Program-made: the position numbers and the translations under genes
The notes under the pieces: model-generated
What the model saw: the letters and a program-made list of their open reading frames with translations, nothing else
What the model was told of the DNA's origin: nothing
The model's database searches: none
Source: an uncultured Actinomycetes bacterium
GTDB lineage: Bacteria > Actinomycetota > Acidimicrobiia > IMCC26256 > DASPTH01
Direction of reading: 5' to 3'
Assembly: GCA_963819735.1 (NCBI GenBank)
Contig: CAWFXC010000005.1
Span: 425,825 to 489,824 of the forward strand
Length of the DNA: 64,000 bases
Shown here: positions 1-64,000 of the stretch, piece by piece
Position numbering within the stretch: the stretch's first letter is position 1
How the letters are laid out: every line of letters starts with the position of its first letter

Positions 1-1442
1 CCGCGATCAGAGAACCCGAACATGCGCGCGGGTTCCAGCGTGAGCATGCGTACGGCTTCCTCCAACGTGAAGTCCTGCCGGTCGCGCACGAAGTGAGCGA
101 GCAGGTGCGTCTCGATGGACGCGTCCGACATCTGGCTCACGTGGGCGCCCGAATCGGAGAAGCCCATGACGGTGTTCGGGTGCCGGAGACAGCGCAGGGT
201 CTGGTCGTAGTCGAAGGGTGCGAACGACTGCCAGAAGAGCTGCCGCATGTCGGTCTCGAGCGCGAGCCGGATGATCAGTTCGACCGGGTGGAGGCCGCGC
301 GCCGCGGCGGCTTCGGCGACGGTCGGATTCGGTGGCACGGGTGCGTCGAAGACGCGCATGCGGTCGAACTCCGGTGGACGCGCCTCACCGCCGAACGCGG
401 CGCCGTACGGGCCAACGTCTCCGATCTTGACCAACCGGGCTACGAGCTCGGGGTCGTGGAGCCGTCGCTGCTGCTCGTCGACCGGGAGCGCGCGCAACTC
501 GCACCATTCGGGCAGACGGTCGAAGGGCAGTTGGGTGCGGAACGACGAGAACGCGCCGATCCCGCGCGGGTGGGTGAGACCCCAGATGCGCGCGCCGGCG
601 TCGGCGGCCAGATCCAGGGTGGCGAGCGTGGCGTCGTTCATCGCGGCGACGATCACCGGGACGCCGGTGCCGAGCGAGAGATCACGGTATTGCGAGTCCT
701 TGTCGGGCATGCCGGGTGGCGTCGGGTCGCTCACGATCTGCAGGTTGCCCGCGCCGAGCTCTCCGAGGACCTCCACGAGCTGTTCGACCTCGTTCCACGA
801 GGCGAGCCGTGACGCGACGGGACGGTCGTCGGACGTCTGGTGGTGCACCGTCCGCGACGTGGTGAAGCCGTAGGCGCCGGCATGCAGCGCATCGGCCAGC
901 TCGGCCTTCATCGCGACGAGGTCGTCGTCGGTGGCCTCGCTCTCGAACGCGCGCTCGCCCATGACGTACGTCCGCAGGGCCGAGTGCCCGATGTTCGCGA
1001 CGTAGTTGATGCCCTTCGGGATGCGGTCGAGCGCGTCGAGGTACTCGGCGAAGCTGGTCCAGGTCCATTCGATGCCCGCGGCGAGCGCGGCCGGTGCGAT
1101 GTCTTCCGCGCGCTCGAGGTTGCGCACCACGAGCTCGCGCGCGTCGGGCGACGCCGGCGCGAGTGTGAAACCGCAGTGTCCCATGACGACGGTCGTCACA
1201 CCGTGCCAGCAGGAGTTCGTTCCGAGCTCGTCCCAGAAGACCTGCGCGTCCATATGGGTGTGGCCGTCGATGAAGCCGGGTGTCACGACGTGCCCGTCTG
1301 CGTCGATGTCGGTGGTGCCGCGCTCTCCGATGCGGCCGATCGTGGTGATCAGCCCGTTGGTGATCCCGACGTCGGCGCGGAACGACGCCAAGCCGGTGCC
1401 GTCGACGATCGTGCCGTTCCTGATGACGACGTCGTAGCTCAC
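1..1442 (-). CDS. N-acyl-D-amino-acid deacylase (D-aminoacylase)-type amidohydrolase; the C-terminus runs off the window start
   Basis: Absent from the ORF track because there is no stop inside the window. Reverse translation from GTG at 1442 gives VSYDVVIRNGTIVDGTGLASFRADVGITNGLITTIGRIGERGTTDIDADGHVVTPGFIDGHTHMDAQVFWDELG. This carries the N-terminal composite-domain motif and the PGFID-H-x-H metal motif of this family. The GTG overlaps the upstream stop as GTGA (1439-1442). Confidence 0.8.
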   Translation of the reverse strand, partial: MSYDVVIRNGTIVDGTGLASFRADVGITNGLITTIGRIGERGTTDIDADGHVVTPGFIDGHTHMDAQVFWDELGTNSCWHGVTTVVMGHCGFTLAPASPDARELVVRNLERAEDIAPAALAAGIEWTWTSFAEYLDALDRIPKGINYVANIGHSALRTYVMGERAFESEATDDDLVAMKAELADALHAGAYGFTTSRTVHHQTSDDRPVASRLASWNEVEQLVEVLGELGAGNLQIVSDPTPPGMPDKDSQYRDLSLGTGVPVIVAAMNDATLATLDLAADAGARIWGLTHPRGIGAFSSFRTQLPFDRLPEWCELRALPVDEQQRRLHDPELVARLVKIGDVGPYGAAFGGEARPPEFDRMRVFDAPVPPNPTVAEAAAARGLHPVELIIRLALETDMRQLFWQSFAPFDYDQTLRCLRHPNTVMGFSDSGAHVSQMSDASIETHLLAHFVRDRQDFTLEEAVRMLTLEPARMFGFSDR

Positions 1443-2728
1443 GTGCCGGCTACCTCCGGGCGCAGGTCGGCGGGATCAAGATCGAGCATGGCGATGGCGT
1501 TGGTGCGCACCAGCATCTCGAGCTCCTCTGGGGTCACCCGTTCGGCGATCTCGGCGACGAGCTCGGGCGTGTCGGGCCAGGTGGAGTCCTGGTGCGGGTA
1601 GTCGGTCTCGAACACGAGTTGCCCGATGCCGATCTGGTGGCGAGCGTCGACGCCGACCATGTCGTCGAAGAAGCAGCCGAACACGCGGCCCGGCACCTGG
1701 CTCGACGGCAGCTCCGTGAGCACCGGGTCGAGGTTGGACCACGCCTGGCTGTGGGTGAACACGTGGTCGACCCGCTCGAGCAGGAACGGCATCCACCCGA
1801 CCTGACTCTCCGAGAACGCGATCTTGAGCCTCGGGAAGCGAACCAGCGTCCCCGACAACAACCAGTCGGCCATCGCCATGTAGGCGTTGAGCGAGGTGAG
1901 TGTGGTGACGACCCCCGCCGGTGCATCGGCGCTCGTATTCTGCATCTTCGATCCCGAGCCGATGTGCATGCAGATCACGGTGCCGGTTTCGTCGCACGCG
2001 GCGAACAGCGGGTCCCAGTGCCGGTCGCGATCGTGGATCGACGGCAGCCCGAGATTCGCGGGCAACTCGGTGAAGGTGATCGCTTTGCCGCCGCGCGCCG
2101 CGGTGCGTCGCACCTCGGCCGCCGCGAGCACTGGATCCCACAGCGGCACGATCGACAGCGGGATCAGGCGACCGTGGCTGTCACCGCACCACTCCTCGAT
2201 CATCCAGTCGTTGAACGCGCGTACCGACGCGAGGGCAAGCTCGCGGTCGGTCGCTTCGAGGAACACCTGCCCGGCGAAGCGGGGGAAGTTCGGGAAGCAC
2301 AACGACCGCTCGACCCGGTTGAGGTCCATGTCGGCCAACCGCGCGGCCGGGTCATAGCAACCCGGTCGCATGTCCGAGAACGAGATCGGCGCGAGGGTCA
2401 GACTCTCCTTCGGGAAACCGGCGCACGCGATCACCTGGGGGATCGGCTTGGCGGTGTCCTCGTAGACCCACCAGTCGACCACGGGTCCGTCCTTGCCCCG
2501 TATGTACCGGACCCCGTTGCCCTCGGGCGGGAAGACGGTCTCGCAGGTGTCGCGCTCGATGTGCGGCCCGCGCGCTCGGTACTTCGCCGGCAGCCACGTG
2601 GTCCAGAGATGCGCCGGTTCCACGACGTGATCGTCGGCCGAGATCACCCAGGGCAGTTCGCTCGTCGCACCGTCGACACCCGCTGCCATCGTGGTCGTGC
2701 TCCTCTGCCGGTCGGTTGCCGTCAGCAC
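1439..2728 (-). CDS. amidohydrolase-2 (ACMSD-like metal-dependent hydrolase/decarboxylase) family protein
   Basis: 429-aa ORF. Motifs seen: ISADDHVVEP near the N-terminus, FTELP, and FETDYPHQDSTWP near the C-terminus, all typical of the Amidohydro_2 family. The start may be the internal MAAGV (about 2689). Confidence 0.88.
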   Translation of the reverse strand: MLTATDRQRSTTTMAAGVDGATSELPWVISADDHVVEPAHLWTTWLPAKYRARGPHIERDTCETVFPPEGNGVRYIRGKDGPVVDWWVYEDTAKPIPQVIACAGFPKESLTLAPISFSDMRPGCYDPAARLADMDLNRVERSLCFPNFPRFAGQVFLEATDRELALASVRAFNDWMIEEWCGDSHGRLIPLSIVPLWDPVLAAAEVRRTAARGGKAITFTELPANLGLPSIHDRDRHWDPLFAACDETGTVICMHIGSGSKMQNTSADAPAGVVTTLTSLNAYMAMADWLLSGTLVRFPRLKIAFSESQVGWMPFLLERVDHVFTHSQAWSNLDPVLTELPSSQVPGRVFGCFFDDMVGVDARHQIGIGQLVFETDYPHQDSTWPDTPELVAEIAERVTPEELEMLVRTNAIAMLDLDPADLRPEVAGT

Positions 2729-2860
2729 CCGCAGTCATAGTGTCCGCTACCAAGAGAGCGAAGTCCAATATGGGTCCCAACTGGTCAGCAAAGCGGTCGG
2801 GTGTGACCTTTTGCCGCGTACTCGGACGGGTATGGGGATCGCGGCGACCGGCCCAGCCCT

Positions 2861-4594
2861 TTGTACGCTCTGGTCCGTGGAACCCAGGCGAGGACGGCGC
2901 CGGTGAACGGTCTCGCGCTGAGCGCCGAGGACATGTTCACCGATCCGGCGACGTACGCGGCTCGTCAGCGCCTCGCCGCGCGATGGGGAACGGAGGGACT
3001 CGTCCACGGGCGCACGATCGCGGAGCAGGCGCGCGTGGCGGCCCAGTCGTTGGCGGCGACCCGCCTCGTGTTCACGTCGCCCGAGCGGCCGTCGTCGCTC
3101 CGGCTCGACGAGCTCTGGGTACGCGCGAACGCAGTCGCCGCCGGTTTCCAGGCGCGCGGCGTGCACCGCGGCGACGTCGTCGCCGTACAGGTTCCGAACT
3201 GGAGCGAGGCGGTCGTCGCGTATGTCGCCACCGCGATCGTCGGCGCCGTCGTCTTGCCGATCGTGCACACCTACGGCGCGGCCGACACCGACTGGATCAT
3301 CGACCGGGTCAGGCCCCGCGTGTTCGTCCTCCCTGCGACCTGGGGCGGTGCGGACTACCTCGTACGGCTCGACCAGATGCCGGCACTCGACGCGGTCGAG
3401 CACATCATCGTGGTGGGTGACGGGCTGCCGGCCGGGACGGAATCCTGGCGCGCGCTCGAGGCGACGCCGTCGGCCGATGCCCGATCCGTCGCGGTGGACA
3501 GCTCGTCGCCGTTCCTGGTGGCCTTCACCTCGGGGACGACGGCCGAACCCAAGGGCGTGGTGCACTCGCACGACAGCTTCCTCGCCGAGTTGCACACCAT
3601 GCCGTCGCCGGCTCGGAACGTCGGCCCGCTGCGGTCGCTCCAACCCTGGCCCGCGGGTCACATCGGGGGCATGACCGCGATCCTCGGCCCGCTCGTCCAC
3701 GGGTTCGACACGTTCCTCGTCGACCGGTGGGACACGGAGTCGGTCGTGGACCTCATCGGCCGTGAGCGGATCGGCGCCGCGTCGGGAGTGCCGACCGCGC
3801 TGTTGCGCGTGATCGACTTCGTCGAGGCGAAGGGGATGAAGCTCCCGCTCGGCGAGCTCTCGACGGGCGGCGCGGGCATTCCTCCAACCGTCGTGGAGCG
3901 CGGCATCCGGCTCGGTTGGCACATCGGCCGTTGTTACGGATCGTCGGAGCATCCGTCGGCGACGTTCTGTGTGCGCGACGACTCGCTCGATCACCGCCTC
4001 CACTCGGACGGCTCACCGATGACCGGAACGGAGGTGCGGATCGTTCGCGACGACGGCTCGCCGGGCGCGGTCGGCGAAGCGGGCGAGATCGCGCTGATCG
4101 GCCCCGAGCAATTCCTCGGGTACACCGATCCCGCGCTGAACGCCGAGTCGATCACGAACGAAGGATGGTTCCTCACGGGCGACATCGGCGTGGTCGACGC
4201 CGACGGCTTCCTGACCGTGACCGACCGCAAGAAGGATCTAGTGATCCGGGGTGGAGAGAACATCTCGTCGGTCGAGGTCGAGGGCCTCTTGCTACGGCAC
4301 CCCGCCATCGCCGAGGCGGCCGTCGTCGCCAGCCCCGATCCCGAGTACGGCGAACGGGTGTGCGCGTTCGTCGTCGTGCGGCCCGGTGCATCGCTCGCCC
4401 TCCCCGACGTGCAGGCCCACTTCCGCGACCTGGGCGTGCAGCGGCAGAAGACACCAGAGCTGCTGGTGACCGTCGGCGACGACGAACTCCCGCGCACCGC
4501 GTCGGGCAAGGTGCGCAAGGCCGAGCTCCGCCGCCGACTGCGGGCACCGGCGAAGGTCGGCGTGAACGCCACACTCGGTGAGGAGCAACCGTGA
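2861..4594 (+). CDS. AMP-dependent acyl-CoA synthetase/ligase
   Basis: FTSGTTAEPKGV (AMP-binding P-loop), GWFLTGDIG, DRKKDLVIRGGENIS and the terminal SGKVRK are present. The true start may be the GTG near 2903. Confidence 0.9.
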   Translation: MYALVRGTQARTAPVNGLALSAEDMFTDPATYAARQRLAARWGTEGLVHGRTIAEQARVAAQSLAATRLVFTSPERPSSLRLDELWVRANAVAAGFQARGVHRGDVVAVQVPNWSEAVVAYVATAIVGAVVLPIVHTYGAADTDWIIDRVRPRVFVLPATWGGADYLVRLDQMPALDAVEHIIVVGDGLPAGTESWRALEATPSADARSVAVDSSSPFLVAFTSGTTAEPKGVVHSHDSFLAELHTMPSPARNVGPLRSLQPWPAGHIGGMTAILGPLVHGFDTFLVDRWDTESVVDLIGRERIGAASGVPTALLRVIDFVEAKGMKLPLGELSTGGAGIPPTVVERGIRLGWHIGRCYGSSEHPSATFCVRDDSLDHRLHSDGSPMTGTEVRIVRDDGSPGAVGEAGEIALIGPEQFLGYTDPALNAESITNEGWFLTGDIGVVDADGFLTVTDRKKDLVIRGGENISSVEVEGLLLRHPAIAEAAVVASPDPEYGERVCAFVVVRPGASLALPDVQAHFRDLGVQRQKTPELLVTVGDDELPRTASGKVRKAELRRRLRAPAKVGVNATLGEEQP

Positions 4595-5016
4595 CCGCGG
4601 TCGAGGATCACCTCGCGGTCCTGCGAGTGATCGCGGAGTACTGCCGTCGGTGCGACGACGGTCGGTTCGCCGAGTTCGCCCACTTGTTCGCCCCCGACGC
4701 GCAGCTCGTCATGCGCGGTCAGGTCGTACACGGGCCGGAGGCGATCACCGCGACGATCAGCGCCCTGCAGACGCCCGAGCGTCGGGGCCGGCACATGATC
4801 GCGAACACCGTCGTGGAGCTGGCCGGCGACCGGGCGTCGGCCGAGAGCGACTTCGTGTTCTTCCGCGCCCGGGCCGCCGGGCCCCTCGAGGCGGTGAACT
4901 CGGGGCGCTACCTCGACGAGTTCACGCGCCAGGGCCAGGAGTGGCGCTTCGCCCGCCGCGAGATCTCGCTGGTCGAGGCAGTGCCCGCGGAGGCGCAGGA
5001 GGCGGAGACCCGGTGA
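4591..5016 (+). CDS. SnoaL-like / NTF2-fold protein
   Basis: 141 aa. The pattern EDHLAVLRVIAEYCRRCDDGRFAEFAHLFAPDA ... GRYLDEFTRQGQEWRFARREI is typical of SnoaL_4 proteins. The GTG start overlaps the upstream stop. Confidence 0.8.
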   Translation: MTAVEDHLAVLRVIAEYCRRCDDGRFAEFAHLFAPDAQLVMRGQVVHGPEAITATISALQTPERRGRHMIANTVVELAGDRASAESDFVFFRARAAGPLEAVNSGRYLDEFTRQGQEWRFARREISLVEAVPAEAQEAETR

Positions 5017-5846
5017 TCACCTACGAGCGCGACGCGACCGTCGCCCGCGTGACGATCCGGCGCGCGGAGAAGCACAACGCAGTGACGCCGGAGATGATGG
5101 AGCAGCTCCTCGGCCATCTCGACCGCGCGTCGGCGGATGACGACGTGAAGGTGGTGGTCCTTTCCGCCGCGGGCTCCACCTTCTGTGCCGGGTTCGACAT
5201 CTCGGATCGTGATGCGTTCGACGGGCCGCCGGACGCGACGCGCCGCAGCCGGATTGATGCGGTCAACGAGAAGGCCGAGTGGATGCGCCGCATCCTCACC
5301 ACGCGGAAGCCACTCGTGGTCGCGGTGCAGGGCCCGTGCATCGGGATCGGCATGTACCTCGTGCTCGTTGCCGACTTCGCCGTCGCCGGTGAGGGTGCGA
5401 GCTTCGGCCTGCCGGAGGAGCGCTTCGGTTCCGCCGGTGCGACGTGGGCCTATCCGTACCTGATGCTCGACGTCGGCTTGAAGCGGGCGACGGAGATCGT
5501 CATGACCGGGCGGCGCTACACGGCCTCGGAGGCTCATGCCATGGGCTTGCTGACCCGGGTGGTCGCCGACCCCGACCTCACGGCGGTCACCGACGACCTG
5601 GCCGCGTCCCTGTCGTCGTTGCCTCGTGACGGCATCGCGGTGAGTCGTGCGGTCCGGGAGCTCGCGCTCGCCATGACCGGACGGCTCGAGACGTTCTCGT
5701 TCCACGCGGTGGCGCACCCGCTGACCGAGCGGCTCACGCGCGGCGCGGACGAGTTCGACTTCATGGCCGTCGTCGAACGCGACGGCATGAAGGCCGCGCT
5801 CGACGAACGCTCCCGCCGCTTCGGCGGTGGCTGGTGGGGTTGGTGA
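5013..5846 (+). CDS. enoyl-CoA hydratase/isomerase (crotonase) family protein
   Basis: Reading from GTG 5013 (GTGA overlap with the previous stop) gives VITYERDATVARVTIRRAEKHNAV...VVVLSAAGSTFCAGFDI...AVQGPCIGIGMYL. The ORF-track entry 4578-5846 is an over-extension with an Arg-rich N-terminus. Confidence 0.88.
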   Translation: MITYERDATVARVTIRRAEKHNAVTPEMMEQLLGHLDRASADDDVKVVVLSAAGSTFCAGFDISDRDAFDGPPDATRRSRIDAVNEKAEWMRRILTTRKPLVVAVQGPCIGIGMYLVLVADFAVAGEGASFGLPEERFGSAGATWAYPYLMLDVGLKRATEIVMTGRRYTASEAHAMGLLTRVVADPDLTAVTDDLAASLSSLPRDGIAVSRAVRELALAMTGRLETFSFHAVAHPLTERLTRGADEFDFMAVVERDGMKAALDERSRRFGGGWWGW

Positions 5847-5899
5847 TCTCTCCCTCGACGTTCCGTCGCGGGGACGCGCTCGAACCTCTGGGCGCTCGG

Positions 5900-6271
5900 T
5901 CAGGCGCGATGGTCGCCCGGGGCCAGGCTTCCCGTGTCGAAGTAGTCCCGCCAGGCCTTGATGCGGCCGTCCTCGATCTCGAAGACCCCGCAGGCCCGCA
6001 AAGTGACCAGCTGACCGCCGAACGTCACGCGATTCAGTCGCTCGTTCATGACGACTCGGTCGTCGGCAACCTGGAGGAGGATCTCGTAGGGCCCGCCGGG
6101 GACGTCGGCGAACTGTTGTGCGAAGGCGCGGATGCCGTCGCGGCCGACCGCGGACGGTAGCGGCCGATGGTGCCACACCGCGTCCTCGGTGCAGGCCGCG
6201 ACGAGCTGGTCGGTGGCGCGCTGTTCCCACAACCGCAGGAAGTCGCGCACGAGTGCGTCATTGGCGTGCAT
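5900..6271 (-). CDS. limonene-1,2-epoxide hydrolase-like (LEH/SnoaL fold) protein
   Basis: 123 aa starting at ATG 6271, MHANDALVRDFLRLWEQ ... VFEIEDGRIKAWRDYFD. The WRDYFD C-terminal signature of LEH-family proteins is present. The gene is hidden in the tail of ORF 5900-7282. Confidence 0.8.
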   Translation of the reverse strand: MHANDALVRDFLRLWEQRATDQLVAACTEDAVWHHRPLPSAVGRDGIRAFAQQFADVPGGPYEILLQVADDRVVMNERLNRVTFGGQLVTLRACGVFEIEDGRIKAWRDYFDTGSLAPGDHRA

Positions 6272-6303
6272 CAGTCGGCTCCTGTCCGTCACTTGCTCTG
6301 CGG

Positions 6304-7332
6304 CTAGACGACGCCGAGGCGACGGAACGTGTCGTGGTCGGTGAGCGCCGCCGCGAGGCGCGGGATGTGGATCAGCACGACTTGCCGCGAGCTGATCCTG
6401 GTGATCACCCACAGGAAGTAGCCGTACGAGAAGCTGAGGGTGTACTGCTCCCACGCTTCGTCCCACGCCGGCGCCGGCGCGCCCAGCGCCTCGAGCTCGG
6501 TGAGATAGTGGTGGAGCAACTCGGTCTCGTGCGCCCCTCGCGTGTCGACGTCGAGGACGGTCGCGAGGTGGTAGCTGATGTCGGTGGCCCAGTTCCCGCG
6601 CTGCACGACCTGCCAGTCGAGCCAGCACGCGCGGCCCTCGGCGTCGAGGTACGAGTTGCCGGAGTGGGGATCGCCGTGGATCACGCACGTCACCTCGTGC
6701 GCGCCCGTGCGTCGCATCGCCTCGGCCACCGCGGGTGCCGACCGCAGCTCCGGCGCGACGTCCGGCCCCCGGCCGTCGTCGAGGAGCAACTGGAGTTGGT
6801 CGAGCGGAACGAGATCGACCAGCGCGGTGCTTCCCGCGACGAGCCAGTCGACGTCGGCGACGCGGTCGCCCCAGGTCGCGGCGTGGAGCCGCGCCAACTG
6901 GCCGAGCGTGTCGAGGACGGTGTCGAGCGAGTAGGGCGTGAACGCGTTGAGGAAGCGCCCGCCGTTCGCGACGACGTCGTCCATGATGACGATCGCCTGC
7001 TCGGCCTCGTCGTCGACCGCGGCGTAGTAGGCGTGCGGCGCGCGCACGTCGAGCCCGGGCGCGATGTCTCGGTAGAAGCGCGCCTCGGGGAGGAGATCGG
7101 CCCCGGGCGATCCATCGAGGTGCGCCTTCACGCAGTACGCACGGGTTTCCCGCGCCCCGTCGGCGCGTTCGACATTCAGCCGGAACCGGACCTTCTGGGC
7201 GAGGGTCTTCGAGGAGTCGACCGCTTCCAGCTCGACGATGCGATCGCCGGCGCCGATGTCGTCGAGCACCTCGCCGAGCCACTCCGTGTCGAGCACTGCG
7301 TCGAGCGTCGTCGGCACGGCATCACGTTGCAC
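6304..7332 (-). CDS. phosphotransferase (APH / choline-kinase-like) family protein
   Basis: 342 aa. The catalytic loop reads VIHGDPHSGNSYLDAEGRACWLDWQ (HGD-x-H-x-GN ... DWQ). It is a paralog of 45238-46287. Confidence 0.85.
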   Translation of the reverse strand: MQRDAVPTTLDAVLDTEWLGEVLDDIGAGDRIVELEAVDSSKTLAQKVRFRLNVERADGARETRAYCVKAHLDGSPGADLLPEARFYRDIAPGLDVRAPHAYYAAVDDEAEQAIVIMDDVVANGGRFLNAFTPYSLDTVLDTLGQLARLHAATWGDRVADVDWLVAGSTALVDLVPLDQLQLLLDDGRGPDVAPELRSAPAVAEAMRRTGAHEVTCVIHGDPHSGNSYLDAEGRACWLDWQVVQRGNWATDISYHLATVLDVDTRGAHETELLHHYLTELEALGAPAPAWDEAWEQYTLSFSYGYFLWVITRISSRQVVLIHIPRLAAALTDHDTFRRLGVV

Positions 7333-7462
7333 GAGCCGACGCTACATCGGCCGGCGCCGACACCCCGCCGTTCGGTGATGGCCGGTTGCGCGCCAACGTG
7401 AGCGAGAGGCAGGGTGGGCGAAGCCCTGACGGCAACCCCGAGTCGATGCCCGAGGAGCAGTC

Positions 7463-8320
7463 GTGAGCGAAACGAGTCACGAACCATCGAGGTTGCGCGG
7501 CGGCGACGTCGGTGCCGTTACTCGATTCGTGCCGTCGGCCGACGGGGCCGCGATCGCGTACGACGTGGGCGGTGAGGGAGTCGTCGCGCTGGTGTTCGTG
7601 CACGGGTGGTCGGGCAACCGGTCGCACTGGGCCGCTCAGTTGGATGCCTTCGCGCGCCGTCACACCGTGGTGCGGGTCGACCTCGCCGGTCACGGCGAGT
7701 CGAGCACGACGCGCGATCGTTGGTCGGTGGCGGCGTTCGCCGACGACGTCGTCGCCGTCGTGGACGAGCTCGACCTGACGTCGGTCGTGCTCGTCGGGCA
7801 TTCGCTCGGGGGCAGCGTCGTCGTCGGCGCGGCTCGTCGGCTCGGCGAGCGGGTCGACGGAGTGATCGGTGTCGACACGTGGTCGTCGCTCAGTGTGCGA
7901 GCGCCCGCGGCCGACATCGAGGCGTCGGTGCTCCTGCCCGACATGCGCGCGGATTTCCCCGCCGCGAGCCGTCGCTTCGCCCTCCTGATGGCCGGGCCGA
8001 CGGCCGGCGAGGTGCTCTCGACGCGCATCGCCGACGAGGTCGCGGCCATGACACCCGAAATCGCCGTCGCCATCCTCGAGGAAGCCATCGCTCAGGGGCC
8101 GGGCGACCTCGAGGCCGGCCTGCGAGCGCTCGACGTTCCGAAGTCCGCAATCTCGTCGGAGACGTTCCGACCCAAAGATCCGGCCGTGTTCGCGTCTTAC
8201 GGCATCGAACCGGTCGTGATCCAAGGCACGGGTCACTACCTGATGCTCGAGCAACCCGATGCCTTCAACGCGGCACTGGAGGGTGCGCTGACGCGCTCGA
8301 CGCGAACTGGCGACCCGTAG
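7463..8320 (+). CDS. alpha/beta hydrolase
   Basis: FVHGWSGN, the nucleophile elbow GHSLGG and the C-terminal GTGHYLMLEQP are present. Confidence 0.88.
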   Translation: MSETSHEPSRLRGGDVGAVTRFVPSADGAAIAYDVGGEGVVALVFVHGWSGNRSHWAAQLDAFARRHTVVRVDLAGHGESSTTRDRWSVAAFADDVVAVVDELDLTSVVLVGHSLGGSVVVGAARRLGERVDGVIGVDTWSSLSVRAPAADIEASVLLPDMRADFPAASRRFALLMAGPTAGEVLSTRIADEVAAMTPEIAVAILEEAIAQGPGDLEAGLRALDVPKSAISSETFRPKDPAVFASYGIEPVVIQGTGHYLMLEQPDAFNAALEGALTRSTRTGDP

Positions 8321-8417
8321 AGCGCATCCCGTCGTCCCGAGTGGCGTAAGGTCCAGGGAACTCCATCATTCAGGCCGAGGGTGCTCCTTGCCGTTGGCGT
8401 TCACGGAAGAGATCACC

Positions 8418-8693
8418 ATGCCTTTGCGTCGCAGACCGGTCGCTCGTTTGGCCACCACCGCCGTTGTGGCCGGCACCGCCGCCCACATGGGGGCAGCCTC
8501 AGCCCAGCGGAGCGCGGCCGCCCAAGCCCCGCCGGCACCGGTCGAAGCGGAAGCTCCCGTTGCTCCCGCTGCTCCCGAGTCCGACGCGGACGCGCAGATC
8601 GAAGAGATCAAGAAGCTGGGTGCGCTGAAGGATCAGGGCCTGCTCACCGACGAAGAGTTCGCGGCCAAGAAGGCACAGATCCTCGGGATCTGA
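8418..8693 (+). CDS. SHOCT-domain protein with an Ala/Pro-rich linker
   Basis: The C-terminus reads IEEIKKLGALKDQGLLTDEEFAAKKAQILGI, which is the SHOCT motif. ATG 8418 is preceded by gaagag. The ORF track starts the gene at 8388. Confidence 0.7.
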   Translation: MPLRRRPVARLATTAVVAGTAAHMGAASAQRSAAAQAPPAPVEAEAPVAPAAPESDADAQIEEIKKLGALKDQGLLTDEEFAAKKAQILGI

Positions 8694-8717
8694 GCCGATC
8701 CCCACGACGATCCACGC

Positions 8718-9938
8718 TCACGTGACCGAAGGTGCGGGCGTGAACTCGATCGGGACCTGGTCGTAGCCGCGCGCGAACGTCGACGGGATGATGTGAGGCT
8801 CGGGTTCGTCGGCGAGGCGCCAGTCGGGGATGCGGCGCAGCAGCTCCTCGAACATCACCCTGACTTCGAGGCGGGCGAACGACGCACCGAGGCAGAAGTG
8901 CGTGCCGATGCCGAACGACAGCTGCTGTTGCATATCGCGCGTGACGTCGAACACATCAGGGTCGACGAACTCTGCTTCGTCACGGTTCGCGGAGGGGTAC
9001 AGCAGGAGCACCTCGTCGCCCGCGTGCATCTCTCGGCCGTGGAGCTCGTGGTCCTCGGTGACGGTGCGGCGCATGTTGAGGATGGGGGACACCCAGCGGA
9101 TGAACTCCTCGACCGCGGTGCGGGCGAGGACCTCGGGACGGTCGAGGAGGATCTGGCGCTGGTCGGGCCGGAGCGCGAGCTCGCGGATGATGGCACCGAT
9201 CACGGTGCGGGTGGTCTCCGCCCCGCCGTCGAGCACGAGGATGCACTCGGCGAGGATCTCGGCGTCGGTCCACGGCCGACCTTCGGGGTAGCGCTCGGCC
9301 TGGACCCACGCCGAGATGAGGTCTTCGCGCGGGTTGGCCCGCCGGTCGTTGATGATGGCCACCGTCGTCGCGGCGAAGTCGACCATGGACTCGGCGAGCA
9401 ACGGGTGGTCGTGACGCATCGCGCCGTCGACGGGGGACGTCTGCCCACCGACGAACATGGTCGCCTCGGACCAGAACCGCACCTTCTCCCAGTGTTCGGG
9501 CGCGTAGCCGAGGCGACGCCCGATCATGATCGCGGGGAGACGCGACGCGATGGCCTCCACCGCATCGCACCGGCCGAGCGGCGCCACCGCGTCGATGATG
9601 CCGGTGACGACCTCACGCACTTCGTCCTCCTGGGTGACCACCGCCCGCGGGGTGAAGCGGCGGTGGATCAGCGCGCGGTGGTGCTGGTGCACCGGGTCGT
9701 CGGCATTGATCATCGACGGGTCGTCGGACTGATCGATGCGCGGCCGCGACCCGGGGACGGAGGTGTACGTCTGTGGGTGCTTCTCGACGTACATCACGTC
9801 CTCGAAGCGGGTGATGCCCCAGATGTGCTGCGTGTCGTCCCAGAACACGGGCTCGTGGGTGCGCATCCAGCGGTAGGGCTCCCACGGGTCGACGTAGAAC
9901 TCGGGGTCGAGCAGATTGATGTACGGACGCTCGGGCAT
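8718..9938 (-). CDS. cytochrome P450
   Basis: 406 aa from ATG 9938, with a ggaggacgg SD upstream. EEFIRW (ExxR) and the heme loop FGIGTHFCLGASFA are present. ORF-track entry 8718-10394 is over-extended. Confidence 0.92.
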   Translation of the reverse strand: MPERPYINLLDPEFYVDPWEPYRWMRTHEPVFWDDTQHIWGITRFEDVMYVEKHPQTYTSVPGSRPRIDQSDDPSMINADDPVHQHHRALIHRRFTPRAVVTQEDEVREVVTGIIDAVAPLGRCDAVEAIASRLPAIMIGRRLGYAPEHWEKVRFWSEATMFVGGQTSPVDGAMRHDHPLLAESMVDFAATTVAIINDRRANPREDLISAWVQAERYPEGRPWTDAEILAECILVLDGGAETTRTVIGAIIRELALRPDQRQILLDRPEVLARTAVEEFIRWVSPILNMRRTVTEDHELHGREMHAGDEVLLLYPSANRDEAEFVDPDVFDVTRDMQQQLSFGIGTHFCLGASFARLEVRVMFEELLRRIPDWRLADEPEPHIIPSTFARGYDQVPIEFTPAPSVT

Positions 9939-10077
9939 CCGTCCTCCTTGGGCTCGGGCGTCTCGGCTCACACGCCGATCGGGGGTGGTGGGTCTGCGAG
10001 CCCCAGTCTCGTGCACTGCAGCCTCGAGCACACGCCCACGACGAACCCGAGCTGGGTGCTTCGCCGCGGTCCGGCTG

Positions 10078-10512
10078 TTACGGGTGGGGTCCGAGGCGGA
10101 CCCGAGCGGTGCCGTCGGTCGTGTTCTGGGCGACGAGTTCGAACGCGCGGGACGCGAACCGCCAGGTGGTGTCGGATTCCAGGCGCAGTTCGTCGTGGTA
10201 CACGCCGATGAGCTCGCTTCGGGTGCCGTCCGGGCGCCACTGCGATTCGCGCACCTGCCATTCCGCGCGCACCTGTCGGCCGTCGATGTCGTGGACCTGC
10301 CCGTTGAGGATCTCTTGGACGCAGAGTGGGTACTCGCCGCGGATGCGAGCAAAGGTGCGGGCGATCTCGGCGCGCCCCGAGATGGTTCCTTCACCGGGTA
10401 TCGACCACGTCGCGTCGGAGGTCCAGGTGCCGGCGAAGCCGTCGACGTCGACGCGGAGGACCGCGTCGCAGTAGCGCCCGACCAGGTTGTAGGCGTGCTC
10501 GAAGGTGCTCAT
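10078..10512 (-). CDS. SnoaL-like / NTF2-fold protein
   Basis: 144 aa, FEHAYNLVGRYCDAVLRVDVDGFAGTWTSDATW ... The gene is coupled to the upstream gene by an ATGA overlap (10509-10512). Confidence 0.75.
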   Translation of the reverse strand: MSTFEHAYNLVGRYCDAVLRVDVDGFAGTWTSDATWSIPGEGTISGRAEIARTFARIRGEYPLCVQEILNGQVHDIDGRQVRAEWQVRESQWRPDGTRSELIGVYHDELRLESDTTWRFASRAFELVAQNTTDGTARVRLGPHP

Positions 10513-11216
10513 GAACGCGGCATCCAGTTGTGCACCGCGACCAGATGGGACCGCATGCGGCGGGTGGCCGCTTCGACATCGCGGTCGAGGATCGCCTTGG
10601 TGATCGCGGCATGCGCCCGGTGGGATGCGCGCATGTGGTCGTCGAGTGCCGGCGCGAGGCGTTGCAGCTCGGGTCGCGAGTACTCATCGCTGAGCGAGAT
10701 CAAAACGTCGAGAAAGAGCGCGAGCGGGCGGTTGCCCGACAGCTCGGCGATGGCGGTGTGCAGCGCGGTGGTGTGGCCGGGTACGTCTTCGGTGACGTCC
10801 CCGCCTTCCGCCGCGAGGACGGTGCGCAGCCGCTGCGCGCCGCCATCGTCGAGACGCGTGATGGTTCGTTCGAGGATGCCGAGCTCGAGTTCGATCCGTG
10901 CCTCGTAGAGCTCGTCGACTTCCACTCCGGCGTAGCGGAGGTGGACTGCTGCGGCCTGCGCGACGGCGCGCGACTGCGGCGCGGTCACGACCAGGCCGCC
11001 GCGTCGTCCCTCCCGCATCCGAGCCGAGCCCAGGTGCTCGAGAATGCGGACCGCTTCTCGGAACGAGTTGCGGCTCACCTCGTAGCGTTCCATCAGCTCG
11101 GGTTCGGTCCCCAGGAGCTCACCGACCGGCCAGCCGGCGGATGCGATGTCGTCGACGACGCGTCGAGCGAGCCGTTCGCCGACCTTCTCCGGCGCGAGAG
11201 CGGGCGCGTCGATCAT
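10509..11216 (-). CDS. GntR-family transcriptional regulator, FadR/FCD subfamily
   Basis: From ATG 11216: the winged HTH reads GELLGTEPELMERYEVSRNSFREAVRILEHLGSARMREGRRGGLVV, followed by an all-helical FCD-like C-terminal domain. Confidence 0.85.
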   Translation of the reverse strand: MIDAPALAPEKVGERLARRVVDDIASAGWPVGELLGTEPELMERYEVSRNSFREAVRILEHLGSARMREGRRGGLVVTAPQSRAVAQAAAVHLRYAGVEVDELYEARIELELGILERTITRLDDGGAQRLRTVLAAEGGDVTEDVPGHTTALHTAIAELSGNRPLALFLDVLISLSDEYSRPELQRLAPALDDHMRASHRAHAAITKAILDRDVEAATRRMRSHLVAVHNWMPRS

Positions 11217-11974
11217 CGGGCGAGCCACTGCTCCAGGGTCGCGTCCTCCCAGTCGTCGGGGCCGTAGACGGTCTTGGGGAGGGGCGTCATGATGTGCGTG
11301 GCGCCGCCGAGGGTGTAGCCGGCGGAGCGACGTTCCCATTCGCTGATCCGATCGTCATGCTCACCTTCCTCACTGAGGCCCCGCGTCGTGTCGCGGCTGG
11401 CCAGGAATTGCGTGCGCGACGCGATGTCGGTCGCCCAGACCATGACGACCTCGTGGGGGTTCTCCACCACCTCGTAGATGCCGGTCGGTTCGTGCCCGTA
11501 GTCGCGCATCATCGGCACGCGTTCCTCCGCGACGTGGTCGAGAAACTCGAGCGCGCTCCCGGCTCGGACCTGCAGGATCTCGTTGACGAACAACGTGCCC
11601 TTGACGCCTCGTGCGCGTAGATCCTCGGTGTTCGGGCTCCCGGGGACTCCGGCGCAGAGCCGGTCGAAGCCGCCGGTGCGCCACTGCGCCGCCTTGTCCC
11701 ACCACTCCCCGTAGAAGGCTCGGCGTCGCTTCAGGTTCAGCCGGTCGACGTTCTTCGCCCACCCCGTCCAGCCCTCCGCGCCGACATCCCAGATGTTGAT
11801 CACCTGCGGCCACCGGCCCCCGCCGAACGCGCAGACGTAGAACGAGCCCTGGAGCTTGTCCATCTCGGGCATGTCCTGGACCGGGTCCTTCCACAGGTGC
11901 TCCATGTACTCGTACTGGCCCTGGCCGACGATGTCGATCACCTCGTAGAGATACAGGTCTCGTTGCGCGCCCAT
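11213..11974 (-). CDS. conserved hypothetical protein, possibly a tandem NIPSNAP-like (dimeric alpha/beta barrel) protein
   Basis: 253 aa from ATG 11974 with an aggag SD. Amino-acid composition is coding-like, and an ATGA overlap couples it to the GntR gene. The family assignment is tentative. Confidence 0.6.
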   Translation of the reverse strand: MGAQRDLYLYEVIDIVGQGQYEYMEHLWKDPVQDMPEMDKLQGSFYVCAFGGGRWPQVINIWDVGAEGWTGWAKNVDRLNLKRRRAFYGEWWDKAAQWRTGGFDRLCAGVPGSPNTEDLRARGVKGTLFVNEILQVRAGSALEFLDHVAEERVPMMRDYGHEPTGIYEVVENPHEVVMVWATDIASRTQFLASRDTTRGLSEEGEHDDRISEWERRSAGYTLGGATHIMTPLPKTVYGPDDWEDATLEQWLAR

Positions 11975-12097
11975 GACGACTCCTCTCGTTTCCGCACTCG
12001 TGCGGCGTCTTCTACGGACCAGGCAGATAAATAGGGTACTAGTTCTGCCCTCAGGCCGCGGTGGCCGAGATTCATACACGTGTTGTAATCTTCGCGC

Positions 12098-13072
12098 ATG
12101 ACGGCCGAGGGGGTACTGCGCACCACGGGCGCCATCCCCGTGCCGCAGTCGGTCAGCGCCCACGCGCAAGCGGTGCTGGCCGCCGCCGGCGGGATGGTGC
12201 AGCGCGGTGATGCGCCGAACCCGCCCCGCGACGATCTCGACGCGTGGAAGGCGCACATCGCCACCATGGAGCGCGCGTTGTGCGCGGCGATGGAGCGACG
12301 CAACGGCGCCAGCACCACGACGGTCGAGTCCATCACCGTCGCTGGCGTGCCCGTGTTCGACCTCGTGCCGGACGGAGCCGGCACCGGGCCCGACGCGCCG
12401 ATCTACCTGGACCTTCACGGCGGGGCGTTCATCGCCGGTGGCGGCGACTCGTGTCGCGCGATGGCGATCGGGGCCACCGATCGAGTTCGCATGCACGTAT
12501 GGTCCCCCGACTACCGCATGCCGCCCGACCATCCGTTCCCCGCCTCGCTCGACGACTGTCTCGCGGTGTACCGCGCGCTACTCGAGCAGTGGCCCGCGGC
12601 GCGGGTCGTCGTCGGCGGCGCGTCGGCCGGTGGCAACCTCGCGGCCGCGCTCCTGTTGCGCGCCCGGGAAGCAGGCCTTCCGTTCCCTGCCGCCCTCGTG
12701 CTGCTCTCGCCGGCGTCGGACCTCACCGAGTCGGGCGACACGTTCCAGACCAACTTCGGCATCGACACCGTGCTCACCCGCCGGGTCGACGACCTGATCT
12801 GGCTCTACGCGCGCGACCACGATCTCGCCGACCCTCTGATCTCGCCGCTCTTCGGCGATCTCGCGTGGTTCCCGCCCACGTTCCTCCAGAGTGGAACGCG
12901 CGATCTCTTGCTGTCGAACACGGTGCGCATGCACCGCAAACTCCGGGCCGCCGGAGTCGAGGCCGATCTCCACGTGTTCGAAGCGATGCCGCACGGCGGG
13001 TTCTGGGGCGCGCCGGAAGATCTCGAGATGGCCGAAGAACTGCGGCGGTTCCTCGCCGCGCACGTGCACTGA
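12098..13072 (+). CDS. alpha/beta-hydrolase fold-3 esterase/lipase (HSL-like), copy A
   Basis: The oxyanion motif LHGGAF, the nucleophile elbow GASAGGN and the C-terminal FEAMPHGF are present. It is a paralog of 15079-16065. Confidence 0.9.
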   Translation: MTAEGVLRTTGAIPVPQSVSAHAQAVLAAAGGMVQRGDAPNPPRDDLDAWKAHIATMERALCAAMERRNGASTTTVESITVAGVPVFDLVPDGAGTGPDAPIYLDLHGGAFIAGGGDSCRAMAIGATDRVRMHVWSPDYRMPPDHPFPASLDDCLAVYRALLEQWPAARVVVGGASAGGNLAAALLLRAREAGLPFPAALVLLSPASDLTESGDTFQTNFGIDTVLTRRVDDLIWLYARDHDLADPLISPLFGDLAWFPPTFLQSGTRDLLLSNTVRMHRKLRAAGVEADLHVFEAMPHGGFWGAPEDLEMAEELRRFLAAHVH

Positions 13073-13095
13073 TCGAAGCACACATCGGGGGAGTG

Positions 13096-14355
13096 ATGAG
13101 GAAGCAGTCGTCGAAGAAGTGGGCCGTTGCCGCGCTCGCCGTCGTAGCCGGAGTGGTGGGTGCGTTGCTCATCCCGGCGGTCGGGCCGGCCGGTGCCGCG
13201 CAGAAGGTGCGCGGTATCGAGGGGAACACGATCGTCGTGGGTGGCCTGGCGAACGTCGCGAGCTTCGCCGACGCGGCGGTTGGCGCGCAGGCCCGGTTCA
13301 CCCGCGCCAACAAGACCAACGAGGTCAAGCCGTTCACGTTCAAATTCGTCGGCCTCGCCGACGACAAGAACGACCCTGCCACCGCGCTGTCGGAGACCCG
13401 GCGACTCGTCACGCAGGAAGACATCTTCGCGTTGGTGCCCGACGATTCGATCGCCACACCGACCGACTATCTGACCCCGCAGAAGGTGCCGTGGTTCGGC
13501 GCGGGCTACGACAGCACCTATTGCAGCGAAGGCCCGCCCGTGTGGGGCTTCGGGGTGAACGGTTGCTTGTTGCCGCCCGACCCGACCCGGCTCCCGAACC
13601 AGAGTGCCACGCAACTGAAAGCCGAATTGGCCAAGAAGGGGATCACCAAGCCGACGATCGCGTTCATCGCGGCGGATTCGCAGTCGGGGAAGACCGGGAT
13701 GCGGCTCACCGCTTCGACCTACGCGGGCGCGGGTTGGAACGTCGTCTACGCCAAGGCCCTGGTGCCGGCGCCGCCGGCGGTGGTCGGCGACTACTCGCCC
13801 TACGCGCAGGCGCTCCTCACCTCGAACAACGGCAAGCAACCCGACGTGATCACGTCGAGCGTCGCGCCGTCAGGATCGCTGGCGCTGTTCAACCTCCTGA
13901 AGTCGAGCGGGTTCACCGGCTCGTTGTTGTCGCCCTTCTACTCGAATGCCCTCCTCAAAGTGCTGACTGGCGCGTACGTGACCACGACGTACGCTCCCTT
14001 CGAATCGCAGTCGAAGAACATGGATCAGATGAAGGCTGACATCCAGGCGGTGAAACCGGGCGCGAGCTACTCGGTAGCAATCGCTGGCGGGTATCTGGCC
14101 GCCGACATGTTCATCCAAGCGCTCAAGCACGCCGGGAAGAATCCCACTCCCCAGAGTGTGCAGAAGGCCGCAGCCAAGATGACCTACCAGCTGCCGGGCG
14201 TCGTCGGGCCGGTGAAGTATCCACAGTCGTTCAAGTTCGGGCTGCCGAGCTGCTCGTCACTGTTGACCGATCCCGACGGCACCGGGTTCACGATCCTCGC
14301 GCCGTACAGCTGCACCACGAAGACCTACCCGATCCTGAAGAAGTTCTCCGGGTAG
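13096..14355 (+). CDS. secreted type-I (LivJ-like) ABC-transporter substrate-binding protein, copy A; no permease or ATPase nearby
   Basis: ATG 13096 follows a gggggag SD. The signal peptide reads MRKQSSKKWAVAALAVVAGVVGALLIPAVGPAGAAQ, followed by the body of a periplasmic binding protein. The ORF-track entry is over-extended to 12244. Confidence 0.85.
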   Translation: MRKQSSKKWAVAALAVVAGVVGALLIPAVGPAGAAQKVRGIEGNTIVVGGLANVASFADAAVGAQARFTRANKTNEVKPFTFKFVGLADDKNDPATALSETRRLVTQEDIFALVPDDSIATPTDYLTPQKVPWFGAGYDSTYCSEGPPVWGFGVNGCLLPPDPTRLPNQSATQLKAELAKKGITKPTIAFIAADSQSGKTGMRLTASTYAGAGWNVVYAKALVPAPPAVVGDYSPYAQALLTSNNGKQPDVITSSVAPSGSLALFNLLKSSGFTGSLLSPFYSNALLKVLTGAYVTTTYAPFESQSKNMDQMKADIQAVKPGASYSVAIAGGYLAADMFIQALKHAGKNPTPQSVQKAAAKMTYQLPGVVGPVKYPQSFKFGLPSCSSLLTDPDGTGFTILAPYSCTTKTYPILKKFSG

Positions 14356-14362
14356 GCGGCCG

Positions 14363-15037
14363 GTGAACACCCGCGTCCGCTCCACGGCCGGTCGGGAGAC
14401 CGCCGAGCTGTTGATGGTTACTGCGGAACGTCTCTTCGGCGAGTACGGCATCGACGCAGTGTCGCTGCGCCAGATTGCCGACGCGGCCGGGCAGCGCAAC
14501 CCCGCGGTCGTGCAGTACCACTTCGGTTCGCGCGACGGGCTCCTGCGCGCCATCGTGCAATTCCGCGCGCAACCGGCGAACAAACCGCGCGACGAGATGC
14601 TCGACGAGCTCGAGCAGTCGGGGGGAGTCGACGATCTCCCGGCACTGCTCGCGGCCGCAGTGGTGCCGTTGCTCGAGGTCCAGCCGCCCGACTCCCACTA
14701 CCTCCGTTTCGTGGCGCGTTCGCACGCGAACGCGACGCTCGCGCCGATCTACGGGGAAGTCGCCGGCGGCTTCGACAGCGTGCAGCGCATCAGTCGCTAC
14801 GTGACCCGTGCGCTGGCCGACCTTCCGGGGCCGTTGGCCGCGGCGCGCGTCTCGCTCGCGTTCGACCTGCTCCTGCAGTCGATCGCGAACTATCAGCAAC
14901 AGGTCGAGGAAGGTCATCCGCCGCCGCTCCCGTTCGACCTCTTTCTCGACGATCTGCTCTCGGCGGTCGCGGGGTTTCTCCGGGCGCCGGTCCCGCCCGA
15001 CGCCAAGGCGCGGTTGCGCCGGGCGCGCGCGAAGTAG
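14363..15037 (+). CDS. TetR-family transcriptional regulator
   Basis: The N-terminal HTH reads LLMVTAERLFGEYGIDAVSLRQIADAAGQRNPAVVQYHFGSRDGLL. Confidence 0.88.
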   Translation: MNTRVRSTAGRETAELLMVTAERLFGEYGIDAVSLRQIADAAGQRNPAVVQYHFGSRDGLLRAIVQFRAQPANKPRDEMLDELEQSGGVDDLPALLAAAVVPLLEVQPPDSHYLRFVARSHANATLAPIYGEVAGGFDSVQRISRYVTRALADLPGPLAAARVSLAFDLLLQSIANYQQQVEEGHPPPLPFDLFLDDLLSAVAGFLRAPVPPDAKARLRRARAK

Positions 15038-15078
15038 CAGTGTCGCAGTGGTCGTCGGCGGCGAAGGGGAGCAACGAG

Positions 15079-16065
15079 ATGACGGACACCGCGAAACCCG
15101 AAGCGATGCAGGTGACGAGGACCATCCCCGTCCCCACCTCGGTGAGCCCGGAGGCGCAGGCCGCACTCGCCGCCGGTGGGCTCATGCCGCGCCGAGGTGC
15201 GAGCCCGGCGCTCGACGACCACGACGGGTGGAAGGCGCAGATCGCCGCGACCGACGCCGGCATCCTCGCCATGATCGGGCCGCGCGCCGCCGATGCGGCA
15301 GTCGAGGTGGAATCGACCACGATCGGCGGCGTGCCGGTGTTCGTGCTCACGCCCCACGGCGTCGACGCCGGGCCGAGCGCGCCGGTGTACCTCGACATCC
15401 ACGGCGGTGCGTTGATCGCCGGCGGCGGTGACGCGTGCCGCGCGATGGCGACCCAGTCGGCCGATCGCAGCCGCATGCACATGTGGTCGGTCGACTATCG
15501 CATGCCGCCCGACCACCCGTACCCCGCCTCCCTCGACGACTGTCTCACCGTGTACCGCGTGTTGCTCGAGCACAAGGCACCGGAGCTCATCGCGGTGGGC
15601 GGCGCGTCGGCGGGTGGCAACCTCGCACCCGCGCTGATGCTGCGGGCGTTGGCCGAAGGCCTCCCCATGCCGGCGTGCCTCGTGCTCCTCACCCCCGAGG
15701 TCGACCTCACCGAATCGGGCGACACGTTCGAGACGAATGCCGGCGTCGACACCGTGTTGCCCAGCCGGCTCGGAGAGTCGATCGCGCTGTACGCGAACGG
15801 CCACGACCTCACCGATCCGCTGCTCTCGCCGTTGTTCGGTGAGCTCTCCCGGTTCCCGCCGACGTTTCTGCAGTCGGGCACCCGTGACCTGTTCCTCTCG
15901 AACACCGTGCGGATGCACCGGGCGTTGCGCAACGTGGGGGTCGACGCCGAGCTGCACGTGTTCGAAGCGATGCCCCACGGCGGGTTCGGGGGCGCACCGG
16001 AAGACGCCGAGCTGGCCGCCGAACTCCGCCGGTTCCTCGCGCGGCACCTGGCGAAGACCGACTAG
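15079..16065 (+). CDS. alpha/beta-hydrolase fold-3 esterase/lipase, copy B
   Basis: IHGGAL, GASAGGN and FEAMPHGGF are present. ATG 15079 has an aagggga SD and aligns with the start of copy A. The ORF track starts the gene at 15040. Confidence 0.88.
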   Translation: MTDTAKPEAMQVTRTIPVPTSVSPEAQAALAAGGLMPRRGASPALDDHDGWKAQIAATDAGILAMIGPRAADAAVEVESTTIGGVPVFVLTPHGVDAGPSAPVYLDIHGGALIAGGGDACRAMATQSADRSRMHMWSVDYRMPPDHPYPASLDDCLTVYRVLLEHKAPELIAVGGASAGGNLAPALMLRALAEGLPMPACLVLLTPEVDLTESGDTFETNAGVDTVLPSRLGESIALYANGHDLTDPLLSPLFGELSRFPPTFLQSGTRDLFLSNTVRMHRALRNVGVDAELHVFEAMPHGGFGGAPEDAELAAELRRFLARHLAKTD

Positions 16066-16086
16066 CCCGTCGCCGATCATCGGGTT

Positions 16087-17607
16087 CTACGGGGACGGGA
16101 GGCGCAGCGCGAGGAGTTGTGGTGTCTTGGTCTGGCCGACGGGGATGTAGATCGTGTCCCCGACCGGGGTGAGCCAGCCGTTGATGCCGCCGCCCGCCTT
16201 GTGCTGCCAGACGATCTTGCCCGTGTCGCGTCGCAGGCCGATGACGGTGCCGTCGAGGAGCGCGGTGAACACGAGGTTGTTCACGAGGGTGGTGCCGCCC
16301 AGCGGATCACCGGGGACCTTCGTGTCCCAGACGATCTTCCCGCGCCTCGCGTCGACGGCGACGACTTCACCAGGGTGAGTTCCGAGTTGGCCGCCGAAGT
16401 AGGCGGTCTTGTCGGGTTGCAGCGTTGACGGCGCGTTGAGCGTCGCGACGTAGACGATCCCGGCCGCGGTGGCCGGTGGCGTCTCGACCCCGCCGTAGGT
16501 GCCGGGAGACACCGTGGTGGGTCCCTGCAGCACGAGGTCCGTGTCGTGCGCGTGCACGCCCACTGATCGTTGCCACAACACGCGCCCGGTGGCGGGGTCG
16601 AGGCCGAGGACCTCGCCCGACTTGCCCGCGCTGACCACCACTTCGCGCCCGTTGGCGAGTCGAGCGAGCAGGACGTGTACCTGATCGCGGTCGTAGAGGT
16701 CGTGTTTGGTCACCTGGTGGTACCAGCGCAGCCGGCCGGTGTCGACGTCGAGGGCGACGACGGAATCGGTGTAGAGATTGTCGCCCGGACGACTCGTGCC
16801 GTTCGGGAACGCGGTGGTCCCGGGAAACGGCGCGGGGTTCGCGGTGCCGAAGAACACGATTCGTCGTTTGGTGTCGATGGCAGGCGGATACCACGCACCA
16901 CCGCCGGAGTTGACCTCCGGATGACCCCAGAGATCACCCTTCACGGTGTCGAAGGACCAGCGCACGGTACCGGTCGCGGCGTCGAGCGCGTAGATCGTGC
17001 CGCGGTCGCCGGGCTTGTAGATCCCGGCGATGCTCACCGGCACGGTCGAGGCGAAGACGATTCCGTCGAACACCGTCGGTTGAATGTCGACGCCCAGGGT
17101 CTTCGTGGTCGAGAGCCGGGTGCGCCACAACTGCTTCCCCGTGCTCTGGTCGAGCGCCAGCACGCCGTCGGATCCGGCGTCGGCGAACACGCGCCCGCCG
17201 GCGATCGCGACGCCGAACGGACCGATGTTGAAACCGGTCGCGGGGCTGGTCCAACGCGTCGCGCCGGTGTCGGCGTCGAGCGCGACGACTGCGCCGAGAC
17301 CTCCTTGCAGGAACACCGTGTGGTCGACGACGACGGGTGCCGTCGACAACGCCGAGAAGCCGGGGAGGTCAGTGGTGAATGCAGGATCGAGTCGGTCGAC
17401 GTTCGCAGCCGTGATCGAGCTGCCGACGGCGGCACGCGTGTTGTCGAGGTTCTGACCCGCGAGCGGCCAATCGGCCGCCGCGGAGGACCCGGGTTCGGAG
17501 CCCGTCGGGGGTGCCGCCGAACTCGCCCCCGCCTTCGCGCCGGTGCTCGAGGCGAAGCCGCCGAGCAGGCAGCACACGACCAGTGCGATGCCGGTCAGTC
17601 GGGCCAC
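16087..17607 (-). CDS. secreted PQQ-like beta-propeller repeat protein
   Basis: 506 aa. The signal peptide reads MARLTGIALVVCCLLGGFASS. After it come repeated blade motifs with W-containing patterns (ATRWTS, KQLWRTR, TVRWSF, RLRWYH, RVLWQR, KIVWDT, KIVWQH). Confidence 0.8.
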   Translation of the reverse strand: MARLTGIALVVCCLLGGFASSTGAKAGASSAAPPTGSEPGSSAAADWPLAGQNLDNTRAAVGSSITAANVDRLDPAFTTDLPGFSALSTAPVVVDHTVFLQGGLGAVVALDADTGATRWTSPATGFNIGPFGVAIAGGRVFADAGSDGVLALDQSTGKQLWRTRLSTTKTLGVDIQPTVFDGIVFASTVPVSIAGIYKPGDRGTIYALDAATGTVRWSFDTVKGDLWGHPEVNSGGGAWYPPAIDTKRRIVFFGTANPAPFPGTTAFPNGTSRPGDNLYTDSVVALDVDTGRLRWYHQVTKHDLYDRDQVHVLLARLANGREVVVSAGKSGEVLGLDPATGRVLWQRSVGVHAHDTDLVLQGPTTVSPGTYGGVETPPATAAGIVYVATLNAPSTLQPDKTAYFGGQLGTHPGEVVAVDARRGKIVWDTKVPGDPLGGTTLVNNLVFTALLDGTVIGLRRDTGKIVWQHKAGGGINGWLTPVGDTIYIPVGQTKTPQLLALRLPSP

Positions 17608-17856
17608 GCTTCCCCCTTGGTCGACTCGATCGCCGTCAGCCCCGGCGACGCCGGGCGCCGATGCTTACACCAAGCACCGGGAATCGATGCCCCTCGCGCA
17701 CCGGATCAAGCCTCTGACCTGCACGTTCGCGGGGGACTGGAGTCCGAGTCACGAGACTGTGCAGCCCCGCGCGGACTTGGTGCGGGAACCCAGTTAGCCT
17801 GCGGGACGTTCTTGTACCGATCGGTCGGATCCAAGCCGTTCCGGTAGGACGCACAC

Positions 17857-19131
17857 ATGGGGGGAACCATGAGGACAGGCACTCGGAGCCGCGCCCGGCT
17901 GGCGACGTCCGCGGTCGTGGTGGTGGTCGCGCTGAGCGCGACGCTGCTCGCCTCGGTTCCGGCGGGGGCGGCGCGTTCGGTGCGCGGATTCGACGGCACC
18001 ACGCTGAAGGTGGCCGGTCTCGGCATCGCCGCGCAGCTGCCCACGGCGGAGACCGGCGCGCGGGCGCGTATCCAGCGCTTCAACGACAACAACGAGATCA
18101 AGGGCGTCAAGATCCAGTACGTCGAGTTCGCCGACGACAAGCAGGACCCGGCCACCGCGCTGAGCGAAGCGCGCCGGCTCGTCAGCCAGGACCAGGTGTT
18201 CGCGATCGTGGGCGACGTCTCGCAGTACAACCCGGTTGAATATCTCTCGCAGCAGCACGTGCCGTACTTCGGGTGGGCGTTCGACGCCACCTACTGCAGC
18301 TCCAAGCCGACCACCACGTTGTGGGGTTTCGGGTTCAACGGCTGCAGCGTCCCGGCGACGCCGTCGTTCCTGACCAACACCGCCGCTTCGATCTACGCGT
18401 ACGCGAGCAAGCAGACGGGCAAGCCGCACCCGACTGCGGTGCTGGTCGGCAACGACACCACCTCGAGCAAGAACGCGGGGAAGCACTCGGTGATCGTGTT
18501 CACCGGTGCCGGCTTCAAGGTGGTGGCGAACCAGACGAGCATGCCGGTGCCCCCGATCGCGGACTACACGCCGTACGCGCAGGCCGCGTTGACCGGCGAC
18601 AACGGGAAGGCACCCGACGTGATCGCGTGCCTGCTCGCGACCGACTGCATCCCGATGTACAACCTGATCAAGGCCAACGGGTACAAGGGCATCTTCATGA
18701 GCTCGCTGTACTCGAACCTGCTGGTGAACAACATGAACGGCAGTGCGGTCAACACTGCGTTCGTGAACCCGCTCGAGAGCAACCCCGGAATGGACCAGAT
18801 GAAGAAGGACCTCGACGCGGTCAAGCCGGGTGAGGGTGCGAAGGTCGACTCCGGCACCATCGCCGGGTACACGTCGACCGACATGTTCATCCAGGCGCTC
18901 AAGACGGCGGCGAAGAAGGGCAAGGCGAACATCACCCCTGAGGCAGTGCAGAAGGCCGCCTCGGTGCAGACCTGGCAGCTGAAAGGCGTCGCCGGACCGG
19001 TCGCCTACCCGAAGTCCACGGTCGCCAGCTACCCGGCCTGCAGCAGCCTCTACGTGAGCGACGGCACGAACTGGAACACCACCGAGCCGTACACGTGCTC
19101 GAACCAGACGTTCAAGGTGCCGAAGGGCTGA
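17857..19131 (+). CDS. secreted type-I (LivJ-like) ABC-transporter substrate-binding protein, copy B; orphan
   Basis: A signal peptide is followed by ARSVRGFDGTTLKVAG. It shares blocks with copy A, for example DDKQDPATALSEARRLVSQDQVFAIV. The alternative start ATG 17869 has a better SD. Confidence 0.85.
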   Translation: MGGTMRTGTRSRARLATSAVVVVVALSATLLASVPAGAARSVRGFDGTTLKVAGLGIAAQLPTAETGARARIQRFNDNNEIKGVKIQYVEFADDKQDPATALSEARRLVSQDQVFAIVGDVSQYNPVEYLSQQHVPYFGWAFDATYCSSKPTTTLWGFGFNGCSVPATPSFLTNTAASIYAYASKQTGKPHPTAVLVGNDTTSSKNAGKHSVIVFTGAGFKVVANQTSMPVPPIADYTPYAQAALTGDNGKAPDVIACLLATDCIPMYNLIKANGYKGIFMSSLYSNLLVNNMNGSAVNTAFVNPLESNPGMDQMKKDLDAVKPGEGAKVDSGTIAGYTSTDMFIQALKTAAKKGKANITPEAVQKAASVQTWQLKGVAGPVAYPKSTVASYPACSSLYVSDGTNWNTTEPYTCSNQTFKVPKG

Positions 19132-19252
19132 CCGAACCGAACCCCTCGCCTCCCGGCATCGCCGACGAGGACCGAATCGACGCCGACCGGGGGAGCGCGC
19201 GACGCTCTCCGCGACTCACTGCCGTCGCCTGCCCGCGGGCCGGCCGCTCATC

Positions 19253-19708
19253 GTGGAGAACCTCATGAACCAGCAGGAAGTGGCCGACCTGGTCGAGATC
19301 CACCAGATGGCGGCGCGCTACATGGCGCTCTCGGCCCGCAAGGAGCAGGACATGTCGCGCTGGCTCGAGGTCTTCACTGCCGACGGCGAGTACAACGCGT
19401 TCGGTACGCCCTACGGCCTCGACGAGTTCCCGATGCTGCTCAACAGTGCGCCCCCCGGGCAGTACATCGGCAACATGCCCGTCGTCGAGTTCCACGGCGA
19501 CACTGCGACCGGTGTGCAGCACTACGTGTTCATCGACCAGACGAACCACAAGATGCGCCTCGCCTGGTACAGCGACGAGTACGTGCGCACGGAGAACGGT
19601 TGGCGCATCCGGAAGCGGTCGACCACCTTCATGCGTCGCGACGGCTCGTACGACCACGGCAACGAACACGATCCCGCGCGCTACGTCGGCGGCAAGGAGA
19701 CCGAGTAG
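19253..19708 (+). CDS. SnoaL-like / NTF2-fold protein
   Basis: VADLVEIHQMAARYMALSARKEQDMSRWLEVFTADGEY ... YVRTENGWRIRKR follows the SnoaL_4 pattern. Confidence 0.75.
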   Translation: MENLMNQQEVADLVEIHQMAARYMALSARKEQDMSRWLEVFTADGEYNAFGTPYGLDEFPMLLNSAPPGQYIGNMPVVEFHGDTATGVQHYVFIDQTNHKMRLAWYSDEYVRTENGWRIRKRSTTFMRRDGSYDHGNEHDPARYVGGKETE

Positions 19709-19733
19709 CGGAGCCGGCCGCCGGCCGCACCGT

Positions 19734-20237
19734 TCAGGGCGTGCCGAGCGTGTCGCCAGCTCCCGCGCGGATCTTGTTCATGAGACCGACGAGCTGATTC
19801 AGTTCCTGCTGCGTGAGCGGGATGGTCGAGAACAGGTTCCGGTTCAATTCGTCGACGGCTTTGTCGAACACGCGCCGCCCCTTCGCGGTGATCTCGGCGA
19901 GCACCGTGCGGCCGTCGCCGGGATGGGGGAGACGCCGGATCAGCCCGGCCACCTCGAGGCGGTCGACGGAGCTGGTCACGGTGCCCGGTGTGATCCAGAG
20001 CCGCGCCCCGACCTGGCCGAGCGGCAGCCGTTCGCCCTGCCGGAGCAGGCCGAGCACCTGATACCGGGCGAAGGTGAGATCGAGCGGTCGCAGGAGGTCG
20101 TTCGCCTGCGCGAGCAGGATCTGCCAGCCGCGCATCACCGAGACGACCGCGGCAACCCCTGCCGAGCTCTCCTCCCAGCCCTGGGTGATCCAGTGCTGGC
20201 GGGAGGCATCAACGGGGTCGTACGCGAGCCGAGACAT
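19734..20237 (-). CDS. MarR-family transcriptional regulator
   Basis: 167 aa, LDLTFARYQVLGLLRQGERLPLGQVGARLWITPGTVTSSVDRLEVAGLIRRLPHPGDGR. This is a winged HTH of the MarR type. Confidence 0.88.
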   Translation of the reverse strand: MSRLAYDPVDASRQHWITQGWEESSAGVAAVVSVMRGWQILLAQANDLLRPLDLTFARYQVLGLLRQGERLPLGQVGARLWITPGTVTSSVDRLEVAGLIRRLPHPGDGRTVLAEITAKGRRVFDKAVDELNRNLFSTIPLTQQELNQLVGLMNKIRAGAGDTLGTP

Positions 20238-20248
20238 GTGGCGACATG

Positions 20249-22684
20249 CTATGGAAGCGGAGCCGTTCCGATGACGTGGTCGGCTTCGAGGGCCGCGACC
20301 TCATCGTCGGTGAACCCGATTGCCGCCAGCGTCGCGTGGGTGTGCTCGCCGAACCGCGGGGCGTGCCTCACGTGGAACCGTTCGGGGCCGCGCGAGAAGC
20401 GAATCGGAAGCGTCGCATGGCGCGCGGTGCCGGCCACGGGATGGTCGACCGATTCGAAGAAGCCGCGGAAGCGGAGCGGAAGGAGTTCGCCCTGCTGATG
20501 TGGCTGCAACACGTGAGCCACCGGGACGCCCGCGTCCCACAGGCACTCCACGATCTCGTCGCCGCGGCGCCCGTCGCACCATGCCGACAAGTGGGCGTCG
20601 ATCAGGTCGTGCTGCTCGCGGCGTCCCGGCACGGTCAGCAACGTCGGCTCCATTGCCCACTCCGGCTGCCCGAGCGCGGTTCGGAGTGCCTGCCACTCCT
20701 CGTCGGTCGTCACCGAGATGGCGACCCACGAGTCGCGGGTGCCGTCGCCACCCGGATCGGCGGGATCGGCGGTGCGGTACAGGTTCTGCGGGGCCGCGGT
20801 CGGGCCGCGGTTGCCGTCGCGCTCGAGCCGCGCGCCGTAGGCCGAGTACTCGATGACCTGTTCGGCCGCCACGTTGATCGCGGCGTCGACCATCGCGGCC
20901 TCGACCAGCGCGCCGTCGCCGGTTTGTTCGCGGCGCTCGAGCGCGAGCAACAGGCCCACCAGCGCATGGATGCCGGCCGCGGGATCACCGACGCAGTACG
21001 GGGAGAGGGGATTGGCGTCGGGATAGCCCGTCATCCAGCTGAGCCCCGACGCGTCCTCCATGACGAACGCGAACGCGGGATCGTCGCGCCACGGCCCGTC
21101 GAGCCCGAACCCGGGCATGCGGACCATCACGAGATCGGGGCGAATGGCGCGGGCGGCGTCGAAGTCGAGCCCGATCTGCTCCAGGACGCGCGGTGTGTAG
21201 TTCTCGACGATCACGTCGCAGGTCGCGAGCAGCCGGCGGAGCGCGTCGCGCCCGCGTTCGTCGGCCAGGTCGAGGGTGACGCTCTGCTTGTTGGTGTTCA
21301 GGGCGGAGAAGATCCCACACCGCTCCCACCACTGATCCTCGGTGAACGGAATGCCCGCGAGCGTGCGAGTGCCGTCGGGTCGGGAGGGCGATTCGATGTG
21401 GATGACCTCGGCCCCGAGCAGGGCGAGGATGTGTGTGGCGAGCGGTCCGGCCCAGAACGCAGTCATGTCGAGCACGCGCAGGCCCGCGAACGGGAGCGGC
21501 CGCTCGTCGGTGGGCGTCGGGGTGGGGGACGACGACGCTTGCGGCGGCCGCGGCGGTGTCGCGTTCATCGCGGTGTGCTCACCGAGGCGCGGGGCGGGCT
21601 CGGGCGGGCGCAGCATCGAGGGTCGCATACGGAACGGAGGGCCGGGTTGCGTGAAGCCGTCGCGCGGGTTCTCGACGAACGAGCCGCGCACGCGGAAGTG
21701 GTCGGTTGCCGGAAGCGTGGCTCCAGTGCCGATCGGTGCGTGGGGGATCCGGAATGCCGCCGCCAGGTCGAGGATCTCCTCGACCGTGTGGTGGCCCGCC
21801 CAGTCGTGGATCAACTGCGCGATTGGCGCCCGGTTGGTGCGGAGCGAGGGATCCTCGCTCCACTCGGGGTGGCCGACCATCACCCCGAAGTCGAGCCACT
21901 GCTGACCGGTACCGGTGCCGAGGCCGACGAGCCCGTCACGCGCCGTTTCGATCCCCGGCGTCGGGATGGACCGGCCGGACCGGTACGGCCGGTCGGCCAG
22001 GTCGAAGAACGTGACCGGGTAGTAAGTGAGGCACAGCGCCTGCACCTCGAGCATGGACACGTCGACGAGCTCGCCGGGGTCGCCGGGGTCGCCGACCCGA
22101 TGGCGCGCCCGCGACACCAGCGTGCCGATCGCGGCGTACGCGCCGCTGAGCCACTCGCCCACCTGACCCCCCACGGCGACCGGTGGTCGGTCGGGCGCGC
22201 CGCGGCCCAGCCCGATGATCCCGCCCGACCACGCCTGGAGGGTGAACTCGGTGGCCCGGCGGTCGCGCCATGGCCCGTCGAGGCCGAACGGGGTGATGGC
22301 GGTGACGGTGAGGTGGGGGTGGGAGCGCCGGAGCGCCGCCGGATCGAGTGCCGGGTGCGCGGCGAGACGCGAACCGCGCGACCACACGACCGCGTCGGCC
22401 GAGTCGAGCAGTCGGGCGACGGTCGCGAGGTCGTCGTCGCGATCGGCGTCGGCGACGGAGCTCGTCTTCGAGCACGCGAGGAAGCTGAACAGCGCGCCGT
22501 CGCCGTCGGCGGGGATCGCCGCGCCCGACGCCGACCAGCGACGCAGGGGATCGCCGTCGGGATCCTCGACTTTGATCACGTCGGCGCCGCCGTCGGCCAG
22601 GAGTTTCGTGCAGTAAGCGCCGGCGATGCCCGTGGACAGATCGACGACGACGTAGCCGTCGAGCGGAGACCCGGACGACGTCAT
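20249..22684 (-). CDS. family III CoA-transferase (CaiB/BaiF) with two tandem domains in one 811-aa polypeptide
   Basis: Two N-terminal-type signatures are present. The first is LDGYVVVDLSTGIAGAYCTKLLADGGADVIKVEDPDGDPLRRW at about residue 8. The second is FAGLRVLDMTAFWAGPLATHILALLGAEVIHIESPSRPDGTR at about residue 400. Confidence 0.85.
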   Translation of the reverse strand: MTSSGSPLDGYVVVDLSTGIAGAYCTKLLADGGADVIKVEDPDGDPLRRWSASGAAIPADGDGALFSFLACSKTSSVADADRDDDLATVARLLDSADAVVWSRGSRLAAHPALDPAALRRSHPHLTVTAITPFGLDGPWRDRRATEFTLQAWSGGIIGLGRGAPDRPPVAVGGQVGEWLSGAYAAIGTLVSRARHRVGDPGDPGELVDVSMLEVQALCLTYYPVTFFDLADRPYRSGRSIPTPGIETARDGLVGLGTGTGQQWLDFGVMVGHPEWSEDPSLRTNRAPIAQLIHDWAGHHTVEEILDLAAAFRIPHAPIGTGATLPATDHFRVRGSFVENPRDGFTQPGPPFRMRPSMLRPPEPAPRLGEHTAMNATPPRPPQASSSPTPTPTDERPLPFAGLRVLDMTAFWAGPLATHILALLGAEVIHIESPSRPDGTRTLAGIPFTEDQWWERCGIFSALNTNKQSVTLDLADERGRDALRRLLATCDVIVENYTPRVLEQIGLDFDAARAIRPDLVMVRMPGFGLDGPWRDDPAFAFVMEDASGLSWMTGYPDANPLSPYCVGDPAAGIHALVGLLLALERREQTGDGALVEAAMVDAAINVAAEQVIEYSAYGARLERDGNRGPTAAPQNLYRTADPADPGGDGTRDSWVAISVTTDEEWQALRTALGQPEWAMEPTLLTVPGRREQHDLIDAHLSAWCDGRRGDEIVECLWDAGVPVAHVLQPHQQGELLPLRFRGFFESVDHPVAGTARHATLPIRFSRGPERFHVRHAPRFGEHTHATLAAIGFTDDEVAALEADHVIGTAPLP

Positions 22685-22690
22685 GAACCG

Positions 22691-23806
22691 CTACGCGCTC
22701 CACCGGGGGCTCGACGTGAGCACCTCGGGTGCGGTGTCCGTGATCAGCACCGCTTCCTGCCCGATGACGGCACCCACCTCGGCGTCGGCAACGTAGCCGG
22801 TGACCGCGACGACCGTGCCCACGTCGAACCGCGCGGCCGCCGCAGTTCGCGGGAGGTCGCGGACCACGAGTGGTTCGTCGAGGCCCAGCCCCAGTCCGCG
22901 AGCGATCGGTACCCCGGGTACCGGTTCGCCGGCCGCTTCGTACGCGGCGAACAGCGCATCGCCGGTCGCTCCCGGCCGGCACGCCTTGGCGAGCCGGGCC
23001 CACAGCGCGTCCCACCGCCGGTACAGGTCGCGCGCGCGAGACGCGTGCCCGCTTTCACCCGCGAGCCAGGTGCGGCCGACCTCACCCGTGTACCCACCGG
23101 CGACGACGCCTGCGGCAAACGAAACGAGATCGCCGTCGCGAACCCGCGCGTCGCGACTGTGCCTCGGCGGTGTCGTGATCCGCACGACGTCCTGAATGGC
23201 CGGCGTCGTGACGCCGTGTGACGCGATGGCATCCATGAACACGCCGCTGAGCTCGCGCTCGCTGACGCCCGGATGTAGCCCGGCGACCGCCGTCGCGAGC
23301 CCGGACTCGGCGATGGCGATGGCGGCGCGGATTGCGGTCACCTCTTCGTCGGTCTTCACCCGCCTCGCTTCGCTGAGCGCGCGTTCGCCGTCGACCATCT
23401 CGGCCCCGGGGAATGCCGTCCGCAGGAGCCGCGCGAACAGCGGTGACAGCGCATCGGTGCCGACGCGTCGCGGTTCGACCGCGTCGCCGATGCGTTGCAG
23501 CACCGACACGAGGTTCATCGGGTTCCACGTGAGGCCGTAGAGGTGCTCGTGCGGGATCTCGTCGGGCACGCCTTCGTCCCATGTGCTCAGCAGGTGGACG
23601 GCGCCGGTGGCGCGTACGAGCACGCAACCCGGCGCGAACGCACGCGCCCCGGCGTTCCAGAGCAGCGGCGCGCCCGCGACGTAGCGGATGTTGGCGGGGC
23701 GTCCGAGCACGAGGATGTCGAGATCGTGCACGGCCATCGCGGCGAGGGCGCGGCGGCGGCGTCCGTACCGCAAGGCCCGTTCGTCGGGCAGGACGTCAGT
23801 CGCCAT
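22691..23806 (-). CDS. M24-fold (creatinase/prolidase-like) protein with degenerate metal ligands
   Basis: The fold is recognisable from the N-terminal creatinase-like domain and the pita-bread C-terminus. However, the ligand positions read VSFAAG, GYTGEVGRT, IARGLGL, AVTGY and GQEAVLIT (see finding). Confidence 0.8.
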   Translation of the reverse strand: MATDVLPDERALRYGRRRRALAAMAVHDLDILVLGRPANIRYVAGAPLLWNAGARAFAPGCVLVRATGAVHLLSTWDEGVPDEIPHEHLYGLTWNPMNLVSVLQRIGDAVEPRRVGTDALSPLFARLLRTAFPGAEMVDGERALSEARRVKTDEEVTAIRAAIAIAESGLATAVAGLHPGVSERELSGVFMDAIASHGVTTPAIQDVVRITTPPRHSRDARVRDGDLVSFAAGVVAGGYTGEVGRTWLAGESGHASRARDLYRRWDALWARLAKACRPGATGDALFAAYEAAGEPVPGVPIARGLGLGLDEPLVVRDLPRTAAAARFDVGTVVAVTGYVADAEVGAVIGQEAVLITDTAPEVLTSSPRWSA

Positions 23807-25007
23807 AGGGGTCGTAGGGGTAGTCGGTCAGGTTCCGGCAGCCGTCGTCGGTGACCACGAAGACGTTCTCCGACCGGTAGCCGTGGTGGCCCTCGTCCCA
23901 CACGATCGGCTCGATCACGACGACCGTGCCCGTCTCGAACACGAGCCCGGCGTCGAACTCGTCACCCAGGTCGGAGCCGACGAACGGCATCTCCGCGCTG
24001 TCGAGCCCGAGCCCATGGCCGAGGTAGAAGTGGGCCATCCAGGGCCGCTCGCCGCCCACGGCCCGAGCGGCGCGGGTGAGATCGGCACCGGTGGCACCCG
24101 CGTGCAGCGCGCCGGTGGCGGCGTCGCTGATCGCGCGCCACTGCCGGTACTGCGCGTGCTGCCGAGCCGTCGGTTCGTTCCCGACGACCCACGTGCGCCC
24201 GAAGTCGGAGTGGAACCCGTCGCACAGGATCCCGGTGTCGACCCAGAGGACGTCGCCTTCGTCGAGCTCCCGCTCGGTCGTGAGCAACGGGCAGGCGATG
24301 TCGCCGTGGACCGTCCACGGGAGGTCGGCCTGCCGCCCGGGCATCACCTGCCAGATCGGGTCGAGGATGTTCGCATCCGCGCCGAGGTCGAACACGCGGT
24401 GGAGGAAGCGGGCGGTCAGGTCGGTCTGCCGCATCCCCGGCTGCAGGTGCGCCTGCACGTCGACCATCGCCTGCTCGGTGATCCACAGCGCGTGGCGGAG
24501 ACCCGCCAGCTCGTCGGGTGTCTTGACCAGGCGCGCGGGTCCGAGCACCTCGCTGGCGGCGCGGGGCGGCCACTCGGCGAACAGCAGGTGCTGGTTGCGG
24601 TTCATCGCCGCGGTCATGTCGTCGACCGCCACCGCGGCGTTCGACGGGACCAGACCGCGCCACACCTCGGCGAACGCCTCGATGCCCTCGTCGAAGTCGA
24701 GATACGTCGCGCCGTGCAGATGGTCAGCGTCGAGCTCGAGGTCGAGCGCGGCAACATCGTCACGGAACGTCGTGAAGAGGTGCGGCGATACGTCGTCGGC
24801 TACCACGATCGCGACGGGGCGCTCGACGTTGGCGCGGCCCGCGTCGTCGAGCGGCCAGGTGGCGCCGGTGGCGTAGGTGACGTTGCTGTTGCCCAACAGG
24901 AGCAGTGCATCGACGCCCTGTTCCGCCATCGCCGCGCGCAGGCGGACACTGCGCGCCCGTCGCATGCGGGTGAAGTCGGGCTGCGTGGGGATGTCGATCG
25001 TCGTCAT
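23796..25007 (-). CDS. M24 family metallopeptidase / Xaa-Pro dipeptidase-like hydrolase (ligands intact)
   Basis: LWVDTG, GFHSDFGRTW, LGHGLGL, VVIEP and YRSENVFVVT are present, so all five canonical metal ligands are there. The gene overlaps the downstream M24 paralog by 11 nt. Confidence 0.85.
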   Translation of the reverse strand: MTTIDIPTQPDFTRMRRARSVRLRAAMAEQGVDALLLLGNSNVTYATGATWPLDDAGRANVERPVAIVVADDVSPHLFTTFRDDVAALDLELDADHLHGATYLDFDEGIEAFAEVWRGLVPSNAAVAVDDMTAAMNRNQHLLFAEWPPRAASEVLGPARLVKTPDELAGLRHALWITEQAMVDVQAHLQPGMRQTDLTARFLHRVFDLGADANILDPIWQVMPGRQADLPWTVHGDIACPLLTTERELDEGDVLWVDTGILCDGFHSDFGRTWVVGNEPTARQHAQYRQWRAISDAATGALHAGATGADLTRAARAVGGERPWMAHFYLGHGLGLDSAEMPFVGSDLGDEFDAGLVFETGTVVVIEPIVWDEGHHGYRSENVFVVTDDGCRNLTDYPYDPYGD

Positions 25008-25150
25008 GCCGGCGGACCGATCTCACCACGGTCGCGGCGCGTTTCCCCAGGCGTGTCCACTGGAGTGTCCACTCGAGTTCCCCCCGACACCGTGGTCCGG
25101 CCCTCGGCGACTGCTGGTTGCGTTTTTACTTTGATATCGTAAGACTGTCA

Positions 25151-25645
25151 ATGCCGCGCCACTTCAGGAGGCCAGCGTTGATCGAGACGAGTCCCTTACG
25201 GCCCACCGACCTGTTCCACACCGGGATCGTCGTCGACGATCTCGTTGCCGCCCAAGCGGAGTTCGGTGCGCAACTCGGAGTCACCTGGCTCGTCGGGGGA
25301 GGTGACGTCCGGATGGTCACCGACGACGGTCCCCGGATGGTGCACGCGGCGTACACGCTCTCGGCGGAGGGGCCGCACCACGTGGAGTTGGTCCAGGCGG
25401 TGCCGGGCACCCTCTACGCCGTCGGCGGCGCCCCGCGAGCCCACCATCTCGGCTATTGGACCGACGACGTGCCGGCGGCGTCGGCCGCGCTCGCGCGAAG
25501 TGGGCTGGCGAAGGAGTGCAGCATCGACGTGGGCGATGAAACCGCCCCGATGTGCGCGTATCACCGAGCGGGAGACGGGTTCTACATTGAGTTGGTGAGC
25601 TCGGCGATGCGGCGCGTGCTGTTCCCGTCGACCAAGCGACCTTGA
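25151..25645 (+). CDS. VOC (glyoxalase/bleomycin-resistance/extradiol dioxygenase) family protein
   Basis: LFHTGIVVDDLVAAQAEF ... HHLGYWTDDVPAASAAL ... FYIELV. ATG 25151 is preferred over the TTG at 25118 used by the ORF track. Confidence 0.78.
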   Translation: MPRHFRRPALIETSPLRPTDLFHTGIVVDDLVAAQAEFGAQLGVTWLVGGGDVRMVTDDGPRMVHAAYTLSAEGPHHVELVQAVPGTLYAVGGAPRAHHLGYWTDDVPAASAALARSGLAKECSIDVGDETAPMCAYHRAGDGFYIELVSSAMRRVLFPSTKRP

Positions 25646-25671
25646 CGAACATTACGACGTCGAAGTAAATT
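25642..25671 (+). promoter_or_regulatory. candidate sigma-70-type promoter TTGACG-18 nt-TAAATT upstream of the amidohydrolase-crotonase-Rieske-ligase operon
   Basis: The hexamers were read directly: TTGACG at 25642-25647 and TAAATT at 25666-25671. They lie in a locally AT-rich patch of an otherwise GC-rich sequence. Confidence 0.35.
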
Positions 25672-25725
25672 CTGGAGCCCGTGCTCGTCGAGCACGAGCG
25701 CGGGCCGAGTGGGGGAGTAGCGCGC

Positions 25726-26934
25726 ATGGAGAGAACCAGCACGCGCGAATCGACCGAGGTCCGGTATCCGTCGGGCGAGCTCGGTGCGCCCAAGGGGCGT
25801 CACGGCCACGCCGGTTCGGTCGACCTCGGCCTCCCGCCCGGGACCGAGGTCTTCTCCGCCGACAATCACATCTCCCTTGCCGAGGACATCTTCTACGAGC
25901 GCTTCCCTGCATCGCTGCGGGAGCGTGCGCCGCGCGTGTTCTACGAGGGCGACGCCTGGACCCTCGGGGTGGGGGGCAAGAACATGCTCCCGCCGGTGTT
26001 CACCAACGTGCTCATGCAGTACGACCCGCTCGCCGGTTCGAACACCGCCGACCTCGACGCACGCCTGGCCGAGCTGGCCTCCGACGGCGTGACCCGCGAG
26101 CTCGCGTTCCCCAACGCGATGCTCGGCCTCCTCGGCTATCCCGACCTCGAGGTGCGCGACCTCTGCTTCCGCATCTACAACGAGCACCTCGCGGAGCTGC
26201 AGGAGCGGGCCGACGGCCGTTTCTACGGTGTCGGACTCGTCAACTGGTGGGACGTCGACGGCGCCCGTCGCAGCCTGTCGGAGATGCAGGCCCTCGGCAT
26301 CAGGACGTTCTGGATGCCGCTGAAGCCGGGCACCCACGCCGACGGCACACCGATCGACTTCAACAGCGAGCGGCTGGCCGGGTTCTGGGAGGCGGTCGAC
26401 GACGCCCGGCTCCCCGTGTCGCACCACATCGGCGAAGGTCCGATCTCGTCGCCGTGCGCCACGAACGGCCTGGCCGTCAGCATGGTCCACCAGGCCGCGC
26501 CGTTCCGCGAGATGTTCGCTCGGTACGTGATCGGCGGTCTGCTCGACCGGTACCCGAACCTGCGCATCGGATGGTTCGAGGGGGGCATCAACTGGGTGCC
26601 GTCGGCCATCCAGGACGCCGAGCACATGTACGCGTCGTTCCACCACATGCTCGACACTGAGATCGAGCACGACGCCCGGTACTACTGGGACCACCACATG
26701 TACTCGGCATTCATGGTCGACCCGCTCGGTCTGGAGCTCGTCGACGACATCGGGCTCGACCGGGTCATGTGGTCGTCGGACTACCCGCACAACGAGAGCA
26801 CGTTCGGCTACTCCGAGCGGTCCATCGCCGCGGTGGTCGACGCGGTCGGGCCGAAGGACGCGGCGAAGATCGTCAGCGGCAACGTGCTCGACTTCCTCGG
26901 CCTGCCGCCGGCGCGTGACGACGGAGCGCAATGA
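25726..26934 (+). CDS. amidohydrolase-2 family protein
   Basis: FSADNHISLAED, HHIGEG and WSSDYPHNESTF are present. ATG 25726 has a ggggga SD. The alternative GTG 25681 is used by the ORF track. Confidence 0.88.
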   Translation: MERTSTRESTEVRYPSGELGAPKGRHGHAGSVDLGLPPGTEVFSADNHISLAEDIFYERFPASLRERAPRVFYEGDAWTLGVGGKNMLPPVFTNVLMQYDPLAGSNTADLDARLAELASDGVTRELAFPNAMLGLLGYPDLEVRDLCFRIYNEHLAELQERADGRFYGVGLVNWWDVDGARRSLSEMQALGIRTFWMPLKPGTHADGTPIDFNSERLAGFWEAVDDARLPVSHHIGEGPISSPCATNGLAVSMVHQAAPFREMFARYVIGGLLDRYPNLRIGWFEGGINWVPSAIQDAEHMYASFHHMLDTEIEHDARYYWDHHMYSAFMVDPLGLELVDDIGLDRVMWSSDYPHNESTFGYSERSIAAVVDAVGPKDAAKIVSGNVLDFLGLPPARDDGAQ

Positions 26935-27914
26935 CCGAGCTGCCCTCACCCGAGGAGATCGTCCTCTATCACAAGGACCGCGACACGAAGATCGCGACGA
27001 TCACGCTCAACCGGCCGGAGCAGCTGAACGCGCCCACGATCGGCGCCCGGCTCCGGTACGCCGGCCTGCTCCACCAGGCGAACGTCGACGACGACGTGAA
27101 GGTGCTGGTCGTGCGCGGTGCCGGTGACAACTTCGGTTCGGGCGCCGACCTCCCCGAGCTCGCGGCGCTCCAGGCGGAGTCGCCGGAGGCTGCGATGCGG
27201 GCGGAGATGGACCTCGAGGGCGCCGACGTGGCGATCCCGCCGCCCACCTCCTATCGCGGCAGCGCCACCCTTCCGCAGTGGTACGCCGACCCGCGCGCCG
27301 GATGCCGCACCCTCGCCGACTTCAAGAAGATCAGCATCGTCGAGGCGAAGGGCTACTGCTACGGCTGGCACTTCTACCAGGCGGCCGACGCCGATCTCGT
27401 GATCGCGTCGGACGACGCGCTATTCGGTCATCCGGCGTTCCGCTACGTGGGGTGGGGCCCCCGGATGTGGTCGTGGGCCATGACGATGGGGATCCGCACG
27501 TTCCAGGAGATGGTCTTCACCGGGCGGCCGTTCACCGCCGACGAGATGGCCGACTGCAACTTCGTCAACCGCGTCGTTCCCCGCGGGGAGCTCGAGGCCG
27601 AGGTCGACAAGTACGCCACTGCCTGCTCGCGATCGCGTCCCACCGACGCCGTCGTGATGCAGAAGATGTTCTTCCAGATGATGAAGCAGCACCAGGGCGA
27701 GTACATGGGCAGCCTCCTCACCGCATTCCTCGAGTCGATGGGGAGCCGTGTCCGGTCCGACGGCGGCGACCTCATGCTCACGCAGGACGTCTACGACGGC
27801 GGTCTCGGCAACGCGGTCAAGATGAACGATGATCTGTTCCCGCCCGAGTTCCGCCTGAGCAAGAAGGGCCGCGCGCGTCCTGCCCCGGGCGACGACGAAG
27901 GGTCTGCGCAGTGA
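26931..27914 (+). CDS. enoyl-CoA hydratase/crotonase-fold protein
   Basis: IATITLNRPEQLNA, VLVVRGAGDNFGSGADL and EAKGYCYGWHF are present. There is an ATGA overlap upstream and a GTGA overlap downstream. Confidence 0.85.
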   Translation: MTELPSPEEIVLYHKDRDTKIATITLNRPEQLNAPTIGARLRYAGLLHQANVDDDVKVLVVRGAGDNFGSGADLPELAALQAESPEAAMRAEMDLEGADVAIPPPTSYRGSATLPQWYADPRAGCRTLADFKKISIVEAKGYCYGWHFYQAADADLVIASDDALFGHPAFRYVGWGPRMWSWAMTMGIRTFQEMVFTGRPFTADEMADCNFVNRVVPRGELEAEVDKYATACSRSRPTDAVVMQKMFFQMMKQHQGEYMGSLLTAFLESMGSRVRSDGGDLMLTQDVYDGGLGNAVKMNDDLFPPEFRLSKKGRARPAPGDDEGSAQ

Positions 27915-29264
27915 CCGACGTCGGCGACGTCGCGCGAGGTGAGCGCTACTACCAGGAACTCCTCGACGACGACAGCCGGACCGTCCCCGAGAGCCTCCGC
28001 GCCACCGCAGTCGGGCCGCTCGAGCCGAGCGACCTCGCGCCGGCGCGCTATTTCGATCCCGCGTTCCACCGGCTCGAGGTGGAGCACGTGTGGCGCAGGG
28101 TCTGGCAGATGGCGTGCCGGGAGGAGCAGATTCCCGACGTCGGCGATTCGATCGTCTACGAGATCGCCGACGCCTCGCTCATCGTGGTCCGGACCGCGCC
28201 CGACGAGATCCACGCCTTCCACAATTCCTGCCTGCACCGGGGCACCCAGCTGCGCACGACACCCGGCCGGGTCAACTGCTTCCGCTGCCCGTTCCACGGG
28301 TTCACCTGGAACATCGACGGCTCGCTCCGCGAGATCCCGTGCGCCTGGGACTTCCCCGACATCGATCCCGCGACGTTCGGGCTCCCGGAGGCGCAGGTCG
28401 GTACCTGGGGCGGGTTCGTGTTCGTCAACCTCGATCTCGACGCTGTCGCCGCTCGAGGAGTACCTCGAGGACCTGCCGTGGCACTTCGTCGCGTGGCCCC
28501 TCGAGCAGCGCTCCGTCCAGGCGCACGTGGTGCGCATCATGCCGTGCAATTGGAAGGTGGCACTCGAGGCGTTCATCGAGGCGTACCACACCATGGCGGT
28601 GCACCCGCAGCTGCTGCCGACCGCGGCCGACACGCTGACCGAGTACGACATCTACGGCGCACACGTCAGTCGCATGATCACCGCGGTCGGGGTGCAGAGC
28701 GAACACGTCGCCGAGGTGCTCGACGACGCGACGATCGTCGCGACGATGCTGAACCGTCGCGACGGGAGCGTAACCGTCGACTCCGCCTCGAGCGCCCGGA
28801 AGGTACTCGCCGACAAGGTGCGCGCCTCCATGCACCAACGGACGGGCGGCGACTACTCGCACGTCACCGACGCCGAGGCGCTCGACGGCATCGAGTACTT
28901 CCTCTTCCCGAACTTCATGCCGTGGGCCGGGCTCCTGACCCCGTTCGTCTACCGGTTCCGTCCGAACGGAAACGACCCCGACTCCTGCATCGTCGACATC
29001 CTGAAGCTCGAGCCGGTCCCGGACGGCGAGGAGCGCCCGCCGCCGGCGCCGACGCGACACCTCGGACCCGACGAGAGCTGGGCCGACGTCCCCGAGCTCG
29101 GCACCTTCGGGCGGGTCTTCAACCAGGACGGGTCCACGTTCGGACGTATCCAACGCGGCCTGCACGCCGCGGTGACGCCGACCCTGCACCTGTCGCGCTA
29201 CCAGGAGAGCCGGATCCGCCACTTCCACGCGACGCTCGACGCCTATCTCGCCCGCCACCCTTGA
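27911..29264 (+). pseudogene. Rieske [2Fe-2S] aromatic-ring-hydroxylating oxygenase alpha subunit, split by an apparent +1 frameshift near 28440-28446
   Basis: The Rieske domain (CLHRGTQL...CPFHGFTW) is in the frame starting at 27911. The catalytic domain (PLEEYLEDLPWHF...NWKVALEAFIEAYHTMAVHP) is in the frame of ORF 27939-29264. Each frame turns into Arg-rich nonsense on the other side of the junction. The pseudogene status depends on the accuracy of the sequence. Confidence 0.7.
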
Positions 29265-30850
29265 ATCTGTCGCAGTGGCCGTCGGACGCGGGCGCGGCGA
29301 TCGTCGACTCGACGATCGCCGGGATCCTCCGCGACGCCGCGGCCCACGCGCCTGACCGCACCGCAGTGGTGGCGGGCACGATGGACCCCGCGACGCGGGT
29401 ACGACGCACCTACGCGCAGGCAGTCAGCGAGGCCGAGGCCATCGCGCGCGTGCTGGCGGCACGCTTCGCGCCCGGCGATCGGATCGCGGTGTTGGCGCCG
29501 TCGATCCCCGAGTCGTGTCTCCTCTCGTTCGCCACCGCGATGGCGCGTCTCGTGCTCGTACCGATGAACCCGCTGCTGCGCGCCGAAGAGGTCGAGCACG
29601 TCCTCGGCCGATCCGGCGCGGTCGCGACGTTCTGCGTTGTCGAGCATCGTGGCTACGCGGTGGCGGACGTGCTGGCCGGGCTGCTACCGAGCTTGCCGGC
29701 GCTCCAGGAGATCATCCAGTTCGACGAATGGCCTGCGCTCGTCGAGGCCGGGCTCGCCGACGACCGCCCCCTGCCGCCGCCGCTCCCCGACGACGTGGCG
29801 CAAATCGTGTTCACGTCGGGAACGACGGGCGCGCCCAAGGGGGCGATGCTCACCCACCGCGGGATGACCAACGCGGCGCGGTTCAGCGGCGACCGTTTCG
29901 ACCTCCGACCCGGCGACGTGCACGTGAACCCGATGCCGCTGTACCACGTCGGTGGTCAGGCGGTCACGTGCTCGGTCGTGCAGGCCCGGGCGACGAACGT
30001 GCTCGTCCCGCAGTTCGACGCCGGGGTCGTGCTGGACCTGCTCGAGTGCGAACGGGCGACCCACACCGCCGGGGTCCCGACCATGTTCCGCGACGTGATC
30101 GCGCATCCGACGTTCGGCGCACGCGATGTCTCCGCGCTCCGCGCCCTCAGCACGGGGGGCGCGCTCGTACCCGTCGATCTCATCCGTCATCTCGAGCGCA
30201 GTCTCGCGGTGAGGACGACGATCATGTTCGGCCAGACCGAGACGTGCGGGTACATCTCGCAGACGTTCCTCGACGACGATCCCGACGACAAGTCCGCGAC
30301 CGTGGGGACGCTCTTTCCCCACCTCGAGGGCCGGGTGGTCGCACCGGAGTCCGGGGCCGTGGTGCCGTTCGACGACATGGGTGAGCTGCAGGTCCGCGGG
30401 TGTGGCGTGATGGCGGGCTACTTCGACGAGCCCGAGCAGACCGCGGCCGCGCTCGAGCCCGACGGGTGGTTGCACACGGGCGACCTCGTGACGATGGACG
30501 AGCGGGGCTACCTGCGGGTGGTCGGCCGGCTCAGGGACATGATCATCACCGGGGGCGTCAACGTGTACCCGGCCGAGATCGAGAACGTGATCGCCGCCCA
30601 CCCGACGGTCGCCGACGTCGCGGTGATCGGATGCCCGCACGAGCGTTGGGGCGAGACCGTCGTCGCCGTGGTCCGTCCCGTCCCGGACGCGGCGGCGGAC
30701 GCACGGGTGCTCGAGGAGTACGCCCGCGAACGACTGGCGCCCTTCAAGGTCCCGAAGCAGTGGGTGTTCACCGACGACCTGCCGACGACCGCGTCGGGCA
30801 AGGTCCGGAAGTTCCTGCTCCGGGAGAGGTTGGCCGATGGCCCCGATTGA
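29261..30850 (+). CDS. AMP-dependent acyl-CoA synthetase/ligase
   Basis: FTSGTTGAPKGA, GWLHTGDL, GRLRDMIITGGVNVYP and SGKVRK are present. The proposed start is TTG 29261, which overlaps the Rieske stop as TTGA. The gene sits in the tail of the 979-aa ORF 27911-30850. Confidence 0.85.
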   Translation: MNLSQWPSDAGAAIVDSTIAGILRDAAAHAPDRTAVVAGTMDPATRVRRTYAQAVSEAEAIARVLAARFAPGDRIAVLAPSIPESCLLSFATAMARLVLVPMNPLLRAEEVEHVLGRSGAVATFCVVEHRGYAVADVLAGLLPSLPALQEIIQFDEWPALVEAGLADDRPLPPPLPDDVAQIVFTSGTTGAPKGAMLTHRGMTNAARFSGDRFDLRPGDVHVNPMPLYHVGGQAVTCSVVQARATNVLVPQFDAGVVLDLLECERATHTAGVPTMFRDVIAHPTFGARDVSALRALSTGGALVPVDLIRHLERSLAVRTTIMFGQTETCGYISQTFLDDDPDDKSATVGTLFPHLEGRVVAPESGAVVPFDDMGELQVRGCGVMAGYFDEPEQTAAALEPDGWLHTGDLVTMDERGYLRVVGRLRDMIITGGVNVYPAEIENVIAAHPTVADVAVIGCPHERWGETVVAVVRPVPDAAADARVLEEYARERLAPFKVPKQWVFTDDLPTTASGKVRKFLLRERLADGPD

Positions 30851-30875
30851 GCGCTCGGAGACGCCGTCGGACGGC

Positions 30876-31700
30876 TCAGGTCGTCGCGGACTCCGCGTCC
30901 GAGTCCGCGTCCGAGTCCGCGTTGGCGGCGAGCATCCGCTTCATGTTCCGGGGCGGCGGCCCCGCCGTCGTCCCGCCGTCGACTGGGAACACGATGCCGG
31001 TGATCTGCGCGGCGCGGTCACTTGCGAGGAACAGCATCGCCTCGGCGACGTCACTCGGCGTCCCTTGGCGCTGGAGGGGCTGCATGTCCCGGATGATCGC
31101 CGACTGGTCGAACATCGCGTTGATCTCGGTCGGGATGTGGGCGGGCGCGATGCAGTTCACGCGGATGCCGTAGCGAGCGAGGTCGATGGCGGCGCAGCGA
31201 GTGGCGTGGATCACGGCTGCCTTCGATGCGCGGTACCCGATGAGGCCGGCCCCGGCGTTGATCCCGCCGATCGACGTCGTGTTGAGGATCACCCCGCCCT
31301 CGTGGTCCTTCATGTGACGGCCGGCGCGCTGCATCCCCAGGAGCACGCCGAGCAGATTGACCGACATCTCACGTTCGAAGTCGGTGAAGTCCTCTTCGAG
31401 GAAGCGCATGTGCTCGCCGCCGGTGCCGGCGTTGTTCACCATCACGTGCAAGCCGCCGAAGCGCTCGACCGCGAGGTCGACTGCGGTCTGGACTTCGGCG
31501 GCGACGGCCACGTCGGTGCGCTGGAACGCAACGGCGCCGCCCAACGCTCCGGCCAATGCTTCGCCGCGCTCGGTGTCGACATCGGCGACGACGACGCGCG
31601 CGCCCTCCTCGACGAAGCGCTCGACGATGGCGCGCCCGATGCCGCGCGCCCCGCCGGTGACGATCGCGACCTTGCCGGCGAGCTCGTTGCCGTCGCTCAT
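30876..31700 (-). CDS. SDR-family oxidoreductase
   Basis: TGGARGIGRAI, NNAG and YRASKAAV are present. The C-terminal tail DSDADSDAES is encoded by a 12-bp x3 repeat at 30889-30924. Confidence 0.9.
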   Translation of the reverse strand: MSDGNELAGKVAIVTGGARGIGRAIVERFVEEGARVVVADVDTERGEALAGALGGAVAFQRTDVAVAAEVQTAVDLAVERFGGLHVMVNNAGTGGEHMRFLEEDFTDFEREMSVNLLGVLLGMQRAGRHMKDHEGGVILNTTSIGGINAGAGLIGYRASKAAVIHATRCAAIDLARYGIRVNCIAPAHIPTEINAMFDQSAIIRDMQPLQRQGTPSDVAEAMLFLASDRAAQITGIVFPVDGGTTAGPPPRNMKRMLAANADSDADSDAESATT

Positions 31701-31801
31701 GCTGCACCACTCCGATACTGCGCGACACCGCGATACTTCGATGTCGCGACAACCTACGAGACGGCCTGGCGCCCTGCAAGATGCGCGGAGGGAACAACCG
31801 C

Positions 31802-33082
31802 ATGAGCACGACTGGCTTCGAGAGCATCGACTTCTTCCGCGCGGGTGAGCTCTACCAGGACCCGTTCCCGTACTACGAGTTCCTGCGTTCGCACGGTCCC
31901 GTGTGGGCCGAGCCGCGCCGCGGCGTGTTCATGGTCACCGGCTACGAGGAAGCCATGGCCGCGTACAACGACACCGCGACGTACTCGAACTGCAACGCGG
32001 TGAGCGGGCCGTTCGTGAAGTTCCCCGAACCGTTCGTGGGTGACGACGTGAGCGACCTCATCGAGCGCTACCGCGACACGCTCCCGTTCAGCGATCAGCT
32101 CCCGACCTTCGACCCACCGAAGCACACCGCGCACCGGGGGCTGCTGCTGCGCCTGATCACGCCGAAGCGCATGAGGGAGAACGAGGAGTTCATGTGGCGG
32201 CTCGCCGACCGCCAGATCGACGAGTTCCTCGATCTCGGCGAGTGCGAGTTCATCGGCGACTACGCCGAGCCGTTCACGCTGCTGGTGATCGCGGACCTGC
32301 TCGGCGTACCCGAGGAGGATCACGCGACGTTCCGGGCGGAGTTGCAGGGCGACCAGCGCCCGGCCGAGAGCAAGGGCGAGAAGGGAGTCGTCGCGCACAA
32401 GCCGCTCGAGTTCCTCTACGACCGCTTCACCGGATACATCGAGGACCTGCGTGAGCATCCGCGACCCGATGTCATGACCCAACTCGCGACCGCGACGTTC
32501 CCCGACGGCACGCTGCCCGAAGTGCACGACATCATGCTGATCGCGTCCAACCTGTTCTCCGCGGGGGGCGAGACCACCGCGCGCATGCTCGGCACCGCGC
32601 TCCGGTACCTCGGTGAGCGCCCCGCGCTGCAGCGGCAGTTGCGCGACGACCGCTCGCTGATCCCCGCGTTCCTCGAGGAGTGCGTCCGGCTCCACAGCCC
32701 GATCCAGGGCAGCTTCCGGATGGCGCGCACGACCACGACACTCGGTGGTGTCGACATCCCCGCTGGCTCGACGCTCATGGTGCTCGCCGGCGCCGCCAAC
32801 CGCGACCCCCGCCTCCACGACGATCCCGCCGAGTTCAAGCTCGACCGCGTGAACGGTCGTCAGCACGTCGGATTCGGGTGGGGCGCCCACGTGTGCGTCG
32901 GCGCGCCGCTGGCTCGCGCCGAAGGCCGGGCCAGCCTCGAGCGCATCCTCGATCACATGGACGACATCCGAATCTCCGAGACCCATCACGGACCCACCGG
33001 TGAGTGGCGTTATCGCTACGAGCCGATCTTCATGCTCCACGGCCTCGAGGAGCTCCACCTCGAGTTCACACCCGGACCCTGA
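31802..33082 (+). CDS. cytochrome P450
   Basis: ATG 31802 follows a ggaggga SD. EECVRL (ExxR) and the heme loop FGWGAHVCVGAPLA are present. Confidence 0.92.
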   Translation: MSTTGFESIDFFRAGELYQDPFPYYEFLRSHGPVWAEPRRGVFMVTGYEEAMAAYNDTATYSNCNAVSGPFVKFPEPFVGDDVSDLIERYRDTLPFSDQLPTFDPPKHTAHRGLLLRLITPKRMRENEEFMWRLADRQIDEFLDLGECEFIGDYAEPFTLLVIADLLGVPEEDHATFRAELQGDQRPAESKGEKGVVAHKPLEFLYDRFTGYIEDLREHPRPDVMTQLATATFPDGTLPEVHDIMLIASNLFSAGGETTARMLGTALRYLGERPALQRQLRDDRSLIPAFLEECVRLHSPIQGSFRMARTTTTLGGVDIPAGSTLMVLAGAANRDPRLHDDPAEFKLDRVNGRQHVGFGWGAHVCVGAPLARAEGRASLERILDHMDDIRISETHHGPTGEWRYRYEPIFMLHGLEELHLEFTPGP

Positions 33083-33083
33083 C

Positions 33084-35429
33084 GTGGTGTCGACGAGCAC
33101 CGATCACCTCATCGGCACCACCAGGTACGCGGGCAACCGGGTACCGAGGGTCGAGGACGCCCGCCTGCTCACCGGGCAGGGAACATACGTCGACGACATC
33201 GTGCGCCCGGGCATGTTGCACGCGTGCTTCGTGCGCAGTCCGTTCCCGCGCGCGGGGATCGAGCGCATCGACGTCACGGAGGCACTGGCGGTGCCCGGCG
33301 TGCGCGCGGTCTTCACCGCCTCAGACGTGAACCCGACGCTCCACGAGCTCTGGTACACCGGGCAGGGCCCCAACTCGCCGACCACGCCGCTCCCTCCACT
33401 CGCCGACGGCGAGGTGCGCTTCGCCGGCGATCCGGTCGCCGTCGTGATCGCGGAGAACCGCTACCTCGCGGAAGACGCCGCCGAGCTCGTGATGGTCGAC
33501 TACGTCGAGCTGTCGCCGGTCGTCGACTACGTCACCGCGACGGAATCCGACCAACTCGTGCACGCGGAGTTCGCGAACAACGTGGTGGGGGACTTGGGCG
33601 GGGGTGCGTCCGATCGGGTCGACGCCGCCATCGCGGCCGCGGCCCACGTCGTGCAGGAGACGATCTTCGAGCAGGCCTATGCGGCCGTGCCGATGGAGAC
33701 GCGCGGGATCGTGCTCGAGTGGGCATCGGCGAGCGGAGAGCTCACAATCTGGGCGGCGACGCAGGCGCCGAACGAGGTTCGTTCGGTGTGCGCGCGTGTG
33801 CTCGGCCTGCCCGAGCACCGGATCCGGGTCGTGATGCGCGACACCGGCGGCGGATTCGGGCAGAAGGTGATGCCGCTGCGGGAGGAGGTGTGTCTCATGC
33901 TCGTGGCGCCGAAGCTGCCGGGGCCGGTCAAATGGATCGAGGACCGGCGCGAGAACCTGCTCGCCGCAGGTCAGGCCCGCCACGAGCACGCGGTCACCCG
34001 GATGGCGTTCGACCGCGACGGCATCATGCTCGCAACCGTGATCGATCACATACAGGACGCCGGCGCCTATCCGGTGCCGTGGCCGGTGTTCACCGGTGCC
34101 GCCGTCGGCATGATGTTCCCGGGCCCGTACCGCATCCCGGCGACGAGCTTCTCCCATCGTTCGGTGTTCTCGAACACCGTCGGACGCACCGCGTACCGCG
34201 GGCCGTGGGCGTTCGAGTCGGTCGCGCGCGAGGTGGTCCTCGACATCGCGGCGCGGCGTATCGGCATCGACGCCGTCGAGCTGCGGCGCCGCAACATGCT
34301 CGGCGCCGAGGATCTGCCCTACACGAACGGCAACGGCATGCCCTACGTGCACATGTCGCCGCGCGAGACCTTCGAGCACGCGCTCGAGATCCTGGGCTAC
34401 GACGCGTTCCGGCGCGAGCAGGCCGCCGCGCGCGCGGCCGGCCGATACCTCGGTGTCGGCACGAGCAGCTACGTGGAGCCGACCACGCCGGGTATGGGCT
34501 ACTACGCGAGCGAAGGCGCGACGATCCGCATCGACCCCACCGGGAAGGTGTGCGTCTACGTCGCGGGTGGGTCCACCGGCAACAGCCTGGAGACCACCGT
34601 GGTGCAGCTCACCGCCGACGCGCTCGGCGTACCGATCGAGGACGTCACCACGATCCAGGGTGACACCGCGCTCACGCCGTACGGCGCCGGAACCGGTGGC
34701 AGTCGCAGTGGGTCGATGATGGCCGGTGCGGTGGAGGTGACGGCGGCGGTGTTGTGCCACAAGCTCGTGGCCATCGCGGCGGCCAAGCTGGAGGCGGCAG
34801 CCGACGACATCGAGCTCGGCGGCGGCCGCGCCTTCGTCCGCGGCACGCCGACGGTCGGGATCACGGTGGCCGATCTCGCCGCGATCGCGTACAACCAGCC
34901 GGGCACGCTCCCGCCCGGCATCACCGCGGGGCTGGAGGCGAGCGAGCGGTACACGGCCTCGCCCATGCCGGTGTGGGCCAACGCGACCCACGTGTGCACG
35001 TGCGAGGTCGACGTCGCGACCGGTCGCGTGCAGTTGCTCCGCTACATCGTGAGCGAGGACTGCGGCCCGATGATCAACCCCGACGTCGTCGAGGGGCAGA
35101 TCGCCGGCGGCACGGCCCAGGGGATCGGCGGTGCGCTGCTCGAACACCTGGCGTACGACGAGCACGGCAACCCCGTGGCCACCACGTTCCTCGACTACCT
35201 CGTCCCCACGATGTCCGACATCCCGCCGATCGAGTACGGCCATGTCGGCACCCCCGGCGCCGGGCCCGGTGGCTACAAGGGCGTGGGCGAGGGCGGGGCG
35301 ATCGGCGCACCGCCGGCAGTGGTGAACGCGGTGGCCGACGCGCTCGCGCCGTTCGGCATCGACGTCACCCGGCTCCCGGTGCGCCCCGACACCATCGTCC
35401 GGCTCGTGCGGGAAGCCACGTCGCGCTAA
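33084..35429 (+). CDS. molybdopterin-binding large subunit of the xanthine dehydrogenase / aerobic CO dehydrogenase (CoxL-like) family
   Basis: GTG 33084 lies 1 nt after the P450 stop. VPRVEDARLLTGQGTYVDDI, DTGGGFGQKV, TAYRGPWAFES and GVGEGGAIGAPPAV are present. The form-I CO dehydrogenase loop VAYRCSFR is not present. Confidence 0.88.
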   Translation: MVSTSTDHLIGTTRYAGNRVPRVEDARLLTGQGTYVDDIVRPGMLHACFVRSPFPRAGIERIDVTEALAVPGVRAVFTASDVNPTLHELWYTGQGPNSPTTPLPPLADGEVRFAGDPVAVVIAENRYLAEDAAELVMVDYVELSPVVDYVTATESDQLVHAEFANNVVGDLGGGASDRVDAAIAAAAHVVQETIFEQAYAAVPMETRGIVLEWASASGELTIWAATQAPNEVRSVCARVLGLPEHRIRVVMRDTGGGFGQKVMPLREEVCLMLVAPKLPGPVKWIEDRRENLLAAGQARHEHAVTRMAFDRDGIMLATVIDHIQDAGAYPVPWPVFTGAAVGMMFPGPYRIPATSFSHRSVFSNTVGRTAYRGPWAFESVAREVVLDIAARRIGIDAVELRRRNMLGAEDLPYTNGNGMPYVHMSPRETFEHALEILGYDAFRREQAAARAAGRYLGVGTSSYVEPTTPGMGYYASEGATIRIDPTGKVCVYVAGGSTGNSLETTVVQLTADALGVPIEDVTTIQGDTALTPYGAGTGGSRSGSMMAGAVEVTAAVLCHKLVAIAAAKLEAAADDIELGGGRAFVRGTPTVGITVADLAAIAYNQPGTLPPGITAGLEASERYTASPMPVWANATHVCTCEVDVATGRVQLLRYIVSEDCGPMINPDVVEGQIAGGTAQGIGGALLEHLAYDEHGNPVATTFLDYLVPTMSDIPPIEYGHVGTPGAGPGGYKGVGEGGAIGAPPAVVNAVADALAPFGIDVTRLPVRPDTIVRLVREATSR

Positions 35430-35486
35430 GTGCACGCGTCGCCGGACTCCGACAACTCATCGAACACCGAACGGGAGGAACGACAA

Positions 35487-36230
35487 ATGGGAGAGCTCGA
35501 CGGCAAGGTGGCCGTCATGACCGGCGCGGGCTCCGGCATGGCGAAGGCCGCCGCGCGGGTCTTCGTGCGCGAGGGCGCCAAGGTGCTCGCGGCCGACGTG
35601 AGCGGCCGCGAGGAGCAGACCGCGGCCGAGCTGGGCGCCGCCGTCGTGCCGTTCCACGTCGACGTCACGAACGAGGCCGAGGTCGAGGCCATGTTCGCGG
35701 CCGCGTTCGACGCGTTCGGTCGGGTCGACGCGGTGCTGAACGTCGCCGGGCTCGGAAGCGGCGGAATGCTCGTCGACCTCACGCTCGAGGAGTACCAACG
35801 GATCATGGAGGTCAACCTCAAGGGCGTGATGCTCGGCACGAAGCACGGGGTCAAGGCGCTGCTCCAGACCGGGGGCGGCGTGATCCTGAACTGGTCGTCG
35901 ATCGGTGGCATGAACGTGTCGCTGGGGACGAGCGTGTACTCGGCGACCAAGGCGGGCGTGATCTCGTTCACCAAGTCGGCGGCCATCGAATACGGGGCGG
36001 AGGGCGTGCGGGCCAACGCGATCTGTCCGGGCTTCATCGAGACCGAGATGTCGGGTGGCAAAGGCGCGGGCGAGCGGTTCCCCCAGATGATCCAGGGCTC
36101 GGCGCTCAAGCGCGCCGGTCAGCCGGAGGAGGTCGCGGAGCTTGCGTCGTTCCTCGCGTCCGACCGTGCGAGCTTCATCACCGGCGCGGTGATCCCCATC
36201 GACGGCGGCACGACGGCCGCCCTCCGCTGA
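35487..36230 (+). CDS. SDR-family oxidoreductase
   Basis: ATG 35487 follows a gggagg SD. TGAGSGMAKAAA and YSATKAGV are present. Confidence 0.9.
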   Translation: MGELDGKVAVMTGAGSGMAKAAARVFVREGAKVLAADVSGREEQTAAELGAAVVPFHVDVTNEAEVEAMFAAAFDAFGRVDAVLNVAGLGSGGMLVDLTLEEYQRIMEVNLKGVMLGTKHGVKALLQTGGGVILNWSSIGGMNVSLGTSVYSATKAGVISFTKSAAIEYGAEGVRANAICPGFIETEMSGGKGAGERFPQMIQGSALKRAGQPEEVAELASFLASDRASFITGAVIPIDGGTTAALR

Positions 36231-36287
36231 ACCGACATGCTGAACCGACATGCTGAACCGAGATGCTGGAACCGAGATGCTGAACGA
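36228..36287. repeat. tandem direct repeat, about 4.5 copies of a 13-nt unit TGAACCGA(C/G)ATGC
   Basis: Read directly as tgaaccgacatgc / tgaaccgacatgc / tgaaccgagatgc / tggaaccgagatgc / tgaacga. The first TGA is the SDR stop codon. The array ends 43 nt before the P450 start. Confidence 0.9.
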
Positions 36288-36330
36288 GGGGAGTGGTGAA
36301 GATGCGTGAGCCCGGGATGGAGGCACCAGG

Positions 36331-37542
36331 GTGACCTCGACCGCGACGGGTGCGCTGTACTACGACCCCTACGACGTCACCATCAACGCCGATCCCTATC
36401 CGGTGTTCCGACGCCTGCGGGAGGAGGCGCCGCTCTACTACAACGAAGCCCACGACTTCTACGCCGTGAGTCGTTACGAGGACGTCGAGCGCGGCCTGGT
36501 CGACCGCGGCACGTTCATCTCGGGACGCGGCGCCGTCCTCGAGTTGATCAAGGCGAACATCGAGATGCCGCCGGGGATCCTGATCTTCGAGGACCCGCCC
36601 GGTCACACGATCCACCGTGCCCTGCTGTCGCGCGTGTTCACACCCCGGAAGATGAACGCGCTGGAGCCGCAGATCCGTCAGTTCTGTGTCGACTGCCTCG
36701 ATCCGCTCGTCGGTGCCGGCGGTTTCGACTTCGTGGCTGATCTCGGCGCGCAGATGCCGATGCGGGTGATCGGCATGCTCCTCGGAATACCCGAGGAGGA
36801 CCAGGCGGCGATCCGCGACCATTCGCACGAGAGTCTGCGCACCGAGGAGGGCGAGCCGATGCGCTACTCGCAGGACGATTTCGTGAGTGGCGCGATCTTC
36901 GCCGACTACGTCGACTGGCGGGCCGATCACCCCTCCGATGACATCATGACGCAGCTGCTGATCGCAGAGTTCGAGGACGCGACGGGCATCACGCGTCGCC
37001 TCACGCGGAACGAGGTGCTCACCTACGTCAACGTGATTGCCGGCGCGGGCAACGACACGACCAATCGGCTGATCGGCTGGGCCGGGAAGGTGTTGGCGGA
37101 CCACCCCTCCCAGCGCCGCGAGCTGGCGGCCGATCCGTCGTTGGTCCCGAACGCGATCGAGGAGCTCCTGCGCTACGAACCGCCGGCGCCCCACGTCGGC
37201 CGGTACGTCGCGAGCGACGCCGAGTTCCACGGTGTCACCGTCCCTGCGGGCAGCGCACTCCTCTGTCTCGTCGGCGCCGCCAACCACGACGACCGGCGTT
37301 TTCCCGACGGCGAACACTTCGACATCCACCGCGAGATCGGTCAGCACCTGGCGTTCGGGTACGGCCCGCACTTCTGCCTGGGCGCGGCGCTGGCGAGGGT
37401 CGAGGGACGGGTCGCGTTGGAGGAGGTGCTGCGACGCTTCCCCGACTGGGATGTCGACATGGACAACGCGCGGCTCGCGCCGACCTCGACCGTCCGGGGC
37501 TGGGAGAACCTCCCGGTCGTCACCGGCGAGCGCTCGTTGTGA
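36331..37542 (+). CDS. cytochrome P450
   Basis: EELLRY (ExxR) and the heme loop FGYGPHFCLGAALA are present. The start codon is GTG. Confidence 0.92.
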   Translation: MTSTATGALYYDPYDVTINADPYPVFRRLREEAPLYYNEAHDFYAVSRYEDVERGLVDRGTFISGRGAVLELIKANIEMPPGILIFEDPPGHTIHRALLSRVFTPRKMNALEPQIRQFCVDCLDPLVGAGGFDFVADLGAQMPMRVIGMLLGIPEEDQAAIRDHSHESLRTEEGEPMRYSQDDFVSGAIFADYVDWRADHPSDDIMTQLLIAEFEDATGITRRLTRNEVLTYVNVIAGAGNDTTNRLIGWAGKVLADHPSQRRELAADPSLVPNAIEELLRYEPPAPHVGRYVASDAEFHGVTVPAGSALLCLVGAANHDDRRFPDGEHFDIHREIGQHLAFGYGPHFCLGAALARVEGRVALEEVLRRFPDWDVDMDNARLAPTSTVRGWENLPVVTGERSL

Positions 37543-37563
37543 TGTTCTGTGCCGGCCCCGCGG

Positions 37564-38127
37564 TTACACCCCAGCTGGGTCGGGATGGCCGCTGGCGGCG
37601 CGCTGCTTCTCGGTGAACGTGTACGCCCAGTAGAGGGCGCCGAAAGGAACGAGGATCCGCAGCAGGATCGGGAAGCGGTCCGTGTTGGCGGCGACGAGGA
37701 GCGAGATGGAGCCGACCACGAACGCGAGGCCCCACGCGGTGGAGATGACCCGGTTGATCCGGTGGAACTCCGCACTGTTCCAGAACTAGCGTGGCACTGA
37801 TTCGCGGGCGTAGGACTCCGTGAACGGGTGCCCGATCAGGACCGATCCGAGCACGATGATCGTGAGCGCGATGTGCGCGCCGGCCTGCGCGTAGTTCGAG
37901 ATGTCGCCCTGCGCGCTGGAGTCGGCCGCGAGGACCACGATCAGGAGCCCGACGAAGTACACGAGGCTGGCCACGTCGAGCAGGTGGACGTGCTGGTGCA
38001 GCAACGCGCGGCCGAGCACCACCACGGCGGCGGCGACCGCGCAGGCGGCCGCGTCCTCGAGTGTCGCGAAGCGGTCGACGACGATGAACAACAGCCAGGG
38101 CGCGAAACTCCAGATCAGTTCAGTCAT
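37564..38127 (-). pseudogene. small multi-pass membrane protein interrupted by an in-frame TAG (37786-37788)
   Basis: The upstream 113 codons are MTELIWSFAPWLLFIVV...HPFTESYARESVPR, ending in a stop. The same frame then continues without a gap as FWNSAEFHRINRVISTAWGLAFVVGSISLLVAANTDRFPILLRILVPFGALYWAYTF...GV, ending at TAA 37564-37566. Both halves are hydrophobic and coding-like. Confidence 0.55.
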
Positions 38128-38205
38128 CGTGATCTTCCGGTGGTGGCGGGGTCGTGACAACGTAGAGGTCGACGGCCTGCGCGCGCACGTGGCACACTCG
38201 CCGCG

Positions 38206-39141
38206 ATGAGGGCTGTACGCGCGGTCGAAGGCGGAGTGGCAGTGGTCGACGTCGACGCGCCGCCCGGCCAGGGGGAGCTGCTCACCATGCGGGCGGCGGG
38301 GATCTGCGGCTCCGACTTCGGCTACATCGCGGGCGGAAGCCGCTTCCTGCTCGGGCACGAGCTGGTGGGTGTCCGGGAAGACGGCACGGCCGTCGCGGTC
38401 GAGGCGCTCTACGGGTGCATGGACTGCGACCTGTGTCGCGACGGCGCCTACAACCTCTGCCTCCGGCAGTCCGAGACCGCCCTCGGGTTCTCGGCCGACG
38501 GCGGGATGGCCGAGCAGTTTCGTGCCCCGTCGGTCCGGCTGGTGGCGCTCCCCGCCGGTCTCGACCCGGCCGACGGATCGCTGGTCGAACCCGCGACCGT
38601 GGCCTGGCACGGCGTGCGCCTCGGCGGCACCGGACCGGGGCGGACGGTCGCCGTCGTCGGCGGTGGCGCGATCGGGCAGCTCGCGGTGGCGGGCGCGCAG
38701 GCGCAGGGGGCCGACGCGGTCGCGCTCGATGCCCGCTACGAGCGCCAGCGGGAGATCGGGGAGCAATCGGGCGTCGGCCCGCCAGAGGGCATGTACGACG
38801 TCGTGATCGAAGCGGCGGGCTCGCCGAGCGCGTTGGCGCGCAGCATCGAGTTGGTCGCCCCCGGCGGTTCCGTGGTGGTGCTCGGCGTGCACATTGCCGA
38901 CTTCAGCCCCGACTTCCTGAGCATCTTCCTCAAGGAAGCGCGCATCGTGCCGTCGATCGGGTACTGCCGGCACAGTGGTGGTCGCGACATGGCCGACGCC
39001 GCGGCCATGCTGGCGGAACGGCCGGACCTCGTCGACGCGCTCGTCACGCACCGCTTCCCGCTCGAGGATGCGGTGGAGGCGTTCCGGGTCGCGCAGGATC
39101 GGCAGAGCGGCGCAGTGAAGGTGGTCATCGAGCTCGGATGA
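38206..39141 (+). CDS. zinc-dependent alcohol dehydrogenase (MDR family)
   Basis: GICGSDFGY, GHELVG, the structural-zinc cysteines CMDCDLCRDGAYNLC and the Rossmann motif VVGGGAIG are present. Confidence 0.88.
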   Translation: MRAVRAVEGGVAVVDVDAPPGQGELLTMRAAGICGSDFGYIAGGSRFLLGHELVGVREDGTAVAVEALYGCMDCDLCRDGAYNLCLRQSETALGFSADGGMAEQFRAPSVRLVALPAGLDPADGSLVEPATVAWHGVRLGGTGPGRTVAVVGGGAIGQLAVAGAQAQGADAVALDARYERQREIGEQSGVGPPEGMYDVVIEAAGSPSALARSIELVAPGGSVVVLGVHIADFSPDFLSIFLKEARIVPSIGYCRHSGGRDMADAAAMLAERPDLVDALVTHRFPLEDAVEAFRVAQDRQSGAVKVVIELG

Positions 39142-39180
39142 CCGTGCTCCCTGCGGTCGGACCCGCGGCCGCGGCGCGCC

Positions 39181-40482
39181 CTACGAGGTGGCGTTCGGCG
39201 GATCACTCTCCGCGTCACCCTGTTGCGCGTCACTCTGCTGCGCGTCGCGCAGCATCCTCGCCATCGATTGCAGGAGCTTCCAGCCGATCACGCCGTCCTG
39301 CTGCACGAGCGGACGGAATTCCCAGTACGTGAGCCCGTGGCACACGAGGTCGGTCGTGGCGGTGATCGTGGCCATACGTTGGCCTTCGTCGATCAGCGCG
39401 ATCTCCCCGAAGTGGTCGCCGGGCCCGAGCGTGCCGCGCTCGACGCCGCGGATCGACACCGTTGCCTCACCCGAGTCGATGAGGAAGAACGCGGCGCCGC
39501 CGGAGCCTTCCCGGATGACGGTCTCGCCCGCCGCGAACCTCCGGAGCTTCGAACAGCGCGCGATCTGCTCGACTTCCTGCTCGTCGAGATCCGCGAAGAG
39601 TGGCACCCGCTGCAGGACCTCCGCCGGATCGCCCGCCTCGGCATCGGGCGCGGGCGCCGAGGCGCTCGACGCGCTCGTGGTGACCGCCCGGCACTGCAAC
39701 AGGTAGAGGACGCCGTCGGCGAACGCGAACTCGATGTCGCGGGCCTTGCCGTAGACGGCCTCGCACCGGACTGCGAGCTCGTTCAATTGCGCGAGCTGGT
39801 CGTCGTCGAGGCAGAGCTTCTCGGTGCGCTCCGGCGGCACCTGCTCCTCGAACGTGCCCCCGTCGGGGAGTGAACGGATGGCGACCCGTTTGAGCCCGGG
39901 GTTGCGTTCGAGCACCTTTCCGGCGCGGTCGACGCGGTAGCTGTCGGGGATCACGAGCCCGGCGACCACCGCCTCCCCGAGTCCCCAGCTCGCCTCGATC
40001 ATCCGCTCGTCGGCTCCGGTGACCGGGTTCTCGGTGAACATCACTCCCGCCGCATCGGGATCGAGCAACGACTGCACGACCACGCCGATGCTCGGGCGCG
40101 TGAACAACCCGACGCGTTGCCGGTAGGTGATGGCGGAATCCGAGTTCGCCGACCACCAGATCTCGCGCAGTGCCGACGGCACTTCGGCGACCGACGGCAC
40201 GTTGAGCACCGTGAGGTGTTGCCCGGCGAAGCTGGCGTCCTTCCCGTCCTCGTCGACGGCCGACGAGCGCACCGCGAGCGGCGTCTTCAGTCCGCGCACC
40301 GCGTCGGACACCCGGGCGATCATCTCCTCGTCCTCGGATGCGACCGCTTCGACCACGGGTCCCGAGAGCGCGACGCCGGGCGGTACCGGGAGGCCGTCGC
40401 GGATGGCGTCGCCGAGCCCGACTGCCTTGGAACCGAAGATCGACAGTTCGCGCGCCTCGGCGAGCGGAACGACCTGCGTCAC
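39181..40482 (-). CDS. PEP/pyruvate-binding (PPDK_N, ATP-grasp) domain protein fused to a C-terminal cyclic-nucleotide-binding domain
   Basis: The N-terminal domain reads FGSKAVGLGDAIRDGLPVPPG, LAVRSSAVDEDGKDASFAGQHLTVLNV, VVVQSLLDPDAAGVMFTENPVTG, EASWGLGEAVVAG and DIEFAFADGVLYLLQCRAVT. After an Ala/Ser/Pro linker comes VPLFADLDEQEVEQIA...GDHFGEIALIDEGQRMATITA (CAP-type cNMP-binding). GTG 40482 overlaps the upstream stop as GTGA. Confidence 0.85.
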   Translation of the reverse strand: MTQVVPLAEARELSIFGSKAVGLGDAIRDGLPVPPGVALSGPVVEAVASEDEEMIARVSDAVRGLKTPLAVRSSAVDEDGKDASFAGQHLTVLNVPSVAEVPSALREIWWSANSDSAITYRQRVGLFTRPSIGVVVQSLLDPDAAGVMFTENPVTGADERMIEASWGLGEAVVAGLVIPDSYRVDRAGKVLERNPGLKRVAIRSLPDGGTFEEQVPPERTEKLCLDDDQLAQLNELAVRCEAVYGKARDIEFAFADGVLYLLQCRAVTTSASSASAPAPDAEAGDPAEVLQRVPLFADLDEQEVEQIARCSKLRRFAAGETVIREGSGGAAFFLIDSGEATVSIRGVERGTLGPGDHFGEIALIDEGQRMATITATTDLVCHGLTYWEFRPLVQQDGVIGWKLLQSMARMLRDAQQSDAQQGDAESDPPNATS

Positions 40483-42117
40483 CCGAGCACCATGACGGTG
40501 CCGGCACCGCCGTCGACGCGTACCCGGGTGCCATCCGGGATGCGTTCGGTTGCTTCGCGCGTGCCCACCACGCCGGGGATGCCGTACTCGCGCGCCACGA
40601 TCGCCGAGTGCGAGAGGAGGCCGCCGTTGTCGGTGACGATGGCGCCGAGGAGCGGCAGCAGGATGTTGAACGCTTCGGTGGTGGCCGGCGTGAGGAGCAC
40701 GTCGCCCTGCTGGATCCGACCGAACTCCGACGGGCCGGCCACGAGACGGGCCGGACCCTCGTAGACGCCCGGACTCGCCGCCAACCCGCGCAGGCGGTCG
40801 TGCTCGTGCTCGGCTTCGGAGCTGCCGAAGAGCGAGTCCAACGCGATGCCCGTCGCCCGCATGAGGCGTCCGATGTCGGGCGGCAGGCCTGACGGGTCGG
40901 GCGGCGGCTGCGGCGGGTCGCCGATGAACGCAGGCGCTTCCTTGGCGGTGTGGGTGGCGCGGTACTCGGCGCGCGCGGCCAGCTCCTCGGCCGAGGGTCC
41001 GCCGGTGTCGGTGACCAACGCGCGCATCTCGCCGACCGTTGCGTCGACCATGTGCACGGGATCGTCGATCCGGCCGCGTGCTGCGACGCGCCGGCCGGCT
41101 GCGAGCGCGGCGCGACGCATCAGGCCCGAGGCCCAGATGTCGCTGTAGATGCCCCGCTCGTCACGGAGTCGGTACGTGAGGCGGGCTTCCCCGAGCAGCT
41201 CGTCGAACTCAGCCTGGTTCGCCTCCGGCACCCGGGCCCGCACCCCGGCGATCTTGTCGTCGACGTCGGCGCCCTCCAGGTCGCGTCCCGACACCGCGAT
41301 GCGGATCGCGCGCACCAGCGCGTCGGGCAGCTCGAGCGCGGCGGGCTCCGAGATGTCGAACCCGTCGAGCGGGCGGTTGCCGATGAGCTCGAGGTAGCCG
41401 GTGACCGCGGCGCCCGACTCACCGTCGAGCGCGCGCAGGGCTGCGAGCACAGTGGCGGGGTCGTCGTCGGACTCGAGGATTGCGATCGCGGCCGGGTCCT
41501 GGGCGATCGACTTCAGCCGCTCGAGCTCGACTGATCCGCCGGCCGAAACCGGCGCCGCGCCCCGGAGGAGACCGAGCAGCTCGGCGTAGGAGATGCCCGT
41601 CCAGTCGCCCACGTGGGCGAGGAAGTCGCCGGTGGGGATCATCGCCCCGGCGGTGTAGCGCATGTGCTGCGTGATCATCGCGGAGTGGTGTTCGGAGCAG
41701 CGGGTGAGGTACGCCGCCAGGTCGTCGTCGGACAGCGAATCCGGGTCGACCGCCTGGATCTCGCGGTGCTTCGCGATCGCGTTCGGCTTGCTCGTCTCGT
41801 CCCACTCGCGCAGCTGCTCACGCCAGAGCTTCCCCGCGAACACCTCCTCGGCCCGGGCGAAGCGCTGCGGAACCTCTTCGTCGGGTACCGGCTTGGGCTG
41901 GTTGTAGGCAAAGCCGTTCAGGTAGGCGGTCTGCAAGCCGTCGATGAGCATCCCGTAGTAGCGCGCGAAGTCGCCCGTGCCCTTGATGAACGCGGTCGGG
42001 ATGCATCTCGGCCCAGTAGTGCGTGACCGGGCGGGGGAAGTGCACGGCATCCCGTCCCCACGGCCCGGGGCCGGGCGCCACGAACTGCAGCTCTTCCGTC
42101 GACGTGGCATCCACCAT
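40479..42117 (-). pseudogene. PEP-utilizing-enzyme mobile (swivel phosphohistidine) domain protein with a long helical N-terminal region; apparent 1-nt insertion frameshift near 41994
   Basis: The C-terminus reads GDVLLTPATTEAFNILLPLLGAIVTDNGGLLSHSAIVAREYGIPGVVG, which is the swivel His domain. ATG 42117 has a gaggag SD 8 nt upstream and encodes MVDATSTEELQFVAPGPGPWGRDAVHFPRPVTHYWAEMHPD. The protein-like sequence then continues in the +1 frame as AFIKGTGDFARYYGMLIDGLQTAYLNGFAY. Confidence 0.7.
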
Positions 42118-42167
42118 CGGTATCGCTCCTCGATCGGTTCATTTGGAACGCCCTCACCGGCAGGCGG

Positions 42168-42196
42168 ATTATGTGCGCTCGACCACCGAGGCGCAA
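42168..42196 (-). promoter_or_regulatory. candidate promoter TTGCGC-17 nt-CATAAT (minus strand) upstream of the swivel-domain gene
   Basis: The hexamers were read on the reverse strand in the 86-nt gap between the epimerase stop (42204) and ATG 42117. Confidence 0.3.
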
Positions 42197-42203
42197 CCAC
42201 GCG

Positions 42204-43184
42204 TCAGCCGACCGCGTCGAGACCGGTGATCTCCGTGAACAGTTGCCGGAACGACTGGTCGAAGTTGGTCCGACACGGCCCGGTGAGGGCGCGTCGACGG
42301 GTCGGATCGGCGAGGGCGCCGGCCGGACTGCCGGGTACGGACCGGACGTCGATGCGCCCGTCGCGCCCGGACCACGCCGCCGCGTCACCGACCCACTGCT
42401 GCACGGTGGTGACGTCGTCGCCGCAGAGGTTGGTGATGAACGCCGGGTTGCCCGCGGCCTCGAGCAGCGGCTCGAGCATCCACTTGATGTCTTCGATGTG
42501 GATCGGGGAGTGCGGCGTGGGATCCGACGGGGCGACCATCGTCTGGCCGGCCATGACCGCGTCGATGTGCATCGCGGGGAAGGTTCCCGGCAGCCCCATG
42601 AGCGTGTTCAGCCGGGGGATGACCACCGGGAGATCGAAGGCGCGGGCGCAGAACCGGGCCACGCTCTCGACCCCGAGCTTGCAGGCCGGGCTCGTCGGTG
42701 CGTACGCGGTGGCGCCCCGCCCGATCGGATCCGCTTCGCCGTAGGCCCACCAGGGATCGTCGTTGGCCGAGTAGATCCCCATCCCGGACATCACGAGGGC
42801 GGCCTTGGCGGTTCGGCAGTGCTGCAGGATCAGGCCCGCACCCTCGACGTTGGCCCGCATGGCGTCGTCGAGCTGGTCGAGGTCGGCGCGCAACCACGCC
42901 AGATGCAAGAGATAGGTGAAGTTGTCGGGCAGCTCGTGGAAGTCGCCACTCGCCAGGTCGACCTGCCGGACCTGCACGCCGGACGCCTCGAGCGCTTCGC
43001 GGGTGGAGAGCGCGCGCGTCGGCGCGGGGGTCGCGACGGCGTGGTAGGTCTCGCGCTCACGATCGACCGACTGGCCGAGCCGGGCGAGTCCCCAGACCTC
43101 GTTGTCCTGCGCGAGGTGGAGCGCGAGCGCGGACCCGATGGTGCCGGTCACGCCGGTGACCAGGATCCGCTCGTCAGTGATCAC
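42204..43184 (-). CDS. NAD-dependent epimerase/dehydratase (extended SDR) family protein
   Basis: Reading from GTG 43184 (GTGA overlap with the sulfotransferase stop) gives VITDERILVTGVTGTIGSALALHL. The ORF track over-extends the gene to 43310. Confidence 0.82.
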   Translation of the reverse strand: MITDERILVTGVTGTIGSALALHLAQDNEVWGLARLGQSVDRERETYHAVATPAPTRALSTREALEASGVQVRQVDLASGDFHELPDNFTYLLHLAWLRADLDQLDDAMRANVEGAGLILQHCRTAKAALVMSGMGIYSANDDPWWAYGEADPIGRGATAYAPTSPACKLGVESVARFCARAFDLPVVIPRLNTLMGLPGTFPAMHIDAVMAGQTMVAPSDPTPHSPIHIEDIKWMLEPLLEAAGNPAFITNLCGDDVTTVQQWVGDAAAWSGRDGRIDVRSVPGSPAGALADPTRRRALTGPCRTNFDQSFRQLFTEITGLDAVG

Positions 43185-44353
43185 GAGTCGATCCCGAATC
43201 GTCGCGTGTAGAAGCGAAAGCGCGCTCGCAGCCGGTCGGGGTCGAGGCCGAACTCCTCCGCGGTGTACCGGTGCGCGCCGTGTTGATCCTTCGGGTGATC
43301 GTCCAGCCATCGCTGGACCGCCTGCTGGGACTGCTCATCGAAGTCCATGCCCGCCCATTCGCACACCGCGGCGACCGCGCCGATCGGATCGTTCATCATC
43401 GCGTCGTAGTGCAGATCGAGGTTGCGCGCCTCCGGCACCGTACCGCCGTCGCGCGTGGCCAGGCCTCGGTGCAGCGACAGCTCCTCCATCACGACCCATT
43501 CGGCGCCGAACTGCTTGCGATCGAAGTCGGGGGTGTTGCTCTCGCGCATCAGCCCGGTGAGGCTGAGCGCCGACGGCAGCACGACCGCCGGATCGCGGTG
43601 CGTCCACACGAGGAGTGCGTCGGGATACGTCTCGAGCAGCGCGTCGAGCGACAGGAGGTGCTTCGGGTACTTCAGGACCCAGCGGCCGGGGTTGTGCCAC
43701 TGCAACTGCTGGAGGGTCCGTCGGTGCGCTTCGTACATCGGCGTGTAGTCCGCCCCGAGGTACCAGTCGCGGTAACCCGGGATGTCGAACGACGCCATCC
43801 ACGCCTGGTTGAGGAAGCTCCAGTCGTTCAGCAGATTGCACTGCTCGGGTCGTGTCGCCGACATGGGGTGGCGGATGAGCAGCTCGGCGGGTAGCTGGTC
43901 GAGGGCGGCCTGTACCTCGGCGATGCGGGGGTCAGTGGCGAAGGTGGCGCGCTCGGGCGGCGGCGACGGCGCCGACATCTCCCACATCAACGGGCCCCGG
44001 AATCCGGTCACGCACGCGAGCAGCGCGTGGAGATGCGTCGAGCCCGAGCGCGGTGGTCCGACGATGAAGATCGGCGCGTCGATCGCTTCGTCGGCGATAC
44101 CGGGATTCTGCGCGCGGTCGGCGACGAGGCGAAGTCGCTTGACCAGCACGCCGGTCAACATCTCGTTGACGCGCGCCTGCACGCTCCCGGAGACCCGCGC
44201 GTCGTCGTTGAAGGAACGCACGAGGACGTGGAGCGCGTCGGTGAACGGCAGGTCGCCGTAGTCGTCGAGCGCGGCGATGCGGATTGCATCCGCCAGCAAC
44301 TGCTCGACGGAGAGCGTTCCCGCCTCGTCGCTCGGCTCGCGCACCGCACCCAT
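43181..44353 (-). CDS. sulfotransferase family protein (PAPS-dependent, Sulfotransfer_3-like)
   Basis: The 5-prime-PSB loop IFIVGPPRSGSTHLHALL and the 3-prime-PB region VWTHRDPAVVLPS are present. 390 aa. Confidence 0.85.
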   Translation of the reverse strand: MGAVREPSDEAGTLSVEQLLADAIRIAALDDYGDLPFTDALHVLVRSFNDDARVSGSVQARVNEMLTGVLVKRLRLVADRAQNPGIADEAIDAPIFIVGPPRSGSTHLHALLACVTGFRGPLMWEMSAPSPPPERATFATDPRIAEVQAALDQLPAELLIRHPMSATRPEQCNLLNDWSFLNQAWMASFDIPGYRDWYLGADYTPMYEAHRRTLQQLQWHNPGRWVLKYPKHLLSLDALLETYPDALLVWTHRDPAVVLPSALSLTGLMRESNTPDFDRKQFGAEWVVMEELSLHRGLATRDGGTVPEARNLDLHYDAMMNDPIGAVAAVCEWAGMDFDEQSQQAVQRWLDDHPKDQHGAHRYTAEEFGLDPDRLRARFRFYTRRFGIDS

Positions 44354-44378
44354 CAGGCGCCCATTCCTCTCGTGTGAC

Positions 44379-45188
44379 TCAAGCCGGCGCGGGTCGCACC
44401 CGGGCCAGGATCGCCGAGCCGCGGCGACCGCGGCCTCCGTCTTCGATCAGGTTGACGCGTACGAGGCCCTCCGACGGCGGGCCGACGAAACGGAACTCGG
44501 TCACGATCGGCGAGACGCGGTTCTGCGCGAGGTAGCGGATCTCCATCTCGGTCACCACGTGGAGGTCGGTACCGAGCGCCCGATGGTGGTCGGCGAGGTC
44601 CTCGGCCGCCGCCTCGGCGAGCGCGGCGACCATTGCGCCCTGGAGCGCGCCCGCCGGGTTCAGGAGGTCGTAGCGCAGGTCGACGGAGGCGACGCCGCGG
44701 GCCCGGTCGAGGGTCTCGATGCCGACGGCCTCGCGGACGGGGATGTCGAGTGGCGGGGCGGTGCCGCGCGCGACGACGCCCGCGGTGTCGATCTCGATCT
44801 TCGACTCGCCCTCCCGGCGGGGGACTCTCGCGAACCCGGCGAAGCACGTGCCCCACTCGGTTCCGTCGACGAAGAGCGGCGCCTCACACGTGACCGAACG
44901 CCGCCCGGCGCGCAGGGTGGTCGACCACGACTCGATGCTCGCGGGCGGCGGGGCCAGCGGCGCCCGCACCGACAGCTCGGAAGTGAACAGCCACGACTCG
45001 ACGTCCTGGTCGACCGGCACGCCGGTCACCACGTCGGTCAGGTAGACGATGGCCGCGGCCGGCACCACTCCCCGCACGCACAGCGCCGTCGGCGGATGGA
45101 GGATCCCGACGAACCGGTCGTCGTCGAGCCGGAACGACACGCCGAGCCGGCTCGGGATCATGTGGAAGTCGGCGGGGACATCGGTCAC
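44379..45188 (-). CDS. double hot-dog fold thioesterase-like protein
   Basis: 269 aa with two repeats of similar length. The second repeat carries LLNPAGALQGAMVAALAEAAAED, a PaaI/4HBT-like helix. The family call is moderate. Confidence 0.65.
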   Translation of the reverse strand: MTDVPADFHMIPSRLGVSFRLDDDRFVGILHPPTALCVRGVVPAAAIVYLTDVVTGVPVDQDVESWLFTSELSVRAPLAPPPASIESWSTTLRAGRRSVTCEAPLFVDGTEWGTCFAGFARVPRREGESKIEIDTAGVVARGTAPPLDIPVREAVGIETLDRARGVASVDLRYDLLNPAGALQGAMVAALAEAAAEDLADHHRALGTDLHVVTEMEIRYLAQNRVSPIVTEFRFVGPPSEGLVRVNLIEDGGRGRRGSAILARVRPAPA

Positions 45189-45237
45189 GGGAGGCGAAGC
45201 TAGCGTCCAGCGTGACCTTCCTCACTCAGGAGCACGC

Positions 45238-46287
45238 ATGACTACCGCGCCGCCCGTACCCGACACGATCGAGCAGGCCCTCGACCCCGCGTGGCTCACC
45301 GACGCACTCGGCCTCCGCTTTTCGGGCATCGAGGTCACTCGGGTCACGCCCGGACCGGTGGTGGAGCGTCTCTCCACCAACGCGCGCTTCCGCATCGAGT
45401 GTGCGGGAGGCCTCCCCGACGGTCTCGTGCCCACGCTGTGCGTGAAGGGCTACTTCGGTGAGAAGGGGCGCCCGATGGCCCACGTGGGTGAGCCGGAGGC
45501 GCATTTCTACGCGACGCTCGCCGAGGCGACCGGCGTGCACACGTTGCGCAGCGTCTACGCCGACGTGAACCCCGCGTCGCACCACGGCGTGGTGATCACC
45601 GAGGACGTCGTCGCCGCGGGTGGTGAGTTCCTCGACGCACTCTCTCCGTACACGCCGGAGCAGACGGCGCAGAGCCTCGCCCAGTTCGCCCGGCTCCACG
45701 CCGGCACGTGGGGCGTGAACGACCTCATCGACGAGCCGTGGCTCGCCTCCCGTATCCCGTCGTACTTCGCGTACCGCGGCGTCGACGACATCCAGAAGAA
45801 CTTCGACGGAGCAGTCGGGGTCGATGTCGCGCCCGAGGTGCGCGACGCGCAACGCCTGGTCGACGCGCTGTGGGTGCTCGCCGAACGCAGCGAGAGCCCG
45901 GGTTGGACGGTCATCCACGGCGACGCCCACGTGGGCAACATCTTCCTGGACGCCGACGGCGCCCCTGCACTCGTCGACTGGCAACTCGTGCAGCGCGGCC
46001 ACTGGGGCATCGACGTGGGCTACCACATCGCCTCGGCCCTCACGACTGCCGATCGCGAGGCCCACGAGCGCGATCTCCTCACGCACTACCTCGAGTGCCT
46101 GCGCTCGCACGGCGTCGACGCGCCCGGATGGGACGACGCGTGGGACGCGTACCGGGCCGGGATCGTGTACGGCTACTTCCTCTGGGCGATCACGCTGGTC
46201 GTGAAACCGGCGATCATCCAGGTGCTGCTGCAACGGCTGAGTGCGGCCGCCGCCGCGCACGATTCCTTCGGCGCGATCGGCGTGTGA
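45238..46287 (+). CDS. phosphotransferase (APH / choline-kinase-like) family protein, paralog of 6304-7332
   Basis: ATG 45238 follows a caggag SD. VIHGDAHVGNIFLDADGAPALVDWQ is present. It shares the C-terminal GYFLWAIT...RLSAAAAAHDSFGAIGV block with the other copy. Confidence 0.85.
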   Translation: MTTAPPVPDTIEQALDPAWLTDALGLRFSGIEVTRVTPGPVVERLSTNARFRIECAGGLPDGLVPTLCVKGYFGEKGRPMAHVGEPEAHFYATLAEATGVHTLRSVYADVNPASHHGVVITEDVVAAGGEFLDALSPYTPEQTAQSLAQFARLHAGTWGVNDLIDEPWLASRIPSYFAYRGVDDIQKNFDGAVGVDVAPEVRDAQRLVDALWVLAERSESPGWTVIHGDAHVGNIFLDADGAPALVDWQLVQRGHWGIDVGYHIASALTTADREAHERDLLTHYLECLRSHGVDAPGWDDAWDAYRAGIVYGYFLWAITLVVKPAIIQVLLQRLSAAAAAHDSFGAIGV

Positions 46288-46391
46288 ACCCGCACGCGCC
46301 GGTGGACAACGTCCTACACTCCCGTGGCGCCCGGCGGCAGGTAGAGATCGGCACAGGCCGTTCCGGCCGGGACGACTGAACGGGGAGTCTC

Positions 46392-46790
46392 ATGTTCATT
46401 CTCGCCAGCGAATGGCACGTCGGCCAGGTGTTCTGGTCGCTGCTCGAGTTCGCGCTGTTCTTCATCTGGATCTGGCTACTCATCATCGTGTTCTCCGACA
46501 TCTTCCGGAGTCACGACATCGGTGGCTTCGCCAAGGCGTTGTGGGTGATCTTCGTGTTCATCGTCCCGTACCTCGGGGTGCTGGTGTACATCATCGCCCG
46601 CGGCCACAAGATGGCGCAGCACGCCGAGCAGGCGGCATTGGCGCAGGACGCCGCGAACAAGGCCTACATACAGGACGCGGTGAGTACCGGCAATGTGGCG
46701 GACGAGATCCAGCGCCTGGCCGACCTCCGAGCGGCGGGGACCATCTCCGACGCCGAGTTCGAGCAGCTCAAGGCGAAGGCACTCGCCTGA
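46392..46790 (+). CDS. membrane protein with a PLD-nuclease N-terminal (PLDc_N) domain and a C-terminal SHOCT domain
   Basis: Two TM helices are present (FALFFIWIWLLIIVFSDIF and ALWVIFVFIVPYLGVLVYIIARG). The C-terminus reads IQRLADLRAAGTISDAEFEQLKAKAL. Confidence 0.8.
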   Translation: MFILASEWHVGQVFWSLLEFALFFIWIWLLIIVFSDIFRSHDIGGFAKALWVIFVFIVPYLGVLVYIIARGHKMAQHAEQAALAQDAANKAYIQDAVSTGNVADEIQRLADLRAAGTISDAEFEQLKAKALA

Positions 46791-46896
46791 CCTCGGTGAC
46801 TGACCTCCCGGTGGCGCGTCCGTGCGAACGCCGGACGCCCACCGCGGAGGGCCACGAGGGTCGACGCGAGAAAAGCTTCGATCGCCGGTGATCAGC

Positions 46897-46923
46897 TGTC
46901 GAGTTCCTCACCTCCCGTTCGTC
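46897..46923 (+). promoter_or_regulatory. candidate ECF42-type promoter TGTCGA-17 nt-CGTC upstream of the yciI-like/sigma operon
   Basis: TGTCGA is at 46897-46902 and CGTC at 46920-46923, 33 nt upstream of ATG 46956. As I recall it, this matches the published ECF42 target motif (-35 TGTCGA, -10 CGA/TC). Confidence 0.5.
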
Positions 46924-46955
46924 TCATGGGCGACCAATCCGAGGAGGAGGAACTG

Positions 46956-47315
46956 ATGAAGTACATGCTGTTGATCCACCAGGGCACCACCCCGACCCCG
47001 CTCGACCCGGAAGCATGGGCGACGCTGTCGGAAGCCGAACAGCAGGAGATCTACGCCGCCTACCAGTCGATCAACACGACGCCGGGCGTCACCCCGGGCA
47101 ACGGGCTCCAGCCGCCCGAGACGGCAACTACCGTCCGGGTGCAGGACGGCAAGACGATCACGACCGACGGTCCCTTCGTCGAGACGAAGGAAGCGCTCAA
47201 CGGCTATCTCGTCTACGAGGCCGACGACCTGGATGCCGCGATCGAGCTCGCGGCGCGGATTCCCGCCGCCCGACTCGGCGGCGCGATCGAGGTGCGCCCG
47301 ATCATGGAGTGGTAG
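46956..47315 (+). CDS. YciI-like DGPF-domain protein
   Basis: [10 protein letters not shown] ... [34 protein letters not shown]. There is a strong gaggaggagga SD. The ORF track starts the gene at 46926. Confidence 0.88.
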
Positions 47316-48487
47316 CGATCCTCGAGCAGACGTTCCGCGACGAGTGGGGTCGCGTGCTCGCCACGCTGATCGGACTCCTCGGCGACTTCGATCTCGCCGA
47401 GGAAACCGCGCAGGAGGCGTTCGCGATCGCCGCCGAACGTTGGCCGCGCGACGGGTACCCCACCAACCCGCGCGCCTGGCTGGTGACGACGGCCCGTAAC
47501 CGCGCCGTCGATCGCGTACGTCGCGATCAGACGTTGGCGGCGAAGCGGAGTCTGCTCTCGGTGCCGGACGCGACGGAGGCGGAGGACACGATGGACGCGA
47601 CCGCGTTTCCGGACGAGCGACTCGAGCTGATCTTCACCTGCTGTCATCCCGCGCTCGCGATCGACGCGCAGGTGGCGCTCACGTTGCGGACCCTCGGCGG
47701 TCTCACCACCGACGAGATCGCGCGCGCCTTCCTGGTGCCGGAGCCGACGATGGCGCAGCGGTTGGTGCGGGCGAAACGCAAGATCAAAGCCGCCGGCATC
47801 CCCTTCCGCGTGCCCCCCGCTCACCTGTTGCCGGACCGGCTGGCCGCGGTGCTCGCGGTGGTCTACCTGATCTTCAACGAGGGCTACCACGGGCGTAGTG
47901 ACCTCGCGGGAGAGGCGTTGTGGCTCGGGCGCGCGCTCGTCACCCTGATGCCACAGGAGCCGGAGCCGCAGGGCCTCCTGGCGATGATGCTCCTCCACGA
48001 CTCCCGGCGCGACGCCCGATTCCACGACGGCGATCTCGTGCTGCTCGCCGACCAGGACCGCGCACTGTGGGACGCCGAGCAGATCATCGACGGGCAGGCC
48101 ATGCTCGATCGAGCGCTCGCCCTGGGTGGTCGGGGTCCGTACGTGGTGCAGGCCGCGATCGCCGCGTTGCACGCCGAGGAGCCGCGCGACCTGCGCCAGA
48201 TCGCCGCGCTCTACGGCGAGCTGGCTCGCCTCACCGGCTCGCCCGTGGTCGAGCTCAACCGGGCGGTCGCGGTGGCCGAGGCCGAAGGCCCCGAGGCGGG
48301 TCTCCGCATCGTCGATCAGGTCGATCTCGACGACTACCGCTACCTGCACTCGACGCGTGGAGAACTGCTGCGGCGTCTCGGTCGCACCGAAGAAGCGCGC
48401 GTCGCCTACCGCCGCGCGCTGGCGCTGGTCCACGACGACGCCGAGCGTCGCCTGCTCGAGCGCCGCCTGGCGGACCTCGGGTCGTGA
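47309..48487 (+). CDS. ECF sigma factor, group ECF42 type (sigma2/sigma4 plus a long TPR-like C-terminal extension)
   Basis: From GTG 47309: sigma2 reads [30 protein letters not shown]...[20 protein letters not shown]. Sigma4 reads [38 protein letters not shown]-terminal extension of about 200 aa follows. Pairing with a DGPF protein is the ECF42 hallmark. Confidence 0.85.
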
Positions 48488-49101
48488 GCGAAGCCGACGG
48501 GGACGCGCCCGACTCCCACGTCGATCCGAGCCGATCGGGCCGCGTGGACCTGTACTGGATCCCGTTGGGCGCGGGCGCGCACGTCGTTAGGATCAGCGGC
48601 CGTTTGTTCGAACGGGTCGCGGCGCGGGCGCAACAGCGGCCGCGCTGCGACCTCTACCACTCGGCGCTCGAGGTCCGTGTCCCGGAAGGCCGTTTCGTCA
48701 TCGAGCAGGCGCCGATGATCGACGTGCACGGCGATGCGCGGGGAGTGGTGGCCGACGGCCCGGTCGGCACGAGATGGGCCGGACGCTTCCGGCTCTTCCG
48801 CTACGAGATCCGACGCTGGCAAGACGGACGGATTCCCGACGTGTACGACGCGATCGCGAGCCCGGTGCGGTTGAGTGACGATGTTGCCCACGCGCGTCGC
48901 GTGCTCGACCTGCTGCCTTCGATCCCCACTCCGGTGTGGGGCCGCGACCAGCTCGGCGCAGGGGAGATGTGGAACTCGAACTCCGTCACCTCGTGGGTAC
49001 TGACGCGCAGCGGAGTTGATGTCGCGGCGATCCACCCGCCGCCCGGCGGGCGCGCGCCCGGGTGGCATGCAGGCATGGTGGTCGCGGCGCGCCAACCCTG
49101 A
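48484..49101 (+). CDS. conserved actinobacterial hypothetical protein, translationally coupled to the ECF42 sigma gene
   Basis: GTG 48484 overlaps the sigma stop as GTGA. The sequence is protein-like: [15 protein letters not shown]...DLYHSALEV...[15 protein letters not shown]...[23 protein letters not shown] recognise no domain. Confidence 0.7.
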
Positions 49102-49102
49102 A

Positions 49103-49942
49103 CTACGCCGCGGGTGAGGCGCTTCCCGCAGTGACCCGACGCATGAGCCGTTGCTCGGGCCAGTAGGTGCCTTCGCCCATGTGCACGGTGGCGCGCTCGT
49201 CCCAGATGGCGACGTCGCCGACCGCCCATCGGTAGCGGCACACGAAGCGTGGCGCTCGCATGTGGTCGAACAGGAACTCGAGCAACGCGCTGCTCTCCGT
49301 GGGGTGCACTCCGACGATTGACTGCGTGAATCCCTGGTTCACGAACAGTGCCTTCCGGCCGGTGACGGGATGCGTCGTGACGACCGGGTGGGTGGCGCCG
49401 GGGAAGGCTTCTAGGATCGGCCGCCCGGCTTCTTCGCCGAATCGTTGCATCACGATGTCGTTGAACGCCGCGCCTTGGCTGTGGAATGCGGAGAGGCCCT
49501 CGAGAAACGTCTGCATCGCCGTCGACAACGCGTCGAAGGCGTCGCACGTGTTCGCCCACATCGTGTCGCCACCCCGCTCGGGCACCACCACCGCGCGCAG
49601 CACCGCAATGTCGGGAACCTCGGCGTGGAACGTGTAGTCGGTGTGGAAGTGCGAGTCGACACCGGGTTGGTAGTCCTCGGTGCCGACGCTGCCCATGACC
49701 GACGTGTCACCCATGAATGCGCTAACCGGGTGGGGGTGCGGCACGGCGAACGTGCTCGCGAGCGCGACCTGGGCGTCGTCGTCGATCTTCTGATGGGGCA
49801 GGAACACCACGAGGTGATCGAGCACCGCCTGGTGCAACTCGTCGAGTTGGAGTGGGTCGAGCGGCGCCGCGAGGTCGACGCCCTCGACGCGGGCGCCGAG
49901 GGAACTGGCGACCGGGGTCACCTCGATCGTCGTGTAGCCCAC
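49103..49942 (-). CDS. TauD/TfdA-family Fe(II)/2-oxoglutarate-dependent dioxygenase
   Basis: HFHTDYTF (HxD facial triad), GGDTMWAN, THPVVTTHPVTGRKALFVN and WDERATVH are present. Confidence 0.88.
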   Translation of the reverse strand: MGYTTIEVTPVASSLGARVEGVDLAAPLDPLQLDELHQAVLDHLVVFLPHQKIDDDAQVALASTFAVPHPHPVSAFMGDTSVMGSVGTEDYQPGVDSHFHTDYTFHAEVPDIAVLRAVVVPERGGDTMWANTCDAFDALSTAMQTFLEGLSAFHSQGAAFNDIVMQRFGEEAGRPILEAFPGATHPVVTTHPVTGRKALFVNQGFTQSIVGVHPTESSALLEFLFDHMRAPRFVCRYRWAVGDVAIWDERATVHMGEGTYWPEQRLMRRVTAGSASPAA

Positions 49943-49989
49943 GGCGTGCTCCCTCTCGCGATGGTGGCTCTCGAACTAAGTTAGAGGGC

Positions 49990-50715
49990 ATGGGTGCGCA
50001 GGTCAAGGCACGGGTCAAGGCACGGGTCAAGGCACAGGTCAAGGCACAGGTCAAGGCACCGGTCGAGCGACCGCGGCCGCGATTGGGCCGGGACCGGATC
50101 GTCGACGCCGCCCTGGCCCTCATGGACGAGCACGGCGTCGAGTGGCTCACGATGCGGCGACTGGCCGATGCACTGGGCGTCACCGCCCCCACCCTCTACT
50201 GGCACCTCCCCGACAAGGACGCGTTGCACGACGCGTGCGTGGATCGTGCGTTCCGCGAGATCGAGATTCCGGTCGCCGACCCGCAGGACTGGCGCGCCGC
50301 GATCCGCACGTTCATGTCGTCGATGCGCACCCAACTCGGTGTGCACCCGAGCGTCACCCAACTCATGACGCGTTCACACCCGGAAGCCGTGTCGCGCATC
50401 GCTTCCGGTGCGATCGTCCTGATGCGATCCTCCGGCCTCGGATGGGACGACGCGTTTCTCTATTGCCGGATCATGATCTGGCGCATCGTCGGATTCGCGA
50501 GCATGGAGTACACGTTGCGCACCGCCTCCACGCTGCATCGCCCGGAGACAGCGCACGCGCGCGGCGCGTCGCCCGCGCGGTTTCGGCTCGAAGTCCCGTG
50601 GCCCGACGACATCCCGCCCGAAGCCCGCAATGCGTCGACGCTGGTCGACCTCGACCTCATGTTCACCACCGACATCGAGATGTTCATCATCGGGGTCGAA
50701 CGCGCCAACCGATGA
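49990..50715 (+). CDS. TetR-family transcriptional regulator. The N-terminus as drawn contains a (V-K-A-x)5 repeat, and the true start may be downstream.
   Basis: The HTH reads IVDAALALMDEHGVEWLTMRRLADALGVTAPTLYWHLPDKDAL. ATG 49990 has only a poorly spaced gaggg SD. The alternative TTG 50083 would place the repeat array outside the gene. Confidence 0.8.
   Translation: MGAQVKARVKARVKAQVKAQVKAPVERPRPRLGRDRIVDAALALMDEHGVEWLTMRRLADALGVTAPTLYWHLPDKDALHDACVDRAFREIEIPVADPQDWRAAIRTFMSSMRTQLGVHPSVTQLMTRSHPEAVSRIASGAIVLMRSSGLGWDDAFLYCRIMIWRIVGFASMEYTLRTASTLHRPETAHARGASPARFRLEVPWPDDIPPEARNASTLVDLDLMFTTDIEMFIIGVERANR
50001..50060. repeat. tandem direct repeat, 5 copies of a 12-nt unit GGTCAAGGCAC(G/A/C)
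   Basis: Read directly as ggtcaaggcacg x2, ggtcaaggcaca x2 and ggtcaaggcacc x1. It lies between the divergent TauD and TetR genes, or inside the TetR 5-prime end. Confidence 0.9.
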
Positions 50716-50743
50716 AAGTGCGCGGGAGATGCGGCGCCCGACG

Positions 50744-51748
50744 TCAGGAGACGTCGAGTACGACCTTGCCGACGTGCGCGGCGCTCAACAGGTAGCGCTC
50801 CGCCTCGGCCGCGTCGGCGAACGGGAAGACCCGGTCGATGACCGGCCGGATGCGACCGTCGGCGAGCGCGGGCAGCATCACTACGCCGGCGGCCGCGTAG
50901 GCCGCGGTCAACATCGCGAGCGTGCGGCTGCGGAACGTCGTCCCGACGAGTGACACGCGCTTGCGCGAGAGCTCGTCGAGGTTGACCTCGCCGTGGCCGC
51001 CGCCGATGCGCCCGATCGAAACGATCCGTCCGCCGATCGCCGCGGTCGCGACGTTGTCGCGCAGCGCCGGCGCGCCGACGCTGTCGAGGATCACGTCGAA
51101 GCCGTGCCCGTCGGTGGCGGCGAGGCAGCGCTCGACGTAGTCGGGCTCGCCGGCGACCACTCCGGCGTCGAAGGGCAAGCCGCTCGCGGCGAGCCGGTCG
51201 AGCTTCGCCTGGCTGGTCGACGACGCCACCACGGTCGCGGCGAAGAGGAGCCGGGAGAGCTGGAGCGCGGCGACGCCGACCCCGGACGACGCGGCGTTGA
51301 TCAACACCGTCGCGCCCGGTGCGAGGCCGCCGGCGAGGGTCAGCGCGTCGTGGGCCGACACGAAGGTGATTGGTACCGCAGCGGCTTCGGTCCACGAGAG
51401 ATTGGCGGGGACGCGGAAGCACATGCCGTCGCGGAGCGTTGTCAGCTCGGCGAACGCGCCGCCTCCCGTTCCCATGACCCGGTCGCCGGGCGTCCAGGCG
51501 GTGACGCCGTCGCCGACGGCCAACACCTCGCCCGCCGCTTCCGATCCGAGCGGGGTCGGTGCGGGTACGTCCGGAACCTCGGGCGCCCGCACCGATGGTC
51601 CGGCGACGTGGGTGCCGGCGAGCACGTAGCGGTCGGCGGCGTTGAGCCCGGCCGCCCGAACCTGCACCAGCAGCTCGCCCGGCCCCGCGCTCGGCTCGGC
51701 GACGTCGCGCAGCACCACTTGGCCGGCCTCGCCGAAGAACGCCTTCAT
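50744..51748 (-). CDS. NADPH:quinone oxidoreductase-like MDR (zeta-crystallin family) dehydrogenase
   Basis: 334 aa from ATG 51748: MKAFFGEAGQVVLRDVAEPSAGPGELLVQVRAAGLNAADR ... INAASSGVGVAALQL. An ATGA overlap couples it to the upstream gene. Confidence 0.85.
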   Translation of the reverse strand: MKAFFGEAGQVVLRDVAEPSAGPGELLVQVRAAGLNAADRYVLAGTHVAGPSVRAPEVPDVPAPTPLGSEAAGEVLAVGDGVTAWTPGDRVMGTGGGAFAELTTLRDGMCFRVPANLSWTEAAAVPITFVSAHDALTLAGGLAPGATVLINAASSGVGVAALQLSRLLFAATVVASSTSQAKLDRLAASGLPFDAGVVAGEPDYVERCLAATDGHGFDVILDSVGAPALRDNVATAAIGGRIVSIGRIGGGHGEVNLDELSRKRVSLVGTTFRSRTLAMLTAAYAAAGVVMLPALADGRIRPVIDRVFPFADAAEAERYLLSAAHVGKVVLDVS

Positions 51749-52623
51749 GTGCCCGGCTCGGTCGTCGCCCGTTCGATGTCGTACAGCTCCTCGAACCCGC
51801 CCGTGGTCCCGAGCTCGCGGTACACCGCCATCAGGTCCCGTGGATCGAGGCCGGATCCCTCCCCGCGTTGATGGCGTTCGAGGAGATCCTTGGTGGCCCG
51901 GTAGATGGCGACGTGGGGCGTGATCGAATCGATGAAGAGCCCGACGCCGGCCGGCGGTTCGTCGACCGCCTGGTCGAACAGGCCGATCGTCGCCAACGGC
52001 ACGTCGACCGCGGCGCCGACGCGCGCGAAGTCGGCGGCGGTTGCGGGAATCGGGATCAGGATCACGTCGGCACCGGCGTCGACGTAGGCGCGCGCCCGCG
52101 CACACGCCGCGTCGATCCCTTCGTGACGCACCGCCGCGGTGCGCGCGATCACGAGGAAGTTGGGATCCCGGCGCGCCGCGACCGCCGCCGCGACCTTGGC
52201 CGCCATCTCGTCGGTGCCGACCAGGTGCTCGATCCCGCGGTGATGGCTGACCCGCTTGGGTGCCACTTGATCTTCGAGCTCGACTGCGGCCGCGCCCGCG
52301 GCCTCGAACTCCCACATCATGCGGGTCACGTGTACCGGGTCGCCGAACCCGACCGCGCCGTCGACGATGATCGGCAGGTCGGAGCGACCGGAGATGGCGC
52401 GCGTCGCGTCGGCGAGCTCGTCGATCGAGAGCAGCGCCTCGGAGACCGCGAGCGCGAACCCCAACGCGCCGCCGCTCACGTAGCCGGCGTGGTACCCGAG
52501 CTGCTCGGCCAGCCGGGCCGTGAGCGCATCGAGGCACAGGGGCACCGGGGTGAACTGCCGGGTGGCGACCCGCGTCGCCAACCGGCGGCGGGTTTCGGCG
52601 ATGTCCATCAGGCGAGCCTGCAC
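51745..52623 (-). CDS. isocitrate lyase / PEP mutase superfamily protein
   Basis: PIIVDGAVGFGDP and VELEDQVAPKRVSHHRG are present. The usual KRCGH loop here reads KRVSH. Confidence 0.82.
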   Translation of the reverse strand: MQARLMDIAETRRRLATRVATRQFTPVPLCLDALTARLAEQLGYHAGYVSGGALGFALAVSEALLSIDELADATRAISGRSDLPIIVDGAVGFGDPVHVTRMMWEFEAAGAAAVELEDQVAPKRVSHHRGIEHLVGTDEMAAKVAAAVAARRDPNFLVIARTAAVRHEGIDAACARARAYVDAGADVILIPIPATAADFARVGAAVDVPLATIGLFDQAVDEPPAGVGLFIDSITPHVAIYRATKDLLERHQRGEGSGLDPRDLMAVYRELGTTGGFEELYDIERATTEPGT

Positions 52624-52706
52624 GTCGGCAACCTATCTCCGCGTTCGGTCGGCGTCCGGGGAATCTCGCGGCGCGGCGCGTGATGCGTCGCGCTCGTCGT
52701 CGCGGG

Positions 52707-53542
52707 TCACCCCCGGACGTGTGGAAGACGGGCCATCCGATCTCGGTCCGCCAGCGGGTGGTGTCGGGCGTGTCGGCCGGGCCGACCGCGTAGTACTCGC
52801 GAATCGGTCCCTCGACCCCGAGGGCGTGGTGGGTCACGTATGTACCGAGTGCCCCGTACGACAGGTCGATGTCGTCGTGGGCGCCGCGGTGCTCCACGAT
52901 GGCCAGCTCGGCGGCGGGAACGATCAACTCGCGGGTGCGTCCCGAATCGGGTGGGGCGATCGTCACGGGCACGAAGACCGTCGCCGCCCCGCGCTCGAGC
53001 TCGAAGAGGTCATTGGCGTAGAGGCCGCCGCCGGGGCCGGCCGGCTCGATCCCGTGGGCGTCCAAGCCGGCATGGATCTCGTCGAAGGCCTCCGACCACC
53101 ACGCCCCGATCTCGTCACGCGCCACGATTCCGCTGACCGCCACCGCCCGGGTCGCGGGCACCGGTCGGTGCTCGACCGTGATCCGCGCGTCGGGCTGCTC
53201 GAGCAGGTTCCGGAGGGATGCCACCGCGGCTTCCGTGTGCTCGAGCTGCTCCTGGAGCCGGTCGAGGTGCGCGGCGATGAGCGCGTTGCGGGCGGTCACG
53301 TCGGGTGCGCCGAGCACCGCCTTGACATCGTCGACCGGCATGCCCAGGTCGCGGAACCGCCGGATCACCTGGGCCGTCGGGATCTGGGCGGTGTCGTAGT
53401 ACCGAAACCCGGTCTCGGCACTCACGTCGACCGGCTCGAGGAGTCCGACCCGGTGGTAGTAGCGCAGTGTCTTCACGCTGAGCTGGGTCATGCGCGAGAA
53501 GTCGCCGATGGTCAGGCCCGTGTTCACCGCCACAGTCTCCAC
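52707..53542 (-). pseudogene. MerR-family regulator with a GyrI-like effector-binding domain; the reading frame has no stop codon until 50744
   Basis: The HTH reads LTIGDFSRMTQLSVKTLRYYHRVGLL. A coiled-coil follows, and the GyrI-like domain ends ...RWRTEIGWPVFHTSGG. The frame then runs on as Arg-rich nonsense across the next two genes. An out-of-frame TGA at 52707-52709 follows a G5 run. The likely real start is GTG 53527 or 53533. Confidence 0.7.
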
Positions 53543-53564
53543 CCTCCCCCGAGGGGAGAGTCAA
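53534..53564 (-). promoter_or_regulatory. MerR-type promoter/operator for the merR-like gene: TTGACT-19 nt spacer containing dyad CTCCCC-N3-GGGGAG-GAGACT
   Basis: The reverse strand reads TTGACT ctcccctcgggggagggtg GAGACT. GTG 53527 lies 7 nt downstream of the -10 hexamer, so the mRNA could be leaderless. Confidence 0.55.
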
Positions 53565-53616
53565 CGTCCGACACGGCCACCGCGTTCGCCCGCCGCTTGA
53601 AACCGCGCGCAATCGC

Positions 53617-53647
53617 TTGACCCTCCCCTTGGGGGAGCCCCCACACT
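53617..53647 (+). promoter_or_regulatory. MerR-type promoter/operator for the SnoaL-CMD-CMD-ligase operon: TTGACC-19 nt spacer containing dyad CTCCCC-N3-GGGGAG-CACACT
   Basis: The forward strand reads TTGACC ctccccttgggggagcccc CACACT. The architecture matches the module on the other strand. ATG 53680 lies 33 nt downstream. Confidence 0.55.
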
Positions 53648-53679
53648 CGAATCGTCACCGACGAATCGAAGGGGTCGAC

Positions 53680-54012
53680 ATGATCGAAGCATCTCCTGCA
53701 GTCATCAGCCGCTACCTGAGCGCGGCCGACGAGAAGGATCCCCACGCATTGGCCGCGTGCTTCACCGTCGACGGCATCGTGGTCGACGAGGGCGTCACCT
53801 ACCGGGGCCACGACGCGATCGTGGGTTGGCGCGAGAGCCTGCTCGGCAAGTGGGAGTACACGTCGACCCTGACCGGTACCGAATCCGTGAGCGCGACCGA
53901 GCACCTGGCGTTCGTCCACGTCGAAGGCAATTTCCCGGGAGGTCAGGCCGATCTGACGTACCGGTTCCGGTTGGCGGACGGGCTCATCGCGGAGCTGAGC
54001 ATCGTGGAGTAG
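53680..54012 (+). CDS. SnoaL-like / NTF2-fold protein
   Basis: MIEASPAVISRYLSAADEKDPHALAACFTVDGIVVDEGVTYRGHDAIVGW... An SD (gaagggg) precedes ATG 53680. The ORF-track start at 53617 is the TTG of the -35 hexamer. Confidence 0.8.
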   Translation: MIEASPAVISRYLSAADEKDPHALAACFTVDGIVVDEGVTYRGHDAIVGWRESLLGKWEYTSTLTGTESVSATEHLAFVHVEGNFPGGQADLTYRFRLADGLIAELSIVE

Positions 54013-54033
54013 CGCCGTGGATAGGCTCGGCCC

Positions 54034-54495
54034 ATGAGCGTGAGCAGCGCGGTCGGCCCCCACCACCTCGACTGGCTGGCCGCCGCGGGCCTGAGCGGTC
54101 CCGTCTACGACACCCTCCTCGACCTCGACACCGAGTTGTGGACGAATTCGTTCGACCCCCGGCTCATGGAGCTGATGCGCATCCGCACCGCGCAGCTGCT
54201 CGGCGTCACCGCAGAGATCGAACTGCGGACACCACGCGCGCTCAGTGCCGGTCTCGACGAGGAGACGATCGCCGAGTTGCCGCAGTGGCCGACGTCACCG
54301 CGTTTCGATGCCCGCGACCGCGCCGCGCTCGGTTGGGCGGAGCAGTGGATCCTCGACGTGCACGGGATCACCGACGAAGACGCTGCGCACCTCCAGTCGC
54401 GCTTCACCCCGCGCGAGCTCTCGGGTCTCACGATGGCGATCTCGGTGTTCGAGATGTTGATCCGCGCCCGCGCCGCACTGGATCCCGGGTCATGA
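54034..54495 (+). CDS. carboxymuconolactone decarboxylase (AhpD-like) family protein, no CxxC
   Basis: The pattern DPRLMELMRIRTAQLLGV...DARDRAALGWAEQW is all-helical and AhpD-like. Confidence 0.7.
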   Translation: MSVSSAVGPHHLDWLAAAGLSGPVYDTLLDLDTELWTNSFDPRLMELMRIRTAQLLGVTAEIELRTPRALSAGLDEETIAELPQWPTSPRFDARDRAALGWAEQWILDVHGITDEDAAHLQSRFTPRELSGLTMAISVFEMLIRARAALDPGS

Positions 54496-54532
54496 GCACC
54501 GTGCGCACGCGACGCACGACGACGGAGTCTCC

Positions 54533-55060
54533 ATGCGGATGAACCCGCCCGAGGGTGGCAGCACGATGTTCGAGTTCGATCCCGAGCTCAACGCGGTGTT
54601 CCTCCGCTTCTACGGCACGTTCTGGTCGCAGGGCGTGCTCGATCAGGCCACCAAGGAAGTCGAACGCATGCGGAGCGCACGCGCCGTCGGCTGTGAGACG
54701 TGCCGCAATCTGCGGTTCGCCGGCGCGCGGGAGGAGGGCCTCGACGAAGCGGAGCTCGCGAAGGTCGACGACGGCTACGCGGAGACCGATCTCTCGCCCC
54801 GCTGGAAGACGGCAGTGGCCTGGTCGGACGCGATCACCGGCTACCCGATCACCGACGCGCCACCGCGGCGAGCCGAGACGGAACAAGAGTTCCCGGGGGC
54901 TGAGCTCGTCGAGCTGACCCTGCAGGCCGGGCTGGCGGTCGCGTTCGCCAAGGCCATGGTCGCGTGGGGTCCCCAGCCGCTCATCCCGGTGACCGTCGTC
55001 CCTACTCCCGACGCCGACTTCGAGTACGTGCAGCCGGAGGCCATCGACTCCACCCCGTGA
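54533..55060 (+). CDS. carboxymuconolactone decarboxylase (AhpD-like) family protein with a CxxC motif
   Basis: KEVERMRSARAVGCETCRNLR contains CETC. The alternative start is ATG 54566. Confidence 0.72.
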   Translation: MRMNPPEGGSTMFEFDPELNAVFLRFYGTFWSQGVLDQATKEVERMRSARAVGCETCRNLRFAGAREEGLDEAELAKVDDGYAETDLSPRWKTAVAWSDAITGYPITDAPPRRAETEQEFPGAELVELTLQAGLAVAFAKAMVAWGPQPLIPVTVVPTPDADFEYVQPEAIDSTP

Positions 55061-55097
55061 CCGGCGTAGTTGTCGATGGCGCGAGCGCCGTCCTACG

Positions 55098-56810
55098 TTG
55101 CGCCGGATGCAGCCGGGGGAGACGGTCAGGCGGGCGTCCGATACCGAGATCGGTCGCGGCGTCCCGGTGCCGGTGGCGTTCCTGCGCACGGTCCGCGAGC
55201 GCGAGGGGCTGGTCGCGCTGCGGTGGCCGATCGAGGATGGCTGGGCCGAGCGCACGTGGGGTGAGTACGCCGATCTGACCGCGCGGGTGGCCGGCGCGCT
55301 GCGCGACGCCGGCGTCGGGCCTGGCGAACGGGTCCTGCTGATGATGGGGAACCGGTACGAATTCCACGCGATCGACCTGGCGGTGATGCTGCTCCGGGCG
55401 ACGCCGGTGTCGGTGTACAACACGTCGTCGCGTGAGCAGGTCCGGCATGTGCTCGTGCACTCGGGGGCCACGTTCGCGGTCGTGGAACCGCAGTTCCTGC
55501 ACCACTTCTCGGAGACGATCGACGAGTTGCGGGCGATCATCGCGCTGAGTGACGACCCGCCCGAGGTCGACGGTGGCGCGCCCGTGCACAGTTTCGATCG
55601 CCTCGTGCGCGACGCGCGCCCGCTCGATCTCGACGTGCTCGCGAACGCGGTCGACCCCGCCGACCGGTGCACGGTCGTCTACACGTCGGGGACGACGGGT
55701 CCGCCGAAGGGGGTGCAGCTGACCCACGCGAACATCGCGTGGCTCATCGAGTGCCTGCGCGAGCTCACCGGTCCGCTCACGGGTAAGCGCATGTTGCAGT
55801 ACGGGCCGATGGCCCACGGCGCGGAGCGGATGCTCTGCCACTACCAGCACATGAGCTTCGGGTCGGAGGTCACGATCTGTCCTGATCCGACGCGCATCCT
55901 GGAATTCGTGGGCACGGTGCGACCCCACATGTTCTTCGGCGCGCCGCGGATCTTCGAGAAGCTGCGCGCGATGGTGGTGGCGAGTCCGTTCGCCGACGAT
56001 CCCGACGCCGCCCGTCGATTCGTCGGGCTCGACGCGTGCGAGATCGCGTCGATGGGGTCGGCGCCGATCCCCGCGGAGCTCATCGCCTGGTTCGCCGGCA
56101 TCGGGATCCCGATCTCCGAGGCGTACGGGCTGTCCGAGGCGACCGGCCTGGTGGCGTGGGACCCGTTCGAGCTGCGGGCCGGGAGTGTCGGGCGGCCGGT
56201 CCCGGGCATCGACGTGCGCCTCGACGACGACGGCGAGATCCTGGTGCGCGGCGGCAACGTGTTCCCGGGTTATCTCCACGATCCCGAGCACACCGCGGCG
56301 GTGATCGACGATGACGGCTGGTTGCGCACCGGCGACATCGGCACGTTCGACGACGACGGCTACCTCCGCATCGTCGACCGCAAGAAGGACATCATCATCA
56401 CGGCCGGGGGCAAGAACGTCTCGCCGGCGAACATCGAAGCCCTGCTGCGCGCCTGTCCGCTCGTCGATCAGGCGTGTGTCGTGGGCGACGGCCGTCGTTA
56501 CCTCGTAGCGATCGTCGTGCCCGACGTGCCGGCGGCGCACGACGCCGCAGATGATGCGTCGATCGATCCGGGTGACCGCGCCGCGCTCGCCGTGCATCCG
56601 CGGGTGCTCGCCGCGCTCGACCGCGAGGTCGCGGACGTGAACGCCCGTCTCTCGCGGCCCGAGCAGGTCAAGCACCTGCTGGTGACCGCCGACGAGTGGA
56701 CGCCTCAGTCGGGCCTGCTCACGCCGACGCTGAAGATCCGGCGCCCGCAGATCGCCGCCCGCTACGCGGCCGAGATCGAGAACCTGTACCGCGATGGTGA
56801 ATCGCGGTGA
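55098..56810 (+). CDS. long-chain-fatty-acid-CoA ligase-like AMP-dependent synthetase
   Basis: YTSGTTGPPKGV, GWLRTGDIG, DRKKDIIITAGGKNVSP and the C-terminal TPTLKIRR are present. Confidence 0.9.
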   Translation: MRRMQPGETVRRASDTEIGRGVPVPVAFLRTVREREGLVALRWPIEDGWAERTWGEYADLTARVAGALRDAGVGPGERVLLMMGNRYEFHAIDLAVMLLRATPVSVYNTSSREQVRHVLVHSGATFAVVEPQFLHHFSETIDELRAIIALSDDPPEVDGGAPVHSFDRLVRDARPLDLDVLANAVDPADRCTVVYTSGTTGPPKGVQLTHANIAWLIECLRELTGPLTGKRMLQYGPMAHGAERMLCHYQHMSFGSEVTICPDPTRILEFVGTVRPHMFFGAPRIFEKLRAMVVASPFADDPDAARRFVGLDACEIASMGSAPIPAELIAWFAGIGIPISEAYGLSEATGLVAWDPFELRAGSVGRPVPGIDVRLDDDGEILVRGGNVFPGYLHDPEHTAAVIDDDGWLRTGDIGTFDDDGYLRIVDRKKDIIITAGGKNVSPANIEALLRACPLVDQACVVGDGRRYLVAIVVPDVPAAHDAADDASIDPGDRAALAVHPRVLAALDREVADVNARLSRPEQVKHLLVTADEWTPQSGLLTPTLKIRRPQIAARYAAEIENLYRDGESR

Positions 56811-56926
56811 TCGGCGGGGCGGGTCACGACCATCCACTGCGGGCGGCGCTTCGCTCATTACCGTCGGGTATCAGCGAAGCGGGCAGTTGGCTGGAGAGGC
56901 CGCAGTTCTCGAAATCGATGGAAGAT

Positions 56927-56947
56927 GCCCCGGCTGCCTGCCGGGGC
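56927..56947 (-). terminator. GC-rich hairpin (GCCCCGG-7 nt loop-CCGGGGC) just downstream of the small minus-strand ORF
   Basis: The stem was read directly. On the minus strand it is followed by atcttccatcgatttc, which is moderately T-rich. Confidence 0.4.
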
Positions 56948-56961
56948 AGCTTCATCTCCGC

Positions 56962-57117
56962 TCAGCCCATGTACGCGGTGAGCGGCTGACCGCAGGTCTC
57001 CGGGACCAGCTCACCGTTGACGGTGCGCCGGATCGTCATCGGGCACGTCGGCACCGCGGCGCCCTCGTTCTCGGGCTCCACCTTGCCGTGCGTCGGGCAC
57101 CGGTATTCGATCCGCAT
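56962..57117 (-). CDS. small (51 aa) Cys/His-containing hypothetical protein
   Basis: MRIEYRCPTHGKVEPENEGAAVPTCPMTIRRTVNGELVPETCGQPLTAYMG. A strong SD (aaggtgggg) precedes ATG 57117, and a hairpin lies downstream. The ORF track extends the gene to 57186. Confidence 0.55.
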   Translation of the reverse strand: MRIEYRCPTHGKVEPENEGAAVPTCPMTIRRTVNGELVPETCGQPLTAYMG

Positions 57118-57184
57118 CCCCACCTTTGTACCCGCGCCGCGGCCCACCCCATGCACAGCGCCCGAATCCGGGTAGCGTGCGCGC

Positions 57185-57481
57185 ATGGGTGGAGTCCAGC
57201 TCCGGCGCTACGAGATGAAGCCGGGCGAGATGGATGCCTTCGTCGAGGCGTGGCGGGGTGCAGTGGTCGTACGGCGGCAATACGGCTTCTCGGTGGTGCT
57301 GGCCCTCGTCGACGAAGCGCACAACGAGTTCGTGTGGGTGGTGAGCCACGACGGCGACTTCGCCGCCGCCGAGCAGGCCTACTACGCATCGCCCGAGCGA
57401 GCCGCACTCCCGGTGGATCCGGGCAGCTTCATCGTGACGCCCCACGTGACGATGGTGCGTCCGGAGCTCCTCCCCGGATAG
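57185..57481 (+). CDS. NIPSNAP-like (dimeric alpha/beta barrel) protein
   Basis: 98 aa, QLRRYEMKPGEMDAFVEAWRGAVVVRRQYGFSVVLALVDEAHNEFVWVVSHDGDF. Confidence 0.65.
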   Translation: MGGVQLRRYEMKPGEMDAFVEAWRGAVVVRRQYGFSVVLALVDEAHNEFVWVVSHDGDFAAAEQAYYASPERAALPVDPGSFIVTPHVTMVRPELLPG

Positions 57482-57506
57482 CCGGGCCGGCGCCTCGCGG
57501 CTCTGG

Positions 57507-58247
57507 CTACTGCTTCGCCAGGAAGTCGAGCAGGGCCCGGTGCAACTCGGGTCGGGAGTTCGCGTTGTAGTGGTGCCCGGGCACCCGCACGAGGGTCGCG
57601 TGCAGCCGCTCGGCGAGGGGAGTGGGATCGCCGGCGTTCTCGTCGTCGTCGCCGACGATCAGGATCACCGGGAGGTCGATCTCGTCGAGTCGATCACGGG
57701 TGTCGACCCACGGGGTGCTCATGAGGGCCACCAGCGGCTCGCGATCGAGACCGGCCATCACCCGGAACCGACGCAACGCCGGGTGCTCGATGTCGTCGGG
57801 ATCGTCGGCCTCGAGTGCTTCCACGAGGTGTTCACGCGTGTCGGGGCCGCCGTCGATCCGCCCCACGCTCTCACCGATCCCGAGCAGTGCGAGCGCGGTC
57901 ACACGCGGTTCGTTCGGCGCGAGCCGCAGCGCGGTGTGCCCGCCCATCGAGTACCCGACGACGATGCAGTCGTCGATCTTCAGGTGGTCGAGCAGTGCTT
58001 GCACGTCACGCCGCATGGCGTCGTCGGCGTAGGCCGCGGGATCGGTGGGCTTCGACGAGAGGCCGTGACCGCGGGCGTCGAACGCGATCACGCGGTAGCC
58101 CTCGTCGAGCAGTGCGTCGAGGATCCCGGCCCTCACATAATTGATGTTCGTGTCGGCGGCGAAGCCGTGGAGGAGGAGCACCGGGCGGCCGTCGCCCTGG
58201 TCGTCGTAATAGAGCGAGAGGCCGTCGAAGCTGTCGAAGGTCGCCAT
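57507..58247 (-). CDS. alpha/beta hydrolase
   Basis: 246 aa from ATG 58247. LLLHGFAAD, the nucleophile elbow GYSMGGH and the C-terminal VPGHHYNAN are present. ORF-track entry 57507-58625 is over-extended. Confidence 0.88.
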   Translation of the reverse strand: MATFDSFDGLSLYYDDQGDGRPVLLLHGFAADTNINYVRAGILDALLDEGYRVIAFDARGHGLSSKPTDPAAYADDAMRRDVQALLDHLKIDDCIVVGYSMGGHTALRLAPNEPRVTALALLGIGESVGRIDGGPDTREHLVEALEADDPDDIEHPALRRFRVMAGLDREPLVALMSTPWVDTRDRLDEIDLPVILIVGDDDENAGDPTPLAERLHATLVRVPGHHYNANSRPELHRALLDFLAKQ

Positions 58248-58293
58248 GGGGCAGCACGGTAACGCGGAACCCGCTCGCGTTACCCTTCCCGGC

Positions 58294-59193
58294 ATGGGAG
58301 CACTTGACGGACGGGTGGCCATCATCACCGGCGCCGGTCGCGGCATCGGCCGTGAGCACGCACTGCTGTTCGCCCGGGAGGGCGCACGGGTCGTGGTGAA
58401 CGATCTCGGCGGTGCGGCCGACGGCACCGGGGCCGACGCCGGGCCCGCGCAACAGGTGGTCGAAGAGATCCGCGCCCTCGGGGGCGAAGCAGTCGCCAAC
58501 ATCGACAACGTCGCCGACTGGGAGGGCGGGGAGCGCCTGATCCAGACCGCGGTCGACGCGTTCGGTGGGCTCGATGTGCTGGTCAACAACGCCGGCATCC
58601 TGCGCGACCGCATGCTCACCAACATGTCCGAAGACGAGTTCGATGCGGTCGTCCACGTGCACCTGAAGGGCCACTTCGTACCGCTGCGTTTCGCCGCCGC
58701 CTACTGGCGGGAGCAGTCGAAGGCGGGCAATCCGGTGAACGCGTCGGTGATCAACACCTCGTCGACCTCGGGACTGTTCGGCAACGTCGGCCAGGTCAAC
58801 TACGGCGCGGCCAAGACCGGCATCGCCACGATGACGATGATCGCCCAGATGGAGCTCGAGCGGTACGGGGTGCGCTGCAACGCGATCGCGCCGTCGGCGA
58901 TCACGCGCCTCATCGCCACCATCCCGGGCCGCGAAGACGCCGCCGCCACCACCGACGACGAGTGGCATCCGCGCGACCCCGCCAACGTGTCGCCGTTCGT
59001 CGCCTACCTGGCGACGGCCGACTGCCCGATCAAGGGGCGCGTGTTCTGGGTCGCAGGCGGCGACGTCGGCCTGTTCCAGCCGTTCGCCATCGTCGACCGC
59101 ATCCACGTCGACCACCGCTGGACGCTCGACGAGCTGCAGAAGGAAGCGGCGCACTTCGCCGACTTCGAGTTCAACCTGGGGAGGCCCTACTAG
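58294..59193 (+). CDS. SDR-family oxidoreductase (longer, MFE-2-like N-terminal dehydrogenase type)
   Basis: TGAGRGIGREHA, NNAGILRD and YGAAKTGI are present. The start is at MGALDGRVAIITG. Confidence 0.88.
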   Translation: MGALDGRVAIITGAGRGIGREHALLFAREGARVVVNDLGGAADGTGADAGPAQQVVEEIRALGGEAVANIDNVADWEGGERLIQTAVDAFGGLDVLVNNAGILRDRMLTNMSEDEFDAVVHVHLKGHFVPLRFAAAYWREQSKAGNPVNASVINTSSTSGLFGNVGQVNYGAAKTGIATMTMIAQMELERYGVRCNAIAPSAITRLIATIPGREDAAATTDDEWHPRDPANVSPFVAYLATADCPIKGRVFWVAGGDVGLFQPFAIVDRIHVDHRWTLDELQKEAAHFADFEFNLGRPY

Positions 59194-59208
59194 CCATCGG
59201 CAGGACTG

Positions 59209-59263
59209 CCGAACATCTCGGAGTTCGCGCTCGCATGTGTACGTGAACTCCGAGATGTTCCGG
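59209..59263. terminator. long hairpin between convergent SDR genes (16-bp perfect stem, 18-nt loop)
   Basis: gaacatctcggagttc (59211-59226) pairs with gaactccgagatgttc (59245-59260). Flanking cc/gg bases extend the stem. Confidence 0.5.
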
Positions 59264-59277
59264 GGTGACGTGGGTGG

Positions 59278-60042
59278 TCAGCGGGGTGGGCCGGCGAGGG
59301 CGCCGCCGTCGACGACGAGCGTGTGCCCGGTGATCCACCGGGCGCCGTCGCCCGCGAGGAAAAGGGCCGCCGGCGCGATGTCGTCGGGCTCGCCGATGCG
59401 ACGCAGGGGGAGTTGGGCCGCGACCGCGTCGCCGGCCGTCTCCCAGAGCGCGCGGGCGAAGTCGGTCTTCACGAGTCCCGGTGCGATGCAGTTCACGCGC
59501 ACCCCGGGCCCGAGCTCGACGGCGAGGATCTTGGTGAGGTGGATCACCGCCGCCTTGGTGGTGTTGTAGACGCCGATCGCGGCGTCGCCCCGGAGCCCCC
59601 CGATCGACGACAGATTGATGATCGAGCCCCCGTGTTCGCGCATCCACGCCCGCCACGCGAGCTGGGTCCACACGAACGTGCCCCGGACGTTCACCTGGAA
59701 CGTCTTGTCCCACGCGGGCAGTTCGGCGTCGATGGTCGCGCCCATCGCCGGGTTGGTGGCCGCGTTGTTGACGAGCACGTCGATGGCCCCGAACCGTTCG
59801 ATGGTCGCCTGCACGCACGCCGCGGCGTGGTCGGGCTCGCCCGCATTCGCGGCGAATGTCGAGAGTTGCGCGCCCGGCACCTCGGCCGCGATGCCCCGCG
59901 CCGCCTCGTCGAGCCCTTCCTGCTTGCGCGAGGTCAGCATGACCGCCGCGCCCGCACCGGCGAACGTGGTGGCGATCGCCCGGCCGATGCCCTTCGACGC
60001 GCCGGTGACGATCGCGGTCTTCCCGGCCAACTCGTCGGTCAT
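59278..60042 (-). CDS. SDR-family oxidoreductase
   Basis: TGASKGIGRAI, NNAA and YNTTKAAV are present. Confidence 0.9.
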   Translation of the reverse strand: MTDELAGKTAIVTGASKGIGRAIATTFAGAGAAVMLTSRKQEGLDEAARGIAAEVPGAQLSTFAANAGEPDHAAACVQATIERFGAIDVLVNNAATNPAMGATIDAELPAWDKTFQVNVRGTFVWTQLAWRAWMREHGGSIINLSSIGGLRGDAAIGVYNTTKAAVIHLTKILAVELGPGVRVNCIAPGLVKTDFARALWETAGDAVAAQLPLRRIGEPDDIAPAALFLAGDGARWITGHTLVVDGGALAGPPR

Positions 60043-60115
60043 GGCAGGCAGTCTCGCGCGGGAATTCGGGCCCCGACCTCGGGGAGAACCCTCGCCGCCG
60101 CGCTCACGCGCGACG

Positions 60116-62044
60116 ATGGGCGCATGGCCGGAGTGGAGACCGCGGAGCGAGCCGCGCCGTCACCCGCGCCCGCTCCCGCGTCTCGGCTACATCCCGGCGT
60201 TGGACGGCCTCCGGGCGGTCGCCGTCATCGCGGTGCTGCTCTACCACGGCGGTCAGGCCTGGATTCCCGGCGGGTTCCTCGGGGTCGACGTCTTCTTCGT
60301 GATCAGCGGCTATCTCATCACGTGCCTGCTGCTCGCCGACTTCCAGCAGCATGGCCGCGCCGGGCTCAAACGCTTCTGGTACCGCCGCGCCCGGCGGCTG
60401 CTCCCCGCGCTGTTCACGATGTTGTTCGTCGTCTCGCTGTACGCGTTGCTCTTCCTCCCCGACGTGATCTCGCAGCTGCGGGGCGAGGTGATCGCCGCCC
60501 TCCTCTACGTGGAGAACTGGTTCCTCATCTTCCGGCACCTCTCCTACTTCCAGAGCGCCGGCCGGCCACCACTGCTGCAGCACGTGTGGTCGCTGGCGGT
60601 GGAGGAGCAGTTCTACCTGCTGTGGCCGATCCTGCTCGCGATCGGCCTCGCGGTATGGGGCAACAGCCGCCGGAAGTTGCTCATCGCCATCATCGTCGCG
60701 ATCGCGGCGTCGACCATCGAGATGGCGATCCTCTATCACCCCTACACCGATCCGTCGCGCGTCTACTACGGCACCGACACGCGCGTCGCCGCGTTGCTGG
60801 TGGGCGCGGCGCTCGCGTTCGTGTGGGCACCGTGGCGCATCTCCGGTAGGGCTGGCCGCAACGCCGGGATCATGCTCGACGTCGTCGCCGTCTTCAGCGC
60901 GATCGCGCTGATCTGGATGTTCCTCAACGTCGGCGAGTTCGATCCCAACCTCTACCGCGGCGGATTCCTCGTGGCCGCGCTGGTGTCGGCGGTGCTGATC
61001 GCGTCGACGGTGCATCCATCGTCGCGGCTCACGTCGTGGGTGCTGGGCTTCGCGGTGCTCCGCTGGATCGGCGTGCGCTCGTACGGGATCTATCTGTGGC
61101 ACTGGCCCGTCTACATGGTCACGCGCCCGCATTCCGACGTCCCGATCACGGGCCTCCCGTTGTTGGCCATGCGGCTCGCGATCACGTTCGTGATCGCGGC
61201 CGCGTCGTACCGGTTCATCGAGGAGCCCATCCGCCACGGCGCCATCGAGCGGCGGTGGGCGGTGTACCGCAACTCGACCGGTGAGGCCCGGCGCAAGCTG
61301 GCGACGGGCTTCGCGCTCATGGGGGTTGCGCTCACGGTCGTGGTGGCGATCATCGCGGTCGGCCTGGCCGGTGGCGGCACGCCGAAGGCCCCCGGCGGTT
61401 TCCCGGCCGCCGCCGCGGTGGTGCTGAATCCGGGATCGTCGCCGACCACGACCCGGCCGGGTCAGGCCTCCACGTCCACGTCGACCCCGTCGTCGTCGGC
61501 TCCCGCGACCACCACCGTGCCACCCACCACCGCGCCCGCCCCCAACAAGGCGCCGGCCGCGGTCACCGCCATCGGGGATTCGGTGATGCTCGGTGCGGCC
61601 AACGACCTCCTCACCACGATCAACAACATGTTCGGCGCGCCGATCACCCGCGTCGACGCGAAGGAGAGCCGCCAGTTCTCCGCCGGGGTCGACCTGCTCC
61701 AGCTCTACAAGGGAGCCGGCCTCCTCGGCCAGGACGTCATCGTGCAGCTCGGCACCAACGGCACCGTCGACCCCGGCGACTTCGACCGCATGATGACGCT
61801 GCTCAGCGGCGCCCAGCGCGTGGTGATCGTGAACGTGAAGGCCGACCGACCGTGGGAGCAGGAGGTCAACGACACCCTCGCCGCCGGGGTCAAGAAGTAC
61901 AAGAACGCGGTGCTGGTCGACTGGCACGCGTACGGCAGCGCCCACCCGGAGTTCTTCTACGACGACGGGATCCACCTGAAGCCCGACGGCGCCCAGGCCT
62001 ACGCCCAGCTCGTGGCCAGCGCCCTCGGCAGCGGCACGCCGTAA
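60116..62044 (+). CDS. acyltransferase-3 (OafA/YrhL-like) membrane O-acyltransferase with a C-terminal SGNH domain
   Basis: From ATG 60116: IPALDGLRAVAVIAVLLYHG, FLGVDVFFVISGYLIT and multiple TM segments. A Pro/Thr/Ser linker follows, then AVTAIGDSVMLGA (GDS block) and DDGIHL. The ORF track over-extends the gene to 59615. Confidence 0.85.
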   Translation: MGAWPEWRPRSEPRRHPRPLPRLGYIPALDGLRAVAVIAVLLYHGGQAWIPGGFLGVDVFFVISGYLITCLLLADFQQHGRAGLKRFWYRRARRLLPALFTMLFVVSLYALLFLPDVISQLRGEVIAALLYVENWFLIFRHLSYFQSAGRPPLLQHVWSLAVEEQFYLLWPILLAIGLAVWGNSRRKLLIAIIVAIAASTIEMAILYHPYTDPSRVYYGTDTRVAALLVGAALAFVWAPWRISGRAGRNAGIMLDVVAVFSAIALIWMFLNVGEFDPNLYRGGFLVAALVSAVLIASTVHPSSRLTSWVLGFAVLRWIGVRSYGIYLWHWPVYMVTRPHSDVPITGLPLLAMRLAITFVIAAASYRFIEEPIRHGAIERRWAVYRNSTGEARRKLATGFALMGVALTVVVAIIAVGLAGGGTPKAPGGFPAAAAVVLNPGSSPTTTRPGQASTSTSTPSSSAPATTTVPPTTAPAPNKAPAAVTAIGDSVMLGAANDLLTTINNMFGAPITRVDAKESRQFSAGVDLLQLYKGAGLLGQDVIVQLGTNGTVDPGDFDRMMTLLSGAQRVVIVNVKADRPWEQEVNDTLAAGVKKYKNAVLVDWHAYGSAHPEFFYDDGIHLKPDGAQAYAQLVASALGSGTP

Positions 62045-62136
62045 CCGCACCGCCGGGCCTCTGGGCGGCCCCGCCCGCCACGGAGGGTGGCTGACCCCCC
62101 TGCCGGGTGGTCCGTGTGCCAAGCTTTGAGGCCCTC

Positions 62137-64000
62137 ATGCGACCTCTGACCCGAACACTTTCCACCTTCCTCCTGACGGTCGTGATCGGCGGTGTCGCCG
62201 TGGGCGCGTGTCTGGCCGCGCTGATCCCGGGCACGGTCGAGATCGCCACCGCGCACCACTACACGTCGAAGCAGGTCGGGAAGTTGAGCGCGCTCGCGCA
62301 ACCTTCCACGATCTACTGGGACGACAACACCACCTCGATGGGTTCGCTCGGGCTGCAGGTGCGCGACCCGATCACCAACATCGACGAGGTCCCCACCCGG
62401 GTCATCGACGCGGTGATCGCCACCGAGGACCGCTCCTTCTGGACCAACGACGGCATCGACCTCGGCGCGGTGTTCCGGGCGTTCCTCACCAACGTCACGT
62501 CGGGCAAGATCGTCCAGGGCGGCTCGACCATCACCCAACAGCTGGTGAAGAACCGCATCCTCACGCCGAAGCGCGACGTCAACCGCAAGGTCAAGGAGAT
62601 CGAGGACGCGCTCCGCCTCAACAACAAGTTCTCCAAGCAGAAGATCCTGGTGGAGTACCTCAACACGGTCTACTTCGGGCAGGGCTCCTACGGCATCAAG
62701 GCGGCCGCGTCGCGCTTCTTCCTCACCACCGACCCCGGCAACCCCTATCCGCGCGGCAAGCGGCTCGACGAGCTCACCATCGGTGAGGCCGCGCTGCTCG
62801 CCGGGGTGATCTCCAACCCCGAGGGCGACAATCCGTTCACGTACCCCGACCGCGCCATCCGCCGCCGGGCCGACGTGCTGCGGTCCGAGGTCGAGCAGAA
62901 GTACATCACCCAGGCCCAGGCCGACGCCGCCAACCAGGAGCCGATGCCCACGGTCAAGCCGTCGGCGGAGCTTCGGCCCACCAGCTTCCTCACCGCCGAG
63001 GTGCAGAACCGCCTGCTCGCCGATCCCCGCCTCGGCGCGACCCCGAAGGAGCGGCTCGACGAGCTGCTCAAGGGTGGGTTGAAGATCTACACGACCTTCG
63101 ACGAGACCCTGCAGAACGAGGCGGTCGACGCCACCAACAACGCCAAGCCCCAGAAGGGCGCCGATTGGATCGCGTCGCTGGTGGCCATCGATCCCACCAC
63201 CGGCGCGGTCAAGGCGATGGTCGGGGGCCCCGACTTCGCCGACAACCAGTACAACGTCGCCACGCAGGATCCGGGGCGCCAACCCGGCTCCACCTGGAAG
63301 GTCATCACCCTCGCGGGCGCGTTGCAGAACGGCTACTCGCCGAACGACAGCGTCGACGGTTCGGCGCCGTGCTCGGTTCCGAGCCACTTCGGCAACGTCA
63401 ACACCACCAACGCCGAGGGCGGTGGCGGTGGCATCGAAGACATCTGGAGCGCGACCGCGGGCTCCATCAACTGCGCGTTCGTGCGGATCTCGACCAGCGT
63501 CGGCCAGGACAAGCTTATCCCGCTCGCCCACAAGATGGGGATCACCCAGACCCGCCCGACCGTGCCCAACGACGAGATCCTCACCCTCTCGATCGGCTCG
63601 ATCGAGGCGACGCCACTCGAGATGGCCACGGTGATGGCCACCATCGCCGACGGCGGGCTGCACCACGCCGCGTACGTCGTCTCGAAGGTCGTCGCCCCCG
63701 ACGGCAAGGTGCTCATCGACAACACGACGACTCCCGGCGATCAGGTGATCGACAACGACGTCGCGAACTGCGAGCAGAACGTGCTCCGCGGCGTGGTCAC
63801 CGGCGGCACGGGGGGTAACGCCGCCATCTCCGGCCAGGAGATCTTCGGCAAGACCGGCACCACCGACGACGAGTCCAACGCCTGGTTCATCGGCGCGAAC
63901 CCGGCGGGCGGGCCAATGCAGCTGGCCACCGCGGTGTGGTTCGGCAACCGGGTGAGGAACGAGCCCGGTGCCGGGTTCGGTGGCGACTCGGCTGCGCCCA
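62137..64000 (+). CDS. class A penicillin-binding protein (GT51 transglycosylase plus transpeptidase); the 3-prime end is beyond the window
   Basis: Absent from the ORF track because there is no stop in the window. My translation from ATG 62137 gives MRPLTRTLSTFLLTVVIGGVAVGACLAAL (TM anchor), IATEDRSFWTNDGID, GGSTITQQLVKN and KILVEYLNTVYFGQGSYG. The SxxK motif appears later as PGSTWKV. Confidence 0.85.
   Translation, partial: MRPLTRTLSTFLLTVVIGGVAVGACLAALIPGTVEIATAHHYTSKQVGKLSALAQPSTIYWDDNTTSMGSLGLQVRDPITNIDEVPTRVIDAVIATEDRSFWTNDGIDLGAVFRAFLTNVTSGKIVQGGSTITQQLVKNRILTPKRDVNRKVKEIEDALRLNNKFSKQKILVEYLNTVYFGQGSYGIKAAASRFFLTTDPGNPYPRGKRLDELTIGEAALLAGVISNPEGDNPFTYPDRAIRRRADVLRSEVEQKYITQAQADAANQEPMPTVKPSAELRPTSFLTAEVQNRLLADPRLGATPKERLDELLKGGLKIYTTFDETLQNEAVDATNNAKPQKGADWIASLVAIDPTTGAVKAMVGGPDFADNQYNVATQDPGRQPGSTWKVITLAGALQNGYSPNDSVDGSAPCSVPSHFGNVNTTNAEGGGGGIEDIWSATAGSINCAFVRISTSVGQDKLIPLAHKMGITQTRPTVPNDEILTLSIGSIEATPLEMATVMATIADGGLHHAAYVVSKVVAPDGKVLIDNTTTPGDQVIDNDVANCEQNVLRGVVTGGTGGNAAISGQEIFGKTGTTDDESNAWFIGANPAGGPMQLATAVWFGNRVRNEPGAGFGGDSAAP

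Follow-up and report, generated by a model that had tools for sequence, protein, structure and literature searches.

Two overlapping minus-strand genes in the window (the whole 64-kb stretch of DNA analysed here) probably encode a His-swivel dikinase for small molecules that is built from two components and belongs with RPH, PpsAB, CreHI and HpeHI. We assign this reading a probability of about 0.6; in it the ATP half-reaction would be gated by a cNMP and the acceptor would be a hydroxyl of a small molecule. A sequence-only reading of the locus had called the split and the order of the modules unusual, but the same layout defines PpsAB, CreHI and HpeHI/AcvAB, where component 1 joins an RPH-like substrate domain to the swivel and component 2 is the ATP-grasp (PMC12167813; PMC6114531). 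The split, permuted layout is already known and standard for these enzymes. The new feature is the C-terminal cNMP domain, on which no paper was found in the literature searched. The same search yielded no characterised example of a cNMP/ATP-grasp fusion, in agreement with the sequence-only reading.

Domains of the two proteins

Two coupled genes share the three dikinase modules between them, as proposed earlier; this is borne out by the gene order and by Pfam matches to PPDK_N and PEP-utilizers, with cNMP_binding detected as the third model searched. All four peptide motifs quoted in that proposal are present in the sequence. The features of the locus are as follows.

42126..42130 (-): Shine-Dalgarno-like AGGAG, 8 nt upstream of the gene 1 ATG, read off the sequence
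41997..42117 (-): 5' segment of gene 1, ATG and codons 1-40, frame A
41996 (-): one surplus base, a minus-strand A (plus-strand T), which shifts the gene 1 frame, from DNA alignment with L003 and L004
40479..41995 (-): remainder of gene 1, frame B, with the helical RPH-like substrate-binding domain, then the swivel domain and the TGA end, from the ORF listing
41112..41174 (-): the helical domain's best-conserved block, YRLRDERGIYSDIWASGLMRR, residues 315-335, from invariant columns in alignment A3
40500..40715 (-): swivel phosphohistidine domain (PEP-utilizers), Pfam E 3e-20
40608-40610 (-): codon CAC of the catalytic His503, inside T-x-x-G-G-x-x-S-H (local peptide TDNGGLLSH)
40479..40482 (-): GTGA overlap, GTG start of gene 2 on the TGA stop of gene 1, exact in the sequence
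39181..40482 (-): gene 2, intact ORF of 433 aa, in which the ATP-grasp subunit continues into a cNMP-binding domain
39667..40482 (-): short ATP-grasp (PPDK_N) domain, residues 1-272, from Pfam and the RPH-Lm alignment
39619..39666 (-): Ala/Ser/Pro-rich variable linker, residues 273-288, low conservation
39238..39618 (-): cNMP-binding domain, residues 289-415, from Pfam
39358-39411 (-): phosphate-binding cassette FGEIALIDEGQRMATITA of the cNMP domain, aligned with PKG and PKA

The GTGA overlap lies exactly where it had been reported, and most of the 83 related loci in which gene 1 ends at the start of gene 2 share this 4-nt junction. As also anticipated, Pfam found PPDK_N (residues 43-281, E 6.5e-62) and a fused CAP/PKA-type cNMP_binding domain (residues 314-396, E 1.6e-14, 54 bits against a cut-off of 27.5) in gene 2. 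The best PDB match of this protein is the ATP-grasp of RPH-Lm (E 5e-38). Its ATP-grasp keeps K19, R72, T91, E251, Q263 and R265, which are 100% conserved across 78 family members. The first three are the equivalents of RPH K22, R117 and T136, which are essential in RPH-Lm (PMC4844700).

Across the 78 sequences of the gene 2 family, the mean top-residue frequency was 0.83 in the catalytic domain, 0.80 in the cNMP domain and 0.51 in the linker. The cNMP domain aligned with the CNB domains of PKG and the PKA regulatory subunit (E 1e-39 to 1e-24), cassette included, and it also matched the NCBIfam Pat model (E 4e-9). Its cassette follows the CAP/PKA-type pattern (PF00027), F-G-E-[LI]-A-L-x(4,5)-R-x-A-T, with F358, G359, E360, R369, A371 and T372 invariant in the 78 sequences. 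The structure model of gene 2 (pLDDT 53.6) was too poor and was left out of any argument on the packing of the cNMP and ATP-grasp domains.

The most likely ligand of the cNMP domain is cAMP. It is improbable, in our view, that the domain senses neither cAMP nor cGMP and instead binds another ligand (the AMP product, another nucleotide or the substrate), or only dimerises or localises. Effector domains of the CRP/FNR type do bind diverse ligands, which speaks for such a role. Phenylphosphate synthase, moreover, has a separate stimulatory gamma subunit of no assigned function, whose nearest homologue is AcuB (PMC6114531); there is thus a precedent, free of any cNMP, for an accessory module that senses nucleotides or energy. 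However, the FGE...R-x-A-T residues, which contact ribose and phosphate, show the invariance described above and align with the functional cassettes of PKA and PKG.

The fold of gene 1 was approached through P0121, whose AF2 model (98% identity to the gene 1 product) has a pLDDT of 68.7. The top Foldseek matches of this model were RPH-Lm 5fbt and 5hv1 (E 8e-14 to 1e-11, 560-590 columns), and RPH was the only PDB protein that aligned across most of it. Likewise, RPH is reported to be the sole PDB entry whose alignment spans the greater part of the HpeH model (PMC12167813). The middle of gene 1, in which the sequence-only reading could assign no motif, is thus, as modelled, homologous to the rifampin-binding domain of RPH; Pfam Rph_4th (PF27448), taken from precomputed annotations of gene 1 homologues, points the same way. 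An HMM alignment of the helical domain to RPH covered only a weak 90-residue stretch and left the equivalents of Arg666 and Glu667 unplaced. The block YRLRDERGIYSDIWASGLMRR is also kept in a 45%-identical Streptomyces relative, and we regard it as a candidate acceptor-side active site. The swivel domain matched the PDB swivel domains of PEP synthase and RPH (E 1e-17 to 1e-24). T495-D-N-G-G-L-L-S-H503 is invariant in A3, and the position of the PEP synthase regulatory Thr, two before His503, is taken by Leu.

That the locus is just a PEP synthase or pyruvate phosphate dikinase divided between two genes is hardly credible, even though the source annotation is 'pyruvate, water dikinase' and sub-threshold NCBIfam PEP-synthase matches exist. 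All PEP synthase and PPDK models in NCBIfam fell far below their cut-offs for both genes. The PEP/pyruvate-binding TIM barrel (PEP-utilizers_C) had no Pfam match in gene 1 or gene 2, or in gene 1 homologues even at E<=1, and gene 1 has an RPH-type helical domain instead. The best NCBIfam model for gene 1, PRK08296.1-1 (annotated as hypothetical protein only), scored 122 bits against a cut-off of 730, so gene 1 is only distantly related to it. MarK kinase was rejected as a relative because its fold (UPF0261) is unrelated.

Reading frame of gene 1

The sequence-only reading had treated 42117-40479 as one gene and missed a frameshift at 41996. At 1639 nt, this interval is no multiple of 3, and gene 1 is not one open frame. 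The frame opened by the ATG at 42117 is homologue-like for 40 codons only (MVDATSTEELQFVAPGPGPWGRDAVHFPRPVTHYWAEMHP), past which the homologous sequence runs on in a different frame (AFIKGTGDFARYYG...). The frame A translation (41997..42117) is identical to P0121, agrees with the L001 and L002 homologues as far as HP, and includes the family-invariant motif GPGxWxxDxVHFPRPxTxYW (invariant columns of A3). The extra base, in the context CCCGaCCGCG, is surplus relative to L003, the nearest relative; without it the site would read CCCGCCGCG. Deleting base 41996 in silico gave a 545-aa protein with 98% identity to P0121 (545 aa), and apart from this base gene 1 has no further lesions. We ruled out a programmed frameshift because the extra base is absent from L003 and L004, the nearest relatives.

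The frameshift may be an assembly error or a fresh mutation, and both readings stand; because of it, the enzyme may be inactive in the source organism. That gene 1 is a true pseudogene there, with a truncated or N-terminally deleted product, is a serious possibility that we place below even odds. The extra base breaks the frame past codon 40 relative to L003 and L004, and a downstream restart would drop the invariant N-terminal motif. In addition, the window's other long ORFs (800-1000 aa) are intact and thus give no obvious sign of an error-ridden assembly. Conversely, gene 1 is otherwise almost identical to an intact homologue and free of other lesions, and gene 2 is intact. Apparent gene 1 frameshifts also occurred in 9 of ~35 loci from MFD-named MAGs, which we take to be long-read Microflora Danica assemblies, and in none of ~49 others. 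This points to a frequent assembly artefact for the GC-rich gene 1.

Spread and neighbourhood of the pair

At least 587 species-level genomes, drawn from many soil phyla, contain the fusion pair. The pairing is obligate: gene 1 lies immediately upstream of gene 2 in 83 of 84 loci. The sequence-only reading had allowed that the architecture might prove to be a common family with a characterised function; it is common, but no characterised function was found. As a 3-kb cassette, the pair keeps 94-97% nucleotide identity when MAGs from different phyla are compared, the phylum labels being those of MAG binning and possibly wrong in part. This cross-phylum identity stops ~90 nt upstream and ~20 nt downstream of the pair, and in low-GC hosts the cassette lies up to 13 GC points above its flanks. 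The pair moves horizontally between soil phyla as a self-contained transcription unit.

Plasmids and phages were rejected as vectors of the cassette: no full-length fusion was present among 72,556 plasmids, and viral contigs gave only two truncated fragments, 47% identical, beside serine recombinases. The Rhodococcus plasmid matches H9 and H12 were ordinary long PEP-synthase-type proteins and uninformative. Searches for a riboswitch or known RNA in the leader, and promoter and terminator consensus scans over 38900-42500, gave nothing significant.

The neighbourhood comparison suggested by the sequence-only reading, by all-against-all ORF clustering of 85 loci, revealed no third conserved neighbour of any kind, and hence no location within a gene cluster for aromatic catabolism. 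After the pair itself, the gene seen most often was a generic SDR (9/85 loci). Class III nucleotide cyclase genes lay within 6 kb of the pair in 8 of 84 loci, and in Variovorax sp. YR216 they flank it on both sides, while the 64-kb window contains no cyclase gene. The association with cyclases (~10% of loci) is weak.

A self-contained, horizontally mobile two-gene module in varied contexts could also be an anti-phage defence effector that answers a cyclic-nucleotide alarm in the manner of Pycsar or CBASS, and PADLOC matched the gene 2 cNMP domain to Pycsar TIR-effector models (E 1e-14). These matches cover only the generic cNMP domain, however, and gene 1 had no PADLOC match. Pycsar combines an operonic cyclase with a cNMP effector that has a toxic output domain, and no operonic cyclase was found at 84 loci. 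Considering further that 56-100% sequence conservation across phyla is untypical of defence genes and that viral contigs held only the two fragments, we judge this role very unlikely.

Relatives without the cNMP domain fall in one clade of short ATP-grasps with the pair (42-54% identity in that domain) and share the upstream PEP-utilizing partner with a 4-nt overlap (e.g. L085, L091 and L092). At L085, on a plasmid of Streptomyces sp. NBC_01001, the gene 1-like protein shows 45% identity along its entire length. The nearest unfused relatives adjoin an HTH regulator on a Streptomyces plasmid. Some others carry an MFS transporter fusion, one of them inside a biosynthetic-looking cluster (KAS III, adenylating enzymes, carrier protein, AurF), and others are fused to O-methyltransferases. 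P0300 and P0311 contain the swivel and the ATP-grasp as a single chain.

The O-methyltransferase domains are of a type that acts on small-molecule hydroxyls, which is consistent with a catabolic phenolic kinase. Such a functional orthologue of PpsAB, CreHI or HpeHI would trap a phenolic growth substrate in the cell, with cAMP as a carbon-starvation switch for costly scavenging. The two-gene layout and the mechanism match those of characterised phenolic dikinases, for which a scavenging role has been proposed (PMC12167813), and the hosts are soil bacteria. Yet no carboxylase, phosphatase or other catabolic partner is conserved beside the pair in the 85 loci, gene 1 has 545 aa against ~70 kDa for PpsA and HpeH, and its PRK08296.1-1 score is far below the cut-off. 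We consider a phenolic kinase possible but rather unlikely, and the pair probably does not open a fixed catabolic pathway. Since partner enzymes are missing, the pair most likely acts alone on a hydroxylated small molecule, which it would trap, detoxify or inactivate as RPH does.

Proposed mechanism and known systems

In the preferred reading of a cNMP-gated dikinase, ATP would bind to gene 2's ATP-grasp domain, onto which the swivel domain of gene 1 would dock. His503 would attack the beta-phosphate and become pyrophosphorylated, and the gamma-phosphate would then be hydrolysed off. The phospho-His domain would swing back to the helical RPH-like domain of gene 1 and phosphorylate a hydroxyl of the bound small molecule, the end products being AMP, Pi and the phospho-compound. 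This cycle is modelled on homologues, the dikinase mechanism having been shown experimentally for PpsAB, HpeHI and RPH (PMC12167813; PMC6114531; PMC4844700). The cNMP domain, tethered by a flexible linker at the C-terminus of the ATP-grasp, would be an allosteric gate on the ATP-to-His half-reaction; grasp closure or swivel docking might be hindered until the nucleotide binds. Such gating would be comparable to that of the mycobacterial cAMP-activated acetyltransferase Pat. Against the preferred reading speak the weak link to cyclase genes, none of which lies in the window, and the fact that resistance or detoxification enzymes are not typically under second-messenger control.

We also put forward, as an unlikely and speculative version, a second-messenger-gated inactivating kinase. 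This RPH-like stand-alone dikinase would phosphorylate a widespread hydroxylated natural product or xenobiotic only upon a cAMP or cGMP signal, and would now be spreading, as a 3-kb unit of promoter and both genes, through at least half a dozen soil phyla. If this is true, cNMP control would be new to the His-swivel dikinase superfamily, and bacterial cNMP signalling would gain a new class of output.

To our knowledge, bacterial cAMP/cGMP signalling has few direct enzyme outputs; chief among those described are CRP-type regulators, the Pat acetyltransferase, a universal stress protein and some channels. An ATP-grasp/His-swivel dikinase under cNMP gating would extend this list, and within the PEP-synthase/RPH superfamily the pair would be the first member under allosteric control by a sensor. 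Common in soil metagenomes, the family is strongly conserved and evidently passes between phyla, and is therefore useful to many unrelated bacteria. Relatives inactivate rifamycins or trap lignin-derived phenolics; the substrate of the pair could reveal a new detoxification, resistance or scavenging activity, and the pair itself could supply a ligand-switchable kinase for biocatalysis.

The characterised two-component dikinases are PpsAB (phenol), CreHI (4-methylphenol) and HpeHI/AcvAB (hydroxyphenylethanones) (PMC12167813; PMC6114531). They come from Thauera aromatica (PpsAB(C)), Corynebacterium glutamicum (CreHI), Rhodococcus rhodochrous GD02 (HpeHI) and Sphingobium SYK-6 (AcvAB), and HpeH, CreH and PpsA share ~45% pairwise identity among themselves. 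By published descriptions, the pair resembles them in its two adjacent genes, with substrate domain and swivel first and ATP-grasp second. It further shares the RPH rifampin-binding-domain-like helical fold predicted for gene 1, the absence of the PEP synthase regulatory Thr from gene 1, and the presumed conversion of ATP to AMP, Pi and a phospho-product. The catalytic His motif of these dikinases is T/S-x-x-G-G-x-x-x-H (PMC12167813); in gene 1, as in PpsA and CreH, a Ser precedes the His. Unlike these enzymes, the pair has a shorter ATP-grasp (~270 aa versus ~340-370), a shorter gene 1 (545 aa versus ~610-640), a C-terminal cNMP-binding domain on the ATP-grasp subunit and no neighbouring carboxylase or catabolic genes. 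Whereas PpsAB uses a separate 24-kDa stimulatory subunit, the sensor is fused here.

RPH from Listeria monocytogenes (PDB 5FBS/5FBT/5HV1) shares all three catalytic modules with the pair, in which the key residues of its ATP site are retained. It works by itself, with no pathway partners, to inactivate a small molecule. RPH is, however, a single chain in the order ATP-grasp, RIF-binding domain and swivel, with no cNMP domain, while the modules here are split over two genes. The substrate domain of gene 1 is ~20% identical to that of RPH, and the RPH equivalog HMM NF041857 gave 177 and 92 bits, well short of its cut-off of 999.

Pat/KATmt of mycobacteria (MSMEG_5458, Rv0998) is a cAMP-activated protein lysine acetyltransferase in which a cNMP domain controls catalysis allosterically. 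Like Pat, the pair includes a bacterial enzyme directly fused to a cNMP domain of the CAP/PKA type. Pat has its sensor N-terminal to a GNAT domain and modifies a protein lysine, whereas here the sensor is C-terminal to the ATP-grasp of a two-subunit phosphotransferase.

The gene pair and the frameshift in gene 1

Gene 2, which encodes the ATP-grasp subunit, lies intact in a window whose G+C is about 69% throughout. Both domains that the sequence-only reading had assigned to it were detected with Pfam, PPDK_N (residues 43-281, E 6.5e-62) and cNMP_binding (residues 314-396, E 1.6e-14), and all the peptide motifs it quoted were found in the sequence. The long ORF upstream of gene 2 has a C-terminal PEP-utilizers swivel domain (Pfam, E 3e-20) with the catalytic His within TDNGGLLSH (codon 40608-40610). 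The overlap of the two genes was exact as first described: GTGA at 40482-40479 joins the TGA stop of gene 1 to the GTG start of gene 2.

Features of gene 2 and of the surroundings of the pair
32853-35429, plus strand: molybdopterin aldehyde-oxidase/xanthine-dehydrogenase large subunit, downstream of gene 2
35430-36230, plus strand: SDR, downstream of gene 2
36331-37542, plus strand: cytochrome P450, downstream of gene 2
37786-38133, minus strand: small hydrophobic 115-aa ORF, no Pfam match
38206-39141, plus strand: Zn-dependent alcohol dehydrogenase (ADH), convergent with gene 2
39181-40482, minus strand: gene 2, intact ORF of 433 aa
Gene 2 residues 273-288, minus strand: variable Ala/Ser/Pro linker, column conservation 0.51
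42204-43310, minus strand: NAD-dependent epimerase/NAD_binding_4 gene, immediately upstream of gene 1
43181-44353, minus strand: Sulfotransfer_3 gene, upstream of gene 1
44379-45188, minus strand: 269-aa ORF, no Pfam match
45049-46287, plus strand: EcKL/APH-type kinase gene, divergent, upstream of gene 1

Several of the upstream genes are of small-molecule-conjugating types (sulfotransferase, kinase). Sulfotransfer_3 and APH genes likewise lie near the pair in a related locus, L001 (80% identical), and the same ADH adjoins the pair in L003 (96% identical). The upstream neighbours (42204-46287) are not conserved across the wider family.

Gene 1 had been read as one open frame from 42117 to 40479, which overlooked a frameshift: this interval is 1639 nt long, not a multiple of three. 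An AGGAG precedes the ATG at 42117, and the frame from this ATG reads MVDATSTEELQFVAPGPGPWGRDAVHFPRPVTHYWAEMHP and shows identity to the closest homologue for 40 codons only. Past codon 40, gene 1 homology (AFIKGTGDFARYYG...) resumes in a different frame. An alignment revealed one extra base in the window relative to its two nearest relatives, a minus-strand A at 41996 (context CCCGaCCGCG). At this site an intact gene 1 would read CCCGCCGCG, and a form with a real lesion CCCGACCGCG. Deleting the extra base yields a protein of 545 aa with 98% identity to the intact homologue P0121 and no further lesion. Since the relatives lack the extra base, a conserved programmed frameshift was ruled out.

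The break could be an assembly artefact or a real, very recent mutation. In nine of the 84 related loci, gene 1 appears to be spread over several frames (two or three in L005, L017, L024, L026, L028, L058, L062, L063 and L072). All nine are MFD-prefixed MAGs, which we take to be long-read Microflora Danica assemblies, and none of the ~49 loci from non-MFD assemblies shows split frames. Assembly indels are therefore common in this GC-rich gene, which seems prone to such errors in MFD-named assemblies. While this speaks against a real lesion, several ORFs of 800-1000 aa elsewhere in the window are unbroken, which weighs against an artefact, and we give a genuine mutation about one chance in three.

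Relation to known phosphotransferases

The best match of gene 2 among solved structures was the ATP-grasp domain of the Listeria rifampin phosphotransferase RPH (E 5e-38). Lys22, Arg117 and Thr136 of the RPH-Lm ATP site are essential by mutagenesis (PMC4844700), and they align with K19, R72 and T91 of gene 2. These three residues are invariant among 78 family members, as are E251, Q263 and R265. Gene 2 is the equivalent of the RPH ATP-grasp domain. Gene 1 homologues are uniformly 545-546 aa long, with precomputed Pfam matches to Rph_4th (PF27448) and PEP-utilizers. When an AlphaFold2 model of P0121 (pLDDT 68.7, pTM 0.66) was compared with the PDB, RPH-Lm was the only entry that aligned with the greater part of the model (E 8e-14 to 1e-11, 560-590 columns), and the remaining matches covered the swivel domain alone. 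On the basis of this model, gene 1 is the equivalent of the RPH rifampin-binding domain plus the swivel domain.

Other identities were rejected. Neither protein contains the PEP/pyruvate-binding TIM-barrel domain found in PEP synthase and PPDK, for which all NCBIfam models scored far under their cut-offs. For RPH proper, whose model has a cut-off of 999 bits, the two scores were 177 and 92.

The split across two genes had been considered unusual, a view superseded by the two-component dikinase literature of 2004-2025, which describes the same layout. This layout defines the two-component small-molecule dikinases, a subfamily already characterised, whose substrates are phenol (PpsAB), 4-methylphenol (CreHI), and 4-hydroxyacetophenone and acetovanillone (HpeHI and AcvAB) (PMC12167813). 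In HpeHI, HpeH supplies an RPH-like substrate domain and a swivel domain, and HpeI the ATP-grasp. A conserved His is essential to HpeHI, its H component alone exchanges phosphate between phenolic substrates, and the HpeH-HpeI complex is transient only (PMC12167813). In PpsAB, the diphosphoryl group passes from the beta subunit to the alpha-subunit His, and the reaction is stimulated by a third, 24-kDa subunit (PMC6114531). Structurally, the window's proteins qualify as two-component small-molecule dikinases.

Relative to these known enzymes, the cNMP domain is the new part of gene 2. It is a complete CAP/PKA-type domain, C-terminal to the linker, and among solved structures it is matched best by the cyclic-nucleotide-binding domains of PKG and PKA regulatory subunits. 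Its phosphate-binding cassette FGEIALIDEGQRMATITA can be aligned to the functional cassettes of PKG and PKA, and F358, G359, E360, R369, A371 and T372 are invariant in 78 sequences. Column conservation of the domain (0.80) is about equal to that of the ATP-grasp (0.83). In PKG, a Thr after the cassette Arg favours cGMP. Because the family has Ser, Ala, Met or Leu at this position and no Thr, we lean towards cAMP as the ligand. Our literature search found no report of a fusion of a cNMP domain with PPDK_N or a dikinase. The claim that the cNMP-fused form is uncharacterised stands.

Distribution and mobility of the pair

PF01326 and PF00027 occur together in all of the best 120 database clusters for gene 2 (72-96% identity). 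A species-level scan (one genome per species) found a relative in at least 587 genomes, and the best 80 are full-length fusions. Hosts of these 80 include Acidimicrobiia and other Actinomycetota, Acidobacteriota, Alpha-, Beta- and Deltaproteobacteria, Verrucomicrobiota, Chloroflexota, Binatia and NC10/Rokubacteria, with Variovorax sp. YR216 as a cultured host. Clustering at 50% leaves the whole fusion family with essentially a single representative, P0241.

Next in line, at 42-54% identity, come stand-alone ATP-grasps about 270 aa in length. Similar short ATP-grasps are fused to an MFS transporter (PPDK_N+MFS_1; P0263, P0267, P0274), to an O-methyltransferase (MarR-like/O-methyltransferase+PPDK_N; P0276, P0280) or to the swivel subunit (PEP-utilizers+PPDK_N, 878-880 aa; P0300, P0311). 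The upstream PEP-utilizing partner is also common to unfused and MFS-fused relatives. It overlaps by 4 nt in locus L091 and in a Streptomyces plasmid pair, where the gene 1-like protein shares 45% identity from end to end. In L092 (1-11064), an MFS-fused pair lies amid genes for KAS III, adenylating enzymes, a carrier protein and an AurF-like oxygenase, in what looks like a natural-product gene cluster. From these fusions, partners and clusters, the window's pair is a derived member of a broader two-component dikinase clade tied to small-molecule and natural-product chemistry.

In 83 of the 84 related loci, gene 1 is the immediate upstream neighbour of gene 2, and across 85 loci no further neighbour gene of the pair is conserved. 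In the remaining locus (L080 3000-7300, a Terriglobia MAG), two lower-GC alpha-amylase-family genes lie upstream of the fusion gene in place of gene 1; this hints at rearrangement or at chimerism in the assembly.

In MAGs assigned to different phyla, gene 2 proteins share 90-98% identity. The DNA of L035 (NC10) is 94-97% identical over 2.9-3.0 kb to Rokubacteria, Verrucomicrobiota, Delta- and Alphaproteobacteria loci. Similarity extends from ~90 nt upstream of gene 1 to ~20 nt past gene 2, and the flanks beyond are unrelated. Cassettes at this level of DNA identity, comprising the pair and about 90 nt of leader, occur in L031, L035, L040, L043, L053, L058, L060, L061 and others (6-kb flanks, pair at about 4364-7251), with Binatia also among the hosts. 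Cassette G+C is uniform (0.68 +/- 0.03) and flank G+C variable (0.65 +/- 0.05); the cassette exceeds its flanks by 8-13 points in low-GC hosts and equals them in Actinomycetota. By these comparisons, the cassette is horizontally mobile between phyla. The cross-phylum identity, unrelated flanks and GC contrast indicate that it was transferred recently out of a high-GC donor lineage, of which the window's organism is plausibly a member. Misbinned MAGs could raise the count of phyla, but the differences in flanks and base composition speak for genuine transfer.

We noticed no integrase, mobile-element genes or border repeats at the cassette edges, and found no plasmid copy and no intact viral copy. 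Two IMG/VR contigs (L088 4574-5454, L089 5890-6770) carry a truncated fragment that matches gene 2 residues 172-424 at 47% identity. It adjoins two large serine recombinase genes, has no ORF of at least 200 aa across the match, and is probably what remains of a gene where a mobile element inserted.

Eight of the 84 loci (L044, L045, L051, L058, L067, L070, L077, L082) have class III adenylate/guanylate cyclase genes no more than 6 kb from the pair, and none lies within the 64-kb window. In L045 (Variovorax sp. YR216, NZ_FNRO01000027.1), the pair sits between a SAM-cyclase-AAA_16 gene and a Fer2-cyclase-globin gene (471-3689 and 7507-8832). The link is suggestive but weak.

Proposed mechanism and role

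The mechanism that we propose follows from homology, each step having been demonstrated in PpsAB, HpeHI or RPH. ATP would be bound by the gene 2 grasp, the gene 1 swivel would dock, and His503 would be pyrophosphorylated at the beta-phosphate, with the gamma-phosphate leaving as Pi. The phospho-His domain would then swing back to the helical domain and phosphorylate a bound hydroxyl compound. Candidates for the acceptor site are YRLRDERGxYSDxWASGLMRR (41112-41174), the most conserved block of the helical domain, and the N-terminal VHFPRP motif. Most plausibly, the tethered cNMP domain gates the closing of the grasp or the docking of the swivel, which would restrict the outlay of two ATP phosphoanhydride bonds to times when the second messenger is at hand.

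Because the pair is self-sufficient, mobile and without downstream catabolic partners, we favour a role in trapping, detoxifying or inactivating a compound rather than in a committed catabolic pathway. A serious rival is catabolic scavenging, in which a costly phenolic trap would be switched on by cAMP as a starvation signal; the lack of downstream catabolic partners counts against it. The cNMP-fused pair, widespread, strongly conserved and mobile, is open to experiment.

The pair shares its gene order with PpsAB, CreHI, HpeHI and AcvAB, and the RPH-like fold of these two-component dikinases recurs in gene 1. Like PpsA and CreH, it has a Ser before the catalytic His (T-x-x-G-G-x-x-S-H), whereas the regulatory Thr of PEP synthase is replaced by Leu. 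Phenylphosphate synthase has a functional analogue of the fused cNMP domain in its stimulatory gamma subunit, which is a separate chain, and the cAMP-activated acetyltransferase Pat is an architectural analogue of cNMP-fused gene 2. Stand-alone RPH is self-sufficient, as is the mobile pair described here.
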